Assembly: GCA_963422735.1 (NCBI GenBank)
Contig: OY730476.1
Location: 1,632,001 to 1,696,000, forward strand
Length of the DNA: 64,000 bases
Direction: 5' to 3'
From: Candidatus Latescibacterota bacterium
GTDB lineage: Bacteria; Latescibacterota; UBA2968; UBA8231
In this document: one piece after another, positions 1 to 64,000 of the stretch
Numbering within the stretch: position 1 is the first letter of the stretch
Layout of the letters: each line of letters opens with the position of its first letter
Translations under genes and position numbers: made by a program
The notes under the pieces: generated by a model
The model's input: the letters and a program-made list of their open reading frames with translations, nothing else
Database searches by the model: none
What the model was told of the DNA's origin: nothing

Positions 1-134
1 AATTTGGGATAGGCCAAAGGCATGGCTTGAAAGGCTTCTACGGTTTTGAAATCTCCTGCCGAAGCCTGAGTAGTCGCCCCGAGGATCCCGGCACAGATCC
101 ATAAGAGCGAAGGACGGTTGCGAAAAACAGACAT
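1..134 (-). CDS. Partial CDS (5' end) of a putative exported protein, runs off the window edge
   Basis: Not in ORF track. ATG at 134 preceded by AGGGAAGGGA; translates MSVFRNRPSLLWICAGILGATTQASAGDFKTVEAFQAMPFGLSQ, a Sec-type signal peptide ending in ASA; lies downstream of a sigma54 promoter. Confidence 0.7.
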   Translation of the reverse strand, partial: MSVFRNRPSLLWICAGILGATTQASAGDFKTVEAFQAMPLAYPK

Positions 135-215
135 GGGCAATCCCTTCCCTATGTATGAGATATGAGGAGGCATCCGATCGACGCCTCGTGGGTGCGAACG
201 TCGGCTTGCTATAAG

Positions 216-230
216 GCAAGAAATGTGCCA
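216..230 (-). promoter_or_regulatory. Sigma54 (-24/-12) promoter
   Basis: Minus strand TGGCAC-ATTTC-TTGC, exact match to TGGCAC-N5-TTGC, about 80 bp upstream of the ATG at 134. Confidence 0.85.
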
Positions 231-320
231 AGTGGATTGGGCGCGGATACTTCAGAATTGTAGCTTGTTGTAAATTAGGGAGTTAGAAAAAATAACAATA
301 AAGAGGGAAACGAGACGAGC

Positions 321-370
321 ATAAGCTACAAAATTGGAAATAGAAGAAAAAAAACAATTTCGTAGCTTAT
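321..370. promoter_or_regulatory. 16-bp inverted repeat, candidate enhancer (UAS) and/or terminator of the NifA-like gene
   Basis: ATAAGCTACAAAATTG (321-336) / CAATTTCGTAGCTTAT (355-370), one mismatch; related half-site AATTGTAGCTT at 256-266; 90-140 bp upstream of the -24 box. Confidence 0.55.
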
Positions 371-374
371 ATGG

Positions 375-1928
375 CTACTTCTTGTAGTTTTTCGGGCAGA
401 TGTCTAGTTTTTCGATGCTATAAGAGAAAATGCGGGTCGTAGTGCCGAGGGTGCGGGCAGCCTTGGCCATATTGCCGCGGGCGTTCTTGAGGGCCTCGAT
501 GATGATTTCTCGTTCATAAGCCCGCATCATCGCCTTAAAGGATCCGGCGACCGGCGTTCCGGTAGCGTCAGCCGTTTGCAAGGAGGGGGGCAGGTGGTGG
601 CCGTGGATGACGCCGTCGTTACTGAGGATGCTCGCCCGTTCAATGCAGTTTTCCAACTCGCGCACGTTGCCCGGCCAGTGGTAGCTCATCATCATATCAA
701 TAGCGGGCGTAGAAATGCGGCGCATCTTCACGCCGTGCTGGCGGGAGTACTTTTCTAGGAAGTGGTCGGCTAGTTGGAGGATGTCATCCCGCCGCTGGCG
801 CAAGGGCGGGATAAAGATGGGAAAGACATTGAGTCGGTAGAAGAGATCCTCGCGGAAGGATCCCTCGACCAGAGCTTTTTCCAAATCTATGTGGGTTGCC
901 GCCACGACGCGGACATCAATCGGCACTGGGCCGCGGCCACCGAGGCGCTCGACTTCGCGGTTTTGCAGTACGCGGAGCAGCTTGACCTGCGCGTCCGGGC
1001 TAAGCTCGCCGATTTCGTCGAGGAAAATCGTCCCGCCGCGTGCTCGTTCAAACCGGCCGGCTTTGCTCGTCGAGGCCCCGGTGTAAGCTCCGCGCTCGTG
1101 GCCGAATAGCTCGGATTCGACCAAGGTTTCCGGCAGGGCAGCGACATGCACTTTAACAAAGGGTTTGTCGGCGCGTAAGCTGTTGTAATGTATGGCATCT
1201 GCGACAAGTTCCTTACCCGTGCCGCTCGCGCCGCGCAACAGGACCGTGGCGTCGCTGGGGGCCACTTGGCCGATGAGTTGGCCAACCTCCTGCATGGGTC
1301 GGGAGTTGCCGATGAGGTTGGTGGGGTGGAAGCGCTCGCGGAGCTCATTTTGCAGGCGCAAGTTTTCGTCGAGAAGCTGGGTTTGCTCGGCGCGGGCGCG
1401 CTGGCGGGCGGCGACCGATTGGCCGATCATGACGGATATGATGGACAGCAAGCGCACGGTATCTTGCAGGCTTTCGTTGTCTTTATAAGGAATATCGACG
1501 CTAATGGTGCCTACTACCTTCTGCTGCTGGAGGATGGGCACGCAAATGAACGAGGTCTGGCTCTTGGCCGCGCTGCCGCGGGCACCGGTGCGGTTGAGGA
1601 AGAGAGGCTCGCTGCTGATGCGCGGCACGATCACGGGCTTGCCAGATTCTACGACCTTGCCGGTGATGCCTTCCCCGACGTCGTAGCGACCTCGCTTGAT
1701 TTCCGATTGCGAGAGTCCATACGCCACGTCGATGGAGACTTCGGTGGCTTCTTGGCTCAAGATGCTGACCGTCCCCAAGCTCATGTCGAGCCGGTCGCAC
1801 ATGAGCTTGAGAATGACGTTGAGCGCCTCCTCAAACTCGGTCGTCGAGCCTAGTATTTGCCCGATTTCGTGTAGAATGGAGATCTGTTGTTGGGCACGGG
1901 CGTTCGGTAGAGTGGGCATGTAAGGCAT
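375..1928 (-). CDS. NifA-like sigma54-dependent activator (GAF + AAA+ + Fis HTH)
   Basis: N-terminal GAF (GEGITGKV, SFICVPI), Walker A GASGTGKE, ESELFGHERGAYTGA, FLDEIGEL, WPGNVRELEN, C-terminal HTH. Confidence 0.92.
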   Translation of the reverse strand: MPYMPTLPNARAQQQISILHEIGQILGSTTEFEEALNVILKLMCDRLDMSLGTVSILSQEATEVSIDVAYGLSQSEIKRGRYDVGEGITGKVVESGKPVIVPRISSEPLFLNRTGARGSAAKSQTSFICVPILQQQKVVGTISVDIPYKDNESLQDTVRLLSIISVMIGQSVAARQRARAEQTQLLDENLRLQNELRERFHPTNLIGNSRPMQEVGQLIGQVAPSDATVLLRGASGTGKELVADAIHYNSLRADKPFVKVHVAALPETLVESELFGHERGAYTGASTSKAGRFERARGGTIFLDEIGELSPDAQVKLLRVLQNREVERLGGRGPVPIDVRVVAATHIDLEKALVEGSFREDLFYRLNVFPIFIPPLRQRRDDILQLADHFLEKYSRQHGVKMRRISTPAIDMMMSYHWPGNVRELENCIERASILSNDGVIHGHHLPPSLQTADATGTPVAGSFKAMMRAYEREIIIEALKNARGNMAKAARTLGTTTRIFSYSIEKLDICPKNYKK

Positions 1929-2099
1929 CCTATTTTATGATATTTTTGTTGTTAGTATGATTAAAAACAACATTTTTGTAAATGGCAAGAAGCCACATAT
2001 TCGTTGTTGAAAAGCGAAAAATAGACAAAATATCCAGTGGTACGCACCACAAAGGGCCTCATTCAATCAAATGTAAAGGAGGTGTCGTACATTGTTGTA

Positions 2100-2114
2100 G
2101 CATAAAATGTGCCA
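2100..2114 (-). promoter_or_regulatory. Sigma54 promoter candidate upstream of the NifA-like gene
   Basis: Minus strand TGGCAC-ATTTT-ATGC with GG-N10-GC spacing; 13/15 identical to the promoter at 216-230. Confidence 0.65.
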
Positions 2115-2278
2115 TCGCAGGCCAAGGTCCAAAAGATCCGCGGGAATGGTGCGGCCCCGAGGCCGCGGGAAGGTCATTGCCGTAACGCATCAACTCGGTT
2201 ATTATTTTGCGATGAGAATTTCCGTCCTGCAGGCGCGAGGTCTGAAATGTCAGTAAACGGCGGTTGTGCGAGGTTGGC

Positions 2279-3052
2279 ATGAGTCGAGACATGACCGACC
2301 TATTAAATGAATGGTCCTTCGACCCGGAGGCGAATGTGCGAAAAATATCGGGAAGGGATGGGGTTGCGAAGATCCAGATCCGGGTGGATCAAGGGGCCTT
2401 TCAGGGCATTTTGCAGCTAAACCTCGACGGTCGGCCCGACGGCCGACGGCCCCACGGGCGGGATTTTGCCCTCGATTACTACCGAGGCGAATTGGAAAAA
2501 TACCGCCACGAGCACGGGGCCTGCGACGAGAGCTTCGCGCTCGATGAAGCGGCTTGCCGCGAGCTTTTCGACGAGGGGAGCCGCTTGTACAAGCGCTACG
2601 CCTTTCTGATCCAACTGCAAGACTATCGGCGGGTCGTGCGCGATACCGAGCGCAATATGGCACTCTTTCGGTTTGTCAACCGCTATGCCGAGCGCGAAGA
2701 GGACCGCGACAATCTAGAGAAATGGTGGCCTTATATCTTGCGCATCAACGGCATGGCCCGGGCCATGATCGCCATTGGCGACCAAGACTACGATAGCGCG
2801 TTGGCGATCGTGCGGCAGACTCGCGCGCGGATTGACACGCGGCCCGAGGTGGAGGCCGAGGAGTTCTACTTCGAGCGCGAGCGTTCAGAAGTCGCGCTCG
2901 AGGAGTTGGAGCAGGAGATTTTGCAAAAGAGACCGCTGAGCCAAAAGGAGCAGCTAGAGCACTGGCTACAAGAAGCGGTCGATAGCGAAGAATTTGAAAA
3001 AGCCGCGCTCTTGCGCGACGAACTCAAGAAGTTGCGGGAAGGCGAAGGCTGA
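2279..3052 (+). CDS. Uncharacterised protein with C-terminal UVR (UvrB/UvrC) motif, paralog 1
   Basis: C-terminal LQEAVDSEEFEKAALLRDELKKL; N-terminal GRPDGRRPHG block shared with 23511-24281. Confidence 0.8.
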   Translation: MSRDMTDLLNEWSFDPEANVRKISGRDGVAKIQIRVDQGAFQGILQLNLDGRPDGRRPHGRDFALDYYRGELEKYRHEHGACDESFALDEAACRELFDEGSRLYKRYAFLIQLQDYRRVVRDTERNMALFRFVNRYAEREEDRDNLEKWWPYILRINGMARAMIAIGDQDYDSALAIVRQTRARIDTRPEVEAEEFYFERERSEVALEELEQEILQKRPLSQKEQLEHWLQEAVDSEEFEKAALLRDELKKLREGEG

Positions 3053-3111
3053 GCAGTCGGAAGCCGTCCGCAGGACTCCACTTCCACTACGTACACCCTA
3101 CCGAATTGGCG

Positions 3112-3140
3112 GTCCGCTGCCCGCGCCTAGGGCAGCGGAC
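3112..3140. terminator. Hairpin between convergent genes
   Basis: GTCCGCTGCCC-gcgccta-GGGCAGCGGAC, perfect 11-bp stem, no clear U-tract. Confidence 0.6.
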
Positions 3141-3152
3141 TCGCTTGCAATC

Positions 3153-4025
3153 CTAGTAAAACTCCGTCTCATCTACCAACGCGAGGAGCGACTGGTAGCG
3201 AGTCGGATGGCGAAGTTTGCTCAGGGCGCGCTCCTTGAGCTGGCGCACGCGCTCCCGCGTCAGGCCCATCAACCCACCGATCTGCTCCAAGGTCAGAGCT
3301 TGGCTGCCGTCGAGACCGAAGTAGAGGCGAATGATGCGCAACTCGCGGTCTTCAAGGCTGGCGAGGGCTCCCTCTAAGTGGGCGCGGGCCGAGCTTTGCA
3401 AGACGTCGCTGTCGGGCGTCGCCTGATTGTCGTCGGCGAGGAGGCTGAGCAGGCTGCGATCGTCGTCGTCCTCAAAGGACTCGTCGAGCGAACGCACCGA
3501 GCGGGCGCTGAGCATGGTATCGAGAATCTCCTCGGTTGGCAGGCCCAACTCAGCGGCGACTTCCTCGACATCCGGTTCGCTTTCGCGACCTTGGCCCAGC
3601 TTGCGCACGGCCCGCGAAATGTCCTTGAGCAGGCTGAGCTTGTTCAGCGGCAGGCGCACGGTGCGGGCGTGCTCGGCGATGGTCTGCAAGATGGATTGCT
3701 TGATCCACCACACGGCGTACGAGATGAACTTGTATCCCTTGGTGCCGTCGAAACGCTCGGCCGCGGTCAGCAAGCCCACGTTGCCCGCGCTGATTAAGTC
3801 CTCTAGCGAGAGACCTCGGTTCTGGTAGTTTTTGGCCACATCAATGACGAAGCGCAGGTTGGCTTGAACCAACTCGTCGCGGGCGGCCATGTCGCCGCCT
3901 TGGATCCGCGCCGATAGCTCAACTTCCCGCTGGCGGCTCAGCGGCCTAGACTCGGCGATGTCGTCGAAGTAGAGGCGCAGGGTGTTGTCTTCGTCACTTA
4001 GGGCTTCTTGGATCGCGTAAGCCAT
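3153..4025 (-). CDS. RNA polymerase sigma70 factor, short RpoD/SigA-like (no region 1.1)
   Basis: LVQANLRFVIDVAKNY, DLISAGNVGL, KFISYAVWWIKQSI, TLEQIG..GLTRERVRQ; start placed at ATG 4025 behind GGGAGG. Confidence 0.92.
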   Translation of the reverse strand: MAYAIQEALSDEDNTLRLYFDDIAESRPLSRQREVELSARIQGGDMAARDELVQANLRFVIDVAKNYQNRGLSLEDLISAGNVGLLTAAERFDGTKGYKFISYAVWWIKQSILQTIAEHARTVRLPLNKLSLLKDISRAVRKLGQGRESEPDVEEVAAELGLPTEEILDTMLSARSVRSLDESFEDDDDRSLLSLLADDNQATPDSDVLQSSARAHLEGALASLEDRELRIIRLYFGLDGSQALTLEQIGGLMGLTRERVRQLKERALSKLRHPTRYQSLLALVDETEFY

Positions 4026-4157
4026 GTTACGAAACCTCCCTTGGGTAATGGGGTCAGCAGGCGCAAATTTTTGCACTCAGTTGCAACAATTTTGGGCCAA
4101 TGTCCTGCAAGGCACTTGAATTGCGCGAGTTAGAAGGGTTAGGCCCTAGTGTGTCAA

Positions 4158-4174
4158 AGTGCATAATTTGCACT
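4158..4174. promoter_or_regulatory. Palindrome AGTGCA-N5-TGCACT, candidate activator site
   Basis: AGTGCATAATTTGCACT; related copies at 4061-4077 (GCGCAAATTTTTGCACT) and 4455-4470 (AGTGCAAAAAATGCAG). Confidence 0.55.
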
Positions 4175-4342
4175 CTCACCATTTTAATTGGGGGCCGCAA
4201 AGTGCCCCCGCGTTGCTCAATGCTTGGTGCGCCAAAAATGTTTGCTCTGTATTAACAGATAGTTAAGGTCGATATGTGCCGTGAAACCCTTCCGGTCTCG
4301 TGGAGGGGCGAGAGGCGCGCCTTTCAACCTACGTATAGATAA

Positions 4343-4357
4343 GCAAATCCAATGCCA
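4343..4357 (-). promoter_or_regulatory. Sigma54 promoter upstream of the RpoD-like sigma gene
   Basis: Minus strand TGGCAT-TGGAT-TTGC(T), consensus -24/-12. Confidence 0.8.
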
Positions 4358-4441
4358 CATGTGGCTGATGGCCAATTAAGACATTGTAAATGCGCTATTT
4401 ACGAAAAGATTACTGCCGGGCGAGTAGCAAGTCGATGGGCC

Positions 4442-4470
4442 GCGCAAGTGCAAAAGTGCAAAAAATGCAG
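4442..4470. promoter_or_regulatory. Clustered TGCA repeats, candidate UAS about 100 bp upstream of the sigma54 promoter
   Basis: GCGCAAGTGCAAAAGTGCAAAAAATGCAG directly after the stop codon of the NtrC-like gene. Confidence 0.5.
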
Positions 4471-4473
4471 GTG

Positions 4474-5838
4474 CTACTTAGTTGTGATGTTGTATCGCTT
4501 GATCTTGTACTGGAGGGAGCGGACGCTAATGCCCAAAATGGCGGCCGCTTCGCGGCGGTTGCCCGTGAGGCGTTGAAGGGTCTGGCGGATGAGTTCGGCT
4601 TCGACCTCTTGCAGGGAAGAGCCGAGGGCCATTGAGAACTGTCCGGGGCCATCGGCTAGCTCGCCGAGTGGGCCGGGCAGGTGTTCGGGGAGGATGACTG
4701 CAGCCGGGGTGGTGACCACGAGCCGCTGAAGCAGGTTGCGCAATTGGCGCACATTGCCCGGCCAATTATAGGCGATGAGGCCCTCCATGGCTTCCGGGCT
4801 GATTTTCTTTGGGGGCTTGTTCTGAGCGCGGCAGGCTTCGTCGAGACACATTTCAACTAAGACCGGGATGTCTTCCCGCCGCTGGCGCAAGGGGGGAATG
4901 TCGATGGGGATCACGTTGAGCCGGTAGTACAGGTCTTCGCGGAAGGCACCTGTTGCGACAGCGTCTTCAAGGTCGCGGTTGGTCGCGGCGATGATGCGCA
5001 CATCGGCGCGGTGGACCTGCGGGTCCCCAAGCGGTTGGAACTCGTGGGACTCTAGGACGCGCAAAAGCTCGACCTGATTTTTGTGCGAGACCTCGCCGAT
5101 TTCGTCGAGGAAGAGGGTCCCGCCCTCGGCGAGGGTGAAACGGCCGGGCCGGTCGGCGTGGGCGCTGGTAAAGGCCCCGCGCTTGTGGCCGAACAGTTCG
5201 CTGGTAAAAAGCTCTTCGGTGAAACCGCCGCAGTTGACGGCCACAAAGGGGGCTTCGCGGCGCTTACTGCGCTCGTGGATGGAGCGTGCTACCAAATCCT
5301 TGCCAACGCCGGTCTCGCCGCGCAAGAGCACCGGTACATCCGCTTGGGCCACTTGTTTGATCGTGGCCGCGGCGGCCTGCATGGCCGGGCTGCGGCGCAC
5401 GAGGCGGCGGAAGGGGGCTTCTTTTTCGAGACGGTTGTGGAGCTTGCGGTTTTCGACGACGAGTTCGAAGCGATCAAGTGCACGGGCGACTACGAGCCGC
5501 AAATGGTCTAGATCGACGGGTTTGGTCACTACGTCATACGCGCCTTTGCGCATGGCTTCGACCGCCGTGTGGACGTTGTCGTGGGCCGTGAGTATGATGC
5601 ACAGGGTGGCGGGGTGGCGCTGGCCGATCTCCTGCAAAAGTTGCATCCCAGAGGGGCCGGGCATCTGCAAGTCGAGAACGGCCAAGTGGAAGTCGCCGAC
5701 TCCCAGCATCCGGCGCGTTTGGGCACCGTCCGCAGCGGTTTCGATGGCATAGCCGGGTTTTTGCAACGCCTCTTGCAGCCCTTCGCGGATAAAGAGCGAA
5801 TGGTCGGCGATAAGGATGTTGGCTTGGAGTTGGGGCAT
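4474..5838 (-). CDS. NtrC/AtoC-family sigma54-dependent response regulator (REC + AAA+ + HTH)
   Basis: REC (VLDLQMPG, LTAH, KP), GETGVGKD, SELFGHKRGAFTSA, FLDEIGE, WPGNVRQL, HTH GNRREAAAILGIS. Confidence 0.92.
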   Translation of the reverse strand: MPQLQANILIADHSLFIREGLQEALQKPGYAIETAADGAQTRRMLGVGDFHLAVLDLQMPGPSGMQLLQEIGQRHPATLCIILTAHDNVHTAVEAMRKGAYDVVTKPVDLDHLRLVVARALDRFELVVENRKLHNRLEKEAPFRRLVRRSPAMQAAAATIKQVAQADVPVLLRGETGVGKDLVARSIHERSKRREAPFVAVNCGGFTEELFTSELFGHKRGAFTSAHADRPGRFTLAEGGTLFLDEIGEVSHKNQVELLRVLESHEFQPLGDPQVHRADVRIIAATNRDLEDAVATGAFREDLYYRLNVIPIDIPPLRQRREDIPVLVEMCLDEACRAQNKPPKKISPEAMEGLIAYNWPGNVRQLRNLLQRLVVTTPAAVILPEHLPGPLGELADGPGQFSMALGSSLQEVEAELIRQTLQRLTGNRREAAAILGISVRSLQYKIKRYNITTK

Positions 5839-5882
5839 GGGCTTTTGTTGACAGTGATAGGAAGAGGACTAGCTTTTCCAGC

Positions 5883-6611
5883 ATGGAGAATAGGCAAAAC
5901 GTCGCCGAACACAAGAGGCGCAACCGAGACATGTTCAACGCCATTGCTCGGCGCTACGACTTGCTCAACCATCTTCTCAGCGGCGGCGTCGATGTGTACT
6001 GGCGGCGGCGCGCCCTCGACTGCACCCTAGAGACCGCCCCACAGCGCGTCTTGGACCTCGCTACTGGCACCGGTGATTTTGCCCTCGCGGCCGCTCGCCT
6101 AGGGCCGCAGCAAGTCGTCGGTATTGACATGGCCATTGAGATGCTGCGGCTAGGGGCGGCCAAGGTGGAAGCCAAGGGGCCGTCCGCGCGCGTGGATTTA
6201 TTAGTCGGCGACGCCGAGCAGCTACCGTTTCAGGACAATACCTTCGACTTGGTGACCGGGGCCTTTGGGGTGCGCAACTTTGGGCACATTCCCAGCGGTT
6301 TGGCCGAGGCCCTCCGCGTCCTCAAGCCCGGCGGCCAGCTTTTGGTACTCGACTTCTGCGAGCCTACCGCGCCGCTGTTTCGGCAATTGTACTTGTTCTA
6401 CTTCCACAAAGTGCTGCCCCTGATCGGCGGCTTAATCTCCGGCCAGCGCCGGGCCTACGCCTATCTGCCACGCTCGGTGGGGACCTTTCCCCAAGGGCAG
6501 GCCTTTGTCGAATTGCTCGTCGCGGCCGGTTTCAGCCAGACGCGCTACACACCCTTGACTCTAGGGATTGCCGCGGTGTACCAAGGCGTCAAAAGGCCGG
6601 TTGACGAATAG
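5883..6611 (+). CDS. menG: Demethylmenaquinone methyltransferase UbiE/MenG
   Basis: MFNAIARRYDLLN, LDLATGTGD, GDAEQLPF, FGVRN, AYAYLPRSV; adjacent to mqn genes. Confidence 0.9.
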   Translation: MENRQNVAEHKRRNRDMFNAIARRYDLLNHLLSGGVDVYWRRRALDCTLETAPQRVLDLATGTGDFALAAARLGPQQVVGIDMAIEMLRLGAAKVEAKGPSARVDLLVGDAEQLPFQDNTFDLVTGAFGVRNFGHIPSGLAEALRVLKPGGQLLVLDFCEPTAPLFRQLYLFYFHKVLPLIGGLISGQRRAYAYLPRSVGTFPQGQAFVELLVAAGFSQTRYTPLTLGIAAVYQGVKRPVDE

Positions 6612-6629
6612 GATCCCCATAGGTACTAT
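6601..6629 (+). promoter_or_regulatory. Sigma70 promoter candidate for the mqnE operon
   Basis: TTGACG-N17-TACTAT, about 22 bp before the mqnE start. Confidence 0.5.
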
Positions 6630-6651
6630 ATACTAAACGCGGGAGAAATAA

Positions 6652-7776
6652 GTGATTTACGACGACCTTATAGGCCGCGCCGGCCTCGCAGATGTCCACG
6701 ACAAAGTGCTGGCCGGCCAGCGCTTGAGCTTAGACGACGGCCTGCGCCTGTACGCCTGCGATGAACTGCCTATCTTGGGCTATATGGCCAATATCGTCCG
6801 CGAGCGCAAAAGCGGCGATATTGCGTACTACGTGCGCAACCAGCACATCAACTACACCAATATCTGCAACAAGCTCTGTAAGTTCTGCTCCTTCTACGTC
6901 AAGCCCAAAGACGAGCGCGGCTACGTGCTGGCACCCGAGCAGGTCGCCGCACGAGTCGCCGAGTACGATCAAGCCCCGATTACCGAGATCCACATGGTCG
7001 GCGGCGTCAACCCCAAACTGCCCTACCAATACTATCTAGATGTCTTGCGGGCGATGAAGCAAGCCCGCCCCACCGCGCATCTGAAGGCCTTCACCATGAT
7101 CGAGATCGCCCAGATTCAGCGCATCGCCAAAAAGCCGCTGGAAGAGGTCTTTGCCGATATGAAGGCGGCCGGGCTAGAGTCGCTGCCCGGTGGCGGGGCT
7201 GAGGTATTTAGCGATCGGGTTCAAGGCGACCTTTTCTGGACTAAGGCGGACTCTGAGGAGTGGCTAGAAATTGCTCAGACAGCGCATCGAGCCGGCCTGC
7301 CTTCCAACGCCACTATGCTTTACGGCCACATCGAAAATACCGAGGAGAAGGTCTATCACCTCGTGCGGCTGCGCGAAGTGCAGGACGAGACCGGGGGCTT
7401 CCTCTGCTATATCCCGCTTTCTTTTCACCCCGAGCGCACCGAGTTGGAGCACTTATCCGGGCCGACGGGTTGCCTAGATCTTAAGGAAATCGCCGTGGGG
7501 CGGCTGATGCTCGACAACTTTCCCCACGTCAAGACCTTCTGGATTATGAATACCATCGAGATTTCGCAGACCGCGCTCTGGTACGGGGCCGACGATATCG
7601 ACGGCACGGTCATGGATTACGAAATCACCCGCAAGAGTTTCACCCAGACCCAGCAGCGGCTGACTCAGGCCGAACTCGTGCAGCGCATCGTCGAGGCTGG
7701 TCGCCTGCCCTTGGAACGCGACTCCCTCTACAATATCGTCGCCGATACCCCGACTTTGCTGGCGGTGGCCGGATAG
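6652..7776 (+). CDS. mqnE: Aminofutalosine synthase (radical SAM)
   Basis: NYTNICNKLCKFCSF (CxxxCxxC), EIHMVGG, PGGGAE, HVKTFW, GADDIDGT. Confidence 0.88.
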   Translation: MIYDDLIGRAGLADVHDKVLAGQRLSLDDGLRLYACDELPILGYMANIVRERKSGDIAYYVRNQHINYTNICNKLCKFCSFYVKPKDERGYVLAPEQVAARVAEYDQAPITEIHMVGGVNPKLPYQYYLDVLRAMKQARPTAHLKAFTMIEIAQIQRIAKKPLEEVFADMKAAGLESLPGGGAEVFSDRVQGDLFWTKADSEEWLEIAQTAHRAGLPSNATMLYGHIENTEEKVYHLVRLREVQDETGGFLCYIPLSFHPERTELEHLSGPTGCLDLKEIAVGRLMLDNFPHVKTFWIMNTIEISQTALWYGADDIDGTVMDYEITRKSFTQTQQRLTQAELVQRIVEAGRLPLERDSLYNIVADTPTLLAVAG

Positions 7777-8924
7777 TGCCCGTGATCGCCGATATTGCCG
7801 AAAAGATCTATGCCAGAAAGCGCCTCGCGCTCGATGATGCCCGACGCCTGTACGCGCACCACAACCTCGCCGAGCTGGGGATGCTAGCGCATTGGGTGCG
7901 CCTGCAGAAACACCCCGAACAGGTGGTCACTTACAACGTCGGGCGCAACATCAACTACACCAATGTCTGCTGGGTCAAGTGCGACTTTTGCGCCTTCTAC
8001 CGGCCACCGGGTTCTAACGAAGGCTACATCCTGCCCCGAGAGCAGATATTTGCCAAAATCGACGAGTTGGTAGCCTTTGGCGGCGACGAGCCTAAGTCCT
8101 GCGAAATCCTGATGCAGGGCGGCCTCAACCCCAAGCTGCGCCTCGATTACTACGAACAGTTGCTCTCGGCGATCAGGGACCGCTATCCCCAAGTGCAGCT
8201 GCACTGTCTTTCGGCCACGGAAATCATCTACATCGCTCATCTGTCGCGACTGCCGCTGGACGAGACCATTCGCCGCCTGCGCGACGCTGGGCTGGATTCG
8301 ATACCGGGTGCCGGAGCCGAGATCCTCAACGACGAGGTGCGCGACATCATCGGCTTTCGCAAGGACCGCACCGAGGAGTGGCTGGAAGTGCATCGCGTGG
8401 CGCACGAACTGGGGATGCCGACCACCGCGACGATGATGTACGGCCACGTGGAGACGGTCGAACACCGCCTAGAGCACCTCAACCGCTTGCGGCAGCTACA
8501 GGACGAGCGCGGTGGTTTCACCGCCTTTATCGCTTGGAACTTCCAGCCCAACCACACGAACTTGGGCGCGGACGCGTCCCGCTGGAACGGCACCAAAGCG
8601 ACCGGCTACGACCACCTGCGCACGGTGGCCGTAGCACGGCTCTTCCTCGACAATATCCCCAGCCTGCAAGCCTCGTGGGTGACCCAAGGGCCTAAAATCG
8701 CCCAAGTCAGCTTGCGCTACGGCGTCAACGACTTCGGCAGCACCATGCTCGAAGAAAACGTCGTCAGCGCCGCTGGCACCAGTCACACCAACGAGATGGG
8801 CTTGGATGCTATGGAACGGCTAATCCGCGACGCCGGCCTTGCGCCGAGGCGGCGCAACACCCGCTACGAGCCGGTGGCTTCACCCTGTCGGATCAGCGTT
8901 TTGCAAGAGGCCCTCCATTCATGA
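7776..8924 (+). CDS. mqnC: Cyclic dehypoxanthinyl futalosine synthase (radical SAM)
   Basis: RNINYTNVCWVKCDFCAFYR, ILMQGG, QASWVTQG, DFGSTMLEENVV. Confidence 0.9.
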   Translation: MPVIADIAEKIYARKRLALDDARRLYAHHNLAELGMLAHWVRLQKHPEQVVTYNVGRNINYTNVCWVKCDFCAFYRPPGSNEGYILPREQIFAKIDELVAFGGDEPKSCEILMQGGLNPKLRLDYYEQLLSAIRDRYPQVQLHCLSATEIIYIAHLSRLPLDETIRRLRDAGLDSIPGAGAEILNDEVRDIIGFRKDRTEEWLEVHRVAHELGMPTTATMMYGHVETVEHRLEHLNRLRQLQDERGGFTAFIAWNFQPNHTNLGADASRWNGTKATGYDHLRTVAVARLFLDNIPSLQASWVTQGPKIAQVSLRYGVNDFGSTMLEENVVSAAGTSHTNEMGLDAMERLIRDAGLAPRRRNTRYEPVASPCRISVLQEALHS

Positions 8925-9715
8925 AGCCGCGCTTGGGCGCGGTCCCGTACCTCAACACGCAGCCCCTCGTCTTTGCCCTCGAAAGCGATCCCGCACCTTT
9001 CGCACTGAGTTATTCGGTTCCCTCGCGCTGCGCGAGAAAACTGGCGGCCGGCACCATTGATGTGGGGATCATTCCCTCAATCGAATACGCCCGCAGTCCT
9101 CGCCCCTACTGGATCGTCCCGGACATAGCTATTGGTTCGCAGGGTCCGGTGCTGACGGTGCGCCTCTTTTGCCGCCGTCCGTTGCCGCAGATCAAGCGCA
9201 TAGCCTTGGATCCCAGTTCCCGCACTTCAGTAGCTTTGTTGTCCATTCTTCTGCGCGAAAAATTCGCTCGCACCCCGCAATTGATCGAAGCCCCGCCCGA
9301 TCTGAAGGCCATGTTAGAGTGCGCCGATGCGGCCCTGCTCATCGGCGATCAAGTATTCCCGCATTTGGACGAGGACTTGGAGAGCCTAGACTTGGGTCGG
9401 GAATGGACTGCCATGACCGATCTGCCTTTTGTCTTTGCTTTTTGGGCCGGTCGCCAACAGGCGCTGACACCCGCCCAAGTCCAACAATTGCAGTGGGCCA
9501 AAGATCAGGGGTTATGCCAAGTGCCGTCCATCGCCGCAACATATAGCCGAGAATGCGGCGGTTCGCCCGAGTTCTACGAGCGCTACCTGACCCACCACAT
9601 CCGCTTTGATTTGGACGAGGCCGCCCAAGCCGGGTTGCGGCTGTTCTACCAACTAGCTCATCGTCACGGCCTGATCGACGCGGTTCCCCCGCTGCGCTTT
9701 TATCCAGCGGCCTGA
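8921..9715 (+). CDS. mqnA: Chorismate dehydratase
   Basis: GAVPYLNTQP, SSRTSVAL, ALLIGD, DLGREW, LPFVFAFW. Confidence 0.9.
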   Translation: MKPRLGAVPYLNTQPLVFALESDPAPFALSYSVPSRCARKLAAGTIDVGIIPSIEYARSPRPYWIVPDIAIGSQGPVLTVRLFCRRPLPQIKRIALDPSSRTSVALLSILLREKFARTPQLIEAPPDLKAMLECADAALLIGDQVFPHLDEDLESLDLGREWTAMTDLPFVFAFWAGRQQALTPAQVQQLQWAKDQGLCQVPSIAATYSRECGGSPEFYERYLTHHIRFDLDEAAQAGLRLFYQLAHRHGLIDAVPPLRFYPAA

Positions 9716-9745
9716 CCTAGGCCGCCCTTGTCGAGGAAGGTCGAG

Positions 9746-10636
9746 ATGGCTCCCTTGTTACAGGCCATTGCGGTGTACGGCCGCATGATCAAATTTTCCC
9801 ACAGCGTCTTTGCCCTACCTTTTGCCTTTAGCGGAGCCTTGCTGGCCGCGACGTACGCTGGCATCACCCCGGCCCAAATCGGCTGGATCGCGCTGGCCAT
9901 GGTCGGGGCGCGCAGCGCGGCGATGGGTTTTAATCGCCTCGTTGACCGCCACCTCGACGCGGCCAATCCCCGCACCCAAAACCGCGAACTGCCGCGAGGT
10001 GTGGTCTCGCCCCAAGCCGTGGGGTTGTTCGTGGTTCTGTCGGCCCTCGTCTTGGTCTTGGCAGCTTACCAGCTCAACCCTTTGTGCTTTTACCTGTCGC
10101 CGCTGGTTTTGGCTGTACTCTTGTTCTATTCGCTGACCAAGCACTTCACTTGGGCCTCCCACTTGGTTTTGGGGCTGAGCTTAGGCGGGGCACCGCTGGG
10201 TGCTTGGATTGCGGTCACCGGCGGCTTTGACCTCATCCCGCTGCTGCTCTGCTTGGGGGTGCTGGTTTGGGTGGCCGGCTTTGACATCATCTACGCCTGC
10301 GAGGATCGCGCCTTTGACGTGCGGGCCGGACTCCATTCCATCCCGGTCCGCTTTGGCACTGCCCGTGCCCTGTACATCGCCCGCGCCTTGCATCTGTTGT
10401 TCGTGGTGCTGCTAGTCCTCGTGGGCCGCACGGCCGGCTTGAGCCTTTTATACTGGTTGGGTGTAGTAGTGGTCGCCGGCTTGCTGGTGTACGAGCACCG
10501 GCTGGTGCGGGCCGACGACCTGTCCCGCCTGAGCACGGCCTTTATGACGATCAATAGCACGGTCAGCCTGATCTACTTTGCCGCGATCTTAGCCGATCTG
10601 CTCGTCTTTGGCGAGGGGGAATTGCTGCGATTTTGA
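9746..10636 (+). CDS. mqnP: UbiA-family polyprenyltransferase (futalosine-pathway MqnP type)
   Basis: MIKFSHSVFALPFA, ARSAAMGFNRLVDRHLDAANPRT, WVAGFDIIYA; multiple TM segments. Confidence 0.85.
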   Translation: MAPLLQAIAVYGRMIKFSHSVFALPFAFSGALLAATYAGITPAQIGWIALAMVGARSAAMGFNRLVDRHLDAANPRTQNRELPRGVVSPQAVGLFVVLSALVLVLAAYQLNPLCFYLSPLVLAVLLFYSLTKHFTWASHLVLGLSLGGAPLGAWIAVTGGFDLIPLLLCLGVLVWVAGFDIIYACEDRAFDVRAGLHSIPVRFGTARALYIARALHLLFVVLLVLVGRTAGLSLLYWLGVVVVAGLLVYEHRLVRADDLSRLSTAFMTINSTVSLIYFAAILADLLVFGEGELLRF

Positions 10637-10656
10637 CGAGGGAATATGGCTGCGAG

Positions 10657-10675
10657 TTGTCTAGGCGCTAGACAA
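10657..10675. repeat. Short palindrome at the left edge of the decayed island
   Basis: TTGTCTAG-gcg-CTAGACAA. Confidence 0.4.
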
Positions 10676-10718
10676 TCACTAAGTAATTGAAAGCCTGCTC
10701 ACCTTTTTTTGATCCGAC

Positions 10719-11243
10719 ATGGCAGAATGCGAACACATCGAACACATCCTAGACAATCGCCAGCACCGCGTTGTCGATTATTTGCGGCAGCACCTGTCCG
10801 CCGCCGAGGTGTTTCGCCTCGTGTCGGCGTATTTCACCATTCACGGGTACGAGGCCCTGCAAAGCGAGTTGCGAGAGGTAAAAGATGTGCGCTTTCTCTT
10901 GGGCGATCCGGGAGCGGTCGGCGAGTTGGATCCCAGTGAGAAAGCGCAAAAGTCTTTTGATCTGACCGAAGGCGGGCTCTCGCCGAATCATCCATTGCAA
11001 CAGACATACCTCGCCCGGCAACGCGCCGCATGGCTGCAAAGCAGTGGAGTCAAAGTCCGTTCTGTCGGCCAAGCCAATTTTCTGCACGGCAAGATGTATC
11101 TCACCGAATCAGCCAACAAAGGCGCGGCGGCGGCGGGCACCAGAAGCGGCCTAGGCTGCGGAATGGTCGCCAATTTGGAGATCAACTCGCCGCCATTTGC
11201 CCGACCGAGTGAGCGACCTAGAATATGCCTGCCCCTAGTGTAA
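10719..11243 (+). pseudogene. N-terminal remnant of a PLD-nuclease/SNF2-type helicase
   Basis: ILDN..RVVDYL, VSAYFTIHGYEAL, FLHGKMYL; expected GSSNFT appears reduced to GT; sequence degenerates after NLEIN; no helicase domain follows. Confidence 0.7.
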
Positions 11244-11365
11244 CTAAAGAAATCCGGCAATGTAGCTTGCAGGGGCCGAGATCCAGATGCCCGCCGGCGT
11301 TTCTGCAAGAATAAGGGAAGTAATTGACACGAGACGATTCGTAGATAACCCATAGGAGAAGCGAC

Positions 11366-11596
11366 ATGAGCCGAGTAGCTTTTCAGTTGCCCAATACAGT
11401 CTTTGAACGGCTACAGAAACTGGCTGCCCGCACGGGACGCAGCGAAACCGAATGTATGATTGAGGCTATCCGGGAGTATCTGGATGACCTCGAAGACTTG
11501 CATCTTGCCGAATAACGACTGAAGGATATTCACGAGGGGAAATCTCAGACCGTGCCTCTTGAGAAAGTCGTGAAAGAGCATGGCTTGGCAGATTGA
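11366..11596 (+). pseudogene. relB: RelB/CopG-type (RHH) antitoxin with in-frame stop
   Basis: Not in ORF track. AGGAG RBS, MSRVAFQLPNTVFERLQKLAARTGRSETECMIEAIREYLDDLEDLHLAE*RLKDIHEGKSQTVPLEKVVKEHGLAD; TAA at 11513-11515. Confidence 0.85.
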
Positions 11597-11750
11597 GCTT
11601 GCCAAGGACGCCGAGCGTGAATTGAGGAGACGACCCGCGCAGCATTGGCGAAGCCCTCAAGGGTTCCAATTTAGGCGAGTTCTGGAAATACCGCGTGGGC
11701 GATTATCGCGTAATCAGCCACATCAAGGACGATGCCCTTCTCATCCTCAA
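11580..11750 (+). pseudogene. relE: RelE/ParE toxin, internally deleted, frameshifted and 3'-truncated
   Basis: MAWQIELAKDAEREL then, in another frame from about 11629, DDPRSIGEALKGSNLGEFWKYRVGDYRVISHIKDDALLIL; overlaps the antitoxin 3' end. Confidence 0.85.
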
Positions 11751-11918
11751 ACAACAACCGCCTACGCGACCATGCAACATCTCTGAGCACGGTGTGGGTG
11801 CGCGCTGGCGTTTTATCGGGAATAAGGGTATCTACTGAAATCCCGGCTGTGAGTTGCCCAAATGTTAGACAATTATTAAATAACGGACCATGCACCCAAT
11901 CCCTAACCAAAAGAATCC

Positions 11919-12929
11919 ATGACTACCCTGTTCGTCACCGGCGGCGCTGGCTTCATCGGCTCCAATTTCATTCGCTATTGGCTATCGACCTATCCCGACG
12001 ACCGCATTGTCAACTACGATCTGCTCACCTACGCCGGCAATTTGGCCAGCCTGAAGGACGTGGAAGCAAGCTATGGTGACCGCTACACTTTTGTCCGCGG
12101 CGATATTCAGAATGCCGATTTGACCCGCTATCTCTTCGAGGTCCACCGCCCCGACTACGTGATCAACTTTGCCGCGGAATCGCACAACAGCTTGGCCATT
12201 GTCAATCCCTCGGCCTTTTTTCAGACCAATGTCGTGGGTACGCAAAAGCTGTTGCAGGCCGCCGCCGACGCCCAAGTGCCGCGCTTCCACCACATTTCCA
12301 CCTGCGAAGTGTACGGCGATCTAGCCCTCGACGCGGACGAGTCCTTTACCGAGGAATCGCCCTACCGGCCGCGCACTCCGTACAATGCGGCTAAGGCCGC
12401 CGCCGACCTAGCCGTGCGCGCTTATGGCCATACCTTTGGCCTGCCAGTCACGCTGTCGAACTGCGCCAACAATTTTGGCCCCTATCAATTCCCGGAAAAA
12501 GTCATCCCCTTCTTCGCCGTCCGCCTGCTCACCGGCCAGAAGATGCCGCTGTACAAATCCAGCCAGAACCGCCGCGAGTGGCTCCACGTCGATGATCACT
12601 GCCGGGCCATAGACCTAGTGCTGAAAAAAGGCGAGATTGGACAGACGTACAACGTTGGCAGCGGCATTGAAAAAGACGTCGAAGCCATCGCCGACCTGAT
12701 CCTCAATGCCTTGGAGATGGACGCCACACACAAAACTTATGTGGAGGACCGGCCCGGCCACGACCGGCGCTACCTACTCGATTCAACCAGAATCCGCACC
12801 CAACTAGGTTGGGAACCGCGAGTCGATTTCGCCCAAGGCTTCCGCGATACGGTCCACTGGTACCGCGACAATGAAGCCTGGTGGCGTCCCCTGCTAAAAA
12901 AAATCCAAGTCCGCGAAGAGGGCTGGTAA
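11919..12929 (+). CDS. rfbB: dTDP-glucose 4,6-dehydratase
   Basis: VTGGAGFIGSNF, DLLTYAGN, FAAESH, PYNAAKA, GPYQFPEK, REWLHVDDH, DRPGHDRRY. Confidence 0.92.
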   Translation: MTTLFVTGGAGFIGSNFIRYWLSTYPDDRIVNYDLLTYAGNLASLKDVEASYGDRYTFVRGDIQNADLTRYLFEVHRPDYVINFAAESHNSLAIVNPSAFFQTNVVGTQKLLQAAADAQVPRFHHISTCEVYGDLALDADESFTEESPYRPRTPYNAAKAAADLAVRAYGHTFGLPVTLSNCANNFGPYQFPEKVIPFFAVRLLTGQKMPLYKSSQNRREWLHVDDHCRAIDLVLKKGEIGQTYNVGSGIEKDVEAIADLILNALEMDATHKTYVEDRPGHDRRYLLDSTRIRTQLGWEPRVDFAQGFRDTVHWYRDNEAWWRPLLKKIQVREEGW

Positions 12930-12966
12930 GGGCATCTTTCTGAATCAGAAAGCATAACGAGGCAGC

Positions 12967-14949
12967 ATGAGTACCGATTCCTTTGCAGAAATCGTCGGCG
13001 AGACCGATGATCCGATCTACCAAGTCCGCACCCGCGCTCCCGGTCCTAGCGGCAAGCTGCCGCTGACCATAGAGCAGGTCGTCGAAGCGCCGAGTGGCCA
13101 CATCTTTGGCTACAGCCAGAACGCGGGAATGGGCTGGAACCCCGCCGAACTAGGCCGGGGAGAATTCCTCATCGTCAGCACCCAAGGCGGCATCCGCGCC
13201 CCGGACGGTCGGCCGATCGCGCTGGGCTACCACACTGGCCACTGGGAAATCGGCCTATTGATGGAGGCCGCTGCCGAGGAAATCCACCGCCGGGGCGGCA
13301 TCCCCTTTGCCGCCTATTGCTCGGACCCGTGCGATGGCCGCTCGCAGGGAACGACCGGCATGTTCGATAGCTTACCGTACCGCAACGACGCGGCCATGAT
13401 CCTGCGCCGCTTGATCCGCTCGTTGCCAACGCGGCGCGGCGTGATGGGCGTGGGCACCTGCGACAAGGGATTGCCGGCGGTTCTCATCGCCTTAGCTGGT
13501 ACGCCGGACCTGCCGGTCATTGTCGTGCCCGGCGGGGTGACCCTGCCGCCGGAAGAAGGCGAGGACGCGGGCAAGATCCAGTCGGCGGGTTCGCGGCTGG
13601 CGCGGGGCGAGATGAGCATTGACGACTTTCAGGTGCTCGGCTGCCGCGCCTGCGCCACGCCGGGGGGCGGCTGCCAGTTTTTGGGGACCGCGGCCACGGC
13701 TCAGGTTGTGGGCGAGGCACTGGGGCTTTCGCTGCCGCATTCGGCGCTGGCTCCTTCGGGAGAAGCGGTCTGGCGCGATATGGCCGTGCGCTCGGCGAGG
13801 GCACTGATGGCACTGGAGGCCGCGGACATTCGCTCGCAGGAGGTGGTCACCGAACAGGCACTGCACAACGCCATGGTCGTCCACGCGGCCTTTGGTGGTT
13901 CGACTAATTTGATATTGCACGTACCGGCCATTGCCCATGCGGCCGGGCGGAAACGGCCGGAAGTGGGGGATTGGGACCGGATCAACCGCGAGGTGCCGCG
14001 CTTGGTCGATGTGCTGCCCAACGGCCCGGAGTTCCACGTTACCGTGCGCGCCTTTTTGGCTGGCGGGGTGCCGGAGGTCATGTTGCACCTGCGGCGCTTG
14101 GGGCTTTTGGAGGAGGGGGTAATGACGGTCACGGGCCGCACACTGGGCGAAAATCTCGACTGGTGGGAGAGTGCGCCGCGCCGCCACCGCTTCCGCGAGG
14201 AACTGCGCAAGCTAGACGGGGTGGACCCGGACGACGTGATTATGGACGCCAGTCGCGCCCGCGCCAAGGGCCTGACCAGCACCACCTGCTTCCCGGTTGG
14301 CAACATCTCGCCCGAGGGCGCGGTCGTCAAAAGTACGGCCATTGATTCTTCATTGCTGGACGCGCAGGGAATCTATCGACACACGGGGCCAGCGAAGGTT
14401 TTTACCACCGAACGCGACACCATCGCCGCAATCAAGGCCGGCGCGATCGAGCAGGGCGACGTACTGGTGATGATTAGCTGCGGGCCGATGGGCACGGGCA
14501 TGGAGGAAGTCGCGCAGGTTACGATCGCGCTCAAATACACGGATATTGGCAAGCGCGTGGCACTGCTTACGGACGCGCGGTTTTCGGGGTTTTCCTCCGG
14601 CCCTTGTATCGGGCATATCGGCCCAGAGGCTTTGGCTGGTGGGCCGATCGGCAAGCTGCGAGACGGCGACTTGATCGCCATTGAAATCGACTGCTACAAC
14701 CTGCGCGGACGCATCGACTTGGTCGGCTGCTTAGGAGAGGAGTTCGGCGTAGAGGAAGGCCAGCGAGTGCTGGCCGAGCGCACCTTGCGTCCAGACCTTG
14801 CGCCCGAAGCGGAACTGCCCGACGACACTAGGCTGTGGGCGGCTTTGCAAAACGTCGGCGGTGGTACTTGGGGCGGTTGCGTTTATGATGTGGATGCGAT
14901 TGTCGCCACGCTCGAAGCGGGTCGCGCGGTGCTAAAGGGGGCGTCGTGA
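12967..14949 (+). CDS. YjhG/YagF-family D-xylonate dehydratase (IlvD/Edd superfamily)
   Basis: [58 protein letters not shown]. Confidence 0.92.
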
Positions 14950-15560
14950 GCGGCAAGCAGATCGTCGTCGGCATCACCGGAGCCAGTGGCGCACTCTACG
15001 CTGGCCGCCTGCTGCGCGCCCTGCTGATCGGCGGGCACCAAGTGCATTTGGTCCTGTCTAAATACGGGCGCTACCTGCTCGTCGAAGAGTTGGGTTTCCG
15101 CCCCGACAAGGAGAGCCTACGAGCGTTTATAAGGCGGTGCTATGGGGAGGAGACCCAAGCCGGCGAACTGCACGAGTACAACGCTGGTGACCTATCGGCC
15201 TCCATAGCCAGCGGTTCGGTGCCTATCGACGGCATGGTGGTGGTGCCTTGTTCGGCCAAGACGCTTTCGAGCATCGCTCGCGGGGCGTCTTCGAGTCTGA
15301 TTGAGCGAGCCGCCGATGTCAGCCTCAAGGAGCAACGACCGCTGGTGCTGGTGGTGCGCGAGACCCCGCTCAACCTGATTCAGTTGCGCAATATGACGGC
15401 GGCGGCCGAGGCTGGAGCCGTCATTCTGCCGGCCATGCCGGCTTTTTATCAAAAGCCGCAGACCTTTGACGATTTGGGCGATTTCATCGCTGGCCGCGTC
15501 TGCAACATGCTGCGGATCGAACACCAGCTCTTCCCCTCTTGGCCGGGGCCTGCGCGATAA
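14946..15560 (+). CDS. ubiX: Flavin prenyltransferase
   Basis: [38 protein letters not shown]. Confidence 0.92.
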
Positions 15561-15566
15561 CTTCCC

Positions 15567-17030
15567 TTACACTAGCCGCTCCAAATTAGCGCGAAATAAC
15601 GCGCGCGGCAGCATGCCTTCGAGCAGGCGGCCTCCCTCTCTGGCGATGGCGCGACAGACGGTCCACGGCCCAAAGCGACAGAAGATTTCGCCTTTGAGGC
15701 CCGTGGGCGGATCGCAGTAGATTGGACCCCCCGCGAACAGGTCCTGTAGTTGGGGCCAGTTCAACTCGACGCTGGGACCCTGCATGAGATGTCCCCACAG
15801 GGCGACGGTTTGCTGGGACAGGTAGTAGTACTCTTTGTGGTGGCGGGCAACCCTCATGCCGCTGCGGACGAAGTAGGGCAGATGCTCTTGGATGGCTGGG
15901 CCGAGCGATGGCTGCCGGCACAGATGGCGGTTGCTGAGGGTGAATATCTGCTCCGGAGGGCAGGGTAGGGTGCCGCTCCACCGGCCTTCGATGGCGCGCC
16001 GGGACTCGGCGGCGGCGGGATCGGTCGCCGAGGCATCCCAAGCAGGCGCGTCTTCGGGGCTTGGCGTCGGTGCGCGTTTGGAGAGGCAAGCGACGAAAGC
16101 CCCTTCGGTGTCGTGGTGGTGGGGCCAGACGCGGACGCAGTGGGCAAACCCGGGCGGGAACTGGGCAGCCAGCGCATCCGGCAGCAGCGGCCCTGCGAAC
16201 TCTGCGATGGGGAGGATAGCCACATCTTCTCTATAGCGGCGCAACAGCCCGAGGAGCACTTCTTCGTTTTCCTCCAGCGAGAGTGAGCACGTCGAGTACA
16301 CTAAGGTGCCGCTAGGGCGCAGCATCTGGTAGGCAGCGCGCAAGAGGCCCTTCTGCTGCTGTGCGAGGCGTTGGGCGTCTTGCGGCGACCAGTAGGCGAG
16401 CATGTTCTGGTCTTTGCGCACGATGCCGTCGCCCGAGCAGGGGGCATCTACTAAGATGCGGTCGAAAAAGTTGGGGAAGTAACGCGCCAGCATGGTCCCT
16501 GGGGCTTGGGTCAAGACGTGATTGGCGACCCCACAGCGCTCCAAATTGCCCACGAGGGCCGGCATGCGCTTGCGCTGGAGTTCATTGGCCAGCAGCAGGC
16601 CACTGTTTTGCATTCGTGCGGCAATCTGGGTGGACTTGCCGCCCGGGGCGGCGCATAGGTCGAGGACGCGCTCGCCGGGCTGAGGGGCTAGTACCTCGAC
16701 AGCTAGCATGGGGGCCTTGGCTTGGACGTAATACGCGCCCATGGCGTGTTCAATGGTCTGGCCGAGGTTCGCGTCGCTTTCTGGCAAGGCGAAGCCCTCG
16801 CTGCACCAAGGCACGCGTTGGCCGCACTGATGCAAGTGAAGCCGTACGTGCTGCGCTTGCGCTTGGAGCGCGTTCAAGCGAAGCGAAGCTGGGGGGGGCG
16901 TACGCGAGCATTGATAAAAGGCCGCGCGCTCTTTGTCATTGGGCAACAGACGGCCAATGTACTGGAGCAGGGCCTGTAATTTATCCGGGTCGTACGCTTT
17001 GCGTGCAGGTGGGGTTGTCTGTTTATTCAT
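15567..17030 (-). CDS. RsmB/RsmF (NOL1/NOP2) RNA m5C methyltransferase
   Basis: LDLCAAPGGKSTQ, DAPCSG, VYSTCS, EENE. Confidence 0.88.
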   Translation of the reverse strand: MNKQTTPPARKAYDPDKLQALLQYIGRLLPNDKERAAFYQCSRTPPPASLRLNALQAQAQHVRLHLHQCGQRVPWCSEGFALPESDANLGQTIEHAMGAYYVQAKAPMLAVEVLAPQPGERVLDLCAAPGGKSTQIAARMQNSGLLLANELQRKRMPALVGNLERCGVANHVLTQAPGTMLARYFPNFFDRILVDAPCSGDGIVRKDQNMLAYWSPQDAQRLAQQQKGLLRAAYQMLRPSGTLVYSTCSLSLEENEEVLLGLLRRYREDVAILPIAEFAGPLLPDALAAQFPPGFAHCVRVWPHHHDTEGAFVACLSKRAPTPSPEDAPAWDASATDPAAAESRRAIEGRWSGTLPCPPEQIFTLSNRHLCRQPSLGPAIQEHLPYFVRSGMRVARHHKEYYYLSQQTVALWGHLMQGPSVELNWPQLQDLFAGGPIYCDPPTGLKGEIFCRFGPWTVCRAIAREGGRLLEGMLPRALFRANLERLV

Positions 17031-17210
17031 CGGGCATCGGGCAGTTATTCAACAAATATCGGAATTTCCTAGTTTACGGTTGGGAATTCAGGTTTCATTT
17101 AGGCGATTTCACTCGGCATGCCCGTAGCCCTCGTCCGGGCCGCGGTCCCCCGCGTCGATGTTCCGAGGCCAGTCGCCGGGCACCCGTCGCCAAGAGGGCG
17201 GATGGGACGG

Positions 17211-17231
17211 ACCACTAACCACTAACCACTG
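17211..17231 (+). repeat. Heptamer tandem repeat (ACCACTA)x3
   Basis: ACCACTA ACCACTA ACCACTG in the divergent intergenic region. Confidence 0.7.
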
Positions 17232-17288
17232 ATTAAACAGTCCTTACTCTAGGAAAGTCCGATCAATATAACCCATACAGCAAGAGGC

Positions 17289-17963
17289 ATGGGCGTCGCA
17301 CGCTGCTTCATCGTCAGCGATCTGCACCTCGGATCGGCTTACTTTTACCATCGCAACTTTTCTTCTTGGTTGGATGCCTTGCCCCAAGGGGTGCCGCTCG
17401 TGCTCAACGGCGACGTTATGGATAAGCCGGGCCAAGCCTTGCCCGGTGCCCATCGGGTCGTGCTGGAGCGCATCGTGAGCGAGTCGCAATCCCGGCCCGT
17501 AATCTGGGTGTACGGCAATCGCGATGCCCAATTCAAACTGGCCGATCCGGGGCAGATCCGCTTTGTCGATAGCTGGCGGCTCGATCAGCGGCTGCTCGTA
17601 GTCCACGGCCATCGGCTCGACCAACTGATGCCTCGACACGCGGCGTTCAAATGGGCTTTCCGCCGCTTGCACCGTTGCCGCATCTGGCTTGGTGGGAGCA
17701 ATGCCCACGTGGCCGAGTACGCCAAGAAATGGCCTTTGCTCTATCGAATGCTCAACGAGCACGTAGCGCGCAACGCCCTGCGCGTGGCGCGGCAGGAGGG
17801 AGTTGATGCTGTGGTCTGCGGGCACACGCACGCGGCCATGGCGATTGAGCGGCAGGGTCGGTGCTACTTCAACACCGGTGCTTGGACCGAAAAACCTCTC
17901 CACTTTCTCGAAGTAGCCCCAGACCGCATGGCCCTGCATACATACGAGGACGCTTGTGATTAA
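17289..17963 (+). CDS. Calcineurin-like metallophosphoesterase, LpxH-like
   Basis: SDLHLG, NGDVMD, GNRD, HGH, CGHTH, NTGAW. Confidence 0.8.
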   Translation: MGVARCFIVSDLHLGSAYFYHRNFSSWLDALPQGVPLVLNGDVMDKPGQALPGAHRVVLERIVSESQSRPVIWVYGNRDAQFKLADPGQIRFVDSWRLDQRLLVVHGHRLDQLMPRHAAFKWAFRRLHRCRIWLGGSNAHVAEYAKKWPLLYRMLNEHVARNALRVARQEGVDAVVCGHTHAAMAIERQGRCYFNTGAWTEKPLHFLEVAPDRMALHTYEDACD

Positions 17964-20148
17964 ATGGATGCTCTTATTGGTGGCGGCCGCGCGGCTGCCG
18001 GCTAGCGCGCAAGAGGTGGCTCTCGTCTGGCCGCTGCGTCTTGCACCGGCTCTGTCTTCCACCTTCGGCGAATCGCGTTCCCGAGCTTTCCACGCCGGCA
18101 TAGACCTCAAGACTTGGGGCGAGACCGGCCACCCCGTACAGGCCCTAGCCGACGGCTATATCTGGCGAGCGCGCACCTCGCCTTGGGGCTATGGCCGGGC
18201 CTTGTACCAGAAATTGGCCGATGGCCGCATTGTAGTATATGCCCATCTAGAGGACTTTGCCGCGCCCGTGGCCGAGCGCGTACAGCAAGCACAGCAGCAG
18301 CGCGGGCGCTATAGCGTGGATTTGTATTTCGAGGCCGGGGAGATTCCAGTGTTCGGCGGCGCGGTCATCGCTTGGAGTGGCCAGAGCGGAGCAGGCCCCC
18401 CCCATTTGCACTTAGAGTTGCGCGATGCAAATAACGTGGCAATCAATCCCCTCTTGCAGGGGTTCGCCATCGCCGATACGATCGCGCCGACCTTGCAACG
18501 AGTGGCCATCACGCCGCATGGCCATAGTGCCCAAGTCGAGGGCGGGCGCGATCCCTATGTGCTGAATTTGCGCTGGCAGCCGGGCCGGGGGGAGTTCACC
18601 GGAGCGCGGACCGTGCAGGTGCTCGGCCCGGTGAGTATCAGCGCGTTGATGTACGATCGCGCCGATGCGGCCCCCAACAAGCTAGCCCCCTATCGCGCGG
18701 CCTTGCACATCGATGGCGATCCGATTTTTGCCGCGCACTACGAACGGGTCGGATACGGCGATATGCACCAGATGTATTTGGACCGGCCGCTAACTGCTTT
18801 TAAGGGCGGGGTGGGTCGCTTTTACAACTTGTGCCGTCTGCCGGGCAATCGCCTCGAATTCTACGAGGGGCCTGACGATGGAATTCTGAACTTGGCCAAG
18901 GGGCGGCACGAAGCCGTCGTCGTTGTCGCGGATGTCAACGGCAACGAGAGCCGGGCGCGCTTTGGGTTGATGGTTGATGAACCGCCGGCCATTGCCGGAG
19001 CGCGGATCGTGGCTGAAGCGGACGGAACCTTTATCGAGGCGCGGCTGACCGATGCGGACGATCCGCTCGTGGAAGTAGAATTGGCCAGTTCTCGCGATGG
19101 CGAGACTTGGCGGCGCGTAGATCGGCGGCAGAGTCGCTCCGGCCCGCTCAAGTGGCGGATCCACCGGAATGCCCCCTACTGGCGGATCCGGGCGCGGGAT
19201 CCGGCGGGCGTCGCAGCCTTTGCCGTTTGTCGCCTGCCCGACGACGGGGCCGCTGCGCCGACCTTTTCCTTAGAGCGCCGTCCCCACACAGGTTTCGTGG
19301 AGCTCGTGATGCGCTACGCACGAGTGCCCAGCGCTGCGCCCTTAGTCCGCGCTGATAACGCTAATATCGCTCCCCGCCAGACCGGCTTGCGCGAGTTCCG
19401 GGTCGTAGTACCGCTCGATCCGAGGGATTCGGCAGCCGGGCCAGTTTTGCTGCGGACGCCGAAGGCAGCCGTACAAAAGGTCGTCCTCGACCGGCAGCTC
19501 GTGCAGCCGGGTGCCGTAGCCGAATTGACCTATGCCGGAGGCGAGGTCGAATTGGGTTTTGTCGCGGAGAGCGCGTACGCGCCGTTTTTCCCGCAGGTCG
19601 CGGCTTTTGAGCCGCGCGTGCCCGCTGCGCTAGTCGCGGCCGGGTCGGCTTTTGCCTTGGGGCCTGATGTTAGTTTCGATCGCAAGGTCTCGCTGCGCTT
19701 CCGCTACGACCGGGGAACGCTGCCGCCGGAGAAGTTAGGCATCTACCGAGAGGTCGCCGCTGAAAAGTGGACGCTCGTGGGCAACGAATGGGACGCGGTG
19801 CGCCGGCAGGTCGTGGGCCGGGTGCGCCACTTTGGCCGCTACGCGCTGTTGGCCGACTTGGAAGCCCCTCAGATCAGCATTGTGCAACCCGCAGAGGGGG
19901 CGGTTGTTGGCCCGCGCCCAGAAATTCGCGGTGCAGTGCGCGACCAAGGCGCAGGCATTGGGCGGGAAGAAGACCTTGAATTAGAGCTAGACGGACGCCC
20001 GCTGATCGCCGAATACGATCCAGAAGCCGGGCGCGTGTACGGGCATCTAGCGGAAGATTTGTCGCCGGGTATGCACCGCCTAGTACTGAGGGTGCGGGAT
20101 ATGAGCGGCAACCAAGCCGAGATCCATTCGGAGTTTACCGTGCGCTAG
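17956..20148 (+). CDS. Exported M23-family metallopeptidase with long beta-rich C-terminus
   Basis: Signal peptide, TFGESR..FHAGID (HxxxD), YAHL, PHLHLE (HxH). Confidence 0.85.
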   Translation: MIKWMLLLVAAARLPASAQEVALVWPLRLAPALSSTFGESRSRAFHAGIDLKTWGETGHPVQALADGYIWRARTSPWGYGRALYQKLADGRIVVYAHLEDFAAPVAERVQQAQQQRGRYSVDLYFEAGEIPVFGGAVIAWSGQSGAGPPHLHLELRDANNVAINPLLQGFAIADTIAPTLQRVAITPHGHSAQVEGGRDPYVLNLRWQPGRGEFTGARTVQVLGPVSISALMYDRADAAPNKLAPYRAALHIDGDPIFAAHYERVGYGDMHQMYLDRPLTAFKGGVGRFYNLCRLPGNRLEFYEGPDDGILNLAKGRHEAVVVVADVNGNESRARFGLMVDEPPAIAGARIVAEADGTFIEARLTDADDPLVEVELASSRDGETWRRVDRRQSRSGPLKWRIHRNAPYWRIRARDPAGVAAFAVCRLPDDGAAAPTFSLERRPHTGFVELVMRYARVPSAAPLVRADNANIAPRQTGLREFRVVVPLDPRDSAAGPVLLRTPKAAVQKVVLDRQLVQPGAVAELTYAGGEVELGFVAESAYAPFFPQVAAFEPRVPAALVAAGSAFALGPDVSFDRKVSLRFRYDRGTLPPEKLGIYREVAAEKWTLVGNEWDAVRRQVVGRVRHFGRYALLADLEAPQISIVQPAEGAVVGPRPEIRGAVRDQGAGIGREEDLELELDGRPLIAEYDPEAGRVYGHLAEDLSPGMHRLVLRVRDMSGNQAEIHSEFTVR

Positions 20149-21155
20149 CGCAGCAGCACGGGGGCACCGGCTTGGCGCAGCGACGCCTGTGCGGCCTCCA
20201 AGACCCGCACGACGCGCAGCCCGTCGCGACCATCGCTGCGGGGCATCTGGCCGGTGCGCACGCACTCGGCGAAGTGCTGGCACTCCAGCTTGAGTGGCTC
20301 GGCCATTTGCAGCCGCGGAATGACGACATCGCCAAAGCGCAGCGCGATGGAGTCGCCATAAGAGTCGTATTGCGGTCGCTCGGCCGATTTGTCGTAGATG
20401 CGCACCTTTTCTGTGCTTTCCACATCGTCAAATACAGCCATCTTGAGGCTGCCGACCACGGTCAGGCGGCGGATGCGGTGCGGGTCGAGCCAAGAGATCT
20501 GCATCTGCGCCATCTTGCCATCGGCAAAGTGCAAATTGGCAAAGACCACGTCTTCAATGTCGGGTTGTAGATAGCACTCGCCGCGAGCGCTGACCGCGTC
20601 TGGCTCTTGGCCGAGCAGGTACAGGATGACCGATATGTCGTGTGGTGCCAAGCTCCATAAGGCATTTTCGTCGCTGCGGACAATGCCCAAGTTGACGCGC
20701 TGAGAGTACAGATAATACAAGTCGCCTAGCCCGCCTTCCCTTACTAAATCATGTAGCATTTGCACGGCTGGGTGGTACTTCAGCAGGTGCCCGACCATCA
20801 GTACCCGGTCCCGTTCTACGGCTAATTCGACTAAGTGGGCCGACGTGGCGGTGCCGAGGGTCATGGGCTTTTCGACGTACACGTGCTTGCCCCGCTCTAG
20901 AGCGCGCCGGGCCAATTCGTAGTGGTCGGCGGCCGGGACGGCCAATACTACGGCGTCGAGCGCGTCGTCGCCGAGCACCTCATCGTAGCTGGCGGTGATT
21001 GGGACCTCCGGGTACTGGTGCTGGATGGCACTGCGGGTTTCCGGGCTAGCGTCGCAGATTTGGCGCAGATGTACGTCGGGCAAGTCGCGGAAGACGCGCA
21101 CTAGATTCTTGCCCCAATACCCAGCGCCGACGCAGGCGATTTGGACGCAGCTCAT
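20145..21155 (-). CDS. Gfo/Idh/MocA oxidoreductase (nucleotide-sugar pathway type)
   Basis: VGAGYWGKN, HVYVEKP, LMVGH, SLAPHD, EPLKLEC. Confidence 0.9.
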   Translation of the reverse strand: MSCVQIACVGAGYWGKNLVRVFRDLPDVHLRQICDASPETRSAIQHQYPEVPITASYDEVLGDDALDAVVLAVPAADHYELARRALERGKHVYVEKPMTLGTATSAHLVELAVERDRVLMVGHLLKYHPAVQMLHDLVREGGLGDLYYLYSQRVNLGIVRSDENALWSLAPHDISVILYLLGQEPDAVSARGECYLQPDIEDVVFANLHFADGKMAQMQISWLDPHRIRRLTVVGSLKMAVFDDVESTEKVRIYDKSAERPQYDSYGDSIALRFGDVVIPRLQMAEPLKLECQHFAECVRTGQMPRSDGRDGLRVVRVLEAAQASLRQAGAPVLLR

Positions 21156-21943
21156 GCGCGTTGGAAATAAGTGTCGATGTCGGCAGCCAGGCGCGCGAGG
21201 GCTTGGCTGCCCTCGGCATGGGGGTGCGCTCTTACGACCGGCTCACCCGCGTCGGCTTGGCTGCGGACGAGCGGGTCGAGCGGAATTTCGCCCAGATAGG
21301 GAATGCCCAAGCGGCTGGCTGTGGCACGGCCCCCTCCGGTTCCGAAAATGGGATCGGCATGGCCGCAGTTGTCGCAGCGGAAATAGCTCATGTTCTCAAC
21401 CAAGCCGACGATGGGCACCTCGGTCTGGCGGAACATCTCGACGCCGCGACGCACGTCTTCGAGGGCAATGGCCGAGGGCGTGGTGACGATCAAGGCCGCA
21501 GTCAAGGGTGCCACTTGGGTCAGCGTGATTTGTACGTCTCCGGTCCCGGGGGGCAGGTCTATGAGCAGGAAGTCGAGCTCGCCCCAAGTGACGTTGAAGA
21601 GGAATTGGTGCATCATCTTGGCCAGCATGGGACCGCGCCACACGACCGGGGTACCTGGGTCGATTAGCAACCCCATGGAAATGGCTTTGAGACCGTGCCC
21701 GGACAAGGGGTGGATGCGGCCGTCCGTTGCGGTGGGTCGGCCCTCTATGCCTAGCAGACCCGGAATGTTGGGGCCGTAGATGTCGGCGTCGAGCAAGCCG
21801 ACCTGTAGCCCTTGGTGGGCCAAGCTCACGGCCAAGTTGGCGCAGAGCGTGGACTTGCCAACGCCGCCCTTGCCGCTGGCTATGGCTAGTGTATCTTTAA
21901 TGCCGGGAATGGGTTGGCGGTTGTGGGTTTGTGGGGAGTTCAC
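21152..21943 (-). CDS. apbC: Mrp/NBP35 (ApbC) Fe-S cluster carrier ATPase
   Basis: ASGKGGVGKST, DADIYGP, WRGPM, DLPPGTGD, ENMSYFRCDNC. Confidence 0.92.
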   Translation of the reverse strand: MNSPQTHNRQPIPGIKDTLAIASGKGGVGKSTLCANLAVSLAHQGLQVGLLDADIYGPNIPGLLGIEGRPTATDGRIHPLSGHGLKAISMGLLIDPGTPVVWRGPMLAKMMHQFLFNVTWGELDFLLIDLPPGTGDVQITLTQVAPLTAALIVTTPSAIALEDVRRGVEMFRQTEVPIVGLVENMSYFRCDNCGHADPIFGTGGGRATASRLGIPYLGEIPLDPLVRSQADAGEPVVRAHPHAEGSQALARLAADIDTYFQRA

Positions 21944-22022
21944 TGGAGTTCCTGCTGCGTAGTGGAAAATTTGGAGTATAGAAGAAAGACCTTCTCACGG
22001 CAAGGGGGATGGGGGCGGGGAG

Positions 22023-22185
22023 AGGTTCAATGACCCGCAAGGCAACTACGCCATCAACCTACAATTCGGCGACGTTAGGCCGTTTTCGGAAGGATTGGCG
22101 GCGGTACGGATCGGCGACGGGGAGACAGGCAAGTGGGGCTCAAATTCGACGGAGTAGGGCCTTTTCGGAAGGATTAGTAGTGCCT
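22023..22185 (+). pseudogene. WG (KWG)-repeat protein debris
   Basis: RFNDPQGNYAINLQFGDVRPFSEGLAAVRIGDGETGKWG followed by a frameshifted second unit FDGV/RAFSEGLVV; TTTTCGGAAGGATT occurs twice. Confidence 0.7.
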
Positions 22186-22240
22186 CTTTCGGCACCTTCT
22201 CCCATTCGTGCCAGAATTTCTGACCTGTGTAGGACAAGTA

Positions 22241-22383
22241 GAGGCGGCATCGAAGCCAAGATTGACGCCAACCGCGAGACCCTCGAAGCCAAAATAGACG
22301 GGCTGTATCGTTGGGTGATACCGCTTCAGATAACGACGATCTTAGCGGTCGAGGGGCTGGCGTTCAAGGCGTTTAGCGGCTAG
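22241..22383 (+). pseudogene. C-terminal fragment of a small coiled-coil, membrane-anchored protein
   Basis: GIEAKIDANRETLEAKIDGLYRWVIPLQITTILAV: repeated EAKID plus hydrophobic tail, no plausible start. Confidence 0.5.
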
Positions 22384-22485
22384 AGCCGAACAAAACGACG
22401 CGGCGGCCGGGGAATGGATCGCCTCACTGGACCTAACCCCGGCCCCTTCCCTGCGAGAGAAGTAAGTAGAGCGATAGGAGTTCCA

Positions 22486-23349
22486 ATGCACTTTACCATC
22501 ATGTATAGGATCGCGCTTTTAGTGATCGTTTTGGCCCCCTTGGGTTGCACGAATGTCAACCAGATGCACAAGCTCTATCAGGAGGGAGACCACTCGCAGT
22601 TAGATCGGATTATGGAGATCGTCTCCCGTCAGGACTACCCTTATGCTACGCGGCGCAAGGCCGCACGCATTCTCGGCGAGATCGGCGACCCGCGCGCCGT
22701 GCCGGTGCTGAAAATGGCACTCCAAGACTACGACCAGCGCACCACGCTCAAGCAGGACGCGCTCCGCTCCCTAGGCACCATCGGCGACCGGAGCGCAACC
22801 CCGGATATAGGGAGGTTACTCGATCGATCGCTCAATACGGCCGACGCCGAGTTGCGAATGGCCGCCATTGAAGCACTCGGGAAGATGGGGGGGACCAAGG
22901 CGGCTGAAATTTTGGTCAATGCCCTCGGCTACTACGACATACTCACCCTGCGCTCTGAGCAGCGAACCCGTCGGGGGGTGTTCACCGGCGAGGAGCGACC
23001 CTTTCCCTACGGGCCCTATGGACGGCTCGACGCCGACTCCACGGGAGGCCCGCGGCGCTATCCAAATGTGGGACTAGATCCCTTTGGGGAGGGGGGGCAG
23101 CCCCGAGTGAGCATGTTCGGTACGCCCATCGAGCCTACGCAGATGGAATACGACCCCACCCCCGAGGAGCGCACCCTAACCCATCAGGCTATTACAGCGG
23201 TAGGGACGGACGCCATTCCGGTGGTTGAAAACTACCTAGACAGCCTGCGTGTAAGCCCGACTTTGCGCAGGGAACTGCTGGTCATTATAGGCGAAATTAC
23301 AGGCACTCCGCCGCCAGTAAAAGTTGATTCCACAGCCTCCCGCCTGTAA
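22486..23349 (+). CDS. HEAT-repeat lipoprotein
   Basis: AGGAG RBS, lipobox-like LAPLGC, repeats RRKAARILGEIGDPRAVP / ALRSLGTIGD / RMAAIEALGKMG. Confidence 0.8.
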   Translation: MHFTIMYRIALLVIVLAPLGCTNVNQMHKLYQEGDHSQLDRIMEIVSRQDYPYATRRKAARILGEIGDPRAVPVLKMALQDYDQRTTLKQDALRSLGTIGDRSATPDIGRLLDRSLNTADAELRMAAIEALGKMGGTKAAEILVNALGYYDILTLRSEQRTRRGVFTGEERPFPYGPYGRLDADSTGGPRRYPNVGLDPFGEGGQPRVSMFGTPIEPTQMEYDPTPEERTLTHQAITAVGTDAIPVVENYLDSLRVSPTLRRELLVIIGEITGTPPPVKVDSTASRL

Positions 23350-23350
23350 G

Positions 23351-23379
23351 TTGACAAGGATACGCCCAGCGCATATTAT
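23351..23379 (+). promoter_or_regulatory. Sigma70 promoter
   Basis: TTGACA-N17-TATTAT, about 130 bp upstream of 23511. Confidence 0.7.
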
Positions 23380-23510
23380 GAGACGATTCCAACCGAAAAA
23401 TCACCAAAATACGCGATAGGCCCACCCCGTTCAGAATGGAATAGGCGGACGCCTAATTCGTCTGCTACCCCGGTCTAAAGGCCAAGTATAGTTCGAGGTT
23501 TTTACCCATT

Positions 23511-24281
23511 ATGGAAAGCGATATAGGCCCAATCCTCGGCGATTGGAAATACGCCCCAGGCGAGTTAAGCGTGCGCAAGATACGAAGCGGCAACGGCAGT
23601 GCAAAGCTCCAAATCCGCATGGATCTGGGCTTGATGCAGCTAGAATGGCGGGGGCGTCCCGACGCGCTCCGTCCGCACGGTTATGTGTCGCTGTTGGATT
23701 ACTACTGCCAAAAGCGACGCGAGTGGGAGGAAGCGCACGGCCCGGGCACCTTTAGCCTCTCGCACGAGGATTGTTCCAAGCTGGCCCAAGAGGCCATGAA
23801 ATACTACTGGCGGCGGATCGGTTTTTTTGAACTGAAGGAATACGAGCGGGCCGAAGAGGATGCCAAGCACAACCTCGCCATCCTCGACTTGTGCTACGAA
23901 TACGCCGAAGAGGACGAAGACCGCCAGTTAGCCGAACAATACCGCGTCTTTGTCACAGCACATCGGGTGCAGGCGCGAGCGCTGGCCTGTCTAGAGGCCG
24001 AAAACCACGCCGAGGCCCTAACCGAGATCCGCCGGGGTATTGCCGAGATCGAGGCGTTTCTCGCCAAAATTGGCCAATTGGACCAGCTCGACGAGTGCCC
24101 TGAGTTGCTCTTTTTGCGCGAGTGGGAAGGCGAAATAGAGAGCACCCGGCCGCGCACGCTGCGCGAGCGGCTGATGGCCGATTTACAGGCCGCGGTTGAG
24201 GCGGAGCGGTTCGAGTTGGCCGCTTCGCTCAGGGACCGCTTGCGTTCGCTCGAGACCGAGCAAGCCGGCAGGTTGCCTTGA
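23511..24281 (+). CDS. Uncharacterised protein with C-terminal UVR motif, paralog 2
   Basis: VRKI..KLQIRMDLGLMQL..GRPDALRPHG..LLDYY; LQAAVEAERFELAASLRDRLRSL. Confidence 0.8.
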   Translation: MESDIGPILGDWKYAPGELSVRKIRSGNGSAKLQIRMDLGLMQLEWRGRPDALRPHGYVSLLDYYCQKRREWEEAHGPGTFSLSHEDCSKLAQEAMKYYWRRIGFFELKEYERAEEDAKHNLAILDLCYEYAEEDEDRQLAEQYRVFVTAHRVQARALACLEAENHAEALTEIRRGIAEIEAFLAKIGQLDQLDECPELLFLREWEGEIESTRPRTLRERLMADLQAAVEAERFELAASLRDRLRSLETEQAGRLP

Positions 24282-26044
24282 AAGGACGATTGCTGCCGAA
24301 GGGTGGGCCGAGGGGCGTTGTCTCTCGGCCCTTTTACTTTGCCCTGTTCGCACTGTTAAGTGCTTGCGGGCAAATGGCTCCCAAGACAACGCCCGAGGTG
24401 CCGACGGCCCAGATCATCCAAGAGCAGCTACCCTTAGTAGGCGACAACCTGCTCGACTTGCAGTTATTCAGGCCGGGTACTGGTTCGCGCCTCCTGATAG
24501 CTCTGCTGGAGTGGGAAACCCCTTCGGGCGAGCACCGCGAAGTCGAGCACCGGTTGCAAGTGCCACAAGGGCGTCTCGTGCGCTATGCGCTGCCGTATCG
24601 GTTGGAAGAGGCTGGCATACACCGCGCGGCCCTGCGGCTGTACGATCCGGAGCGCGACACGCTCATCCATGCTGTCGAAGAGTTGCGCCTGTTTGCCCGG
24701 CCCGCTTGGGAGCTTTCGGGCGATCGCTCGTATTATACCGTAGAGTATGAGATTCGCTTCCGGCTGCGGCGCAATCGTCACGGTGATACGACCATCCCCG
24801 TGACGGTCGAGTTGCGGCGCGGCGTCGAGGTCTTGGATCGCGTGGATGTAAACATGGTCGGGCAGGAGATCTCAGGGGCCTTTGCTGCATACGACTTGCC
24901 CGAGGGGCGTTATTGGCTGGCGGCGCGGTGGCTGGATCCGATCGGCGGTGCGGATTCGCTGGCCGTGGCCTGCGATAAGTTTGCGCCAGCCACGCGGGAG
25001 GTAAAAATCGACCTGTTCAGCCAGTCCTTGCTCGTCGATGGCGAGCCGTTCTTTCCCATTGGGCTATACTGGCTGCAGGCGGATATCCTAGCCCCGATGC
25101 GACGTCTGCATTTCAATTCCGGGGATTACTTCTACAAGCTGCGCGGAGAAGAAGTTGCCGCGCTGATGGATGCAGCAGCCGTAGAGGGGATGCAGATCCT
25201 CCTAGAACTGACCGAGTACGCCCGGCGGAAACCCAAGCCGGACTATCAGGCCATCGCCGCCCTCGTCAAACGCTATCGTCGGCATCCGGCACTCTTGGCT
25301 TGGTATCTGATTGACGAGCCAGACGAGACCAAAATGGACCCTCGGTCCGCGGTGGCGATATACGATCTGATCCGGGATCTCGACCCCTATCATCCGGTCT
25401 ATTTAGTCAATAATCGGCCGCGCACATACGCCGCGTACTCGGACGCCAGCGATATTCTAGCCATAGACGTCTATCCGATCCCGAATTACCCCATCAGTCA
25501 GGTAGGCGACTATATGCAGCAGGCGCGCTGGACTTCGCTGGAGCGAAAACCAGTCTGGTTGGTCGCCCAGGCCTTTGGCGGCGTGGAACACTGGCCGCGC
25601 TCGCCGACGGCGAGCGAATTGCGGAACATGATCTACCAAGGGCTGGTCGAAGGGGCCAAGGGGGTGTTGTTCTACCGCTATTGCCAAGAGAACGAACGCC
25701 GCATCCAACCCCTATCCCTGTGGCGAGAAGTGCAGCGTCTCGCGGCCGAGCTTGCCGAATTAGGGCCGGTGCTCTTGCAGGAGGAGCTCAGCTTGGAGGC
25801 ACAACCGGCTGGTGGCGGGGTCAAAGTAGCGGTCAAAGAGTACAAACGCGATTTTTACGTATTTGTCGTCAATGTCGCCGAGGAGTCGCGACGGCTCGAT
25901 TTGCGCCTAGAAGGCTTGCCGCCTATGGGACGGGCCGAAGTGCTCCATGGGCGGGCGGACCCAACGCTGGCCAACGGACGGCTCGCCGCGGAGCTGGGAC
26001 CGCTGGGTACGGCGGTTTTTCGCTTGCAGACAGCGGGCATTTGA
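24278..26044 (+). CDS. Lipoprotein with glycoside-hydrolase-like TIM barrel
   Basis: Lipobox LLSAC; LLVDGEPFFPIGLY, HPALLAWYLIDEP, DPYHP, DVYP, VWLVAQAF, GAKGVLFY. Confidence 0.7.
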   Translation: MKGRLLPKGGPRGVVSRPFYFALFALLSACGQMAPKTTPEVPTAQIIQEQLPLVGDNLLDLQLFRPGTGSRLLIALLEWETPSGEHREVEHRLQVPQGRLVRYALPYRLEEAGIHRAALRLYDPERDTLIHAVEELRLFARPAWELSGDRSYYTVEYEIRFRLRRNRHGDTTIPVTVELRRGVEVLDRVDVNMVGQEISGAFAAYDLPEGRYWLAARWLDPIGGADSLAVACDKFAPATREVKIDLFSQSLLVDGEPFFPIGLYWLQADILAPMRRLHFNSGDYFYKLRGEEVAALMDAAAVEGMQILLELTEYARRKPKPDYQAIAALVKRYRRHPALLAWYLIDEPDETKMDPRSAVAIYDLIRDLDPYHPVYLVNNRPRTYAAYSDASDILAIDVYPIPNYPISQVGDYMQQARWTSLERKPVWLVAQAFGGVEHWPRSPTASELRNMIYQGLVEGAKGVLFYRYCQENERRIQPLSLWREVQRLAAELAELGPVLLQEELSLEAQPAGGGVKVAVKEYKRDFYVFVVNVAEESRRLDLRLEGLPPMGRAEVLHGRADPTLANGRLAAELGPLGTAVFRLQTAGI

Positions 26045-26089
26045 ACAGGTGATTCACTGGCTTTGGAGCCGGTTAAAGGAGAAAAAACT

Positions 26090-26578
26090 ATGGCCAAAAA
26101 GGTGGCCCTCGCTAAGCGAGATCGAGAACGAATAAAGAAGATGCTCTTGGTGCGTCGCGCTGAATTGCTCAGTGATCTGGACGGCACCGAGCACGAGATC
26201 GACGAACTGCAAGACCCCAAGGCCGACGACCTCGACCGAGCTGTCGAGGCCGGGGCCATGGAGCTTTTGGTAACTCTGGGCGATACTGAGCGCCGCGAGC
26301 TGGAGGAGGTCGTGCTAGCACTTGAGAAGCTGGATAGCACGACGTATGGCAAGTGCGAAGCCTGCCTCGAAAAGCCCTTAAACCTGTGCCCGACCTGTCC
26401 GTTTATTCCCGAGCCGCGCTTGGAGGCCCTGCCCACGGCGCGGCTGTGCGTGTCCTGTCAGGAGGCCGAGGAGCAGAACCAGATTCCGTCCTATACCCGG
26501 CTGCGCCCGCGGCGGATGTTTGGCGAGAACATAGAGGAATTCTCGCATCCGCTGATGGATTCAGAAGACGACAGATAG
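26090..26578 (+). CDS. DksA/TraR-family zinc-finger regulator
   Basis: AAGGAG RBS; coiled-coil tip DDLDRA (DxxDxA), TYGKCEAC, RLEALPTARLCVSC. Confidence 0.85.
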   Translation: MAKKVALAKRDRERIKKMLLVRRAELLSDLDGTEHEIDELQDPKADDLDRAVEAGAMELLVTLGDTERRELEEVVLALEKLDSTTYGKCEACLEKPLNLCPTCPFIPEPRLEALPTARLCVSCQEAEEQNQIPSYTRLRPRRMFGENIEEFSHPLMDSEDDR

Positions 26579-26609
26579 GCTCTTAATCGGCGCGTTATTC
26601 GAGCCTAAT

Positions 26610-26651
26610 CAAAGGCGGCCTAAGCTTTTTGAGAAGCTTAGGCCGCCTTTG
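26610..26651. terminator. Bidirectional intrinsic terminator
   Basis: CAAAGGCGGCCTAAGCTT-tttgag-AAGCTTAGGCCGCCTTTG, perfect 18-bp stem between convergent genes. Confidence 0.85.
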
Positions 26652-26671
26652 TGTTGGACTGGGATGGGAGG

Positions 26672-28111
26672 CTAAGGTGCCAGTTCTTTCAGCTCGGCCA
26701 TGGTGGCGAGTCGCACGTTTTTGAGCTGGCGCTGGTAACCTATGACTGCGGCTAAGGAGTTGATTTGGGCCTGCGTCAAACTGCCTTGGGCTTGGAGCAG
26801 TTGCTGGCTGTCGGCCAAGCCGAGTTCAAAGCGGCTCTGCTCGACGTCGTAGGTGCGCTGGGCGAACTGAAGGGCGGCTTGGCGCAGGTCGATCTGGCGC
26901 TCGGCCTCGTGGACGCGGCGCGTGCCGTCGCGGATCTGCTGGACAATTTGGCGTCGCTGCTGCTCGCGGGCGAGGCGGCTTTGCTCCAAGGCGAGGCGCG
27001 CTTGGTTGACGTTGGCGCGCCGCTGGCCGCTGTCGATCAGCGGCAGGGTTATCTGCAGGTCAACTCCCCACCGATTGCGCTCGAAATTGTCGCTGACATC
27101 GCCAATTGCGCTGCCGTGCCCCCGCATACTGACATTGGCACCTAAGATCGCGTTGATGCCGTTGCGGCGGCGGGTGTCTTCTAGATCCAACGCGCGGATT
27201 TCCTCGAAAATTTCGGCTCGCTTCATATCGGTGCGGCGTGCCAAGCCGATTTCAAGGGCGCGTTGGGCGTCGATGGGGTGAATCTCGTACTGGACCTCGG
27301 TGTCGATTTCGAGCGGTGCCCACACATCGAGTCCGAGGGTTTCGCGGAGAATGTCGCGGCGCGATTCGATATTGGTTCGGGCCTGGTCGTACGTGGCCTC
27401 GGCCTGTAGCATTTCTACCTGTAAGCGCAGGGCTTCCACTTCGGCGATGAGGCCGACCTCAAATTTCCGTTGGGCCAGTTCCAAATTGGCGCGCGACTGC
27501 GCTAGGCGCTGTTCCTCTATTTCGAGCTCGCGGACGCTCTGCACCAAGTCGTAGTAATCGTCGATAACTTGGCCCTCTAGCTGGAGCCGCTGGCGGTCGA
27601 AGTTGAGGCGTGCGCTTTGCAGGCTGTGCTCGGCGCGCTTGAGCGCGATTTCCTCGCTGGGCTGGCCGAGTAGATCGCGTGCGTAAAAAAGGCGCGTCGA
27701 ACCCGAATAGTCGAGGAAGTCGGCGCGGCGACTGGACGAGAAGTTGCGGCGCAGGGCTGCAGTGGTCAGCGTGAATTGGCCGAGGTGGCGCAGGCGCTGG
27801 GCCATGCGCAGGTTGCCCGAGTAGAGGACATCGGAACTCTCTTCGCGGACTCGTTTTTCGAGAGCGATATTTTCTTGGGTATCGCTCAGCCCAGTGAAGC
27901 TAGGGGCGGTGACGTCGGCGTTCATGTTGAAGGCAAAGGGCGCACGCGCCGCCGCTAGTTGGGCGCGGTTGCTGGCTAGGGTCTGTTGGTCCATTTGGTG
28001 TTGCAAGTTGTTTTGCATGGCCAAGTCGATGCACTCTTGCAGCGAGAGGACATCGGCTGCGGAGCAGGTGGTGGCAATCAGCAAACCGACCAGTGCCCAT
28101 TGATATTTCAT
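26672..28111 (-). CDS. TolC-family outer-membrane efflux protein
   Basis: Signal peptide, LSLQECIDLAMQNN, KFEVGLI, LQITLPLIDSG, RFELGL. Confidence 0.88.
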   Translation of the reverse strand: MKYQWALVGLLIATTCSAADVLSLQECIDLAMQNNLQHQMDQQTLASNRAQLAAARAPFAFNMNADVTAPSFTGLSDTQENIALEKRVREESSDVLYSGNLRMAQRLRHLGQFTLTTAALRRNFSSSRRADFLDYSGSTRLFYARDLLGQPSEEIALKRAEHSLQSARLNFDRQRLQLEGQVIDDYYDLVQSVRELEIEEQRLAQSRANLELAQRKFEVGLIAEVEALRLQVEMLQAEATYDQARTNIESRRDILRETLGLDVWAPLEIDTEVQYEIHPIDAQRALEIGLARRTDMKRAEIFEEIRALDLEDTRRRNGINAILGANVSMRGHGSAIGDVSDNFERNRWGVDLQITLPLIDSGQRRANVNQARLALEQSRLAREQQRRQIVQQIRDGTRRVHEAERQIDLRQAALQFAQRTYDVEQSRFELGLADSQQLLQAQGSLTQAQINSLAAVIGYQRQLKNVRLATMAELKELAP

Positions 28112-28279
28112 CACAGAGTCCCTTCTTATCAGATGACGAGCGAGATGCAACTGTCTTCTGCTAATTATACACTACGCGTTTTACAAAGCCAACCGCGGCC
28201 ATTTTTCGGCGGTGGGTTTTATGTTTAATATTTAATATCCATAGACTTAAGCCTATCAAGAATGTAAAGGAGCTATGCT

Positions 28280-29029
28280 ATGACCACCTTCACTTCGCAA
28301 GTGCTCGCGTACGAAAAATCCGCCGCCGACCTCGCGGTCAAAATCTTTGCCGACGGGGCCGACCGCGAGAGCATGCTGGCGAGCTATGCCAACCCGCTAG
28401 TCTCTGGGTTTACGACCAATCCCACCTTGATGCGCCAAGCGGGCATCACCGACTACCGAGCCTTTGCCCGCGACATCGTCGCGGTCATTCCCGATCGCCA
28501 CATTTCTTTTGAGGTCTTTTCAGACGAGTTCGACGACATGGAGCGCCAAGCCCGCGAGATCGCAACGTGGGGCGAAAATGTGTACGCCAAAATTCCCGTC
28601 AGCAACACCAAGGGCGAGGTCAGCTACGACTTGGTCCATCGGCTGTCTCAAGATGGAGTCAAGGTCAACGTCACGGCGATCTTTCTGCCCGACCAAGTGC
28701 GAGAAGTGGCGGCCGCAGTCGAGGGTGGGGCACCGTGCTGCGTGTCGGTCTTTGCCGGTCGCATCGCCGACGCCGGGCTAGATTACATGCCGGTCATGGC
28801 CGAATCGGTCGAGTTGCTCGCGCCCAACCCCCAAGCCGAACTCATCTGGGCCAGCCCCCGCGAGGTGTACAATGTCGTCCAAGCCGACAGCATTGGTTGC
28901 CACATTATCACCTGCACCAGCGACATCATCAAAAAGCTGCCGACCTTGGGCAAGGAGCTGGGACAGTTCTCGCTAGAAACCGTACAGATCTTTTACGCGG
29001 ATGCCACGGCTGCCGGCTACAGCCTGTGA
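28280..29029 (+). CDS. tal: Transaldolase-family protein
   Basis: KIFADGA, GFTTNPTLM, ISFEVF, YAKIP, VNVTAIF, SVFAGR, WASPRE. Confidence 0.88.
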   Translation: MTTFTSQVLAYEKSAADLAVKIFADGADRESMLASYANPLVSGFTTNPTLMRQAGITDYRAFARDIVAVIPDRHISFEVFSDEFDDMERQAREIATWGENVYAKIPVSNTKGEVSYDLVHRLSQDGVKVNVTAIFLPDQVREVAAAVEGGAPCCVSVFAGRIADAGLDYMPVMAESVELLAPNPQAELIWASPREVYNVVQADSIGCHIITCTSDIIKKLPTLGKELGQFSLETVQIFYADATAAGYSL

Positions 29030-29038
29030 GTGCGGCAG

Positions 29039-29623
29039 ATGAGTTACACCCAGCAGTACTTGGCGGCGGCAGCTCAAGTCATCGAGCAGCTAGATCGCCA
29101 TGCGATCGAAGCGATGGTGCGCCTCTTCGTCGAGACCCGTCAGCGCGGGGGGCGGCTCTTTATCCTCGGCGTGGGGGGCAGCGCGGGCAACGCGAGCCAC
29201 GCGGTCAACGACTTTCGCAAGATCGCTGGTATTGAATCCTACGCGCCCACGGACAACGTATCGGAGCTGACGGCGCGCATCAACGACGAGGGTTGGGAGA
29301 CGGCCTTTGCCAGATGGCTGGAGGGCAGCCGTTTGAACGAAAAGGATCTGATCTTGGTCTTTTCCGTCGGCGGTGGCAATCGCCCGATGAACACAAGCGT
29401 CAACCTGGTTGCAGCACTGGAGTACGCCAAAGAGGTCGGAGCCAAAATCTGCGGCATCGTGGGGCGGGATGGTGGCTTTACGGCCCAAATCGCCGACGCC
29501 TGCGCGATTGTGCCAACGGTCGCCCCGGATGCAGTCACGCCGCTGACGGAATCCTTCCAAGCCGTTATATGGCATTTAATTGTCTCGCATCCCGAGATAC
29601 AAGTAGGGCGCACCAGATGGTAG
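29039..29623 (+). CDS. gmhA: Sedoheptulose-7-phosphate isomerase (SIS domain)
   Basis: GVGGSAGNASHAVNDFRK, LTARINDEG, FSVGGG, ESFQAVIWH. Confidence 0.82.
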   Translation: MSYTQQYLAAAAQVIEQLDRHAIEAMVRLFVETRQRGGRLFILGVGGSAGNASHAVNDFRKIAGIESYAPTDNVSELTARINDEGWETAFARWLEGSRLNEKDLILVFSVGGGNRPMNTSVNLVAALEYAKEVGAKICGIVGRDGGFTAQIADACAIVPTVAPDAVTPLTESFQAVIWHLIVSHPEIQVGRTRW

Positions 29624-29657
29624 ATGCGCTCGCGCCATTCACAACGAAAGGCTGAAC

Positions 29658-30710
29658 ATGTCTGCTCTCCCCCAAGGCTTGCGCCAGTTTTTGCACCGCT
29701 ACATTCCAAAACTGGAAGAGGAGATGTTCTCGTTCCTCGTGGTGCGCGAACCCGAAGAGTTCCTATATCGGCTGATGCGCGACTACCCAGAGCGCGGCGG
29801 CAAGCGATTCCGCCCGGTGCTGGTGCTCTTGGCATGCCAAGCCTGCGGCGGCGACGCAAAGAACGCCATGCGGACTGCGGTGGCCTTTGAGATGTTCCAG
29901 TCGTTTGCCGTAGTCCACGACGATATTGAAGACGATTCGGAGATGCGGCGCGGCAAGCCCTGTTTGCACAAGCTGCACGGGATTCCATTGGCCATTAACG
30001 TCGGCGATGCCCTGTACGCCAAGGTCTTTGAAATCCTCAGCGCGAACCGCGAGGTATTGGGGGCGGATGTCGCACTCGATTTGATGGACGAAATGATCCG
30101 CGGCGCGTGCGAGACGTTTGAGGGACAGGCATACGACGTGGGCTGGATTCGCCAGCGCTATATCCCCAGCGAGGGCGAGTTTATGGCCATGTTGCGCAAA
30201 AAGACCGGGTGGTACACGGGCCGAGGGCCGTGTACGGCCGGGGCGATTATCGCGGGTGCCAAAATGGAGTTGCGAACTTGTATCGGCGACTTCGGCGAGT
30301 CCATGGCCATCGCGTTCCAGCTCCGCGACGACCTGCTGAATTTGAGCTCTTCCGAACAAGACGCTGGCTCTGCGCCCGGAGTTACTTCCGGGGCCTACGG
30401 CAAGGAGCGGGGCGGGGATATTGCGGAAGGGAAGCGGACCTTGATTATCATCGATCTATTGGGCAAATGCACGGCGGCGGAGCGCGAGGAGGTGCTGGCG
30501 ATCTTGCATCAAGAGCGGCACCGCAACACAGCCGCCGAGATCGAGCGGGTTATCGCCTTAGTTGAGCACTACGAATGCGACCGCTACGTCGAGTGCGCGT
30601 GCCAGCAGAAGGTCGAAGAGAGCCTGACACACCTAGAGAAGCTCCCGGCCAACCCCGCTCGCGAGATGCTGGGAGAGATGCTGGACTTTCTGGTCCAGCG
30701 CGCCTTCTAG
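29658..30710 (+). CDS. Polyprenyl (GGPP-type) diphosphate synthase
   Basis: GGKRFRP, HDDIEDDSEMRRGKP, AINVGD, GQ, KT, FQLRDDLLN, DIAEGKRT. Confidence 0.9.
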   Translation: MSALPQGLRQFLHRYIPKLEEEMFSFLVVREPEEFLYRLMRDYPERGGKRFRPVLVLLACQACGGDAKNAMRTAVAFEMFQSFAVVHDDIEDDSEMRRGKPCLHKLHGIPLAINVGDALYAKVFEILSANREVLGADVALDLMDEMIRGACETFEGQAYDVGWIRQRYIPSEGEFMAMLRKKTGWYTGRGPCTAGAIIAGAKMELRTCIGDFGESMAIAFQLRDDLLNLSSSEQDAGSAPGVTSGAYGKERGGDIAEGKRTLIIIDLLGKCTAAEREEVLAILHQERHRNTAAEIERVIALVEHYECDRYVECACQQKVEESLTHLEKLPANPAREMLGEMLDFLVQRAF

Positions 30711-30738
30711 AAGCGGTCTGCGAACGCCAGCCAGCTTC

Positions 30739-31794
30739 TTAGTCCACCACTGAATTTTCCAAATAAGCCAAAAGCAATCGCGCCGCGTTGACGATGCCGT
30801 CCCACGCGCAGATTTCGTATCCATGCGTGTTGTCGCCTGGGTAGCCAATCAACGCAGCGCGCGCAATAGCACCGGACGTTTTGGCAATCGACGAGTCGCT
30901 GGAGTACGAAGTGAGGACGGCCGTTTGGATGCCGAACCCGCAGGCGGTGGCTAGGGCGTCAAAGCGGTCGATGATGCGTGCGTCGTACAGGCCGCGACTG
31001 TCCCGGACGCCGATGATGGGGTCGCCGCTGTTGGCCGTGCCGTATTCGGCGGCCGCGGGCGCAATGTCAACGGCAACGGCCGCGTCAACCGGCAGCCGCC
31101 CGAGCGCGTAGATCGCGCCGTGCCCACCGATTTCCTCGCTGGAGCTGGCCACGAGATATGCGTCTTGAGCCGGCCGGTTCTCCCGCAAGTGCAGGCCCAC
31201 TTCGAGCATGGCCGCCAAGCCAGCGCGGCAATCGAGGTTGTAGCCGCAAACGCAATCGCCTAGACGCCAGAGCGTCTTGTGTTTGCCGGCGATGACGACC
31301 CGAGTGCCGGTGCGGATCCCGCGCTGAGCTAACTCTTCGGCTGTGAGCCTCGTTTCAATCCACATCTGTTCCCACTTGAGGGGTTGGCCGTCTTTGAGCC
31401 GCCCTGCCGGGCTCTCTGTGGAGACATGCTTGGCACCGGTGGAGAGCACACCCGGGCAGAGGCCATCTCGCGCCATGATCTCCACCGGGCTTTCGCCTAG
31501 TGCCCAAGGGTGCAAGCCGCCCAAGGGCTGCACCCTAATTTTGCCGTCGGATTCAATGCGCTTGACGATGAGGGCGATCTCGTCCTTGTGGGCGAGGGCT
31601 GCCACGGGCTGGTCGTGGCTTCGGCCCTTGATGTGGATGATTATGTTGTCGGCCGCGTCCTGCCAGACGGCGTCGCCGATGGGGGCGGCGAGCTCGGAGA
31701 CGAGGGCGTCCATAGCGGATTCTGCGCCCGAGGGCGCGTGGGCAGCGAGCAGTTGCTCGACAAAGCCATAGAGGCGTTGGGCATCGATGGTCAT
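30739..31794 (-). CDS. M42-family metallopeptidase/hydrolase
   Basis: APSGAE, AHKDEI, LDCRAG, SEEIG, VDI, THGYE. Confidence 0.85.
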   Translation of the reverse strand: MTIDAQRLYGFVEQLLAAHAPSGAESAMDALVSELAAPIGDAVWQDAADNIIIHIKGRSHDQPVAALAHKDEIALIVKRIESDGKIRVQPLGGLHPWALGESPVEIMARDGLCPGVLSTGAKHVSTESPAGRLKDGQPLKWEQMWIETRLTAEELAQRGIRTGTRVVIAGKHKTLWRLGDCVCGYNLDCRAGLAAMLEVGLHLRENRPAQDAYLVASSSEEIGGHGAIYALGRLPVDAAVAVDIAPAAAEYGTANSGDPIIGVRDSRGLYDARIIDRFDALATACGFGIQTAVLTSYSSDSSIAKTSGAIARAALIGYPGDNTHGYEICAWDGIVNAARLLLAYLENSVVD

Positions 31795-31870
31795 GGGGTG
31801 CTCCTAATTGAAGGTAAGCGAAAATAATTAGGAGCAAGTCGATGGACAATGAAAACGCCGCTGTGAGGGG

Positions 31871-32479
31871 TCAGGCCGGAGCGGCGAGGGACCCAATAAC
31901 TTCTTCGGCCAGTCCGCGCAAGGTCTTTTGCAGCCGCAGGCGGCCCCGGTTGACGCGCGATTTGACCGTGCCTACGGGACAGTTGATGATCTTGGCGATT
32001 TCCTCGTACGAGAGCCCGTTCAGATCGCGGAGGAGTACGGCAGCGCGAAATTCTGTGGGCAGGTCCTCGATAGCATGGACGACGAGGGACTTGACGCGAT
32101 TGCCGTCGGTCTGTTCGCCGGGGAGTGGGTCCTTGGCCATCGGTTCGTAAAAGGCGGCAGGCTGTTCGTCTTCACTCGGGCTGATCGGGATACAATGCCA
32201 GCGCTTGCGGCGGCGCAATTCGGTCTTGGCTAGGTTGCCGGCAATGGTGTAGAGCCAAGTGGAAACCTGTTCGATGGCTGGGTACTGGTGACTGTGGCGC
32301 AGGCAGCGGAGAAAAGTCTCTTGGACGATGTCCTCGGCCGTTTCCCTGTCGCCGACAAAGCGATAGACGAAGTTGTACAGTAGGGTGCGGTAGCGTTTGA
32401 CCAGCACGCCGAGGTGCCCTTGGTCCTCGGCGGCCCGCAGCAAGATTTCTCTATCCGTGAGTGCATTCATCGCTTCCAT
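31871..32479 (-). CDS. ECF sigma70 factor (RpoE/SigW-like)
   Basis: Start ATG 32479 behind AAGGAG; AEDIVQETFL, STWLYTIA, GLSYEEIA..CPVGTVKSRVNRGR; no adjacent anti-sigma gene. Confidence 0.92.
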   Translation of the reverse strand: MEAMNALTDREILLRAAEDQGHLGVLVKRYRTLLYNFVYRFVGDRETAEDIVQETFLRCLRHSHQYPAIEQVSTWLYTIAGNLAKTELRRRKRWHCIPISPSEDEQPAAFYEPMAKDPLPGEQTDGNRVKSLVVHAIEDLPTEFRAAVLLRDLNGLSYEEIAKIINCPVGTVKSRVNRGRLRLQKTLRGLAEEVIGSLAAPA

Positions 32480-32557
32480 GGTTGTGCTCCTTTCAGGTGA
32501 AGTGCGTCGCTCGCTGAAGGCAAGATGACGCAACTCAAGTACTATGCGTAATAAAAA

Positions 32558-32572
32558 GCAATAATCGTGCCA
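32558..32572 (-). promoter_or_regulatory. Sigma54 promoter upstream of the ECF sigma gene
   Basis: Minus strand TGGCAC-GATTA-TTGC(T), perfect consensus, 79 bp before the ATG. Confidence 0.9.
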
Positions 32573-32647
32573 TTCCTCACGAAGGTAAAAATGCGCCCCT
32601 TGTCGCCCGTTTTTAGGGGTTATTGGTAACAAAAAGCCGAATGTAGC

Positions 32648-32681
32648 ACTCAGATATTTGAGTATCCTCAGATTTCTGAGG
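32648..32681. promoter_or_regulatory. Tandem palindromes, candidate UAS
   Basis: ACTCAGATATTTGAGT (32648-32663) and CCTCAGATTTCTGAGG (32666-32681): CTCA-N6-TGAG twice, 18-bp period, 76-109 bp upstream of the -24 box. Confidence 0.65.
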
Positions 32682-32766
32682 CGCGTCTTTTGACAGGTAC
32701 AGGGGCAAGCGGTAGATTTCGCACCGGTAAATTCGCGTAGTCTCTGAATGAAGATGGAGTGTACTC

Positions 32767-33384
32767 GTGCAAGAGTTGGCCACGCGCTTGGAGGCATTGT
32801 GCCAAGCCAAGGAAGCAGAGAAATTCTCGGCTGAAGAAATAGTCGAGCTGTTGGCAGATGGCGAAGAGGTAGATTGGATCGTCGATCAAGTGCTGCCGGC
32901 AGCGGCTGAGGCCGATCGCATCGAAATGGGCCAAGTACTGGCCGAAATCGCCGATGCGGTGGCACCTGCTCCCGCCGCGGAGACAGGCGGCGAAGACCCT
33001 GTCGCGGTGGAGGAGTTGGACTTGGCCCAACTCCAGCAGGCCCTGCCACCTAGGGTTGGCGTGCAGCAGATCGAGGAAATGCTGCGCTCACCACAGGGGG
33101 CCATGCTGGCCGATTTTAGCGCCTTTTGCCAAGAGCGTGGGTTCGAGGGCGAACTGGGTGAAGCGGAGATGAGCGAGGCCATGAGGGAATTGCACGAGGA
33201 GTGGTTGCAGACGCCGCGGCCCGCGCTAGAAGGCAAAAAACCGGCCGCCGTGCTGGAGGGTGGTCGGCTCTTTCCCGGCAAGGTAGAGACCTTCCGCCGC
33301 GAAGCCCCCAAGATCGGCCGCAATGACCCGTGCCCCTGTGGCAGCGGCAAGAAGTTCAAAAGATGCTGCGGCAAGGCGGCTTGA
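32767..33384 (+). CDS. SEC-C motif protein
   Basis: C-terminal [21 protein letters not shown]; acidic N-terminus. Confidence 0.85.
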
Positions 33385-33385
33385 G

Positions 33386-33928
33386 ATGGCCGAGATTTGC
33401 CCCTCTACGGCCATTGAAGGTGTCTATATCGCCGAGCTACAGTCGCACGGTGACGAGCGAGGCCGCTTTACCGAAATCTATCGCAAGGAGTGGTTCCCTC
33501 AACGCGGCTGGGACGCCTTGCAGTGGAGCCGCTCGGAATCGCAACAGGGGGTGCTGCGCGGCCTGCACTATCACCACCGCCAAGTTGACTACTGGCACTG
33601 CGGCATGGGCACGCTGCGCGTCGGGCTGCTCGATTTGCGCCGCAGTTCGTCTACTCGCGGGCAGGGGCAGGTCATCGAATTAGATCAAGAGGTATTGCAG
33701 GGCGTCTTTATTCCGGTGGGGGTCGCGCATGGCTTTTACGCAGTCACCGACGCGATGCTTTTCTACTTGGTCGATTCCTACTACGACGGCACGGACGAGT
33801 GGGGCGTGGCTTGGGACGATCCCGATGGGGGGTTGGACTGGGGCATTGAGGGGGTGCCGATTCTCTCGCCGCGAGACCAAAATAACCCGCGGTTACGAGA
33901 CATTCCCACCGAGGAGCTACCGGGCTAG
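33386..33928 (+). CDS. rfbC: dTDP-4-dehydrorhamnose 3,5-epimerase
   Basis: DERGRFTE, GVLRGLHYH, DLRRSS, IPVGVAHGF, WDDP, LSPRD. Confidence 0.9.
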   Translation: MAEICPSTAIEGVYIAELQSHGDERGRFTEIYRKEWFPQRGWDALQWSRSESQQGVLRGLHYHHRQVDYWHCGMGTLRVGLLDLRRSSSTRGQGQVIELDQEVLQGVFIPVGVAHGFYAVTDAMLFYLVDSYYDGTDEWGVAWDDPDGGLDWGIEGVPILSPRDQNNPRLRDIPTEELPG

Positions 33929-33994
33929 GATACGTTGTTCGGCAGCCGAGGTACTGGAACCCTTGTTGTAAGTTGCGTAGAAATTCATCCTGCT

Positions 33995-34284
33995 CAATTG
34001 GTTTCGATGCTCCCCGTACCCGATGCGTCATAATCGCTCGTCCTACTACTTCGCTCGTGCTCTACTCGCAAATGGCGGGACGGGCGATGCGCGGTCCTAG
34101 GGCCGGTGGAAATTCAAAAGCTGAGATACTCACCGTTGCCAACACAAACCTTCCGGGGTTTGGGTCTGTGACTGATGCCTTCACAAATTGGGAGGACCTA
34201 TGGACGACCGACTCGCCGAACTATGAAGATGCTAACCGCAGCTTATTTCCGAGTAATTTCACCATTAGAGGAGTTGCCAGCTAA
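33995..34284 (+). pseudogene. C-terminal remnant of an SF2 (DEAD/DEAH, restriction-type) helicase
   Basis: GFDAP (motif V), IARPTTSLVLYSQMAGRAMRG (motif VI); no Walker A/B half; lower GC than flanks. Confidence 0.75.
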
Positions 34285-35147
34285 TGGAATTTGATTTGCT
34301 AAAAGCTCTCTTAGACACGCAAGCACTACGCCTTGCCCCACCGGGCGAGGTGTTTTGGTACACGTCGGGCACGGTAGGCCCCTATTACATCAATACCGAA
34401 TATCTCTATGGCGGGCTGGAGCAGGCACAGCAACTCCTCGCCTTCATCGACGGGCACAAAGAGGACGCGGACTTCGCGCAGCGTTTGCAGGAGCGCGTGC
34501 AGAAGCAATGCGCGGAAGATGCCGTGTATCGCCAGGTCGTCGATGGATTGGTCGCGCTGGCGCGAGAAAGCGGCGCACAGTTTAACGGCGTATCCGGCGG
34601 CGAGCGACGAGACTGGTTCTTTTCTCTCGCAGTAGCCGAGCGGTTGGGGAAGCCATCGCTGTTGATTTACAAGGATGGCCGCACTGTGGTGTTGGATGGC
34701 CAAAAGCTGCGAACAGTACGGGCAAACGACATGGACGTACTGCACGTGGCCGACTTGGTGACCGAGGCGTCGAGTTACGTGCGCGATTGGATCCCGGCCG
34801 TGGCCGCAGGCGGGGGGCAGATAGCGTATGCGGCCAACGTCATCGACCGGGGCCAAGGCGGCCTTGAGACGCTCAACGAGCAGAGCATTGCGGCCGGGGC
34901 GCTCATGCGGATCGACGACGCCTTGTTTGGCCGCCTGCACGCGATGGGGCAGATCGACGAGGAGCGCTATGCCTTGCTCACCCGTTATCACCGCGATCCG
35001 CACGCGGCCATGCGAGCCTTTCTGCAGGAGCATCCCCAAATTGTACGAGCGGCCTTCAACGGGGGCGACGCAAGAGCCGCGGCGCGTGCGCGCCTATTGG
35101 TTGCAGAAAATCCCTACGCGCTCAACGAGGCGCTCTGGCGGGATTGA
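34284..35147 (+). CDS. Type I phosphoribosyltransferase-like protein (distantly PyrE-like)
   Basis: FWYTSGTVGPYYIN, VLHVADLVTEASS (PRPP-loop-like), VIDRGQGG. Confidence 0.6.
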   Translation: MEFDLLKALLDTQALRLAPPGEVFWYTSGTVGPYYINTEYLYGGLEQAQQLLAFIDGHKEDADFAQRLQERVQKQCAEDAVYRQVVDGLVALARESGAQFNGVSGGERRDWFFSLAVAERLGKPSLLIYKDGRTVVLDGQKLRTVRANDMDVLHVADLVTEASSYVRDWIPAVAAGGGQIAYAANVIDRGQGGLETLNEQSIAAGALMRIDDALFGRLHAMGQIDEERYALLTRYHRDPHAAMRAFLQEHPQIVRAAFNGGDARAAARARLLVAENPYALNEALWRD

Positions 35148-35148
35148 T

Positions 35149-38100
35149 CTAGCCAGCCGCGGCTTCCAATTCCTCTCCCTCAACCCGCACCGAAACGAGC
35201 TGAGAAACCCCTTCCTCGGGCATGGTGACGCCGTGTAGAGCGTCGGCCTCCGCCATGGTGATCTTATTGTGCGTCACGACGACGAATTGCGTCTCTCTGG
35301 CAAATTCCTTGAGTACGCGCACAAAGCGGTTGATGTTGGCGTCGTCAAGCGGGGCATCAACCTCGTCGAGGATGCAGAACGGGCTGGGCTTGACCTGGTA
35401 GATGGCAAAAAGGAGCGCGATGGCCGTCAGCGCCCGCTCGCCGCCCGATAGCAAGGCGATATTTTGCAGGCGCTTGCCGCGAGGGCGGGCGATGATGTCG
35501 ATATGGGCCTCTAGGGCGTCGACGTTTTCCTCGAGGCGGAGGTCGGCTTCGCCTCCGGGGAAGAAGTGGACAAAGGTCTCTTTGAATTTCTCGCGGATTT
35601 GCTCGAAAGATTTGAGGAACATCCGCCGGGCCGTGCGGTCGATAAGGCCGAGGGTCTTCTGTAGATCCGCGGCGGCTATCACTAGATCGTCGCGCTGTTG
35701 GCGGAGAAAGTCGTAGCGCTCTTTTTGTTCCTGATGTTCTTCCAATACGCCTAGGTGTACCGAGCCCAAGCGGTGTAGGGACTGACGCAGTTGGTCAATG
35801 CGCTGTTGCGTGGCTTCCTCGTCGATGGCTTCGTTGAGGGGGCCCATGGCCGCAACATCGCAGTGATACTCCTCCTGCAAGCGCGTGCGAATCTGCTGGG
35901 TCTGTAGCTGCAGCTCGGAGATGCGCACTTCGAGAGTCGTGCGGCGCTCGCGCTGGTCGTTGAGCTGCCGCTGCAAGTGGCTAATGTTTTCCTGCAACTC
36001 GCGGTTTTGGGTATTGGCTGCGGCCCAATGCTGGCGGCGCTGGTTTTGCTCCGCGGCCAAGGTCTCGCGGCCTTGGTGCAGCCCCTTGAGCTCGTCTGCC
36101 AAGGCGGTGCTGCGCGCACTGCACTCGGCCTGTTGGCACTCAGCCTCGGCCCCTTCAGCCGCTAGGCGCTCGATGTTATTGTTTAGGTTTGCGTCAATGT
36201 TTTTTAAACGATTGGCGTCTCGCTCTAGTCCTTGGACTATTTCGGCGGTGCGGGCGTGATCCACCTGGAGGGTGCCCAGTGCCTCGCGCTGCTCGCGCCG
36301 ATGGGTTTCGCTCTTTTTGAGGTTCTTTTCCAAGGCACTGCTTTCCTCGCTGAGGCGGGTGCTCTCGGCCTCGTTGTGGCGCAGGTACTCGGCTTGTTCG
36401 GCGATGCTTTGGTCGAGGGCCTGGCGGCGCTTGGCCAAGCTGGTGCTTTCGCTGTGGAGTTGCTTTAGGCGTGCTGCGAGCCGTTCGGCGTCAGCGCGTG
36501 CGCGTTGGTGCTGGTGGACCTGCTCGCGCTCCTTGGCGCGCCAAGTTTCGCTCTCGGCGGCTAGGCCCTCTAGGCGTTGTGTGAGCGCGGCGAGTTGCGC
36601 GGCGAGTGCGTCGAGCCGGGGGACGAGGGCTGTGCAGCGAGCGTTTTGGTGGGCGACGAGCGAGCGCAGGGTGCGGATTTCCCGCCTGCGGCCGAGGACT
36701 CCCGAGTCCTCGAATTGGCTCTGGCCGCCCGACGCGAGGCCAAAGAGATCGACAGCGTCGCCGTCGGGCGTGACACAGCGCACGTAGGCGCTCGGATAGC
36801 GGCGCGTCAGGGCCAACGCGGTTTGCAGGTCGTCCACTAGAAAGGTATTGTGCAAAAGGCCGGCAATCAGAGGGGCGATGGAGGCTTCGGGCCGCACGTA
36901 GTCCAGCAGCCGGCCGCGCAGCCTAGGCATGGGATCTGGGTCTAAGACCGGGCCGAGGGGGCGAGGAGGTGCCTCTAGCGAGAGAATGCCGACGCGCCCG
37001 GAACGCGCCCGGAGATGGGCAATGCCTTTGAGCAGGCCGCTGTCCGAGTGAGCGATCAATGCTTGGAGCGACTCGCCGAGGGCGACCTCGACCGCACGGG
37101 CGTGTTCTGCTCCGACTTCGACTAGGTCGCCAAGTACGCCGCGGAAGAGGGCGGCGTGGGGCGAGTCGAGCATCAAGGTGCGGACCCCGCTCTGATAGCC
37201 TTCGTAGCCGGCGCGGACTTTTTCGAGAACTTGGAGCCGTGCTTGGTTGGCCTCTGCGAGGCGTCGGGCCGCATCGCGTTGTTCGCCGAGGTCGCGGAAG
37301 GTCTTCTCGGTTTGGTCGCGGGCGGTGAGGGCGGCGGTGCGCTGTTGCTGGCAAGTGGATAGCTGCTGCCGAGTTTCGGCGAAGGCGGCTTCGGCCGCTG
37401 CGGCCGCTTGCAGGACTTGGTCGCGCTCGGCTGAGGTCGTGTCCTCTTCGCCGCGCATGGCAACCGCGCGTTCATCGAGCGCGTCGCGCTCGGCCTGTTG
37501 GCGCTCGAGCGCACGGCTTATTTCGCCCCCTTGGCGCAGGTGCTCCATGCGCCCGCGCTGGCGTTGGTCCAGCTCGGCTTGGTAGCTGGCATATTCCTCT
37601 TCGGCTTGGGTGGTGCGCTGCCGGTGAGCCTGCAATTCTCGCTCTATTTGCACAAAGGCCGCGCTCGCTTCGTCGCGGTGCGCGGCATTGTCGCGGTGCT
37701 GCTGCTGCACAGCTTCGAGCTGGCTACTGTAATCGGCGCGTTCGCGGGCCGTGCGTTCGCGGATTTGTTCGGCCGCCTCGCGCCGCTCGCGCACGGCCAC
37801 GAAGAGCTGTTCGCGCTCGTGGATGGCCTCGATGCGGCGATTGAGTTCAAGGCCCGCTTCCTGCATAGCCTTCTCGGCCTCGGTCAGCGCGAGGCGCACC
37901 TTTTCGAGCTCGGCCTCGCGGCTGGTGAAGCGGGTATAGCCTTCTTCGGCCGCCTTGCTGAGTGCTGCGAATTCGTCTTGCAGCGGGGATATTTGGGCAC
38001 TGAGAGCGAAGAAGCGCTGGCCCCCCAAGCGCACGTCGAGTTGGTCCAACTCCTCTTTGAGTTCGCGGTATCGGCGCGCCCGGCCAACTTGGCGGCCGAG

Positions 38101-38712
38101 ATAGTCAACTTGGCGTTTGACCTCGGCGATGATGTCTTCAATCCGCTGTAGATCGGCTTGGGTGGCCTCTAGGCGGTTTTTCGTGGAGCGCCGCCGAACT
38201 TTGTACTTGGTGATACCGGCGGCCTCTTCGAGGATGCGGCGGCGGTTTTCGGTCTTATCGCTGATGATTTCATCGACCATGCCCTGCTCCATTACCGCAT
38301 AAGCACCTTGGCCGAGGCCAGTATCCATGAGCAGGTTGGTGATGTCCAAGAGGCGGCAGGGGATCTTGTTGAGGAGATAGTCGCTTTCGCCGGAGCGGAA
38401 GAGGCGCCGGGTCAGCACGACCTCGGCGAATTCGACGGGTAGGGCATTATCGCGGTTTTCAATCGATAGCGCGACTTCGGCCATCCCGAGGGCCTTGCGT
38501 TGGCGGGTGCCAGCAAAGATCACGTCCTCCATGCGCTGGCTGCGGAAGGTGCCGGCGCGCTGTTCGCCCAAAACCCAGCGAATGGCCTCCACTACGTTGG
38601 ACTTGCCGCAGCCGTTGGGGCCGACGATGGCCGTAATGCCCGGCTCGAAGGGAATGACGATCTTTTGGGCGAAGGACTTAAAACCGAAAATCTCGAGTTG
38701 ATTGAGGCGCAC
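35149..38712 (-). CDS. smc: Chromosome segregation protein SMC
   Basis: GFKSFA, VGPNGCGKSN, long coiled coils with hinge, LSGGE, ILDEVDAPLD, VVTH. Confidence 0.96.
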   Translation of the reverse strand: MRLNQLEIFGFKSFAQKIVIPFEPGITAIVGPNGCGKSNVVEAIRWVLGEQRAGTFRSQRMEDVIFAGTRQRKALGMAEVALSIENRDNALPVEFAEVVLTRRLFRSGESDYLLNKIPCRLLDITNLLMDTGLGQGAYAVMEQGMVDEIISDKTENRRRILEEAAGITKYKVRRRSTKNRLEATQADLQRIEDIIAEVKRQVDYLGRQVGRARRYRELKEELDQLDVRLGGQRFFALSAQISPLQDEFAALSKAAEEGYTRFTSREAELEKVRLALTEAEKAMQEAGLELNRRIEAIHEREQLFVAVRERREAAEQIRERTARERADYSSQLEAVQQQHRDNAAHRDEASAAFVQIERELQAHRQRTTQAEEEYASYQAELDQRQRGRMEHLRQGGEISRALERQQAERDALDERAVAMRGEEDTTSAERDQVLQAAAAAEAAFAETRQQLSTCQQQRTAALTARDQTEKTFRDLGEQRDAARRLAEANQARLQVLEKVRAGYEGYQSGVRTLMLDSPHAALFRGVLGDLVEVGAEHARAVEVALGESLQALIAHSDSGLLKGIAHLRARSGRVGILSLEAPPRPLGPVLDPDPMPRLRGRLLDYVRPEASIAPLIAGLLHNTFLVDDLQTALALTRRYPSAYVRCVTPDGDAVDLFGLASGGQSQFEDSGVLGRRREIRTLRSLVAHQNARCTALVPRLDALAAQLAALTQRLEGLAAESETWRAKEREQVHQHQRARADAERLAARLKQLHSESTSLAKRRQALDQSIAEQAEYLRHNEAESTRLSEESSALEKNLKKSETHRREQREALGTLQVDHARTAEIVQGLERDANRLKNIDANLNNNIERLAAEGAEAECQQAECSARSTALADELKGLHQGRETLAAEQNQRRQHWAAANTQNRELQENISHLQRQLNDQRERRTTLEVRISELQLQTQQIRTRLQEEYHCDVAAMGPLNEAIDEEATQQRIDQLRQSLHRLGSVHLGVLEEHQEQKERYDFLRQQRDDLVIAAADLQKTLGLIDRTARRMFLKSFEQIREKFKETFVHFFPGGEADLRLEENVDALEAHIDIIARPRGKRLQNIALLSGGERALTAIALLFAIYQVKPSPFCILDEVDAPLDDANINRFVRVLKEFARETQFVVVTHNKITMAEADALHGVTMPEEGVSQLVSVRVEGEELEAAAG

Positions 38713-38862
38713 GATATAGCTCCTGCCGGGCGCTGAGGAGGGGGCGCTCCGCTGGGGGAGAGGGAGAGGGGCGGCGATGCTAGGGGAGCGGAAGACGGCC
38801 TAGGGGAAAGCCATCTTTTAAGTACTCAAAAACGAGAAACGCTGTCAAGGTACGCGCCGCTA

Positions 38863-39351
38863 TTAGAAGTCCAGTGCCGAGCCATCGACCGTAGCTGGAT
38901 CGTCTTCCTTGCCCATGGCGATGATGTGCTCGGCGGCGATCTCTTGGCGGCCCGCGTACCCGGCGTCTAGTTCGTGCCAATAGGCGACTCGGGGTTCGCC
39001 GCGCTGCCAGCACAACAGCACCCAGCGACCTTGGTACGTCGTGGGGAAGTCGAGGAGGCCGCGTTCGAGGCCGCCAACCGGGAAGCGGATGCCCTCGGCG
39101 ATAATTTCCTCGGCGACGATGTGTTTGATATCGATGATTAGATCGTTGATGCGCTGGCGGTGCTGGTCGAAGGCATCGTGGTCGGGGTTGGTGCTGCCGG
39201 CGATCGCTTGGCCCCAGAGCGCGTCGAGAATTTGCAACTGTTGGTCGTGGTAGCGGACGGCTCCCTTTTTGACCTCTATGCGCTGGAGAACGTCCTCTAA
39301 CTGAGGCAGCTTGGCGTTGGCCTCTTCAATGGTAAATGCCTTGCGCGTCAT
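38863..39351 (-). CDS. DUF2203-family protein
   Basis: FTIEEANAKLP, GLLDFP, LCWQRGE, YWHELDAGYAGRQ. Confidence 0.85.
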   Translation of the reverse strand: MTRKAFTIEEANAKLPQLEDVLQRIEVKKGAVRYHDQQLQILDALWGQAIAGSTNPDHDAFDQHRQRINDLIIDIKHIVAEEIIAEGIRFPVGGLERGLLDFPTTYQGRWVLLCWQRGEPRVAYWHELDAGYAGRQEIAAEHIIAMGKEDDPATVDGSALDF

Positions 39352-39575
39352 GGGCAAAGTATAGGCATTGAGGCGCCGCGCTACAAGCCCTTGCGCTACC
39401 TTTGGCCATGCGTGATATTTAACCCTGTTTTGCGAAATAGAAGGGGTCGGCGCAGCCAGCCCCGTCTTTTTTATTTAACTGATATTACGCAGTGCTTGGT
39501 CGCGGACGCTGCGGCAAAATCACACATTTTGCGGCAAACTGCGTAACATCATTTAGTTAAGTTCAAAGTTTACCT

Positions 39576-39863
39576 ATGGCAGTTACTACAGAAGAGGTCC
39601 ACGGGGTCGCCGAGTTGGCTCGGTTGCGCTTTTCACCAGCAGAGGAGGAAAGGCTGGCCGGGGAACTCAACCACATCTTGCGGTACATGGACAAGCTCAA
39701 CGAGCTAGACACCACTGGCGTAGAGCCAACGTCCCACGTGCTGCCTCTCGCCAACGCGTTTCGCCGCGACGAGGCAACGCCCTTTCCCGCGACGGCCGAG
39801 ATCGCAGCGGTGGCTCCACAGTGCCAAGAGGATTACTTCAAGGTTCCGAGGATCATCGATTGA
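39576..39863 (+). CDS. gatC: Asp/Glu-tRNA amidotransferase subunit C
   Basis: VAELARL, LNELDTTGVEPT, YFKVPRII. Confidence 0.92.
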   Translation: MAVTTEEVHGVAELARLRFSPAEEERLAGELNHILRYMDKLNELDTTGVEPTSHVLPLANAFRRDEATPFPATAEIAAVAPQCQEDYFKVPRIID

Positions 39864-39929
39864 ATAGAGAAGCGGAGGCAGGGCACTGTCGCCGCTTCTT
39901 TGTTTGGGCAGCACGGAGGAGCGCGCAAC

Positions 39930-41717
39930 GTGGTCAGAGACTACAAAGGCCCCAAATATGTCGTCGTGACCGGCGGCGTGATAAGCGGCGTGGGCAAGGG
40001 CTTGACCACAGCTTCCATCGGCAAGATCCTGCAGCAATACGGCTACAGTACCACAGCCATCAAGATTGACCCGTATATCAACTACGACGCCGGCACCATG
40101 CGGCCCACCGAGCACGGCGAGGTGTGGGTGACGGACGACGGCGGCGAAATAGATCAGGATTTGGGCAACTACGAGCGCTTCTTGGGGTTGGATCTGCCGC
40201 GTTCCAACAACCTGACCACCGGGCAGATTTACCTCACGGTCATCGAGCGCGAGCGCCGCGGCGAGTACCTCGGAGAGACCGTGCAGCCGATCCCCCATAT
40301 TACGGATGAGATCACCCGCCGCTTGCAGGAAGCGGGCGCGGGCTACGACATCGTGTTGGTCGAGATTGGCGGCATTGTCGGCGACTACGAAAACGAGCCA
40401 TTCCTCTTCGCCGTGAAGACCTTGGAGCGCGACTTGGGCAAGGAGCACTTTGCCCACGCGCTGATCACCTATCTTCCAATACCGCCGCACGTGGGCGAGA
40501 TGAAGACCAAGCCCACGCAGCAGGCTATTCGCATGCTCAGCGAGCACGGCATTTTCCCCGACTTCATCGTCTGTCGCGCCGAGACCGCCACCGACGAGGT
40601 GCGCAAGAAAAAGATCCAAATCGGCGCCAACGTGCCCAACGACCACATCATTTCGGCCCCGGACTCGGAGACGATCTACAACATCCCGCTAGTTTTGGAA
40701 GAAGAGGGGTTCGGCGCGAAGATCCTCAGTAGGATCGGCTGCGCACCCAAGAAAACCCCGGACTGGCGGCCTTGGCGGGAATTAGTCAAGCGCAGCCGGC
40801 ATCCGAGCCGGTGCGTCCGCGTGGCCATGGTCGGCAAATACGTGGTCACGGGCGATTTTCAGCTCACGGACTCATACATCTCAGTCAACCAATCGCTGAT
40901 GCACGCCGGCGTAGCGTCGGATGCGCGGGTCGAGATCACTTGGATTGACGGCCACCAGTTCGAGCGCGGCGAAATGAAACTGGCCGCGCTCGACGCATTC
41001 GACGGCATTATCGTCCCCGGGGCCTTTGGCGCGGGAGGGGCCGAAGGCGTGATTATGGCCATTCGCTACGCCCGCGAGCACAACATCCCCTATTTGGGCC
41101 TGTGCTACGGCTTGCAACTCGCCGTAATCGAATACGCCCGCAATGTCGCCGGGATCGCCGAGGCCACCTCTGAGGAGTTCGACGCGAATTCCGAGTGGAA
41201 GATCGTCAGTGTCCAAGACACTCAGAAGAGTGCGCTAGAGCAAAGGTGCTACGGCAGCAGCATGCGATTGGGTGCGTACGCCGCGGTATTCAAAAACGAC
41301 AGCCGCGTCCTCCAGATCTACGAGGCGTCGGGCCGTCTTGACGAAGATGCCCGTCGCATCGAGCAACTGCTGGCCAATCCCGACCAAGCCTTCCGCGTTG
41401 GTTTGGTCATGCTGGAGCGCGACAAGGTCGCCCTAGAACGCCACCGCCATCGCTATGAGGTCTCGCCCCGCTTCGTCGAGCTACTCGAGGAGGAGGGGCT
41501 GGTCTTTTCGGGTTATCACCGCCGCGTTGACGGTGCCCGCTTGATGGAGTTTATCGAGTTGCCGGATCACCGCTTCTTCATCGCCACCCAAGCCCATCCC
41601 GAGTTCAAGTCGCGGATGGACAATCCCTCACCCTTGTTTGCCGGGTTTGTCGAGGCCGCGCTAGCCTACCAGCAGGAGGTTGCAAGCCATGAGGAGAGGC
41701 AGGCGGCGGCCTCCTAG
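39930..41717 (+). CDS. pyrG: CTP synthase
   Basis: TGGVISGVGKG, KIDPYIN, HGEV, DLGNYERF, KTKPTQ, GLCYG, ERHRHRYE, QAHPE; GTG start behind GGAGG. Confidence 0.95.
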   Translation: MVRDYKGPKYVVVTGGVISGVGKGLTTASIGKILQQYGYSTTAIKIDPYINYDAGTMRPTEHGEVWVTDDGGEIDQDLGNYERFLGLDLPRSNNLTTGQIYLTVIERERRGEYLGETVQPIPHITDEITRRLQEAGAGYDIVLVEIGGIVGDYENEPFLFAVKTLERDLGKEHFAHALITYLPIPPHVGEMKTKPTQQAIRMLSEHGIFPDFIVCRAETATDEVRKKKIQIGANVPNDHIISAPDSETIYNIPLVLEEEGFGAKILSRIGCAPKKTPDWRPWRELVKRSRHPSRCVRVAMVGKYVVTGDFQLTDSYISVNQSLMHAGVASDARVEITWIDGHQFERGEMKLAALDAFDGIIVPGAFGAGGAEGVIMAIRYAREHNIPYLGLCYGLQLAVIEYARNVAGIAEATSEEFDANSEWKIVSVQDTQKSALEQRCYGSSMRLGAYAAVFKNDSRVLQIYEASGRLDEDARRIEQLLANPDQAFRVGLVMLERDKVALERHRHRYEVSPRFVELLEEEGLVFSGYHRRVDGARLMEFIELPDHRFFIATQAHPEFKSRMDNPSPLFAGFVEAALAYQQEVASHEERQAAAS

Positions 41718-43551
41718 TTCAGTGGACGGTAAAATCGTCTCAGAGGGCCGCGCTTTCCGAGGGAGAGCGCGGCTTTTTCGCGTCGGTTGCTGCGGGGTCA
41801 TGCTCTGGGCCTGCGGCGCAGGAGAAGTGCCCGAAGAGCCGGTGCATATCCCCGAGGTCGATGGGGAAGCATGGGACGCGCACATTGAGATGGGACGCCC
41901 TGGTCACCGCATCCAGATCCGCGCCGCTTATTTGCGCGAATTTTCCAAGTCAGAACAGGTCGTCGCCACCGGCGGTGTAGAGGTCGCGTTCCACGGTGGC
42001 GAGGCCGCTTCGACGCTACGGGCCGAGCGCTTGGTCCTAGAGCACAAGCGGGACCGCTTTGGCTTAGCTGGCGGCGTGGTTTTGCGCGCTGGGGACAGTA
42101 TAGAGGTACAGGCCGACACCTTGCTGTGGGAAAGCGCGCACGAGCAACTGCGCATTCCGGGCACACTGCGGGTGGAGGTCAGCGAGGGACGGGAATGGGG
42201 TCGCAATCTCACGAGCAATTTAGCCGTGGATGCGTGGTCCTTAGAATCCGTCGAGGGTCTCTGGCGCGGTCGGGACGGAGCGGTCGTGAAAGTGCGCGCC
42301 CAGCGCGAGGAAAGCCGTCGCGTCGAGGGCGCGCAAGAGATCGCCTACGACAGCGTCGAGGTGCGCTACGACGGAGTGCAGTTGACCGGGCCGCGGGCCA
42401 CGTTTCTACCACAGGCGGGCCGCTTCGACATTAGCGGAGGAGTCAAAGGGGCCGACTCGCTGGCGCAATTTGTGGCCGACGTGGTCGCGGTGGATGCGGA
42501 AAAGCAGCGGCTAGTGGCTCGGGGCGCGGTTCGCTACCGAGAGAAGGAGGCCGAGCTGCGGGCCGCAGAGGTAGAAGACGACCGCAGCGCAGCGCGGTTA
42601 CAGGCCCGAGGGGAACCGGCGACTTTTGTGCAGGGCGCACGGCAGATCAAGGCGCGCCAGTTGGCGTATTCGCGCCCCGAGCGCGAACTGACGGCGCAGG
42701 GTGGGGTGGTCTTGCGAGCCGGGAATCGCGAGTTGACGGCCCAAACCCTCCGCTATAAGCGCGATGGCCAAGTCTATGCCGAGGGCGCGATTGCCTTAAA
42801 GGTACCCGAGTTGGATGGCTCGCTCGCCGGCGATTCGCTCTTTCTCGACTTGGAGCAGGAGGTCGGGTGGATGCGAGGTGCGCCCTCGCTGCGCCAGCGC
42901 GAACTCGTGCTCGCCGCCCCTGTGCTGCGCTTCGATCTCGTACGGGGCCTGTTGGCCGGGACCGGCGGTTTTGCGCTGCACACCGAAGGGCTGAAGGTTG
43001 CGGCCCAGCGCGGTGCATACGAAGCGGATTCCATGCGGGTGCTAGTGGCCGAGGGCGTGGTGTTAGAAGAGCAAGACGACGAGCGCGGCTACCGCAGCCG
43101 ACTGATGGCCGATTCCATGGTCGTCGCATTGGCGGACAGCCGAGTCGAGTGGATCGCCATACCCGGCCAGGTGAGCGGCCAAATTGAGGTAGGCGACCGC
43201 CATAGCTGGATTGAGGGCCTAGGTGGACAAGTCGTTATGGCCGACGGGGACTTGGAGCGGGTCGAAGTGAGTGCCGAAGCCGACGTGACGCACCGCCGGG
43301 CCGAGAACGAAGAGATCAATCGCTTTCGCGGACAGCAGATGACCCTGTACTTTGATGCGGCGGGATTGCGCCGTGCATTAGTCAAAGGCGCGGCCGAGTT
43401 GGTCTCGCGGATCCAAAAGGACGAAGAGGTCGCCGTCAACGAGGTCAGCGGCGAAGAGTTGGATATCCGCTTTGCCGAAGGGTCGCTGGCCGAGGTGCGG
43501 GTTGGGCCGGATATCGAAGGCCGGTACTATCCGCCCGCAGAGGAGCCGTAA
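41680..43551 (+). CDS. LptC/LptA (OstA-like) multi-domain beta-jellyroll protein; start uncertain
   Basis: Repeated A..L.Y.....A.G.V beta motifs, lipobox-like LWAC, directly upstream of lptB. Confidence 0.7.
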   Translation: MQAMRRGRRRPPSSVDGKIVSEGRAFRGRARLFRVGCCGVMLWACGAGEVPEEPVHIPEVDGEAWDAHIEMGRPGHRIQIRAAYLREFSKSEQVVATGGVEVAFHGGEAASTLRAERLVLEHKRDRFGLAGGVVLRAGDSIEVQADTLLWESAHEQLRIPGTLRVEVSEGREWGRNLTSNLAVDAWSLESVEGLWRGRDGAVVKVRAQREESRRVEGAQEIAYDSVEVRYDGVQLTGPRATFLPQAGRFDISGGVKGADSLAQFVADVVAVDAEKQRLVARGAVRYREKEAELRAAEVEDDRSAARLQARGEPATFVQGARQIKARQLAYSRPERELTAQGGVVLRAGNRELTAQTLRYKRDGQVYAEGAIALKVPELDGSLAGDSLFLDLEQEVGWMRGAPSLRQRELVLAAPVLRFDLVRGLLAGTGGFALHTEGLKVAAQRGAYEADSMRVLVAEGVVLEEQDDERGYRSRLMADSMVVALADSRVEWIAIPGQVSGQIEVGDRHSWIEGLGGQVVMADGDLERVEVSAEADVTHRRAENEEINRFRGQQMTLYFDAAGLRRALVKGAAELVSRIQKDEEVAVNEVSGEELDIRFAEGSLAEVRVGPDIEGRYYPPAEEP

Positions 43552-44283
43552 GTGGCATTGGAAATGCACGCATTGAGCAAGCGCTACGGGGGCCGGGCGG
43601 TCGTTGACGAGGTCAGTATCCGCGTCGAGCCAGGGGAGGTCGTCGGCCTGTTGGGGCCCAATGGCGCGGGCAAGACCACGACCTTTCACAGCATCGTCGG
43701 CTTTGCCGCGCCGGACGGGGGCCGCATCTTGCTCGACGGTGCGGACATCACCGGGCTACCGATGTATCGCCGCGCACAGATGGGCATTGGCTACCTGCCG
43801 CAGGAGACATCCATTTTTCGCAAGCTGAGCGTGGCCGACAACATCCGCGCGGTGCTAGAGGCGCAAGGGGTCAACAAGGCACGCATCACCGAGCGTCAAC
43901 GGCAGCTATTGACTGAGCTGGACTTGCTCGCGCGGGCCGACCAGCGCGCCGACACGCTTTCGGGCGGCGAGACGCGCCGGGTCGAGATTGCGCGGGCCTT
44001 GGCCTGCGAGCCTCACTACATGCTCCTCGACGAGCCTTTTGCCGGCATTGATCCGCGCACGGTCGAAGACATCCAGAACATCATCGCCGAGCTAAGAGGT
44101 CGGGGCTTGGGCGTACTAATTACCGATCACAACGTGCGCGAAATCTTGGAAATCGCCGAGCGTGCCTATATTCTAGTGGATGGTAAAATTTTAACCGCGG
44201 GCACGGCAGAGGAGCTAATTGCCAACGAGCAAGTGAGGCGGATATATCTCGGCGAGCGCTTTAGTTGGCAGGTCGATAGATAA
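43552..44283 (+). CDS. lptB: LPS export ABC ATPase
   Basis: GLLGPNGAGKTT, GIGYLPQE.SIFRKL, LSGGE, DEPFAGIDP, ITDHNVRE. Confidence 0.95.
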   Translation: MALEMHALSKRYGGRAVVDEVSIRVEPGEVVGLLGPNGAGKTTTFHSIVGFAAPDGGRILLDGADITGLPMYRRAQMGIGYLPQETSIFRKLSVADNIRAVLEAQGVNKARITERQRQLLTELDLLARADQRADTLSGGETRRVEIARALACEPHYMLLDEPFAGIDPRTVEDIQNIIAELRGRGLGVLITDHNVREILEIAERAYILVDGKILTAGTAEELIANEQVRRIYLGERFSWQVDR

Positions 44284-44387
44284 GACGCGCTTGCACCTTG
44301 ACTTCTCTCGCTTCACAGGCTTGTTTGTACAGCTACTGTCAGGCCGGATAATTTTTACTAAATAATTAATTTACAATAATTTATTCA

Positions 44388-45857
44388 ATGTTTCGTCCCG
44401 AGCAAAATACCAGCTTGCGCCTCCAGCAAAAGATGGCACCGCAGCTCATTCAATCGCTGCGGCTGTTGCAGATGTCCACCTTAGATCTGGCGCTGGAGAT
44501 CAAGCAGCAGCTCGAACTCAACCCCTTGCTCGAAGAGGCCTTTGAACTAGGCGAAGAAGGGGAAGAGGAGCTGCGCGATCGGGAGGAGGGGATCAAGGAA
44601 GAGGAGGAACTGCCCGAAGACATGGAGGCGGTTGATCGGGACGCGCTGTTGGGCGACCAGTTCGACGCGGGCGCGTACAATAGCGAGCGCACGGAATACG
44701 ATTCCAATTGGGAGACTGATCGCGAGCCACAGGAAAACCGCATCACCGCCATGCCGCCCCTCTTAGAGCACCTGTACCATCAGCTAGGCGAGATTGGCGA
44801 TTTGGGACCGGAAGAGCGAGCCATCGCCGAGTACATCATCGGCAATATCGACGAGCGTGGTTACGTCGGCTGCCCGCTCGCCGAGATTGCCGACGATCTA
44901 GCGGTCGAAGTCTTAGCCGTGGAAAAGGTGTTGCGCGTCATTCAGGCCTTTGACCCGCCTGGGGTCGGCGCACGCGATCTGCGCGAGTGCCTGATGATCC
45001 AGTTGAGTCAGCGCGACGATCCACTCAGCAAGCTGGCCTTGCAGGTGGTGCGCGATCACATGGAGTATCTGACGCGGCGGCGTCTGCGGCACATCACCTG
45101 CGCCTTAGACATCTCCAGCGAGAAGCTCAAAGAGATTCTGCAGGTTATCGAGCGATTACAGCTGCATCCGAGCCTGTCGGCGAGCAGCGATTACAACAAG
45201 CTCTTGACCCTCGATACCGAGGTCGCATACATCACGCCGGATTTGGTCGTCGAAAAGATTGGCGAGGAGTGGGCCGCGTCGCTGGCCGACGGATCCATGC
45301 CGTCCTTAAAGATCAATTCTGAGTACCAGCAGCTTCTTAGCAACGCCCATGGCAACAGCGAGGATGCTATCAAGGACTACGTATCCAAGAATCTCAACGA
45401 CGCCCGCTGGCTCATCAATGCCATCCACCAGCGCCGCACGACCATGCTCAAGGTGGCCAATTACCTGTTGCAGGCGCAGTTGCCCTTTTTCGAGGAGGGG
45501 CCGGCGCGGCTGCGGCCCATGGTCTTGCAGGACGTGGCCGACGCGGTGGGAATGCACATATCGACGATTAGCCGCGTCAGCAACGGCAAGTACATACAGA
45601 CGCCGCACGGGGTCTTTGAGCTGAAGTACTTCTTCGACAACAAGCTCAGTACGGACAAGGGCGAAGAAGTGTCCGTGCGCTCGGTAAAAGAGAAAATTTC
45701 GCAGCTCGTCGCCGACGAGGACAAGAGCCGGCCGCTTTCGGACCAACAGATTGTCGAGGAACTGAACAAGGACGGCTTAAAAATTGCGCGGCGTACGGTG
45801 GCCAAATATCGCTATCAGCTAAAAATTCCTGCACAGCGCTATCGCAAGGGGCTATGA
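44388..45857 (+). CDS. rpoN: RNA polymerase sigma54 factor
   Basis: PQLIQSLRLLQ, NPLLE, PPGVGARDL.ECL, HISTISR, RpoN box ARRTVAKYR. Confidence 0.97.
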   Translation: MFRPEQNTSLRLQQKMAPQLIQSLRLLQMSTLDLALEIKQQLELNPLLEEAFELGEEGEEELRDREEGIKEEEELPEDMEAVDRDALLGDQFDAGAYNSERTEYDSNWETDREPQENRITAMPPLLEHLYHQLGEIGDLGPEERAIAEYIIGNIDERGYVGCPLAEIADDLAVEVLAVEKVLRVIQAFDPPGVGARDLRECLMIQLSQRDDPLSKLALQVVRDHMEYLTRRRLRHITCALDISSEKLKEILQVIERLQLHPSLSASSDYNKLLTLDTEVAYITPDLVVEKIGEEWAASLADGSMPSLKINSEYQQLLSNAHGNSEDAIKDYVSKNLNDARWLINAIHQRRTTMLKVANYLLQAQLPFFEEGPARLRPMVLQDVADAVGMHISTISRVSNGKYIQTPHGVFELKYFFDNKLSTDKGEEVSVRSVKEKISQLVADEDKSRPLSDQQIVEELNKDGLKIARRTVAKYRYQLKIPAQRYRKGL

Positions 45858-45889
45858 GGCGCCCCCTTCCTTCCGCATAATCGACAGTG

Positions 45890-46321
45890 CTACTCTGGCG
45901 ACTTCCATCGAATATACCATCCATCTTCGTCGCGATGGACGCACTCGGGCCGGTCGCCTTTCTGGATGAATTTATTGTATAAATTGGAAATATCCATCTT
46001 CTTCCTTTTTCTCCCTTCCTCCCACAATGCGCCTTCCGACAATGCGTCAAGGATGGACGACCGCAAACTGTCGTCTATCCCCCACAGCGCATCCATCACT
46101 CGGTCATATTGGGCTACATAAGGTCTTGAATCTGGGCAGCCCATGCTGTCGGCTGTTTCTTGTTGGGTTTTCCCACCTCGGAGTCCCAGTTTATGGAACA
46201 GGGCGATGCGCTGGCTTATAGTTATGTGCTTCTGCTTTTTAAAAATGTTGGCGATTGCGGATCTGGGCAGTTCAATGCTCTCATTCTTGTCGAGGGCACT
46301 CAATAGGTCGCTTAGATACAT
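45890..46321 (-). CDS. Hypothetical low-GC protein, possible HTH
   Basis: GGAGG RBS before ATG; KTQQETADSMG resembles an HTH first helix; AT-richer than flanks. Confidence 0.55.
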   Translation of the reverse strand: MYLSDLLSALDKNESIELPRSAIANIFKKQKHITISQRIALFHKLGLRGGKTQQETADSMGCPDSRPYVAQYDRVMDALWGIDDSLRSSILDALSEGALWEEGRKRKKMDISNLYNKFIQKGDRPECVHRDEDGWYIRWKSPE

Positions 46322-46348
46322 TGGGAACCTCCGTGTTGAGAAGCGTCA

Positions 46349-46570
46349 TTAGAAGTGTGCAATTAACGACCTAAGCGCTTTGTTCACAGATTCGGAATCG
46401 GGAAAATGTTGTCTTACATCTGGGTCGAGCATAACGGAACCCTCTTCGAGTGCAAAGTAGTGAACTTAGGTTGAGCCATCTCGTTTTTCTACTTTTGCTA
46501 AATGTCTCTGACGATACGCTTTATAGTGCTTCCCACGCACACTAGCAGAAAAATCGTACTCTGCCCTCAT
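46349..46570 (-). pseudogene. BrnA-like antitoxin with in-frame stop
   Basis: Not in ORF track. MRAEYDFSASVRGKHYKAYRQRHLAKVEKRDGST*VHYFALEEGSVMLDPDVRQHFPDSESVNKALRSLIAHF; TAA at 46466-46468. Confidence 0.75.
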
Positions 46571-46643
46571 TTCGTCCATTCCTTATCTCGTATCTGTCTT
46601 CAGTGAACGCGGTACCGACGAGAACTGTGGGGATGGCCGCGAC

Positions 46644-47897
46644 TTAGCGCAATTGTCCCGCGCCGTCAAAAGCCATCTCGGCTAGTGCGCCGATTTGCTC
46701 TAAATCGGGATGGTCGCCGAACTCTCGCAGTAGGCTTGCGGATAGCTCGATGTGGCCGATGTCGAGGGTGTTTTTGATGCGGACGACGCGCGCCTGTTCG
46801 GAATTGGCGAGATTTTGCACCGACAGCGCGGCCTCAATGGCTGCGCGGTCGGTTTCCATGACGACAGGGATGTACGCGCGGTTGAGGAAGGTGGTGGTGA
46901 AGACGTTGGCGTACGTAGCCTTGAAGTCGATGCGCTCGTACAAACGGCGGGTGATGATGTCGGCGAGGCCGACGCCGTTGGCATTGCCGTGGGTTTCGTC
47001 GGTCAGGTCGAGAACCACGATGCGGGCCGAGCCCGGGGACTCCGGCTCTTTGACGCCGGGCAGGAGCATGCGGCCGACGACGTTGGTGTCCATACCTGTG
47101 CCCGAGATATTCTTGCCGATTTGTTCGATGATTAGCAGGTCGATACCTTGGACTAAGATGCGGGGCATGGTGCGCCGCGCTTTTTCCAAAAGCTGCGGCT
47201 CGCGGCTTGGGAACTGCCCGGGTTGAAGGGCTTCGACGCGGAGGGTCTCTTCATAGGCGTTTTCGACGATGGCCAACCCCATGAGAATCGGTGCTTTGTC
47301 GAGGATGCAGCGGCCCCAAGCCGGGATCAAGCGGGCGAGGCTCTCAGCACCCCCGGCATGGGCGATGGTCGCGCCTTTGTGGCTACCTAGGCCAATGGTC
47401 ATCATCTTCATCAGGCCGCTTTCAAAGGTGCCGCGAAAGGAGGTGTGCGGCTTGATGCGGTTGATGAGCACTACGCCATCGGCTTCGGTGGCGAGCCGGT
47501 TGAGCAGCACTGGGGTGCCGTCGTCGAGCTGGGCGACTTCGACGACGGCCATGGTCGCCTCAACCGGGCAACCCATGCTCTGGGCGTCGAGACCGTATCC
47601 GGCCAGTACCTGCTTTTGGCCTTCAGCTGTGGCTCCGCCGTGGCTGCCCATAGCCGGCAGCAGGAAGGGCGTGCCGCCGGCCTCTTTGACGCAGTCGATG
47701 ACGGTGCGGGTGATGAGCGGGATATTGGCGATGCCACGGCTGCCGCCCGCAACGGCAATCCGCGCACCGGGGGCGATGGCGTCGGCTAGGCCAGCGCGCG
47801 CTAGCTGGCGGCGGACCTCGCCGGCCACGTCGGCGAGCGAGTCGCTGGCAAAGTGCTGCTTGACGAGGGCCATTTGCGGTAGTTGCACGGCGGGCAC
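46644..47897 (-). CDS. LarA-like (lactate racemase N-domain / DUF2088-DUF362) protein
   Basis: GSRGIANI, PAMGSHGGATAEGQ, NRIKPHT.F, ESGLMKM, GKNISGTGMDTN. Confidence 0.85.
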   Translation of the reverse strand: MPAVQLPQMALVKQHFASDSLADVAGEVRRQLARAGLADAIAPGARIAVAGGSRGIANIPLITRTVIDCVKEAGGTPFLLPAMGSHGGATAEGQKQVLAGYGLDAQSMGCPVEATMAVVEVAQLDDGTPVLLNRLATEADGVVLINRIKPHTSFRGTFESGLMKMMTIGLGSHKGATIAHAGGAESLARLIPAWGRCILDKAPILMGLAIVENAYEETLRVEALQPGQFPSREPQLLEKARRTMPRILVQGIDLLIIEQIGKNISGTGMDTNVVGRMLLPGVKEPESPGSARIVVLDLTDETHGNANGVGLADIITRRLYERIDFKATYANVFTTTFLNRAYIPVVMETDRAAIEAALSVQNLANSEQARVVRIKNTLDIGHIELSASLLREFGDHPDLEQIGALAEMAFDGAGQLR

Positions 47898-47899
47898 CT

Positions 47900-48469
47900 C
47901 TATCCCTCGCCGACTAGGGCGGTGCGCAGGCGTTGGGCGCGCTCGCGGATCGGCCGGGCCGGTTTGGGCACCGGCTCAGCGGCCGGGGCAATTTTCCAGA
48001 TAAAGACGACCGGGCCTTGTTCCTCAAAGTGCTGGTCGAGCTTGGCGTCGAAGTCCTCGTCGGAGTCGATCGTATAAACGCGCTGAAGGCCGGCCCCACG
48101 ACAGATTTGCTCGTAGTCGATAAAAGCGGCACCGGGCACGGGCTGACTGCCGGTTACTTCATACGTGCCGTTTTCAGTGATGACGAGGGTTAGATTCGGG
48201 GTCGGGCGCTGAGCTAAGGTGACGAGGACGCCCAGCGACATGAGGGTGCTGCCGTCGCCGTTGAGGCACAAGATCCGCCGCTCGGGCCGGGCGATGGCCA
48301 AACCCAGCGCAAAGTCGGCGGCGTGGCCCATGGCGCTTTCGACGTGGGCAAAGTCTAGCGGGCCATCGGAGTGCGCGGCCCAAGGCATGGCCACGCTCAT
48401 GGTGGTGACTACAACTTCGTCCGTGCGTTTGGCGGCCAGTTTTTTGAGGCAGGTGTATTTGTCGAGCAT
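47900..48469 (-). CDS. TPP-dependent decarboxylase beta subunit (ComE / phosphonopyruvate decarboxylase-like)
   Basis: AMGHA, GLAIARP, TPP motif GDGSTLMSLG..ENGTY; start ATG 48469 just after the upstream stop. Confidence 0.85.
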   Translation of the reverse strand: MLDKYTCLKKLAAKRTDEVVVTTMSVAMPWAAHSDGPLDFAHVESAMGHAADFALGLAIARPERRILCLNGDGSTLMSLGVLVTLAQRPTPNLTLVITENGTYEVTGSQPVPGAAFIDYEQICRGAGLQRVYTIDSDEDFDAKLDQHFEEQGPVVFIWKIAPAAEPVPKPARPIRERAQRLRTALVGEG

Positions 48470-48470
48470 C

Positions 48471-48989
48471 TCACGCAGTCTCCGCGACGAGCAACACCGC
48501 AGTCGGCAGCGAGGTCTCTTGGGCCTTCGCGAAAGCGTCGTCGATCTGGCCGCTGTCGTCGTCTGTGTGCATGGCGGTGTAGGGAATGTTCCAAGCCTTG
48601 AGGGTCGGCTCAAAGAAGGTAGCGGCCGTATCGATCCGGGGGACACCTCCGGCCATGGTCGCGTAGCCGCGATAGCCGACGAGCATTACGAGGGGAATGC
48701 CCATGTTGTAGGCCGTGCCGCGGAAGGCGTCGCCAGCTTCTAAAAAGCCCGTGTTCTGGATCAGCACCAGCGGATGGGCACCGCCCAAGTACAGCCCGGA
48801 GGCCAGGCCATACGCCTCGCCCTCGCGGCTGGTGAGGATCACTTCGATGGTGTCGTGGTCCCACAGGCACTCGTACAGGGCGCACGAGCCGTTGTCTGGT
48901 ACTCCTAGCACATGCGTGACGCCGTGCCGTTCGAGGGCGGCGATGATCTGGGCGGCGCTGATCACGGGCTTACTCGGCGAAGATCGCAC
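48471..48989 (-). CDS. TPP-dependent decarboxylase alpha subunit (ComD-like)
   Basis: GVPD, SREGEA.GLASG, LIQNTG, IPLVMLVGYRG. Confidence 0.85.
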   Translation of the reverse strand: MRSSPSKPVISAAQIIAALERHGVTHVLGVPDNGSCALYECLWDHDTIEVILTSREGEAYGLASGLYLGGAHPLVLIQNTGFLEAGDAFRGTAYNMGIPLVMLVGYRGYATMAGGVPRIDTAATFFEPTLKAWNIPYTAMHTDDDSGQIDDAFAKAQETSLPTAVLLVAETA

Positions 48990-50166
48990 GGGTGGAGGTA
49001 CCGCTCTGATGACCTTGCTGCTGGATGCCGCCGATAAACTGGGCGGTGCGGCCAGCCGGTGCGGTGCCTGCGTAGTACGCGCTGAAGGACTCGTTGAAGG
49101 TGGCTATCGCGGCGCGATTCTGCGCAGAGTTGGGACCGGCGACGATGTAGGCGTTGTTGAAGACGCCGTCCTCTTTGAGACCCACGCCTCCGGCTTCCTT
49201 GATCCGGGCGTCAAGCGTATCGAGCTGCTGGCCGGCGTCGCTGCCCCCAACGGCCGAAACGTGGACTTCGCGCACACCGTGATGGCACAAGCCCGCCCAA
49301 GTTGAGAAGCCGTCCTCGATTTGCCCCGAGCGCACGATTTCGACTTCGCCGGAGACCACGCGCGGCTGTGGCTCGATGATGCCGTCGAGATTGGGTATCC
49401 GCGACACCGGGTAAATCAGGCCGGCGGGGCGGTCGTCGCCGTAGTAATCTGCAAAGACTTGGCGGGTGGTCTCGATGCGTTCCCAGGCTTTGTCCGGAGC
49501 GTCGTCCACGGCCACGAGAATCTCCATGAATACGGTCTGCTTTTTGAAGTCAACGCCTTGTTCGGCAAAAGGCTTGGCGTATTGCTCTTCGAGGATGAAG
49601 CGCATTTCTTCGGCCAAGTCGTCGCCGAGCGTGGTGATCATTTCGCCGTCCCGCTCGTGCATGACCGAAGCACCCGAGGGTTGGTGATCCACCCAAGTGC
49701 CGTAGTCGATCTGGCCGCTGCTGATGGAGACGGTCTCGCCTGCACAGGCCTTGATCTGGACCTCGAAGAGAGCCGCTGGGTCTGGGAAACCCTCCGGGTG
49801 GGTGAAGCGAGCCATGCGGTTGGAGCGCAAGGAGCCGCCGGTGACGGCTGCGATCATGGCCCCGTAGCAGGCGTTGAAGTCGTTTTTGCGCTGGTCGCAC
49901 TCGTCGCGGTCGGCAGAAGGAGTGGTCCACAAGACATCGGTTTTGTACACGTCCGACCAATGGACGCCGCAAATTTCGAGGCCCTTGTTGAGGTTTTCGA
50001 TGGTGCCGAACCACTCCGAGCCGACGTCGTTGGCGTATTGAGTGCCGACGTTGCCCGAAGGCTCGACTAGGCGCACGACGTGGCCGTTGTCGTCGGTGAT
50101 GAGCACTTCAGTGGGGTTGGAAAAGATGGCGATGGGGTTGTGGCGGACGATATTGACTTGGGCCAT
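48970..50166 (-). CDS. Protein with three tandem Rid/YjgF-like domains
   Basis: Three units of about 130 aa with Rid-like pattern: SGNVG..TIENL..G..WSDVYKT..FNACY..R..LFEVQ; VFADYYGDDRPA..IIEPQ; FNESFSAYYAGTAPAGR; GAGGAG RBS. Confidence 0.6.
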   Translation of the reverse strand: MAQVNIVRHNPIAIFSNPTEVLITDDNGHVVRLVEPSGNVGTQYANDVGSEWFGTIENLNKGLEICGVHWSDVYKTDVLWTTPSADRDECDQRKNDFNACYGAMIAAVTGGSLRSNRMARFTHPEGFPDPAALFEVQIKACAGETVSISSGQIDYGTWVDHQPSGASVMHERDGEMITTLGDDLAEEMRFILEEQYAKPFAEQGVDFKKQTVFMEILVAVDDAPDKAWERIETTRQVFADYYGDDRPAGLIYPVSRIPNLDGIIEPQPRVVSGEVEIVRSGQIEDGFSTWAGLCHHGVREVHVSAVGGSDAGQQLDTLDARIKEAGGVGLKEDGVFNNAYIVAGPNSAQNRAAIATFNESFSAYYAGTAPAGRTAQFIGGIQQQGHQSGTSTRAIFAE

Positions 50167-50256
50167 GAGCTCCTCGGTTGATTTTGTGAAGGGTTGCCGC
50201 GAATTATACTACAAAAAGTACGCGGTCTGCCGACGATAGACAATAGGGAGGGGCAG

Positions 50257-50937
50257 ATGTCCACCTGCGTTGTACTCTTTGCCAAAGAACCAGCCCCCGG
50301 AGCGGTCAAAACCCGGCTTCAGAGCCATTTGAGTGCCCCCGAGGCTGCACGCCTGTACGAGGCCCTGCTGCTCGATTGCGCCACGGCACTACACGAGACA
50401 AAGGCCGCTGCCAAGGTCGTGGCCTTTGCCCCGGCCAATGCCAAAGACGCCCTGCGCACCCTGCTAGCCCCGATAGGCGTCTTCGAGTACGTGCCGCAGA
50501 TAGAAGCCGATCTAGGGCAGAGAATGGAAGCCCTGATGCAGTGGGCCTTTGCGCGGGGGGCCGAGCGGGTGGTCCTCGTCGGCTCGGACAGTCCTTCTCT
50601 ACCGGCCGCGCATATTGACGAAGGGCTGGCGCTCTTGCGCGAAAAGGAAGTGGTCTTAGGCCCGAGCACGGACGGGGGCTACTACTTGGTGGGCAGAAGA
50701 GAAGGGAAAAGCCGGATATTCCAAGACGTGGCTTGGAGCACCGGAATGGTGCTTGAGCAGACCCTAGCGCACTTGGGAAAGCAAACCCTCGGCCTGCTGC
50801 CGCCTTGGTACGATGTGGATACGCCGGCCGAAGCCGGATTCCTAAAGGTACATCTCGAAGCCTTGGCGCGGGCGGGTAGTACCCAAGGGCGGCACAGCTT
50901 GGCCGTGCTGCGCGACCTCGCACTGCCGCTGCCCTAG
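50257..50937 (+). CDS. DUF2064/TIGR04282-type nucleotidyl/glycosyltransferase-like protein
   Basis: FAKEPAPGAVKTRL, DLGQRM, VGSDSP, VLGPSTDGGYYLVG, DVDT. Confidence 0.88.
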   Translation: MSTCVVLFAKEPAPGAVKTRLQSHLSAPEAARLYEALLLDCATALHETKAAAKVVAFAPANAKDALRTLLAPIGVFEYVPQIEADLGQRMEALMQWAFARGAERVVLVGSDSPSLPAAHIDEGLALLREKEVVLGPSTDGGYYLVGRREGKSRIFQDVAWSTGMVLEQTLAHLGKQTLGLLPPWYDVDTPAEAGFLKVHLEALARAGSTQGRHSLAVLRDLALPLP

Positions 50938-51470
50938 CGGTCGGCTTCCCTGCGGAACAAGGCTTCCCAGTGATCTAGGTCGTCCGGGCCGAGGGACGGG
51001 TGGGGTTCCGTGCCGTCGCGGGCGGGTGCCGTCGCGGACGCGCTCGGGGCCTGGACGGGTTCGGTGAGTTCGTCGAGAAAATCCTCGGAACGGGTCGAGC
51101 GGATCTTGTGGCGCACGGCGCAGCGCTGGATTGCGCGGTCGGAGCTGATGACCCGCAGCCACTTGGCACCGTGCTTTTTCGCGAGGGCCCGTGCGATCAG
51201 GTCATCGGCCTGCTGAGGGTAGCGCGAGAATTCTATGGTGACGTATGGGCCGCTCGCGTTCGCCGCGCTCGGTGCTGCGCCGGTGCCGTCGTAGTACAGG
51301 GTAATGTGCTTGTCGGCGCGGCGGCCGTAGGCAGCGAGTGCCTGCTGCAAGCGGTGGCGTGCTCGTTGCAGCGTGTCGCCTCGGCCTTGGAAGAGCTGGC
51401 TCGATTTGATGAGGTTGTAGCCGTCTATGAGTAAGTGCTCTCTCTTGGTGTCCACCGCTGCCGTCCTCAC
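50934..51470 (-). CDS. NYN-domain (YacP/Rae1-like) protein
   Basis: LIDGYNL, YYDG, ADDLI, VISSDRAI. Confidence 0.85.
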   Translation of the reverse strand: MRTAAVDTKREHLLIDGYNLIKSSQLFQGRGDTLQRARHRLQQALAAYGRRADKHITLYYDGTGAAPSAANASGPYVTIEFSRYPQQADDLIARALAKKHGAKWLRVISSDRAIQRCAVRHKIRSTRSEDFLDELTEPVQAPSASATAPARDGTEPHPSLGPDDLDHWEALFRREADR

Positions 51471-53314
51471 ACGAGCTGGATGCCTTGGGCGTTGAGCTGA
51501 TAGGAGACTACGCTGCTTTTGGCAAAGGCCGCGTGTTGGCGTAGCTTGTCGAGCCTTGCGCGCAACGCGGTCGCTTTCCCTTCCGCAGCGATGAGGAGGG
51601 CGAAGCCGCCGCCGCCGGCCCCGGTGATAAGCCCGCCCTCGGTCAGGTCGGTGATCTGCGGATTCTCGAAAAGGTGTTGCAAGGCGTCGTTGGTGGCCTG
51701 GGGGTCGAGGATGCAGCGCAACTGCCAGTAGCGGTCGGCCAGCCGCCCAAGATCGGCGTACGCGCTCGCGCGCAGCGCAGCCACCATTTCGTCGTGAATG
51801 GCCAGCGACTCGCGGATGGCCGCGTAGCGCTGGCCATCCCGCGACAGATAGGCGTCAAGAACGACGTTGAGGCCGCGAGTCGCCGAGCGCGAGATCCCCG
51901 TGTCGAAGAGCACGACTCGCTCGGTGAACAAGCTCGCGTCCACCTCGGTGAGGAATGTGCATTCGGGCGCGGGTAGGCCGTTGGTCGGCGGCGCGTAGAA
52001 GTTCTTGATGGCCGAGGGGCCGCCACTGGCGCCGCGCGCATCCTGCCAACCGCTGTTGAGGCCGAGGCTTTGCTCGAGCATGAGGCTGTGGTCGTAGAGG
52101 CTAGGGTACTCACATGCGGGCGCGGCGTAGGGGTGCCCGGAGAGGTGGTAGAGCATTTTGAGGATGGCGGCGGACAAGATGCCGCTGGTCCCCAAGCCGG
52201 ACCCTTGTAGCACCTTACTACGGGTGGTGATTTCCAAGCCGCCGCCGTCGGTAAAGGCAGCGATGTCTTCGATGACATCTGTGGAGTTCGGCCGGACGAT
52301 GCCCGCGTGTACCAGCCCTTGTTTGACCAACCGCAGGGCTTCGTCGCCGCTGCGGCGGTAGGCAAAGAACAGCTCGCTGGCGGTCGCGGCCGAGCTGTGT
52401 TTGCTGGCCTCAAAGTCGGCCTTGAAGCCCATAGAGCGAGAGCGGAGGACGAGCTGGGGTTCGGCGAGCCTCCGTGCGGAGACTTCCAACGGTGGTTGGG
52501 CGCACTCTTCCCGGCCCTGTTGCAGATTGATAGCGATGTTGAGCGTCTTGCCGCCCTGTTCCTTGCTGCGCAGGTGATTGTCCGAGGCATTGGCACTGGA
52601 GATGCCCAAGCGCAGGGGCGATTGGATGCAAAAGGCTTGCTCGTAAGCTGATTCGATCATCCTCGGCTCGGCCGTGTAGCCCTTGTCGAGGGCGGCCAAG
52701 CTGCGCCGCAGGTCCATGCTCTGTAGCTGATTGATCCGCGCCTCGTAGGCCGCGGCCAGTTTGTCGATGTGCTTGGCTTCTTTGAGCTCGACGATGTCTT
52801 GGTCGTCAATGCAACAGGGTGGCAGCGAGCGCCGTCGCCAAGCTCGCGGCTCGGCGGCGAGCGTTCGGTAGATGTCGGCCATGATGCGGGCGACGCGCAT
52901 GCCGCGCAGGCAGCGGACCGAGAGATCGCATTCTTCTAGATAGGTATTGAGGCGTTTGAGCACTTGCAAGAGCGTCTTGGAGGATTGGGGGGGCAAAAAC
53001 TGCAGCAGTTGGCGGTGGTCGAGATCGACCAAGCCATCGACCAAATCGACGATTAATTGCGGTAGCTGTTTGGCGACTGCATCGCCGAAGAGCGCGTTCC
53101 ACTCGCGGGGCGTGGTTGAAGCGAGGAGCACGTCAATGGCCGCGGGGGTATCTAGGCGGGACAAAAGCGCCCGATTGAAGAGCAGGTAGCGGAGGAAGCG
53201 GTGCTTTTCTTCGGGCTTGCCGCCGGACCGCGCCGCGTCGAGGATGTGATCGACGAGCGATTGGACTTCGCGCAAATCAGCGGCTTGTTCGAGGCGTGCA
53301 AGGAATGCTTCCAT
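51467..53314 (-). CDS. GHMP-family kinase, fucokinase-like, with helical N-terminal extension
   Basis: SPLRL, GSGLGTSGIL, EQ..SGWQD, GAGGGGF. Confidence 0.75.
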   Translation of the reverse strand: MEAFLARLEQAADLREVQSLVDHILDAARSGGKPEEKHRFLRYLLFNRALLSRLDTPAAIDVLLASTTPREWNALFGDAVAKQLPQLIVDLVDGLVDLDHRQLLQFLPPQSSKTLLQVLKRLNTYLEECDLSVRCLRGMRVARIMADIYRTLAAEPRAWRRRSLPPCCIDDQDIVELKEAKHIDKLAAAYEARINQLQSMDLRRSLAALDKGYTAEPRMIESAYEQAFCIQSPLRLGISSANASDNHLRSKEQGGKTLNIAINLQQGREECAQPPLEVSARRLAEPQLVLRSRSMGFKADFEASKHSSAATASELFFAYRRSGDEALRLVKQGLVHAGIVRPNSTDVIEDIAAFTDGGGLEITTRSKVLQGSGLGTSGILSAAILKMLYHLSGHPYAAPACEYPSLYDHSLMLEQSLGLNSGWQDARGASGGPSAIKNFYAPPTNGLPAPECTFLTEVDASLFTERVVLFDTGISRSATRGLNVVLDAYLSRDGQRYAAIRESLAIHDEMVAALRASAYADLGRLADRYWQLRCILDPQATNDALQHLFENPQITDLTEGGLITGAGGGGFALLIAAEGKATALRARLDKLRQHAAFAKSSVVSYQLNAQGIQLV

Positions 53315-53383
53315 GTGCGTCCTCAACGGGCGAGGGTGCGCTGCAATTGGCGAAAATTATACGCAAAAAACGCGCACCGCGCA

Positions 53384-54004
53384 TCAGCGGAGGTCGGCAT
53401 CGCGCATTAGCTCGCCGGCTTCCACGGCAAAATCGAGGTAGTTTTGTCGCGGGGGCAGCGGGCAAATATAGGTGGGATTGTACGCGCAGTATGGATTGTA
53501 AGCATTATTGAAATCAATGACATACATGCCATCGTCCTCCCGCGTCAGACGCGCGTAGCGCCCGCCCCCATACGTGGTGTGGCCATTGGTCAGATCCTTG
53601 AAGAAAACTTCTGCTTCGCCGGTTTGCGGGCTGCGGTACACCTCTAGCCAAAAATTCTTTTCGCCAAAGGCCGAAACAAAGCGCCCAAATCGTTCGAGCT
53701 CGGTGGTGGTGCCATCGGTATTGGGGATTTCGACGATGCGCTGGCGGCCATAGATGTGCAGTTCGCCCCTCAGGCGATAGCCGAGGTCGATGGGATAGTA
53801 CGCAAGCCGCTCAAAGTGGGCGCGCTGCGCTGGCAGCAGCGGCGAATCCTCGCTTTTGAGCAGGCTATCTTTGGCGGCGCGGAGCACTTCGATCTGGGCG
53901 CGGATGGAGTCGTCGGCTGAGGCGGACCCAAAGGACAGGCCTAGATAGCAGGCGATGGCGTAGAGCAGGCTTTTGCGCTTTGCAATGAATAGGCTTGCAA
54001 GCAT
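53384..54004 (-). CDS. DUF1684-family exported protein
   Basis: [37 protein letters not shown]. Confidence 0.9.
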
Positions 54005-54136
54005 GACAAATTCTCCTATCGGTCTATTTTAGAATCAATTTGCTGCCACATCAAATGGCCTGCTCGACGGGCCGTTCCTCCTTGTCCCCCTCCTCCGGCC
54101 GCCATACATTTCTGCGACAAACAGGAGGAAAAATCC

Positions 54137-54775
54137 ATGCGTTTGCAAGCTCGCATTGCCGTTGTTACCGGAGGGAGCTCGGGCATTGGGCGGGGTATTG
54201 GTCTTGAACTGGCCCGCGAAGGGGCCAAGGTAGTAGTGGCCGATATGCAGGAAGCACCCAAGATCGGCAAGTTTCACGAGACCGAGCCGCGGCTACCCAC
54301 GGCAGAGGTTATTGCCGGGGAGGGCGGCGAGGCACTCTTCGTCGAGACCGATGTGACTGACGAAAAGGCGGTGGAAAACCTAATCGCCCGCAGTGCCGAG
54401 CGCTTTGGCGGGGTAGATATTCTAGTCAACAACGCCGGGATCACGATACAGGGAGACAGCCAGGAGCTATCCGTCGAGGCGTGGGACCGGGTCGTGGGCG
54501 CCAATCTGCGCTCGATTTTCCTCACGACCAAATTTGCAGCACCCTATCTGAGAAAATCTGCGGCCGGACGCATCGTCAACATTGCCTCGGTCCACGCTTT
54601 CGGCGGCGGTCCGGCCTATGCGCCGACGAACGCGCGATTCGGCGTTGGAACTAGCCGGGGACAACGTCGCAGTCAACGCGGTGTGCCCAGGCTATATCGA
54701 GACGCCGATCCAAGACTGTTTGACCCCGGAGCTCATCGAGCAATGCCGGCGGGATACGCCCTTGCCGCGATTGGG
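54137..54775 (+). pseudogene. SDR oxidoreductase, frameshifted and truncated
   Basis: [20 protein letters not shown]; YAPT lacks the catalytic Lys; continues in another frame [33 protein letters not shown], then breaks. Confidence 0.85.
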
Positions 54776-54961
54776 ATCGATCTGGCCGAGATGGTGGGGG
54801 CGGCTCTGGGGGTGATGGATCGCGATGCCAAGAAGATGCGCGGCGAGGGGCCGACGGTTTTCGCTTGTATCAAGGATAAAGTGGGGCTATAGGCGATTGT
54901 CGAGCACATTCTCAAGGCGAGGGAGAGGGCACTGCTGACAGAAGCTGCTAAAGAAAGATGA
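54776..54961 (+). pseudogene. ureG: C-terminal remnant of urease accessory GTPase UreG
   Basis: [47 protein letters not shown] resembles the UreG tail (KxDLAxxVGAxLxVMxRDAxxMR); internal TAG at 54890-54892. Confidence 0.75.
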
Positions 54962-54994
54962 GCATGATGAAGGGACAATGATCACGGGTTGTCT

Positions 54995-55130
54995 AAGAAG
55001 CTGTCTTAAACCCCCATCGGGTCGCCTCCGCAGGGGCAAGCAGCAGCCTTTACATGGAGCGTTTTTCATCTGGCGAGACGCTTTTTTTCTTCGCGCAAAG
55101 GGCGGCACAAGGCATTTTAAAACAGCTCTT
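54995..55130. mobile_element. MITE-like element with imperfect terminal inverted repeats
   Basis: AGCTGTCTTAAA (54999-55010) / TTTAAAACAGCT (55116-55127), 11/12 match, flanked by AAG / CTT; no internal ORF. Confidence 0.5.
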
Positions 55131-55189
55131 CAGTGACTTTCATATCCGTTCCACCTACCTAGTTTCCTAAAAATCAGCTCGCTTCTGTT

Positions 55190-56272
55190 TCAATTGCGCT
55201 CGGCAACGCCTCCCTTGCGCCCCCGCAACGTCCCACTCCCCACCATCGCGATCTCCAGCGCTCTCAGCCCATCGCGGTGATCAACGGCAAATGCCGCTCC
55301 AGCGCGACACTGATCGATATAGTGGGCCACCTCGGCCTTGTACGCCGGCCCGAAGCGCTCTATAAAAAACGGCACTTCTACTCCGTAATCGCGCAGGGCG
55401 AATTCCCGCCGCTCGATTAAGCCCCGCCGCCCAAAGGCCTCCGCTTCCACCAAGAGCGGGTCGGCACCAAAGGCCCCCACATGCACCAGCCCCTCCGTCC
55501 CATAGACCCAAGTCTCGTTGCGATACCCGGCCACGTGGTTGCGGCTTACCGTCACTTGGCCGATCAGATTCTTGGGAAAGTACATCTGCAAGAGGGCATC
55601 GTCGAAATCCTCTTTGACGTCCGTGTGCTGCTGGTTGTAAAGCAGGCTGCCAAAGCCAGCCAGCCGCTCGGGCTGCTGCCCGCCGAGCCAGAGAATCTCG
55701 TCGATGTTGTGGACCGCCATATCCGAGAGTAGGCCGGAGCTATTGTACCCGTCGGGCGGTGACACCGGATCTTCGAGGATCGAGACGATCTTGAACGGCG
55801 CGCCGATAGCCCCTCGATCCAACAGGGCTTTGGCCCACAACAGCGGAGCGGCGAAGCGGCGCATAAAAGCCTGCATCAGCGCCGTGCGGCGAAAGGCGTC
55901 GGCGTCTAGATAGGCGGCGAACTCCCGCGCTGTGGCTAAAGAGTGCGTCAGCGGCTTTTCCATCAGGACGCGCCAGCCCGCGTCGATCAAGGTCTGGGCA
56001 TCGCGGTAGTGGTTTTCAGTGCGCGAGGCAATGAATGCACCGTCGGCGGCACTAGCGGCGACTAATTCTTCTACGTCTTGGAAAACACTAATAGCCGTTT
56101 CTTGGCCGACCTGTAGCTGAGCCGCAACCTCGGAGGCCAAGTTGCCGTAGCCTTCTACTACGGCTGTCAACGCGCAATCGCTCCGCTCGCTGGCCAGCTC
56201 TTGGACGTGGCGGGCGTGAAATGCGCCAATCCGGCCGACGCCTACGACCGCTATTCTAAAACGTTCCGCCAT
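55190..56272 (-). CDS. Gfo/Idh/MocA oxidoreductase, inositol 2-dehydrogenase-like
   Basis: VGVGRIG, MEKP, FMRRF, SGLLSDMAVHNID, ERFGPAY. Confidence 0.85.
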   Translation of the reverse strand: MAERFRIAVVGVGRIGAFHARHVQELASERSDCALTAVVEGYGNLASEVAAQLQVGQETAISVFQDVEELVAASAADGAFIASRTENHYRDAQTLIDAGWRVLMEKPLTHSLATAREFAAYLDADAFRRTALMQAFMRRFAAPLLWAKALLDRGAIGAPFKIVSILEDPVSPPDGYNSSGLLSDMAVHNIDEILWLGGQQPERLAGFGSLLYNQQHTDVKEDFDDALLQMYFPKNLIGQVTVSRNHVAGYRNETWVYGTEGLVHVGAFGADPLLVEAEAFGRRGLIERREFALRDYGVEVPFFIERFGPAYKAEVAHYIDQCRAGAAFAVDHRDGLRALEIAMVGSGTLRGRKGGVAERN

Positions 56273-56295
56273 CTGCAAATCTCCGTGGTCAATCC

Positions 56296-57264
56296 TCAAT
56301 GAGTACTGAAGACAGATAGACGCAAGAATCCCCGTCGGGCGATTCGTAAGTCGAATAGTACGCGATGAGGGCGTGGTCCCGTATCGCCGCCGCTGGGCAG
56401 CATGGCCTTTAGCCGAATGTCGCCGTCTTCGTATAGGAAAACTCCGGTGCGCAATTGGGTCTGGTCGTGCGGGCTGAAGGGTTTGTTGAATTGGTCGGCC
56501 GTGGCGCGAATCCCTTCGTTGCTAAAGCTGCGGCCGGTGACGAGTATGTGGCGGCCCACTTGGCCGTAGCAGCGCGACTCGCGCGACAAGGTGCGCTCCC
56601 ACTGGTCGTAGGGCGGCTGCGCGGTGGGAAGCAGGGCGCAATAGCCTCGAGCGCGAGTGACGGCCAACAAGTGCTGGCCTTCCCCAAAGCAAAGGGACGT
56701 TTCGCTCGGTGCTTGTACGCCAAATTCGATGCCGGTCGCGTCGCGGTATTCAGGATGCGTGGTGCCGTGGATGATTTCGCTGACCCACTGCCCGTCGGAA
56801 ACAAGCAAATCGACCGAATTGTGGCTGGCGTGGGGGGTGTGCAGGCGACCCAATAGCGGCCCTCGTGCTCCACCGGATGCCAGAAGTCGTGGTTAGCGCC
56901 GGGGCGGGATCCACGCCTTCCCGTCTGTCGTTGCGGCGACTATTTGCTGCGAGGTGAAGCCGAACTCAGGCTCGGCTTGCCCTTCGGCTTCCTCGCGGCT
57001 GAGACGCACTCCGTACGCCAAGAGCCGGTCGCCTACTGGCAGCAGGTTCGGGTCGATGGTCTTCGCGCCGAGGACGATTTGGCTGGTCCAAGTCTTTAGA
57101 TCTGCGGACGAGCAGACGCGGATTTGGGCGTCGCCGCTGCCGTGGCCGCTGCCATCGACAAAGCATACTTGGTACTCGCCCTTCCAGCGCACCAAGCTGC
57201 CGACGTGCCAGCCGCGACCACCGCCAAAGACTTTTCTCGTCCAATTCACTTTCACCGTGGCCAT
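56296..57264 (-). pseudogene. Beta-propeller (sialidase/BNR-like) gene broken by frameshifts
   Basis: Pieces in different frames: SSADLKTW..DPNL..TTDGKAW*; DFWHPVEHEGRYWVA; PSETSLCF..PPYDQW..LPSGGDT. Confidence 0.7.
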
Positions 57265-57293
57265 GCCATCCGTCCTTTCGCCGCTTTAGGGAC

Positions 57294-58166
57294 TCAGTTC
57301 CAATACTTCCCGTAGAGCACTTGGAGCCGCTCTTTTGCCTCTGGGGAAATCACCGCTGGGTCCGTGAGGATGGCGCGTTCGGCGGCGCGCAAACAAGGGC
57401 AAGCAGACTCGGTCGGCAGGCGCATGGCAACCTCGGAGATGATCCGCTGGGCCAAGGCGCTATTGGCCTGTAGCACCGCTAGCACTTGATCGACCGTTAC
57501 GTCTTCCTCCTCCTCGTGCCAGCAATCGTAGTCCGTGCCCGCCGCCAGCAGCGCGTAACACATTTCCGCCTCGCGCGCCAGCTTGGCCTCGGGCAGAGCA
57601 GTCATGCCGATCACGGCCACATCCACGGCGTTGCGGTAGAAATGCGACTCGGCGCGGGTGGAAAAGGCCGGCCCTTCCATGCAGAGATAGATGCCGCCCT
57701 CGTGGACATTGGCATCCGCCGCTTGAGCCGCAGCGATGACCACGCCCCGCAACGTCTCGCAGAACGGGTCGGCAAACATCAGATGTCCGGCGATACCGTC
57801 ACCGAAGAACGTCGATGGACGTTGTCCGCGCGTGCGGTCGAAAATCTGGTCGGGCACAATCATGTCCCCAGGCCGAATCGCTTCCTGCATGATGCCGCAG
57901 GCACTTATGGCCAAAACGTAGTTCACACCGAGTTGCTTGAGCGCGTGGATATTGGCGCGAGAGGGCACTTCGCTCGGCAGCAGCCGATGCCCCTTTCCAT
58001 GTCGCGGCAAGAAATGCACCGTGCGGTCGCCGATCCGCGCCTCGACAATGGCGTCCGAGGGCGTGCCAAAGGGCGTATCTAGCCGGTGCTCGGCGACCGT
58101 TTCAACCCCTTCTATATGGTACAACCCCGACCCGCCGATGACGCCCAAGACTACGGATTGACTCAT
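57294..58166 (-). CDS. mtnP: 5'-methylthioadenosine phosphorylase
   Basis: GVIGGSGLY, TPFGTPS, PRHG, EGPAFSTRAES, GMTALPEAKLARE, TDYDCW. Confidence 0.93.
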   Translation of the reverse strand: MSQSVVLGVIGGSGLYHIEGVETVAEHRLDTPFGTPSDAIVEARIGDRTVHFLPRHGKGHRLLPSEVPSRANIHALKQLGVNYVLAISACGIMQEAIRPGDMIVPDQIFDRTRGQRPSTFFGDGIAGHLMFADPFCETLRGVVIAAAQAADANVHEGGIYLCMEGPAFSTRAESHFYRNAVDVAVIGMTALPEAKLAREAEMCYALLAAGTDYDCWHEEEEDVTVDQVLAVLQANSALAQRIISEVAMRLPTESACPCLRAAERAILTDPAVISPEAKERLQVLYGKYWN

Positions 58167-58220
58167 TGCCACCTCCTGTAGAGAATGCAAGGGCCTGATA
58201 GCACCCTATATTATACTACC

Positions 58221-60596
58221 ATGTCCCCGCGCTTGCTTAAAACCTCGGTCCGCGAACTCGTCGGCTTCGTGCTGCGCTCCGGCGATCTGATTTCCGGCGG
58301 CTTTTCTCGCCCCGACCGCCTAGTGGAAGGCACTCGCGGCCACCAGCAAGTTCAGCGCGCACGCCCCGCCGACTATCAGGCGGAAGTGCCCATCTCCTAC
58401 CTAGTCGAAACCGACGAGATCGCCCTCGAAATAAGCGGTCGTATCGACGGTCTGCTCGTCGAAGACGAAACGGTGCTCGTCGAGGAGATCAAGACCACCG
58501 AGGCCGACCTCGACGAGATCGCTGAAAACCCAGCGCATTGGGCACAGGCCAAGCTCTACGCTTTTATGGTCGCCGAGCAAGAAGGCCTCGACGCCATCAA
58601 CGTCCAGCTAACGTACCTTCAGTTAGATACCTATAAGCGCCGCGAGGACCGCCGCACCTTTGCACAGGACGAGCTGGCGGCGTTTTGCTCCGATCTCATC
58701 GAGCGCTACCTGCATTGGGCGCGGCTCTACCACCAGTGGTGCGCCGAGCGCGATCTTTCACTCGAAGTGCTCAAATTTCCCTTTGCCGAATACCGGCCCG
58801 GCCAGCGCGATCTGGCCGCGGCTACCTATCGCACCATCGACGGCCGCGGTCGGGCTTTTGCCCAAGCACCCACCGGCATCGGCAAGACTATCTCAACCCT
58901 GTTCCCGGCTGCCAAGGCCCTCGGCTTGGGTCATGCTGAAAAAATCTTCTACCTGACGGCCAAGACCAGCGGACGAAGGATCGTCGAAAAGGCCCTTGAC
59001 GATCTGCGTGGGGCAGGGGCGCGCATCAAGAGCCTGACGCTAACAGCCCGCGACAAAATCTGCTTCAAACCTAACGGCGGCAGCACCTGCGATTCCGAGC
59101 AATGCGAGTTCGCCCGCGGCTACTACGACCGCATCAACGACGCGCTTGAAGACATCTTCACCCACGACGCCTTCACTCGATCCCTCATCGAGGAATGTGC
59201 CCAGAGGCACCGCGTCTGCCCCTTTGAGTTTTCGCTCGATCTCGCGCCGTGGTCCGACGTCGTCATCTGCGATTACAACTACGTCTTCGATCCGCGAGCC
59301 TTCCTCAAACGCTTCTTCCAGGACGCCGGCGGGCAATACGCCTTCCTCATTGACGAGGCGCACAATCTCGTCGATCGGGCGCGCGAAATGTTCTCGGCCG
59401 ACCTCTGCAAGGCTGAGATTGCGGGGCTCAAGCGCTTAGTCGGCAAGACGCATCCCGATCTGAGCAAACAGCTCGACGCCCTCAACCGCTACTTCGTCAA
59501 GCTCGGCAAGAAGGTCGAACAGGAAGGCAACGGCGAGTGCTGGATTAGCCCGCAGTTGCCGACGGATCTGATGGCACTGGTACACAATGTCCTCCGCGCC
59601 GCCGAGAAGGTACTAGAGCAGAACACTGCTTTGCCCTTTTGGGACGAATTGATCGAGTGTTACTTCCGGGCACTGGGTTTTGAGCGCATCGGTGAGCTTT
59701 TCGACGAGCACTATACCACATACACTGAAAAACAGGGCCGGGATATTCGCTTCCGGCTCTTCTGTCTCGACCCAGCACCAAATATCCGCCAGGCCCTAGA
59801 GCGCGGCTGCGCGGCCGTATTCTTTTCGGCCACGCTCTCGCCGCTGGCGTACTTCCGCGATCTGCTCGGCGGCGCGGAGGGGGATACCCTGTTGAGCCTT
59901 GGTTCGCCTTTCCCGCCCGAGCACCTGCGTCTGCTGCTGGCCGACCACATTGAGACGACGTACAAAAAGCGCGGAGAGAGCTACGACGACATCGCCGAGT
60001 CCATCGCCGCCCTCGCCAGCCAGCGCGCGGGCAATTATCTCGCCTTTTTCCCTTCGTACAAATACATGGAAGAGGTGGCGACGCGCTTTGCCGAGGCGTA
60101 TCCGAGCATTGACCTCCTCGTCCAAGAAAGCGGCATGTCCGACCGCCAGCGCGAGGCGTTTCTCTCCGCATTCGACGTCGAGCCATCGCAGGACGCGCAA
60201 CACACGGTGGGTTTCGCGGTGATGGGCGGCGTCTTCGGCGAAGGGATCGATTTAGCCGGCGAGCGGCTAGTCGGTGCGGTGGTCGTGGGCGTTGGCCTGC
60301 CGCAACTGTGCTTGGAGCGCGACCTGATCCGCCACTATTTCGACGAGCGTGAGATTCCCGGCTTTGCGTACGCGTACGTCTATCCGGGCATGAATCGCGT
60401 GTTGCAGGCCGCAGGTCGCGTAATCCGCACGGCGAGCGACCGCGGCGCAATCCTCCTCGTCGATCGCCGCTTTGGCCAAAGCCGCTACCGCCAGCTTTTC
60501 CCCTCCTCTTGGCACCCGGTGCATCCCGTTCGCAACCCAGCCCATATCGCCCAGTCGCTGGCCGAGTTTTGGCACCATGACCCTACGTATGCTTAG
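58221..60596 (+). CDS. XPD/DinG-family Fe-S helicase with N-terminal PD-(D/E)XK nuclease-like domain
   Basis: GRIDG..EEIKT; APTGIGKT; four Cys (KICF, TCDSEQC, VCPF); DEAHN; SATL; EGID; QAAGRVIR. Confidence 0.9.
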   Translation: MSPRLLKTSVRELVGFVLRSGDLISGGFSRPDRLVEGTRGHQQVQRARPADYQAEVPISYLVETDEIALEISGRIDGLLVEDETVLVEEIKTTEADLDEIAENPAHWAQAKLYAFMVAEQEGLDAINVQLTYLQLDTYKRREDRRTFAQDELAAFCSDLIERYLHWARLYHQWCAERDLSLEVLKFPFAEYRPGQRDLAAATYRTIDGRGRAFAQAPTGIGKTISTLFPAAKALGLGHAEKIFYLTAKTSGRRIVEKALDDLRGAGARIKSLTLTARDKICFKPNGGSTCDSEQCEFARGYYDRINDALEDIFTHDAFTRSLIEECAQRHRVCPFEFSLDLAPWSDVVICDYNYVFDPRAFLKRFFQDAGGQYAFLIDEAHNLVDRAREMFSADLCKAEIAGLKRLVGKTHPDLSKQLDALNRYFVKLGKKVEQEGNGECWISPQLPTDLMALVHNVLRAAEKVLEQNTALPFWDELIECYFRALGFERIGELFDEHYTTYTEKQGRDIRFRLFCLDPAPNIRQALERGCAAVFFSATLSPLAYFRDLLGGAEGDTLLSLGSPFPPEHLRLLLADHIETTYKKRGESYDDIAESIAALASQRAGNYLAFFPSYKYMEEVATRFAEAYPSIDLLVQESGMSDRQREAFLSAFDVEPSQDAQHTVGFAVMGGVFGEGIDLAGERLVGAVVVGVGLPQLCLERDLIRHYFDEREIPGFAYAYVYPGMNRVLQAAGRVIRTASDRGAILLVDRRFGQSRYRQLFPSSWHPVHPVRNPAHIAQSLAEFWHHDPTYA

Positions 60597-61326
60597 CATC
60601 TCACTGCTCTTGCTCTACCCCGCGCTGGCAGCGGCCCAAAGCGTGTTCGCCGCCGCTAGCCTGAACTCCGCACTCGCAGAGCTGGCCACCCACTACGAAG
60701 GGATGCGCCTGTCCGTTGCCAGCTCTTCGACCCTAGCCAAACAGATTGCAGCAGGTGCGCCAGCCGACATTTATTTTTCCGCCAATGCCGAGTGGATGGA
60801 CTACCTCCAAGCGCGTCAGCACATTGAGCAAGACACCCGCGTCGATCTCCTCGGCAATGCCCTCGTGGTCATTGCACCCAAGGGAGGGGCTTTCGCCGTC
60901 CGCTTTGCAGGGGACTTCGACTTTGCCGGTGCTTTCGCTGGCCGCTTGGCTCTCGGCGACCCGGATCACGTACCGGCCGGCCAGTACGCCCGTCAAGCCC
61001 TAGAGCAATTGGGCTGGTGGCCGGCACTCAAAAGCCGCATCGCACCCGCGCCCGACGTCCGCGCCGCCCTAGTATACGTCGGGCGCGGAGAGTGCGCCGC
61101 GGGATTGGTGTACGCCACCGATGCGGCCCAAAGCGACCGCGTAATAACCCTAGCGACGGTGCCGGACTCGCTGCACTGCCCCATCGTCTATCCGGCGGCC
61201 ATCGTCAAGGGCCGCGCCAGCGCACAGGCACGCAGCCTGTTAGCGTTTTTTCGCTCGAAAACAGCCGCCGGCATCTTCCGCAAACACGGCTTTACCTTTT
61301 GGGGCGACCAAGGTGTTCAGCACTGA
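60577..61326 (+). CDS. modA: Molybdate ABC transporter binding protein
   Basis: FAAASL, ASSSTLAKQI, GAPAD, DHVPAGQY, VYATDA. Confidence 0.93.
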   Translation: MTLRMLSISLLLLYPALAAAQSVFAAASLNSALAELATHYEGMRLSVASSSTLAKQIAAGAPADIYFSANAEWMDYLQARQHIEQDTRVDLLGNALVVIAPKGGAFAVRFAGDFDFAGAFAGRLALGDPDHVPAGQYARQALEQLGWWPALKSRIAPAPDVRAALVYVGRGECAAGLVYATDAAQSDRVITLATVPDSLHCPIVYPAAIVKGRASAQARSLLAFFRSKTAAGIFRKHGFTFWGDQGVQH

Positions 61327-61987
61327 GGAAGTACAAGTCCTCTTGCTCTCGCTGCGCGTGGCTTTTTGCTGCGTACTGTTGATCCTGTTGCCGGCCGTGT
61401 TGCTGGGCTGGCTGCTGGCCCGGCGGGAGTTTCCGCTCAAGATCGCGCTCGACGGCCTCTGTCACCTGCCGCTGGTCCTGCCACCGGTGGTCACCGGCTA
61501 TCTGCTCCTGTTGCTTTTTGGCCGCCGCGGTCTCTTCGGCCCGGTGCTTGCAGCCTTCGACCTCGAGTTGGCCTTCGACTGGAAGGGGGCAGTGTTAGCC
61601 TCGGCCGTAGTCGGCTTTCCCCTGATGCTGCGCTCGGTGCGCCTCGGGATTGAGAGCGTGGATCCGCGCTTAGAGCGCGTCGCCCGCACCCTCGGAGCTG
61701 GACCTGTGCGCGCCTTTCTAACCGTGACCTTGCGCCTCGCCGCCCCCGGCCTTCTGGTCGGCTCGCTGTTGGCCTTTGCCCGTTCGTTGGGCGAGTTCGG
61801 CGCGACCATCACTTTTGCGGCCAATATCGCCGGGCAGACCCGCACCATCCCTTCGGCCATTTACACGTACCTCAACCAACCGGATGGGGAAGGCCGCGCG
61901 GCCGGACTGGTCCTACTCTCAGTCGCGCTTTCGCTGCTGGCCCTCGTGGCCAGCGAGTGGTCAGCCCGTCGCCTGCGCTCTAGTTAG
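61313..61987 (+). CDS. modB: Molybdate ABC permease
   Basis: LPLVLPPVVTGY, ARTLGA, FARSLGEFGAT. Confidence 0.95.
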   Translation: MFSTEEVQVLLLSLRVAFCCVLLILLPAVLLGWLLARREFPLKIALDGLCHLPLVLPPVVTGYLLLLLFGRRGLFGPVLAAFDLELAFDWKGAVLASAVVGFPLMLRSVRLGIESVDPRLERVARTLGAGPVRAFLTVTLRLAAPGLLVGSLLAFARSLGEFGATITFAANIAGQTRTIPSAIYTYLNQPDGEGRAAGLVLLSVALSLLALVASEWSARRLRSS

Positions 61988-61989
61988 CA

Positions 61990-63084
61990 ATGCTTTGCCT
62001 CCGCTCTCAACGCCAGCTAGGCTCCTTCGCGCTCGATGTCGATATCGAGTGCCACCATGCCGTCACCGCCATCTACGGGCCGTCGGGCGCGGGTAAGACC
62101 TCGCTGCTCAACATGGTCGCCGGGTTGGTGCGGCCGGACGCCGGCGAAATGTCCTTGGACGGCCAAACCCTCTTCTCCTCGGCTCAGCACATCGATCTGC
62201 CGCCCGAGCACCGCCGCATTGGCTACGTGTTTCAAGACGATTTGCTCTTCCCGCACCTGAGCACCGAGGGAAACCTATGCTATGGCCGCAACCTGCTGCC
62301 GGCGGCGGCGCGCCGCTTTGCCTTGGACCAAATCGTCGATTTGCTCGAAATCGGTCCCCTGCTCAAACGCCGGCCGGAGCACCTGTCTGGCGGTGAGCGC
62401 CAGCGCGTCGCCTTGGGCCGTGCCCTGCTCGCTTCCCCGCGCCTCCTGCTAATGGACGAACCGCTAGCCTCGCTCGATCAGGGTCTCAAAAACCGCATCA
62501 TTCCCTACTTGTGCCACGTCCGAGACGCCCTCCATATCCCCATTCTCTACGTCAGCCACTCGGTCGCCGAAATCCTCGAACTCACCAGCCAAGTAGTAAT
62601 CCTCAACCGCGGCCAAGTAGTAGCGCACGGCGATTTTTTTAACATCGCCGCCCACCCCCAAGTCCTACCGTTGGTCGAAGAGCACGGCTTTGAAAACGTC
62701 CTCGATGTGGAAATTGCGGCGACCAACGCGGGGCGGGGCGTCTGCGAGGTGATGTGCCACGGTCAGCAGCTCAAAATTCCCTACTGCGAGCAACCCGCCG
62801 GCAGCCGCCTCTTCATCGGCATCCGCGCCGACGACATCGTCCTTGCCCGCCAGCGACCCGAAGGGCTGAGCGTGCGCAATGCGTTGCAGGGAACTATCAG
62901 CGCAATCGCCGATGTGGGGGGGAAACAGCTCATCTACGTGGATGTCGGGCGTCGGCTGGCCGCCAAGACGACCCCAGAAGCCATCGAGGAAATGCAGCTC
63001 GGCATCGGCGATTCGATCTACTGCCTCGTCAAAACCCACTCCATCCGCTTGGGACCGCAGTTGGGCCGGCCGGATAAGCGTTGA
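61990..63084 (+). CDS. modC: Molybdate ABC ATPase
   Basis: GPSGAGKT, IGYVFQ, LSGGERQR, MDEPLASLD, C-terminal TOBE (SVRNAL). Confidence 0.95.
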   Translation: MLCLRSQRQLGSFALDVDIECHHAVTAIYGPSGAGKTSLLNMVAGLVRPDAGEMSLDGQTLFSSAQHIDLPPEHRRIGYVFQDDLLFPHLSTEGNLCYGRNLLPAAARRFALDQIVDLLEIGPLLKRRPEHLSGGERQRVALGRALLASPRLLLMDEPLASLDQGLKNRIIPYLCHVRDALHIPILYVSHSVAEILELTSQVVILNRGQVVAHGDFFNIAAHPQVLPLVEEHGFENVLDVEIAATNAGRGVCEVMCHGQQLKIPYCEQPAGSRLFIGIRADDIVLARQRPEGLSVRNALQGTISAIADVGGKQLIYVDVGRRLAAKTTPEAIEEMQLGIGDSIYCLVKTHSIRLGPQLGRPDKR

Positions 63085-63110
63085 CACGACAAACACCCGC
63101 CTTTTATACT
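63081..63110 (+). promoter_or_regulatory. Sigma70 promoter candidate
   Basis: TTGACA-N18-TATACT upstream of 63165. Confidence 0.55.
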
Positions 63111-63164
63111 TTTTACAGATGAGTACAGGCTATCCCCTGAGCACTCCAACCTAAGAGGCTCGCC

Positions 63165-63848
63165 ATGACTGTCATCACGGTTGCCCGCCAGCTCGGCAGC
63201 TTTGGCGACTGGATCGCCGAGCAGTTGGCCGCCAAGCTGAGCTACGAATTCATTGATCGCCGCCTCGTCGAAGAGATCGCCAGCATCACCGACACCTCGG
63301 TCGAAGAGGTTGAGCGCTACGACGAAAAGGGAGAGGGCCGGCTCAAGTTCTTCCTCAAGAAATTGCTCGTGCCCGAAGTCGCTCCGGGGACTTTTCCCCT
63401 ATCAGCCGCCGCATACGCGCCCGAGTTTGGGCTCGAATTTCCCCACATGCGCGATCACGAGGTCGGCGAAGCGACGTACCTCGACCGCGGCACGTACCAG
63501 CTACTCATCACGACCCTCGTGCAGGAGTTTGGCCAAGACGGCAAGGCCGTCATCGTCGGCCGGGCTAGCCAAGTCATTCTCGCCAATCTCCCCAATGCCT
63601 GCCACGTCAAGATCATCGCCCCGCTCGAAACGCGGATTGGACGATTGATGCAGACCCGCGACGTGGATCGCGAGCAAGCGCAGAAACTCATCGAGCAACA
63701 CGACCAATGGCGTCAGAGTTACCTGCGCAACTTCCACCAAGCCGATTGGAACGACCCCCTGCTCTACGATCTGACGATCAATACCGGCAAAATAGACCGA
63801 GCCGCCGCCGTCGATCTCCTCGCCAGCTTCTTAGCCAGCCGGGAGTGA
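63165..63848 (+). CDS. Cytidylate kinase-like family protein
   Basis: ITVARQLGSFG, VIVGRAS, YDLTINT. Confidence 0.85.
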   Translation: MTVITVARQLGSFGDWIAEQLAAKLSYEFIDRRLVEEIASITDTSVEEVERYDEKGEGRLKFFLKKLLVPEVAPGTFPLSAAAYAPEFGLEFPHMRDHEVGEATYLDRGTYQLLITTLVQEFGQDGKAVIVGRASQVILANLPNACHVKIIAPLETRIGRLMQTRDVDREQAQKLIEQHDQWRQSYLRNFHQADWNDPLLYDLTINTGKIDRAAAVDLLASFLASRE

Positions 63849-64000
63849 ACCTGCCGGCAAACAGAATCCAGTAAGCGGCGCGACGTTGGATAGTCTTGCG
63901 GAGAGCAGGGAAAATATAAGTACTTAATCGCCGGAACTCTCGGGGGGTGATGGGGTCTGTGATAGGCGACTCATACGGCGGGGAAGGTGTATTCGGCTAT

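Follow-up and report, generated by a model that had tools for sequence, protein, structure and literature searches.

Four co-oriented open reading frames on the minus strand of a Latescibacterota genome span exactly positions 46644–50166 of the window, by which we mean the whole 64,000-nt stretch of DNA analysed here (Table 1). The longest reading frame of gene B opens with a GTG that overlaps gene A by 20 nt; an alternative GTG lies 4 nt past the stop codon of A, and the tblastn alignments of orthologues start there, at what is, judging from these alignments, the probable true start. With this start, the intergenic gaps measure 4 nt (A–B), 1 nt (B–C) and 2 nt (C–D). Such gaps of 1–4 nt, kept in the operon, suggest translational coupling. 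The first-pass annotation had described four co-oriented, tightly packed genes, and the exact reading frames, separated by 1–4 nt or overlapping, agree with that description.

Table 1. Coordinates of the four genes and the adjoining divergent spacer in the window
Feature	Position	Strand	Description
Gene A	48970..50166	-	398 aa, ATG start; first gene of the operon
Gene B	48471..48989 (longest ORF)	-	164 aa from the probable GTG at 48965; alpha (PYR-domain) subunit of a split thiamine-diphosphate enzyme
Gene C	47900..48469	-	189 aa, ATG start; beta (PP-domain) subunit of a split thiamine-diphosphate enzyme
Gene D	46644..47897	-	417 aa, GTG start; nickel-pincer-nucleotide (LarA superfamily) isomerase, group 22; last gene of the operon
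Divergent spacer	50167..50253	.	between A and a plus-strand DUF2064/TIGR04282 gene; presumed promoter region

Evidence on transcription came from contigs assembled from RNA libraries of relatives that are ~92% identical. One of them (X19, 3,623 nt) spans 46664–50197 and hence all four genes, another (X17, 2,385 nt) spans 47718–50102, and a third (X15) extends 1,682 nt beyond the end of D. In one library, the contig of a relative stops at 50197, 31 nt upstream of the ATG of A. No match to a sigma-70-type consensus was found anywhere in 45800–50400. The four genes are probably transcribed as a single unit, these contigs bridging the genes rather than proving one transcript.

The arrangement is conserved in relatives. 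Among 80 loci found with A, whose downstream genes were scored by tblastn, the order A-B-C-D occurs in 44, with protein identities of 58–95%, and in three more the contig runs out after B or C. Four loci have A and then D with neither B nor C, and in 29 A has none of the other three genes with it; three of these 29 are uninformative because less than 300 nt lies downstream of A. In three of the complete loci (L072, L089 and L090), as well as in L070, which is cut by a contig end, 0.8–1.2 kb separates A from B; a BirA-like gene fills this gap in L072. The A-B-C-D arrangement exceeds chance, and the earlier proposal of an operon is borne out by the tight spacing together with this conservation. 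At the level of genomes, A, BC and D occur together in 60 of the 168 genomes of the phylum, which all belong to a single family (f1). Each module is also found by itself (A in 33 genomes, D in 14 and BC in 8), and pairs occur as well (A+D in 6, A+BC in 3, BC+D in 2). The co-conservation check, set beforehand, thus gave a mixed answer: the modules do travel together, but they are separable and none requires the others. Moreover, the genes around the cluster make up a conserved housekeeping neighbourhood (rpoN, lptB and YacP, with birA occasionally between A and B), so that part of the co-conservation reflects shared ancestry within one family. We read the operon as inherited vertically within one Latescibacterota family. 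No description of the combination A+BC+D was found in literature searches, in line with the earlier remark that it matches no described pathway; we take the operon to be real and not previously described.

The product of D is the most readily assigned. It scores 531.3 bits with NCBIfam NF052515 (NPN isomerase group 22; cut-off 400) and 31.9 bits with Pfam Lar_N, and larB, larC and larE are all present in the genome, each above its cut-off; the initial description of D as LarA-like is therefore upheld, including by the larBCE check that accompanied it. The catalytic and cofactor-binding His/His/Lys/His motifs of D (GSHGG, KPHT, GLMK and AHA) are invariant among eight group-22 sequences, and agree with the group-22 members given in the supplement to PMC7583248. 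There, LarAH group 22 is listed as being of ‘unknown function’ (Desguin et al. 2020), and supplementary Table S1 gives as its neighbours SDR (45%), IlvD/Edd dehydratase (30%), TRAP transporter (30%), sugar kinases (25%) and glucuronate isomerase (20%). Unlike D, the group-22 genes as described there have neither a thiamine-diphosphate decarboxylase nor a Rid-like gene among their neighbours. The genome encodes a second group-22 copy, 43% identical to D, which adjoins an Fe-alcohol dehydrogenase gene. The loops in which the two copies differ may form the walls of the substrate pocket.

B and C each correspond to one half of a thiamine-diphosphate enzyme, with 45.3 bits for B against Pfam TPP_enzyme_N (cut-off 26.8) and 68 bits for C against TPP_enzyme_C (cut-off 21.9). 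C contains a GDG...N stretch, which we take to be the diphosphate-binding motif. With the sulfopyruvate decarboxylase models, B scores 76.4 bits (TIGR03845, alpha; cut-off 147.95) and C 97.3 bits (TIGR03846, beta; cut-off 221.5), while the fused Ppd model TIGR03297 gives 53 and 93.9 bits, respectively (cut-off 312.5). The best NCBIfam model for C is NF004813 (PRK06163, ‘hypothetical protein’), at 109.2 bits and likewise under its cut-off of 240. The closest solved relatives are the subunits of a phosphonopyruvate decarboxylase, RhiE for B (9iz3_A, E 1.6e-12) and RhiF for C (9iz3_B, E 1.4e-10). ComDE and Ppd (split RhiEF, 9iz3) resemble B/C in consisting of PYR-domain and PP-domain proteins of ~165 and 190 aa, and the two-subunit architecture of RhiEF is covered in a review (PMC12141560). 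The operon itself offers no CoM or phosphonate context, and the scores of B and C reach only one-quarter to one-half of the curated cut-offs, and one-sixth for B with fused Ppd. The first-pass label ‘ComD/ComE-like’ is supported in that ComDE and Ppd are the nearest NCBIfam models and RhiEF the nearest structure, and weakened by scores that fall far under the equivalog cut-offs.

At E<=0.01, A had no match in Pfam, PF01042 included, or in NCBIfam. A phmmer search of 1.84 billion representatives returned one full-length cluster at 50% identity, the rest being fragments, and sequence-level matches were weak and confined to Rid proteins (2dyy, 2b33, 1qah and 7cd2). Some sources label members of the A family ‘enamine deaminase RidA’. 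The AlphaFold (AF2) model (pLDDT 84.3, pTM 0.88) is that of a three-domain YjgF/Rid-type protein, and the earlier designation ‘triple-Rid’ is correct as a statement of fold: the model and its structure alignments place three Rid/YjgF-like domains in one chain. With VIA-align, the best matches were the chorismatases FkbO/Hyg5 (4bps, 5a3k and 5ag3), which are also single-chain pseudo-trimers of YjgF/Rid-like domains. The Z scores were 19.5–20.1 (20.1 for 5a3k, with an rmsd of 3.4 over 271 residues; 19.5 for 4bps), with rmsd values of 3.3–3.4 over ~270 of the 398 residues; sequence identity is only 11–12%. Cyanuric acid hydrolase/barbiturase, the ‘Toblerone’ fold, likewise concatenates three YjgF-like domains per chain and is a family with Ser-Lys dyads, but its match to A is far weaker (Z 7.4–8.8, rmsd 5–6; Foldseek E 5e-8). 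The RidA/YjgF/UK114 imine-enamine deaminases share the Rid fold with each third of A (residues 143–280 against single RidA chains: Z 7.9, rmsd ~2.1 over ~115 residues); they are homotrimers, whereas A fuses three domains. In RidA, the arginine of the ‘PAR’ motif binds the substrate carboxylate. In domain 2 of A, the best-aligned Rid domain, ‘PAR’ is aligned to ‘PAG’, with Gly for Arg, which leaves this site without the carboxylate-binding arginine. Judged from the predicted model, A is a new family with a fused triple YjgF/Rid fold, whose nearest structural relatives are chorismatases. These enzymes cleave an enol-pyruvyl ether by hydrolysis, releasing the 2-oxoacid pyruvate, and this would be compatible with a role of A beside a 2-oxoacid decarboxylase. 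No genes for the biosynthesis of chorismate-derived products were recognised among the immediate neighbours of the operon; within the window, genes of futalosine-type menaquinone synthesis lie ~40 kb away.

From these assignments we infer the reactions of the modules, a common metabolite and an order of steps. D, as a nickel-pincer-nucleotide enzyme of the LarA type, would invert or shift a 2-hydroxy centre via a transient 2-oxo intermediate. A, the chorismatase-like pseudo-trimer, would most likely make or tidy up a 2-oxoacid, the probable chemistry being protonation and hydrolysis of an enol-ether, enol, enamine or imine. B and C together would form one heteromeric thiamine-diphosphate enzyme converting a 2-oxoacid to an aldehyde and CO2. 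The leading candidate substrate would be a carbohydrate-derived acid, namely an aldonate or a uronate with the corresponding 2-keto-3-deoxy acid, which would lose one carbon, with sulfopyruvate or phosphonopyruvate as the second candidate. Contexts in which A or D stands alone bear on this choice. In family f3, D comes after two Amidohydro_2 genes, with KdgD-like and GarL-like genes opposite; in family f4, A follows a GalK-like kinase gene and an NTP_transferase gene, with a UxuA-like gene nearby; in another group, A lies amid genes for a fuconolactonase-like protein, a PLP-fold protein, a Zn-dehydrogenase and an ABC transporter. Taken with the published group-22 contexts, these neighbours indicate sugar acids, and a sugar-derived acid is a likelier substrate than a C3 sulfonate or phosphonate. 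These contexts are from other genomes, and the group-22 ones belong to paralogues only ~43% identical to D; the nearest characterised relatives of B/C use C3 sulfo- or phosphono-pyruvate. The operon itself holds no dehydratase, dehydrogenase or transporter gene, so that the pathway as read is incomplete. We give about an even chance to the reading as a whole, that of a genuine operon of three separable enzyme modules, each with its chemistry at C2 of a carboxylic acid, and with a carbohydrate-derived acid as the leading substrate candidate.

Alternatively, the substrate may be a C3 acid that carries an anionic group, as proposed in the first-pass annotation, whose interpretation is only in part supported. 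D would then racemise sulfolactate or phosphonolactate, A would hydrolyse an imine derived from cysteate or phosphonoalanine, and B/C would, by decarboxylation, form sulfoacetaldehyde from sulfopyruvate or phosphonoacetaldehyde from phosphonopyruvate. Apart from the unnamed NF004813, the sulfopyruvate decarboxylase and Ppd models are indeed the best for B/C, as RhiEF is among structures, and this part of the proposal stands; a RidA gene beside that of cysteate sulfo-lyase, reported in PMC11193023, offers a precedent. The observation that no phosphonate genes lie nearby holds for the window but not for the genome, which encodes a PEP mutase (356.8 bits, over the cut-off of 319.55) 0.94 Mb from the operon. 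This enzyme forms a fusion protein with a cytidylyltransferase, and a gene for a CDP-alcohol phosphatidyltransferase comes after it, in a cluster from which Ppd is absent. Since B/C are the sole Ppd-like genes in the genome, and since all seven PEP-mutase genomes among the 168 possess BC, B/C might be the missing phosphonopyruvate decarboxylase of that pathway. Conversely, among the 73 genomes with BC, 66 lack a PEP mutase at E<=1e-60, and the distance between the two loci also speaks against such a link. The search for Xsc, proposed earlier as a check, gave no match above cut-off (best 293 against 676 bits). In addition, B and C score far under all three equivalog cut-offs, neither an aminotransferase nor a dehydrogenase for making the 2-oxoacid is encoded in the operon, the loss of the PAR arginine affects the best-aligned Rid domain of A, and the known group-22 contexts (PMC7583248 supplement) are of the sugar-acid type. 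On this evidence we consider a C3 pathway unlikely.

A similarly low probability attaches to the possibility that the modules do not form one pathway but serve three independent functions, co-transcribed for convenience in a stable rpoN-adjacent housekeeping neighbourhood of one bacterial family. Every combination of modules occurs, and all genomes with three modules come from family f1. Furthermore, the same chromosomal slot, with rpoN and lptB on one side and DUF2064, YacP and a GHMP-like kinase on the other, varies in its contents: A-D in L083, BirA-B-C in L106 and A-BirA-B-C-D in L072. Yet the 1–4 nt spacing is kept, the gene order persists down to ~60% identity, and B-C-D remain contiguous despite the insertion after A in L072, L089 and L090. 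That all modules would centre on C2 of a carboxylic acid is, moreover, unlikely among unrelated genes. Finally, it is very improbable that A, instead of being an enzyme of the pathway, has a FIST-like architecture and binds small molecules or acts as a regulator. FBXO22, which presumably contains a FIST-type module, is its second-best structural match (VIA-align Z 11–12). Chorismatases, however, match A far better (Z 20 compared with 12), neither an output domain nor a DNA-binding domain is present in A, which heads a metabolic operon, and its ~100 invariant positions across 47 sequences suit an enzyme at least equally well.

The four co-oriented, tightly packed genes (A, B, C and D) that the first-pass annotation had placed at 46644-50166 are borne out by the minus-strand open reading frames and their spacing, and they form an operon that is real and stable, but whose parts can live apart. 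The probable start of B is, however, a GTG at 48965, 4 nt past the A stop, which is where the orthologue alignments start in tblastn. Housekeeping genes flank the operon on both sides: those for CTP synthase, a protein with an LptD_N domain, an ABC ATPase and sigma-54 (rpoN) on one, and a DUF2064/TIGR04282 gene, a YacP-like NYN gene and the gene for a fucokinase-like GHMP protein on the other. The TIGR04282 gene and the latter gene keep their slot as a pair in relatives with or without A (loci L083, L106 and L116).

Features of the window and of related loci (L112 and L010, own genome; L119, a relative)
Feature	Position	Strand	Remarks
Gene A	50166-48970	minus	ORF, 398 aa
Gene B	48989-48471	minus	longest ORF, from GTG 48989; overlaps A by 20 nt
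Gene C	48469-47900	minus	ORF, 189 aa; 1 nt past B
Gene D	47897-46644	minus	ORF, 417 aa; 2 nt past C
D-rpoN spacer	45858-46643		about 790 nt; lower G+C; 143-aa ORF without Pfam match and very short ORFs
Sigma-54 gene (rpoN)	44388-45857	plus	
TIGR04282 gene	50194-50937	plus	DUF2064, CofC-like nucleotidyltransferase; upstream neighbour of operon
GHMP protein gene	51467-53326	minus	619 aa; fucokinase resemblance in C-terminal part
Futalosine-type menaquinone gene set	5883-10636 and 14946-15560		UbiE-like methyltransferase, two radical-SAM CofH/MqnC-like, VitK2_biosynth, UbiA prenyltransferase, UbiX-like flavoprotein
IlvD/Edd-family dehydratase gene	12967-14949		
PEP mutase gene	G000:C1:2616596-2617441 (L112 9585-10883)	minus	N-terminal cytidylyltransferase fusion, 432 aa
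CDP-alcohol phosphatidyltransferase gene	L112 8715-9452		after PEP mutase
Second group-22 copy	G000:C1:1076294-1077469 (L010 8151-9548)		43% identical to D
Fe-dependent alcohol dehydrogenase gene	L010 7121-8278		directly before second group-22 copy
SMODS nucleotidyltransferase and S_4TM effector genes	L119 4417-6407	minus	CBASS-like defence pair, about 2 kb from A

RNA evidence comes from three metatranscriptomic libraries, each of a different study, whose assembled contigs represent relatives about 92% identical to the window. The 3,623-nt contig X19 spans 46664-50197, that is, all four genes and 31 nt upstream of A; contig X17 spans 47718-50102, and contig X15 takes in D with a portion of C before continuing for 1,682 nt past D in sequence unlike that of the window. 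These bridging contigs fit one polycistronic RNA, short of proof: they speak for presence and bridging, and not for transcript ends, strand or level, DNA carry-over is possible, and the library type of the X6 run is a guess. A promoter scan gave no sigma-70 match across 45800-50400, and terminator-like sites occur in this interval at chance level (6 versus 4.4 expected). The relatives' RNA-library contigs part from the window sequence exactly at 46664, near the D-rpoN spacer, and the corresponding gap in the relative L083 is about 165 nt; the spacer may be a strain-specific insertion. A tie between the operon and the futalosine-type menaquinone genes was rejected, the two being 40 kb apart and without co-conservation in the examined loci.

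The product of D had been described as LarA-like, and this assignment holds: over positions 1-388 of 392 of the model NF052515 (group 22 of the nickel pincer cofactor-dependent isomerases), D scores 531.3 bits, the cut-off being 400. The group numbering agrees with that of Desguin et al. 2020 (PMC7583248), who sorted LarA homologues into 25 groups; the supplement of that paper enters group 22 as 'unknown function', gives it the signature R, H, H, K, H and shows in its members the GSHGG, KPHT, GL(L/M)K and (L/A)HA motifs, as in D. Residues H86 (GSHGG), H151 (KPHT), K164 and H180 of D are invariant across eight aligned group-22 sequences; the former two correspond to the catalytic His108 and His174 of LarA, the latter two to its cofactor-binding Lys184 and His200. 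A weak alignment (E 0.92) of the stretch 116-182 of D with LarA (8ezf) also matches up the H...K...H positions. The accessory genes larB, larC and larE, for which the first-pass annotation had proposed a search, were all found in the own genome above cut-offs (LarB, 289.2 bits versus 175; LarC, PF01969, 452.7 bits; LarE, TIGR00268, 314.4 versus 150), so that the NPN cofactor can be made by this organism. D is a LarA superfamily isomerase of group 22 and is predicted to catalyse NPN-dependent inversion at C2 of a 2-hydroxyacid.

Both B and C contain ThDP domains above the Pfam cut-offs (TPP_enzyme_N in B, 45.3 bits versus 26.8; TPP_enzyme_C in C, 68 bits versus 21.9), and the two adjacent genes display the two-subunit PYR and PP architecture of ComDE. 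The best named NCBIfam model for B, TIGR03845 (sulfopyruvate decarboxylase alpha), gave 76.4 bits, below its cut-off of 147.95, and C gave 97.3 bits with TIGR03846 (the beta subunit), below 221.5. Likewise, the Ppd model TIGR03297 scored 53 bits with B and 93.9 bits with C, both below its cut-off of 312.5, also in the whole-genome scan, and the top NCBIfam model for C, the unnamed NF004813, reached 109.2 bits, below 240. Among solved structures, B and C come nearest to RhiEF, a split phosphonopyruvate decarboxylase (9iz3; B, E 1.6e-12; C, E 1.4e-10), which a review describes as homologous to ComDE (PMC12141560). The 'ComD/ComE-like' label thus stands as regards nearest models and subunit architecture, whereas the scores fall below all named equivalog cut-offs. 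B and C are thus the subunits of a heteromeric ThDP enzyme that falls on the ComDE/Ppd branch, in neither equivalog.

For A, Pfam at E<=0.01 and NCBIfam returned zero families, PF01042 (Ribonuc_L-PSP) included. With a word-indexed search, 189 relatives came up at E<=0.001, with 63-95% identity among the 120 matches listed; apart from fragments, phmmer against 1.84 billion representatives gave just one cluster (50% identity) that was full-length. The ESM Atlas returned A's own Latescibacterota clusters and, as a lead only, a PF01042 cluster at 0.86; sequence echoes were confined to Rid proteins and sub-threshold (E 0.1-0.9 in phmmer and hmmsearch). An AlphaFold model of A built from 47 homologues (pLDDT 84.3, pTM 0.88) retrieved cyanuric acid hydrolases and chorismatases with Foldseek (E 5e-8 to 1e-6), and VIA-align ranked chorismatases clearly top (5a3k, Z 20.1; 5ag3, Z 19.9; 4bps, Z 19.5), with 269-272 residues aligned at an rmsd of 3.3-3.4, 11-12% identity in the structural alignment and scores far above the next unrelated rows. 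Residues invariant in the alignment of these homologues include R117, R120, E135, R256, E265 and R373. A second tier of structural matches comprised FBXO22 (Z 11-12) and cyanuric acid hydrolases and barbiturase (Z 7.4-8.8). Single Rid chains, many of them RidA, fit residues 143-280 (Z 7.4-7.9, rmsd about 2 over about 110-120 residues), and the whole chain matches triple-Rid proteins. Internal repeats are barely detectable in the sequence, since hhalign aligned domain 2 with domain 3 only weakly (E 0.006, 43 columns) and domain 1 with neither; the triplication is therefore seen in the structure alone. Domain 2 is the sole domain alignable by sequence, and its PAG247-249 aligns with the PAR of PH0854 and TM0215. 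The PAR-motif arginine, which binds the substrate carboxylate and is essential for RidA activity, is thus missing from this site. The earlier designation 'triple-Rid' was accordingly right as a fold; more precisely, A is by its model a pseudo-trimer in one chain, like a chorismatase, and it represents a new sequence family.

When each species was scanned through one genome, 139 stretches encoding A relatives emerged, of which the best 80 loci, almost all from Latescibacterota, were kept; the Latescibacterota in these searches are metagenome-assembled genomes. Among the best 80 of the 139, tblastn found A-B-C-D in 44; another 3 break off behind B or C because the contig ends there, 4 have A and then D but lack B and C, and 29 have A as the only one of the four genes (3 with too short downstream DNA). 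Gene order and tight spacing are kept down to 58-70% identity. Within the set of 168 phylum genomes, 73 carry the BC pair, 102 carry A and 82 carry a D orthologue, taken as a match at E<=1e-125 with 57% identity or more. Since the genomes are related to one another, the counts, cross-tabulated by hand from genomes many of which are 75-95% complete, are descriptive only.

Distribution of the modules A, BC and D among the 168 phylum genomes
Modules	Genomes	Remarks
A, BC and D	60/168	all in the window's own family
A + BC	3/168	
A + D	6/168	
BC + D	2/168	
BC only	8/168	
A only	33/168	
D only	14/168	
None	42/168	

The co-conservation on which the first-pass annotation depended is thus found in 44 loci, but the modules also occur apart, and an obligate four-gene pathway was rejected on account of this separability. 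The slot beside rpoN is itself conserved, with A-D in L083, BirA-B-C in L106 (where A is located elsewhere and a D orthologue was not found) and A-BirA-B-C-D in L072. That three unrelated functions share this slot seems an unlikely explanation of the operon.

A generic reading, in which all modules work on C2 of a carboxylic acid, has in our judgement about an even chance of being correct. D would invert or shift a 2-hydroxy centre by hydride transfer to NPN, as is established for LarA enzymes. A, by analogy to chorismatases and RidA, would yield or resolve a 2-oxoacid from an enol-ether, enol, enamine or imine, and B/C would decarboxylate a 2-oxoacid to an aldehyde, a reaction established for ComDE and Ppd. 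It is tempting to go further and to speculate that A founds a new enzyme family in the chorismatase/triple-Rid fold and that, together with the NPN isomerase and the ComDE-like decarboxylase, it serves an undescribed route from a 2-hydroxy acid via a 2-oxo acid to an aldehyde one carbon shorter; we hold this to be unlikely. An example would be the conversion of an aldonate to a 2-keto-3-deoxy acid and then to a 2-deoxy-aldose. Alternatively, the NPN enzyme could be a true isomerase that delivers the free 2-oxoacid.

The first-pass annotation had the activities of the operon converge on a substituted pyruvate, namely sulfopyruvate or its phosphonate analogues. That specific C3 sulfonate or phosphonate pathway is, in our view, unlikely. 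ComDE and Ppd are indeed the nearest families of B/C, although the scores lie far under the curated cut-offs. The own genome encodes a PEP mutase above cut-off (356.8 versus 319.55) that carries a fused cytidylyltransferase, and the next gene is for a CDP-alcohol phosphatidyltransferase; neither a Ppd nor an aminotransferase was recognised in this cluster. B/C are the only Ppd-like genes of this genome, which raises the question of what drives its phosphonate pathway. Moreover, BC is present in all seven of the 168 phylum genomes that carry PEP mutase. However, 66 of the 73 BC genomes are devoid of PEP mutase, and a role of B/C as dedicated Ppd was rejected for this reason; in the own genome, the PEP mutase gene lies 0.94 Mb from the operon and is not adjacent to B/C. 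As for the sulfonate branch, the one partner searched for, Xsc, which is among those named by the first-pass annotation, was not found in the own genome above the TIGR03457 cut-off (best match 293.3 bits versus 676.4). Literature matches that seemed to link LarA with sulfonates turned out to be author names in reference lists.

Within the generic reading, a carbohydrate-derived acid is favoured over sulfo- or phosphonopyruvate. According to Table S1 of PMC7583248, neighbours of group-22 genes include SDR (45%), IlvD/Edd dehydratase (30%), TRAP transporter (30%), sugar kinases (25%) and glucuronate isomerase (20%). A solitary D (family f3 of the phylum) is the last gene of an operon that also contains two Amidohydro_2 genes and one gene each resembling 2-phosphoglycerate kinase and M24 peptidase, and it faces KdgD-like and GarL/HpaI-like genes. 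A alone (family f4) follows a GalK-like kinase and an NTP_transferase gene, with a UxuA-like gene divergent or near; at other A-only loci (A 75-77% identical to that of the window), it lies among genes for a fuconolactonase-like Amidohydro_2 protein, a 404-aa PLP-fold protein, a Zn-dehydrogenase and a family-5 ABC transporter. The own genome has no homologue of this PLP-fold partner at E<=1e-10. BC alone (family f2) comes after a GFO/IDH/MocA oxidoreductase and a D-2-hydroxyacid dehydrogenase gene. All these sugar-type contexts lie outside the window and the group-22 data come from paralogues; the sugar-acid lead is therefore moderate.

What is new here is the presence in one operon of a new sequence family in a known fold (A), a divergent decarboxylase branch and an uncharacterised LarA group. 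The first-pass annotation did not recognise this combination from described pathways, and the literature searched, including the PMC7583248 supplements, figures aside, likewise yielded no description of it or of group-22 function. Should the modules share a metabolite, LarAH group 22 would receive its first function, functions would also be assigned to the divergent ComDE/Ppd branch and to the family of A, a lone cluster without Pfam or NCBIfam model, and Latescibacterota would gain a catabolic or salvage route. If the undescribed route were true, a nickel-pincer enzyme would be linked with thiamine chemistry for the first time.

The A-only loci at 75-77% identity are those with the PLP-fold neighbour (L042-L063), whereas the A of family f4, which belongs to the same class, is 62-66% identical to that of the window; the A tree may depart from the species tree. 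Downstream of the second group-22 copy of the own genome lie D12 adenine methyltransferase, PhyH-like and NUDIX genes.
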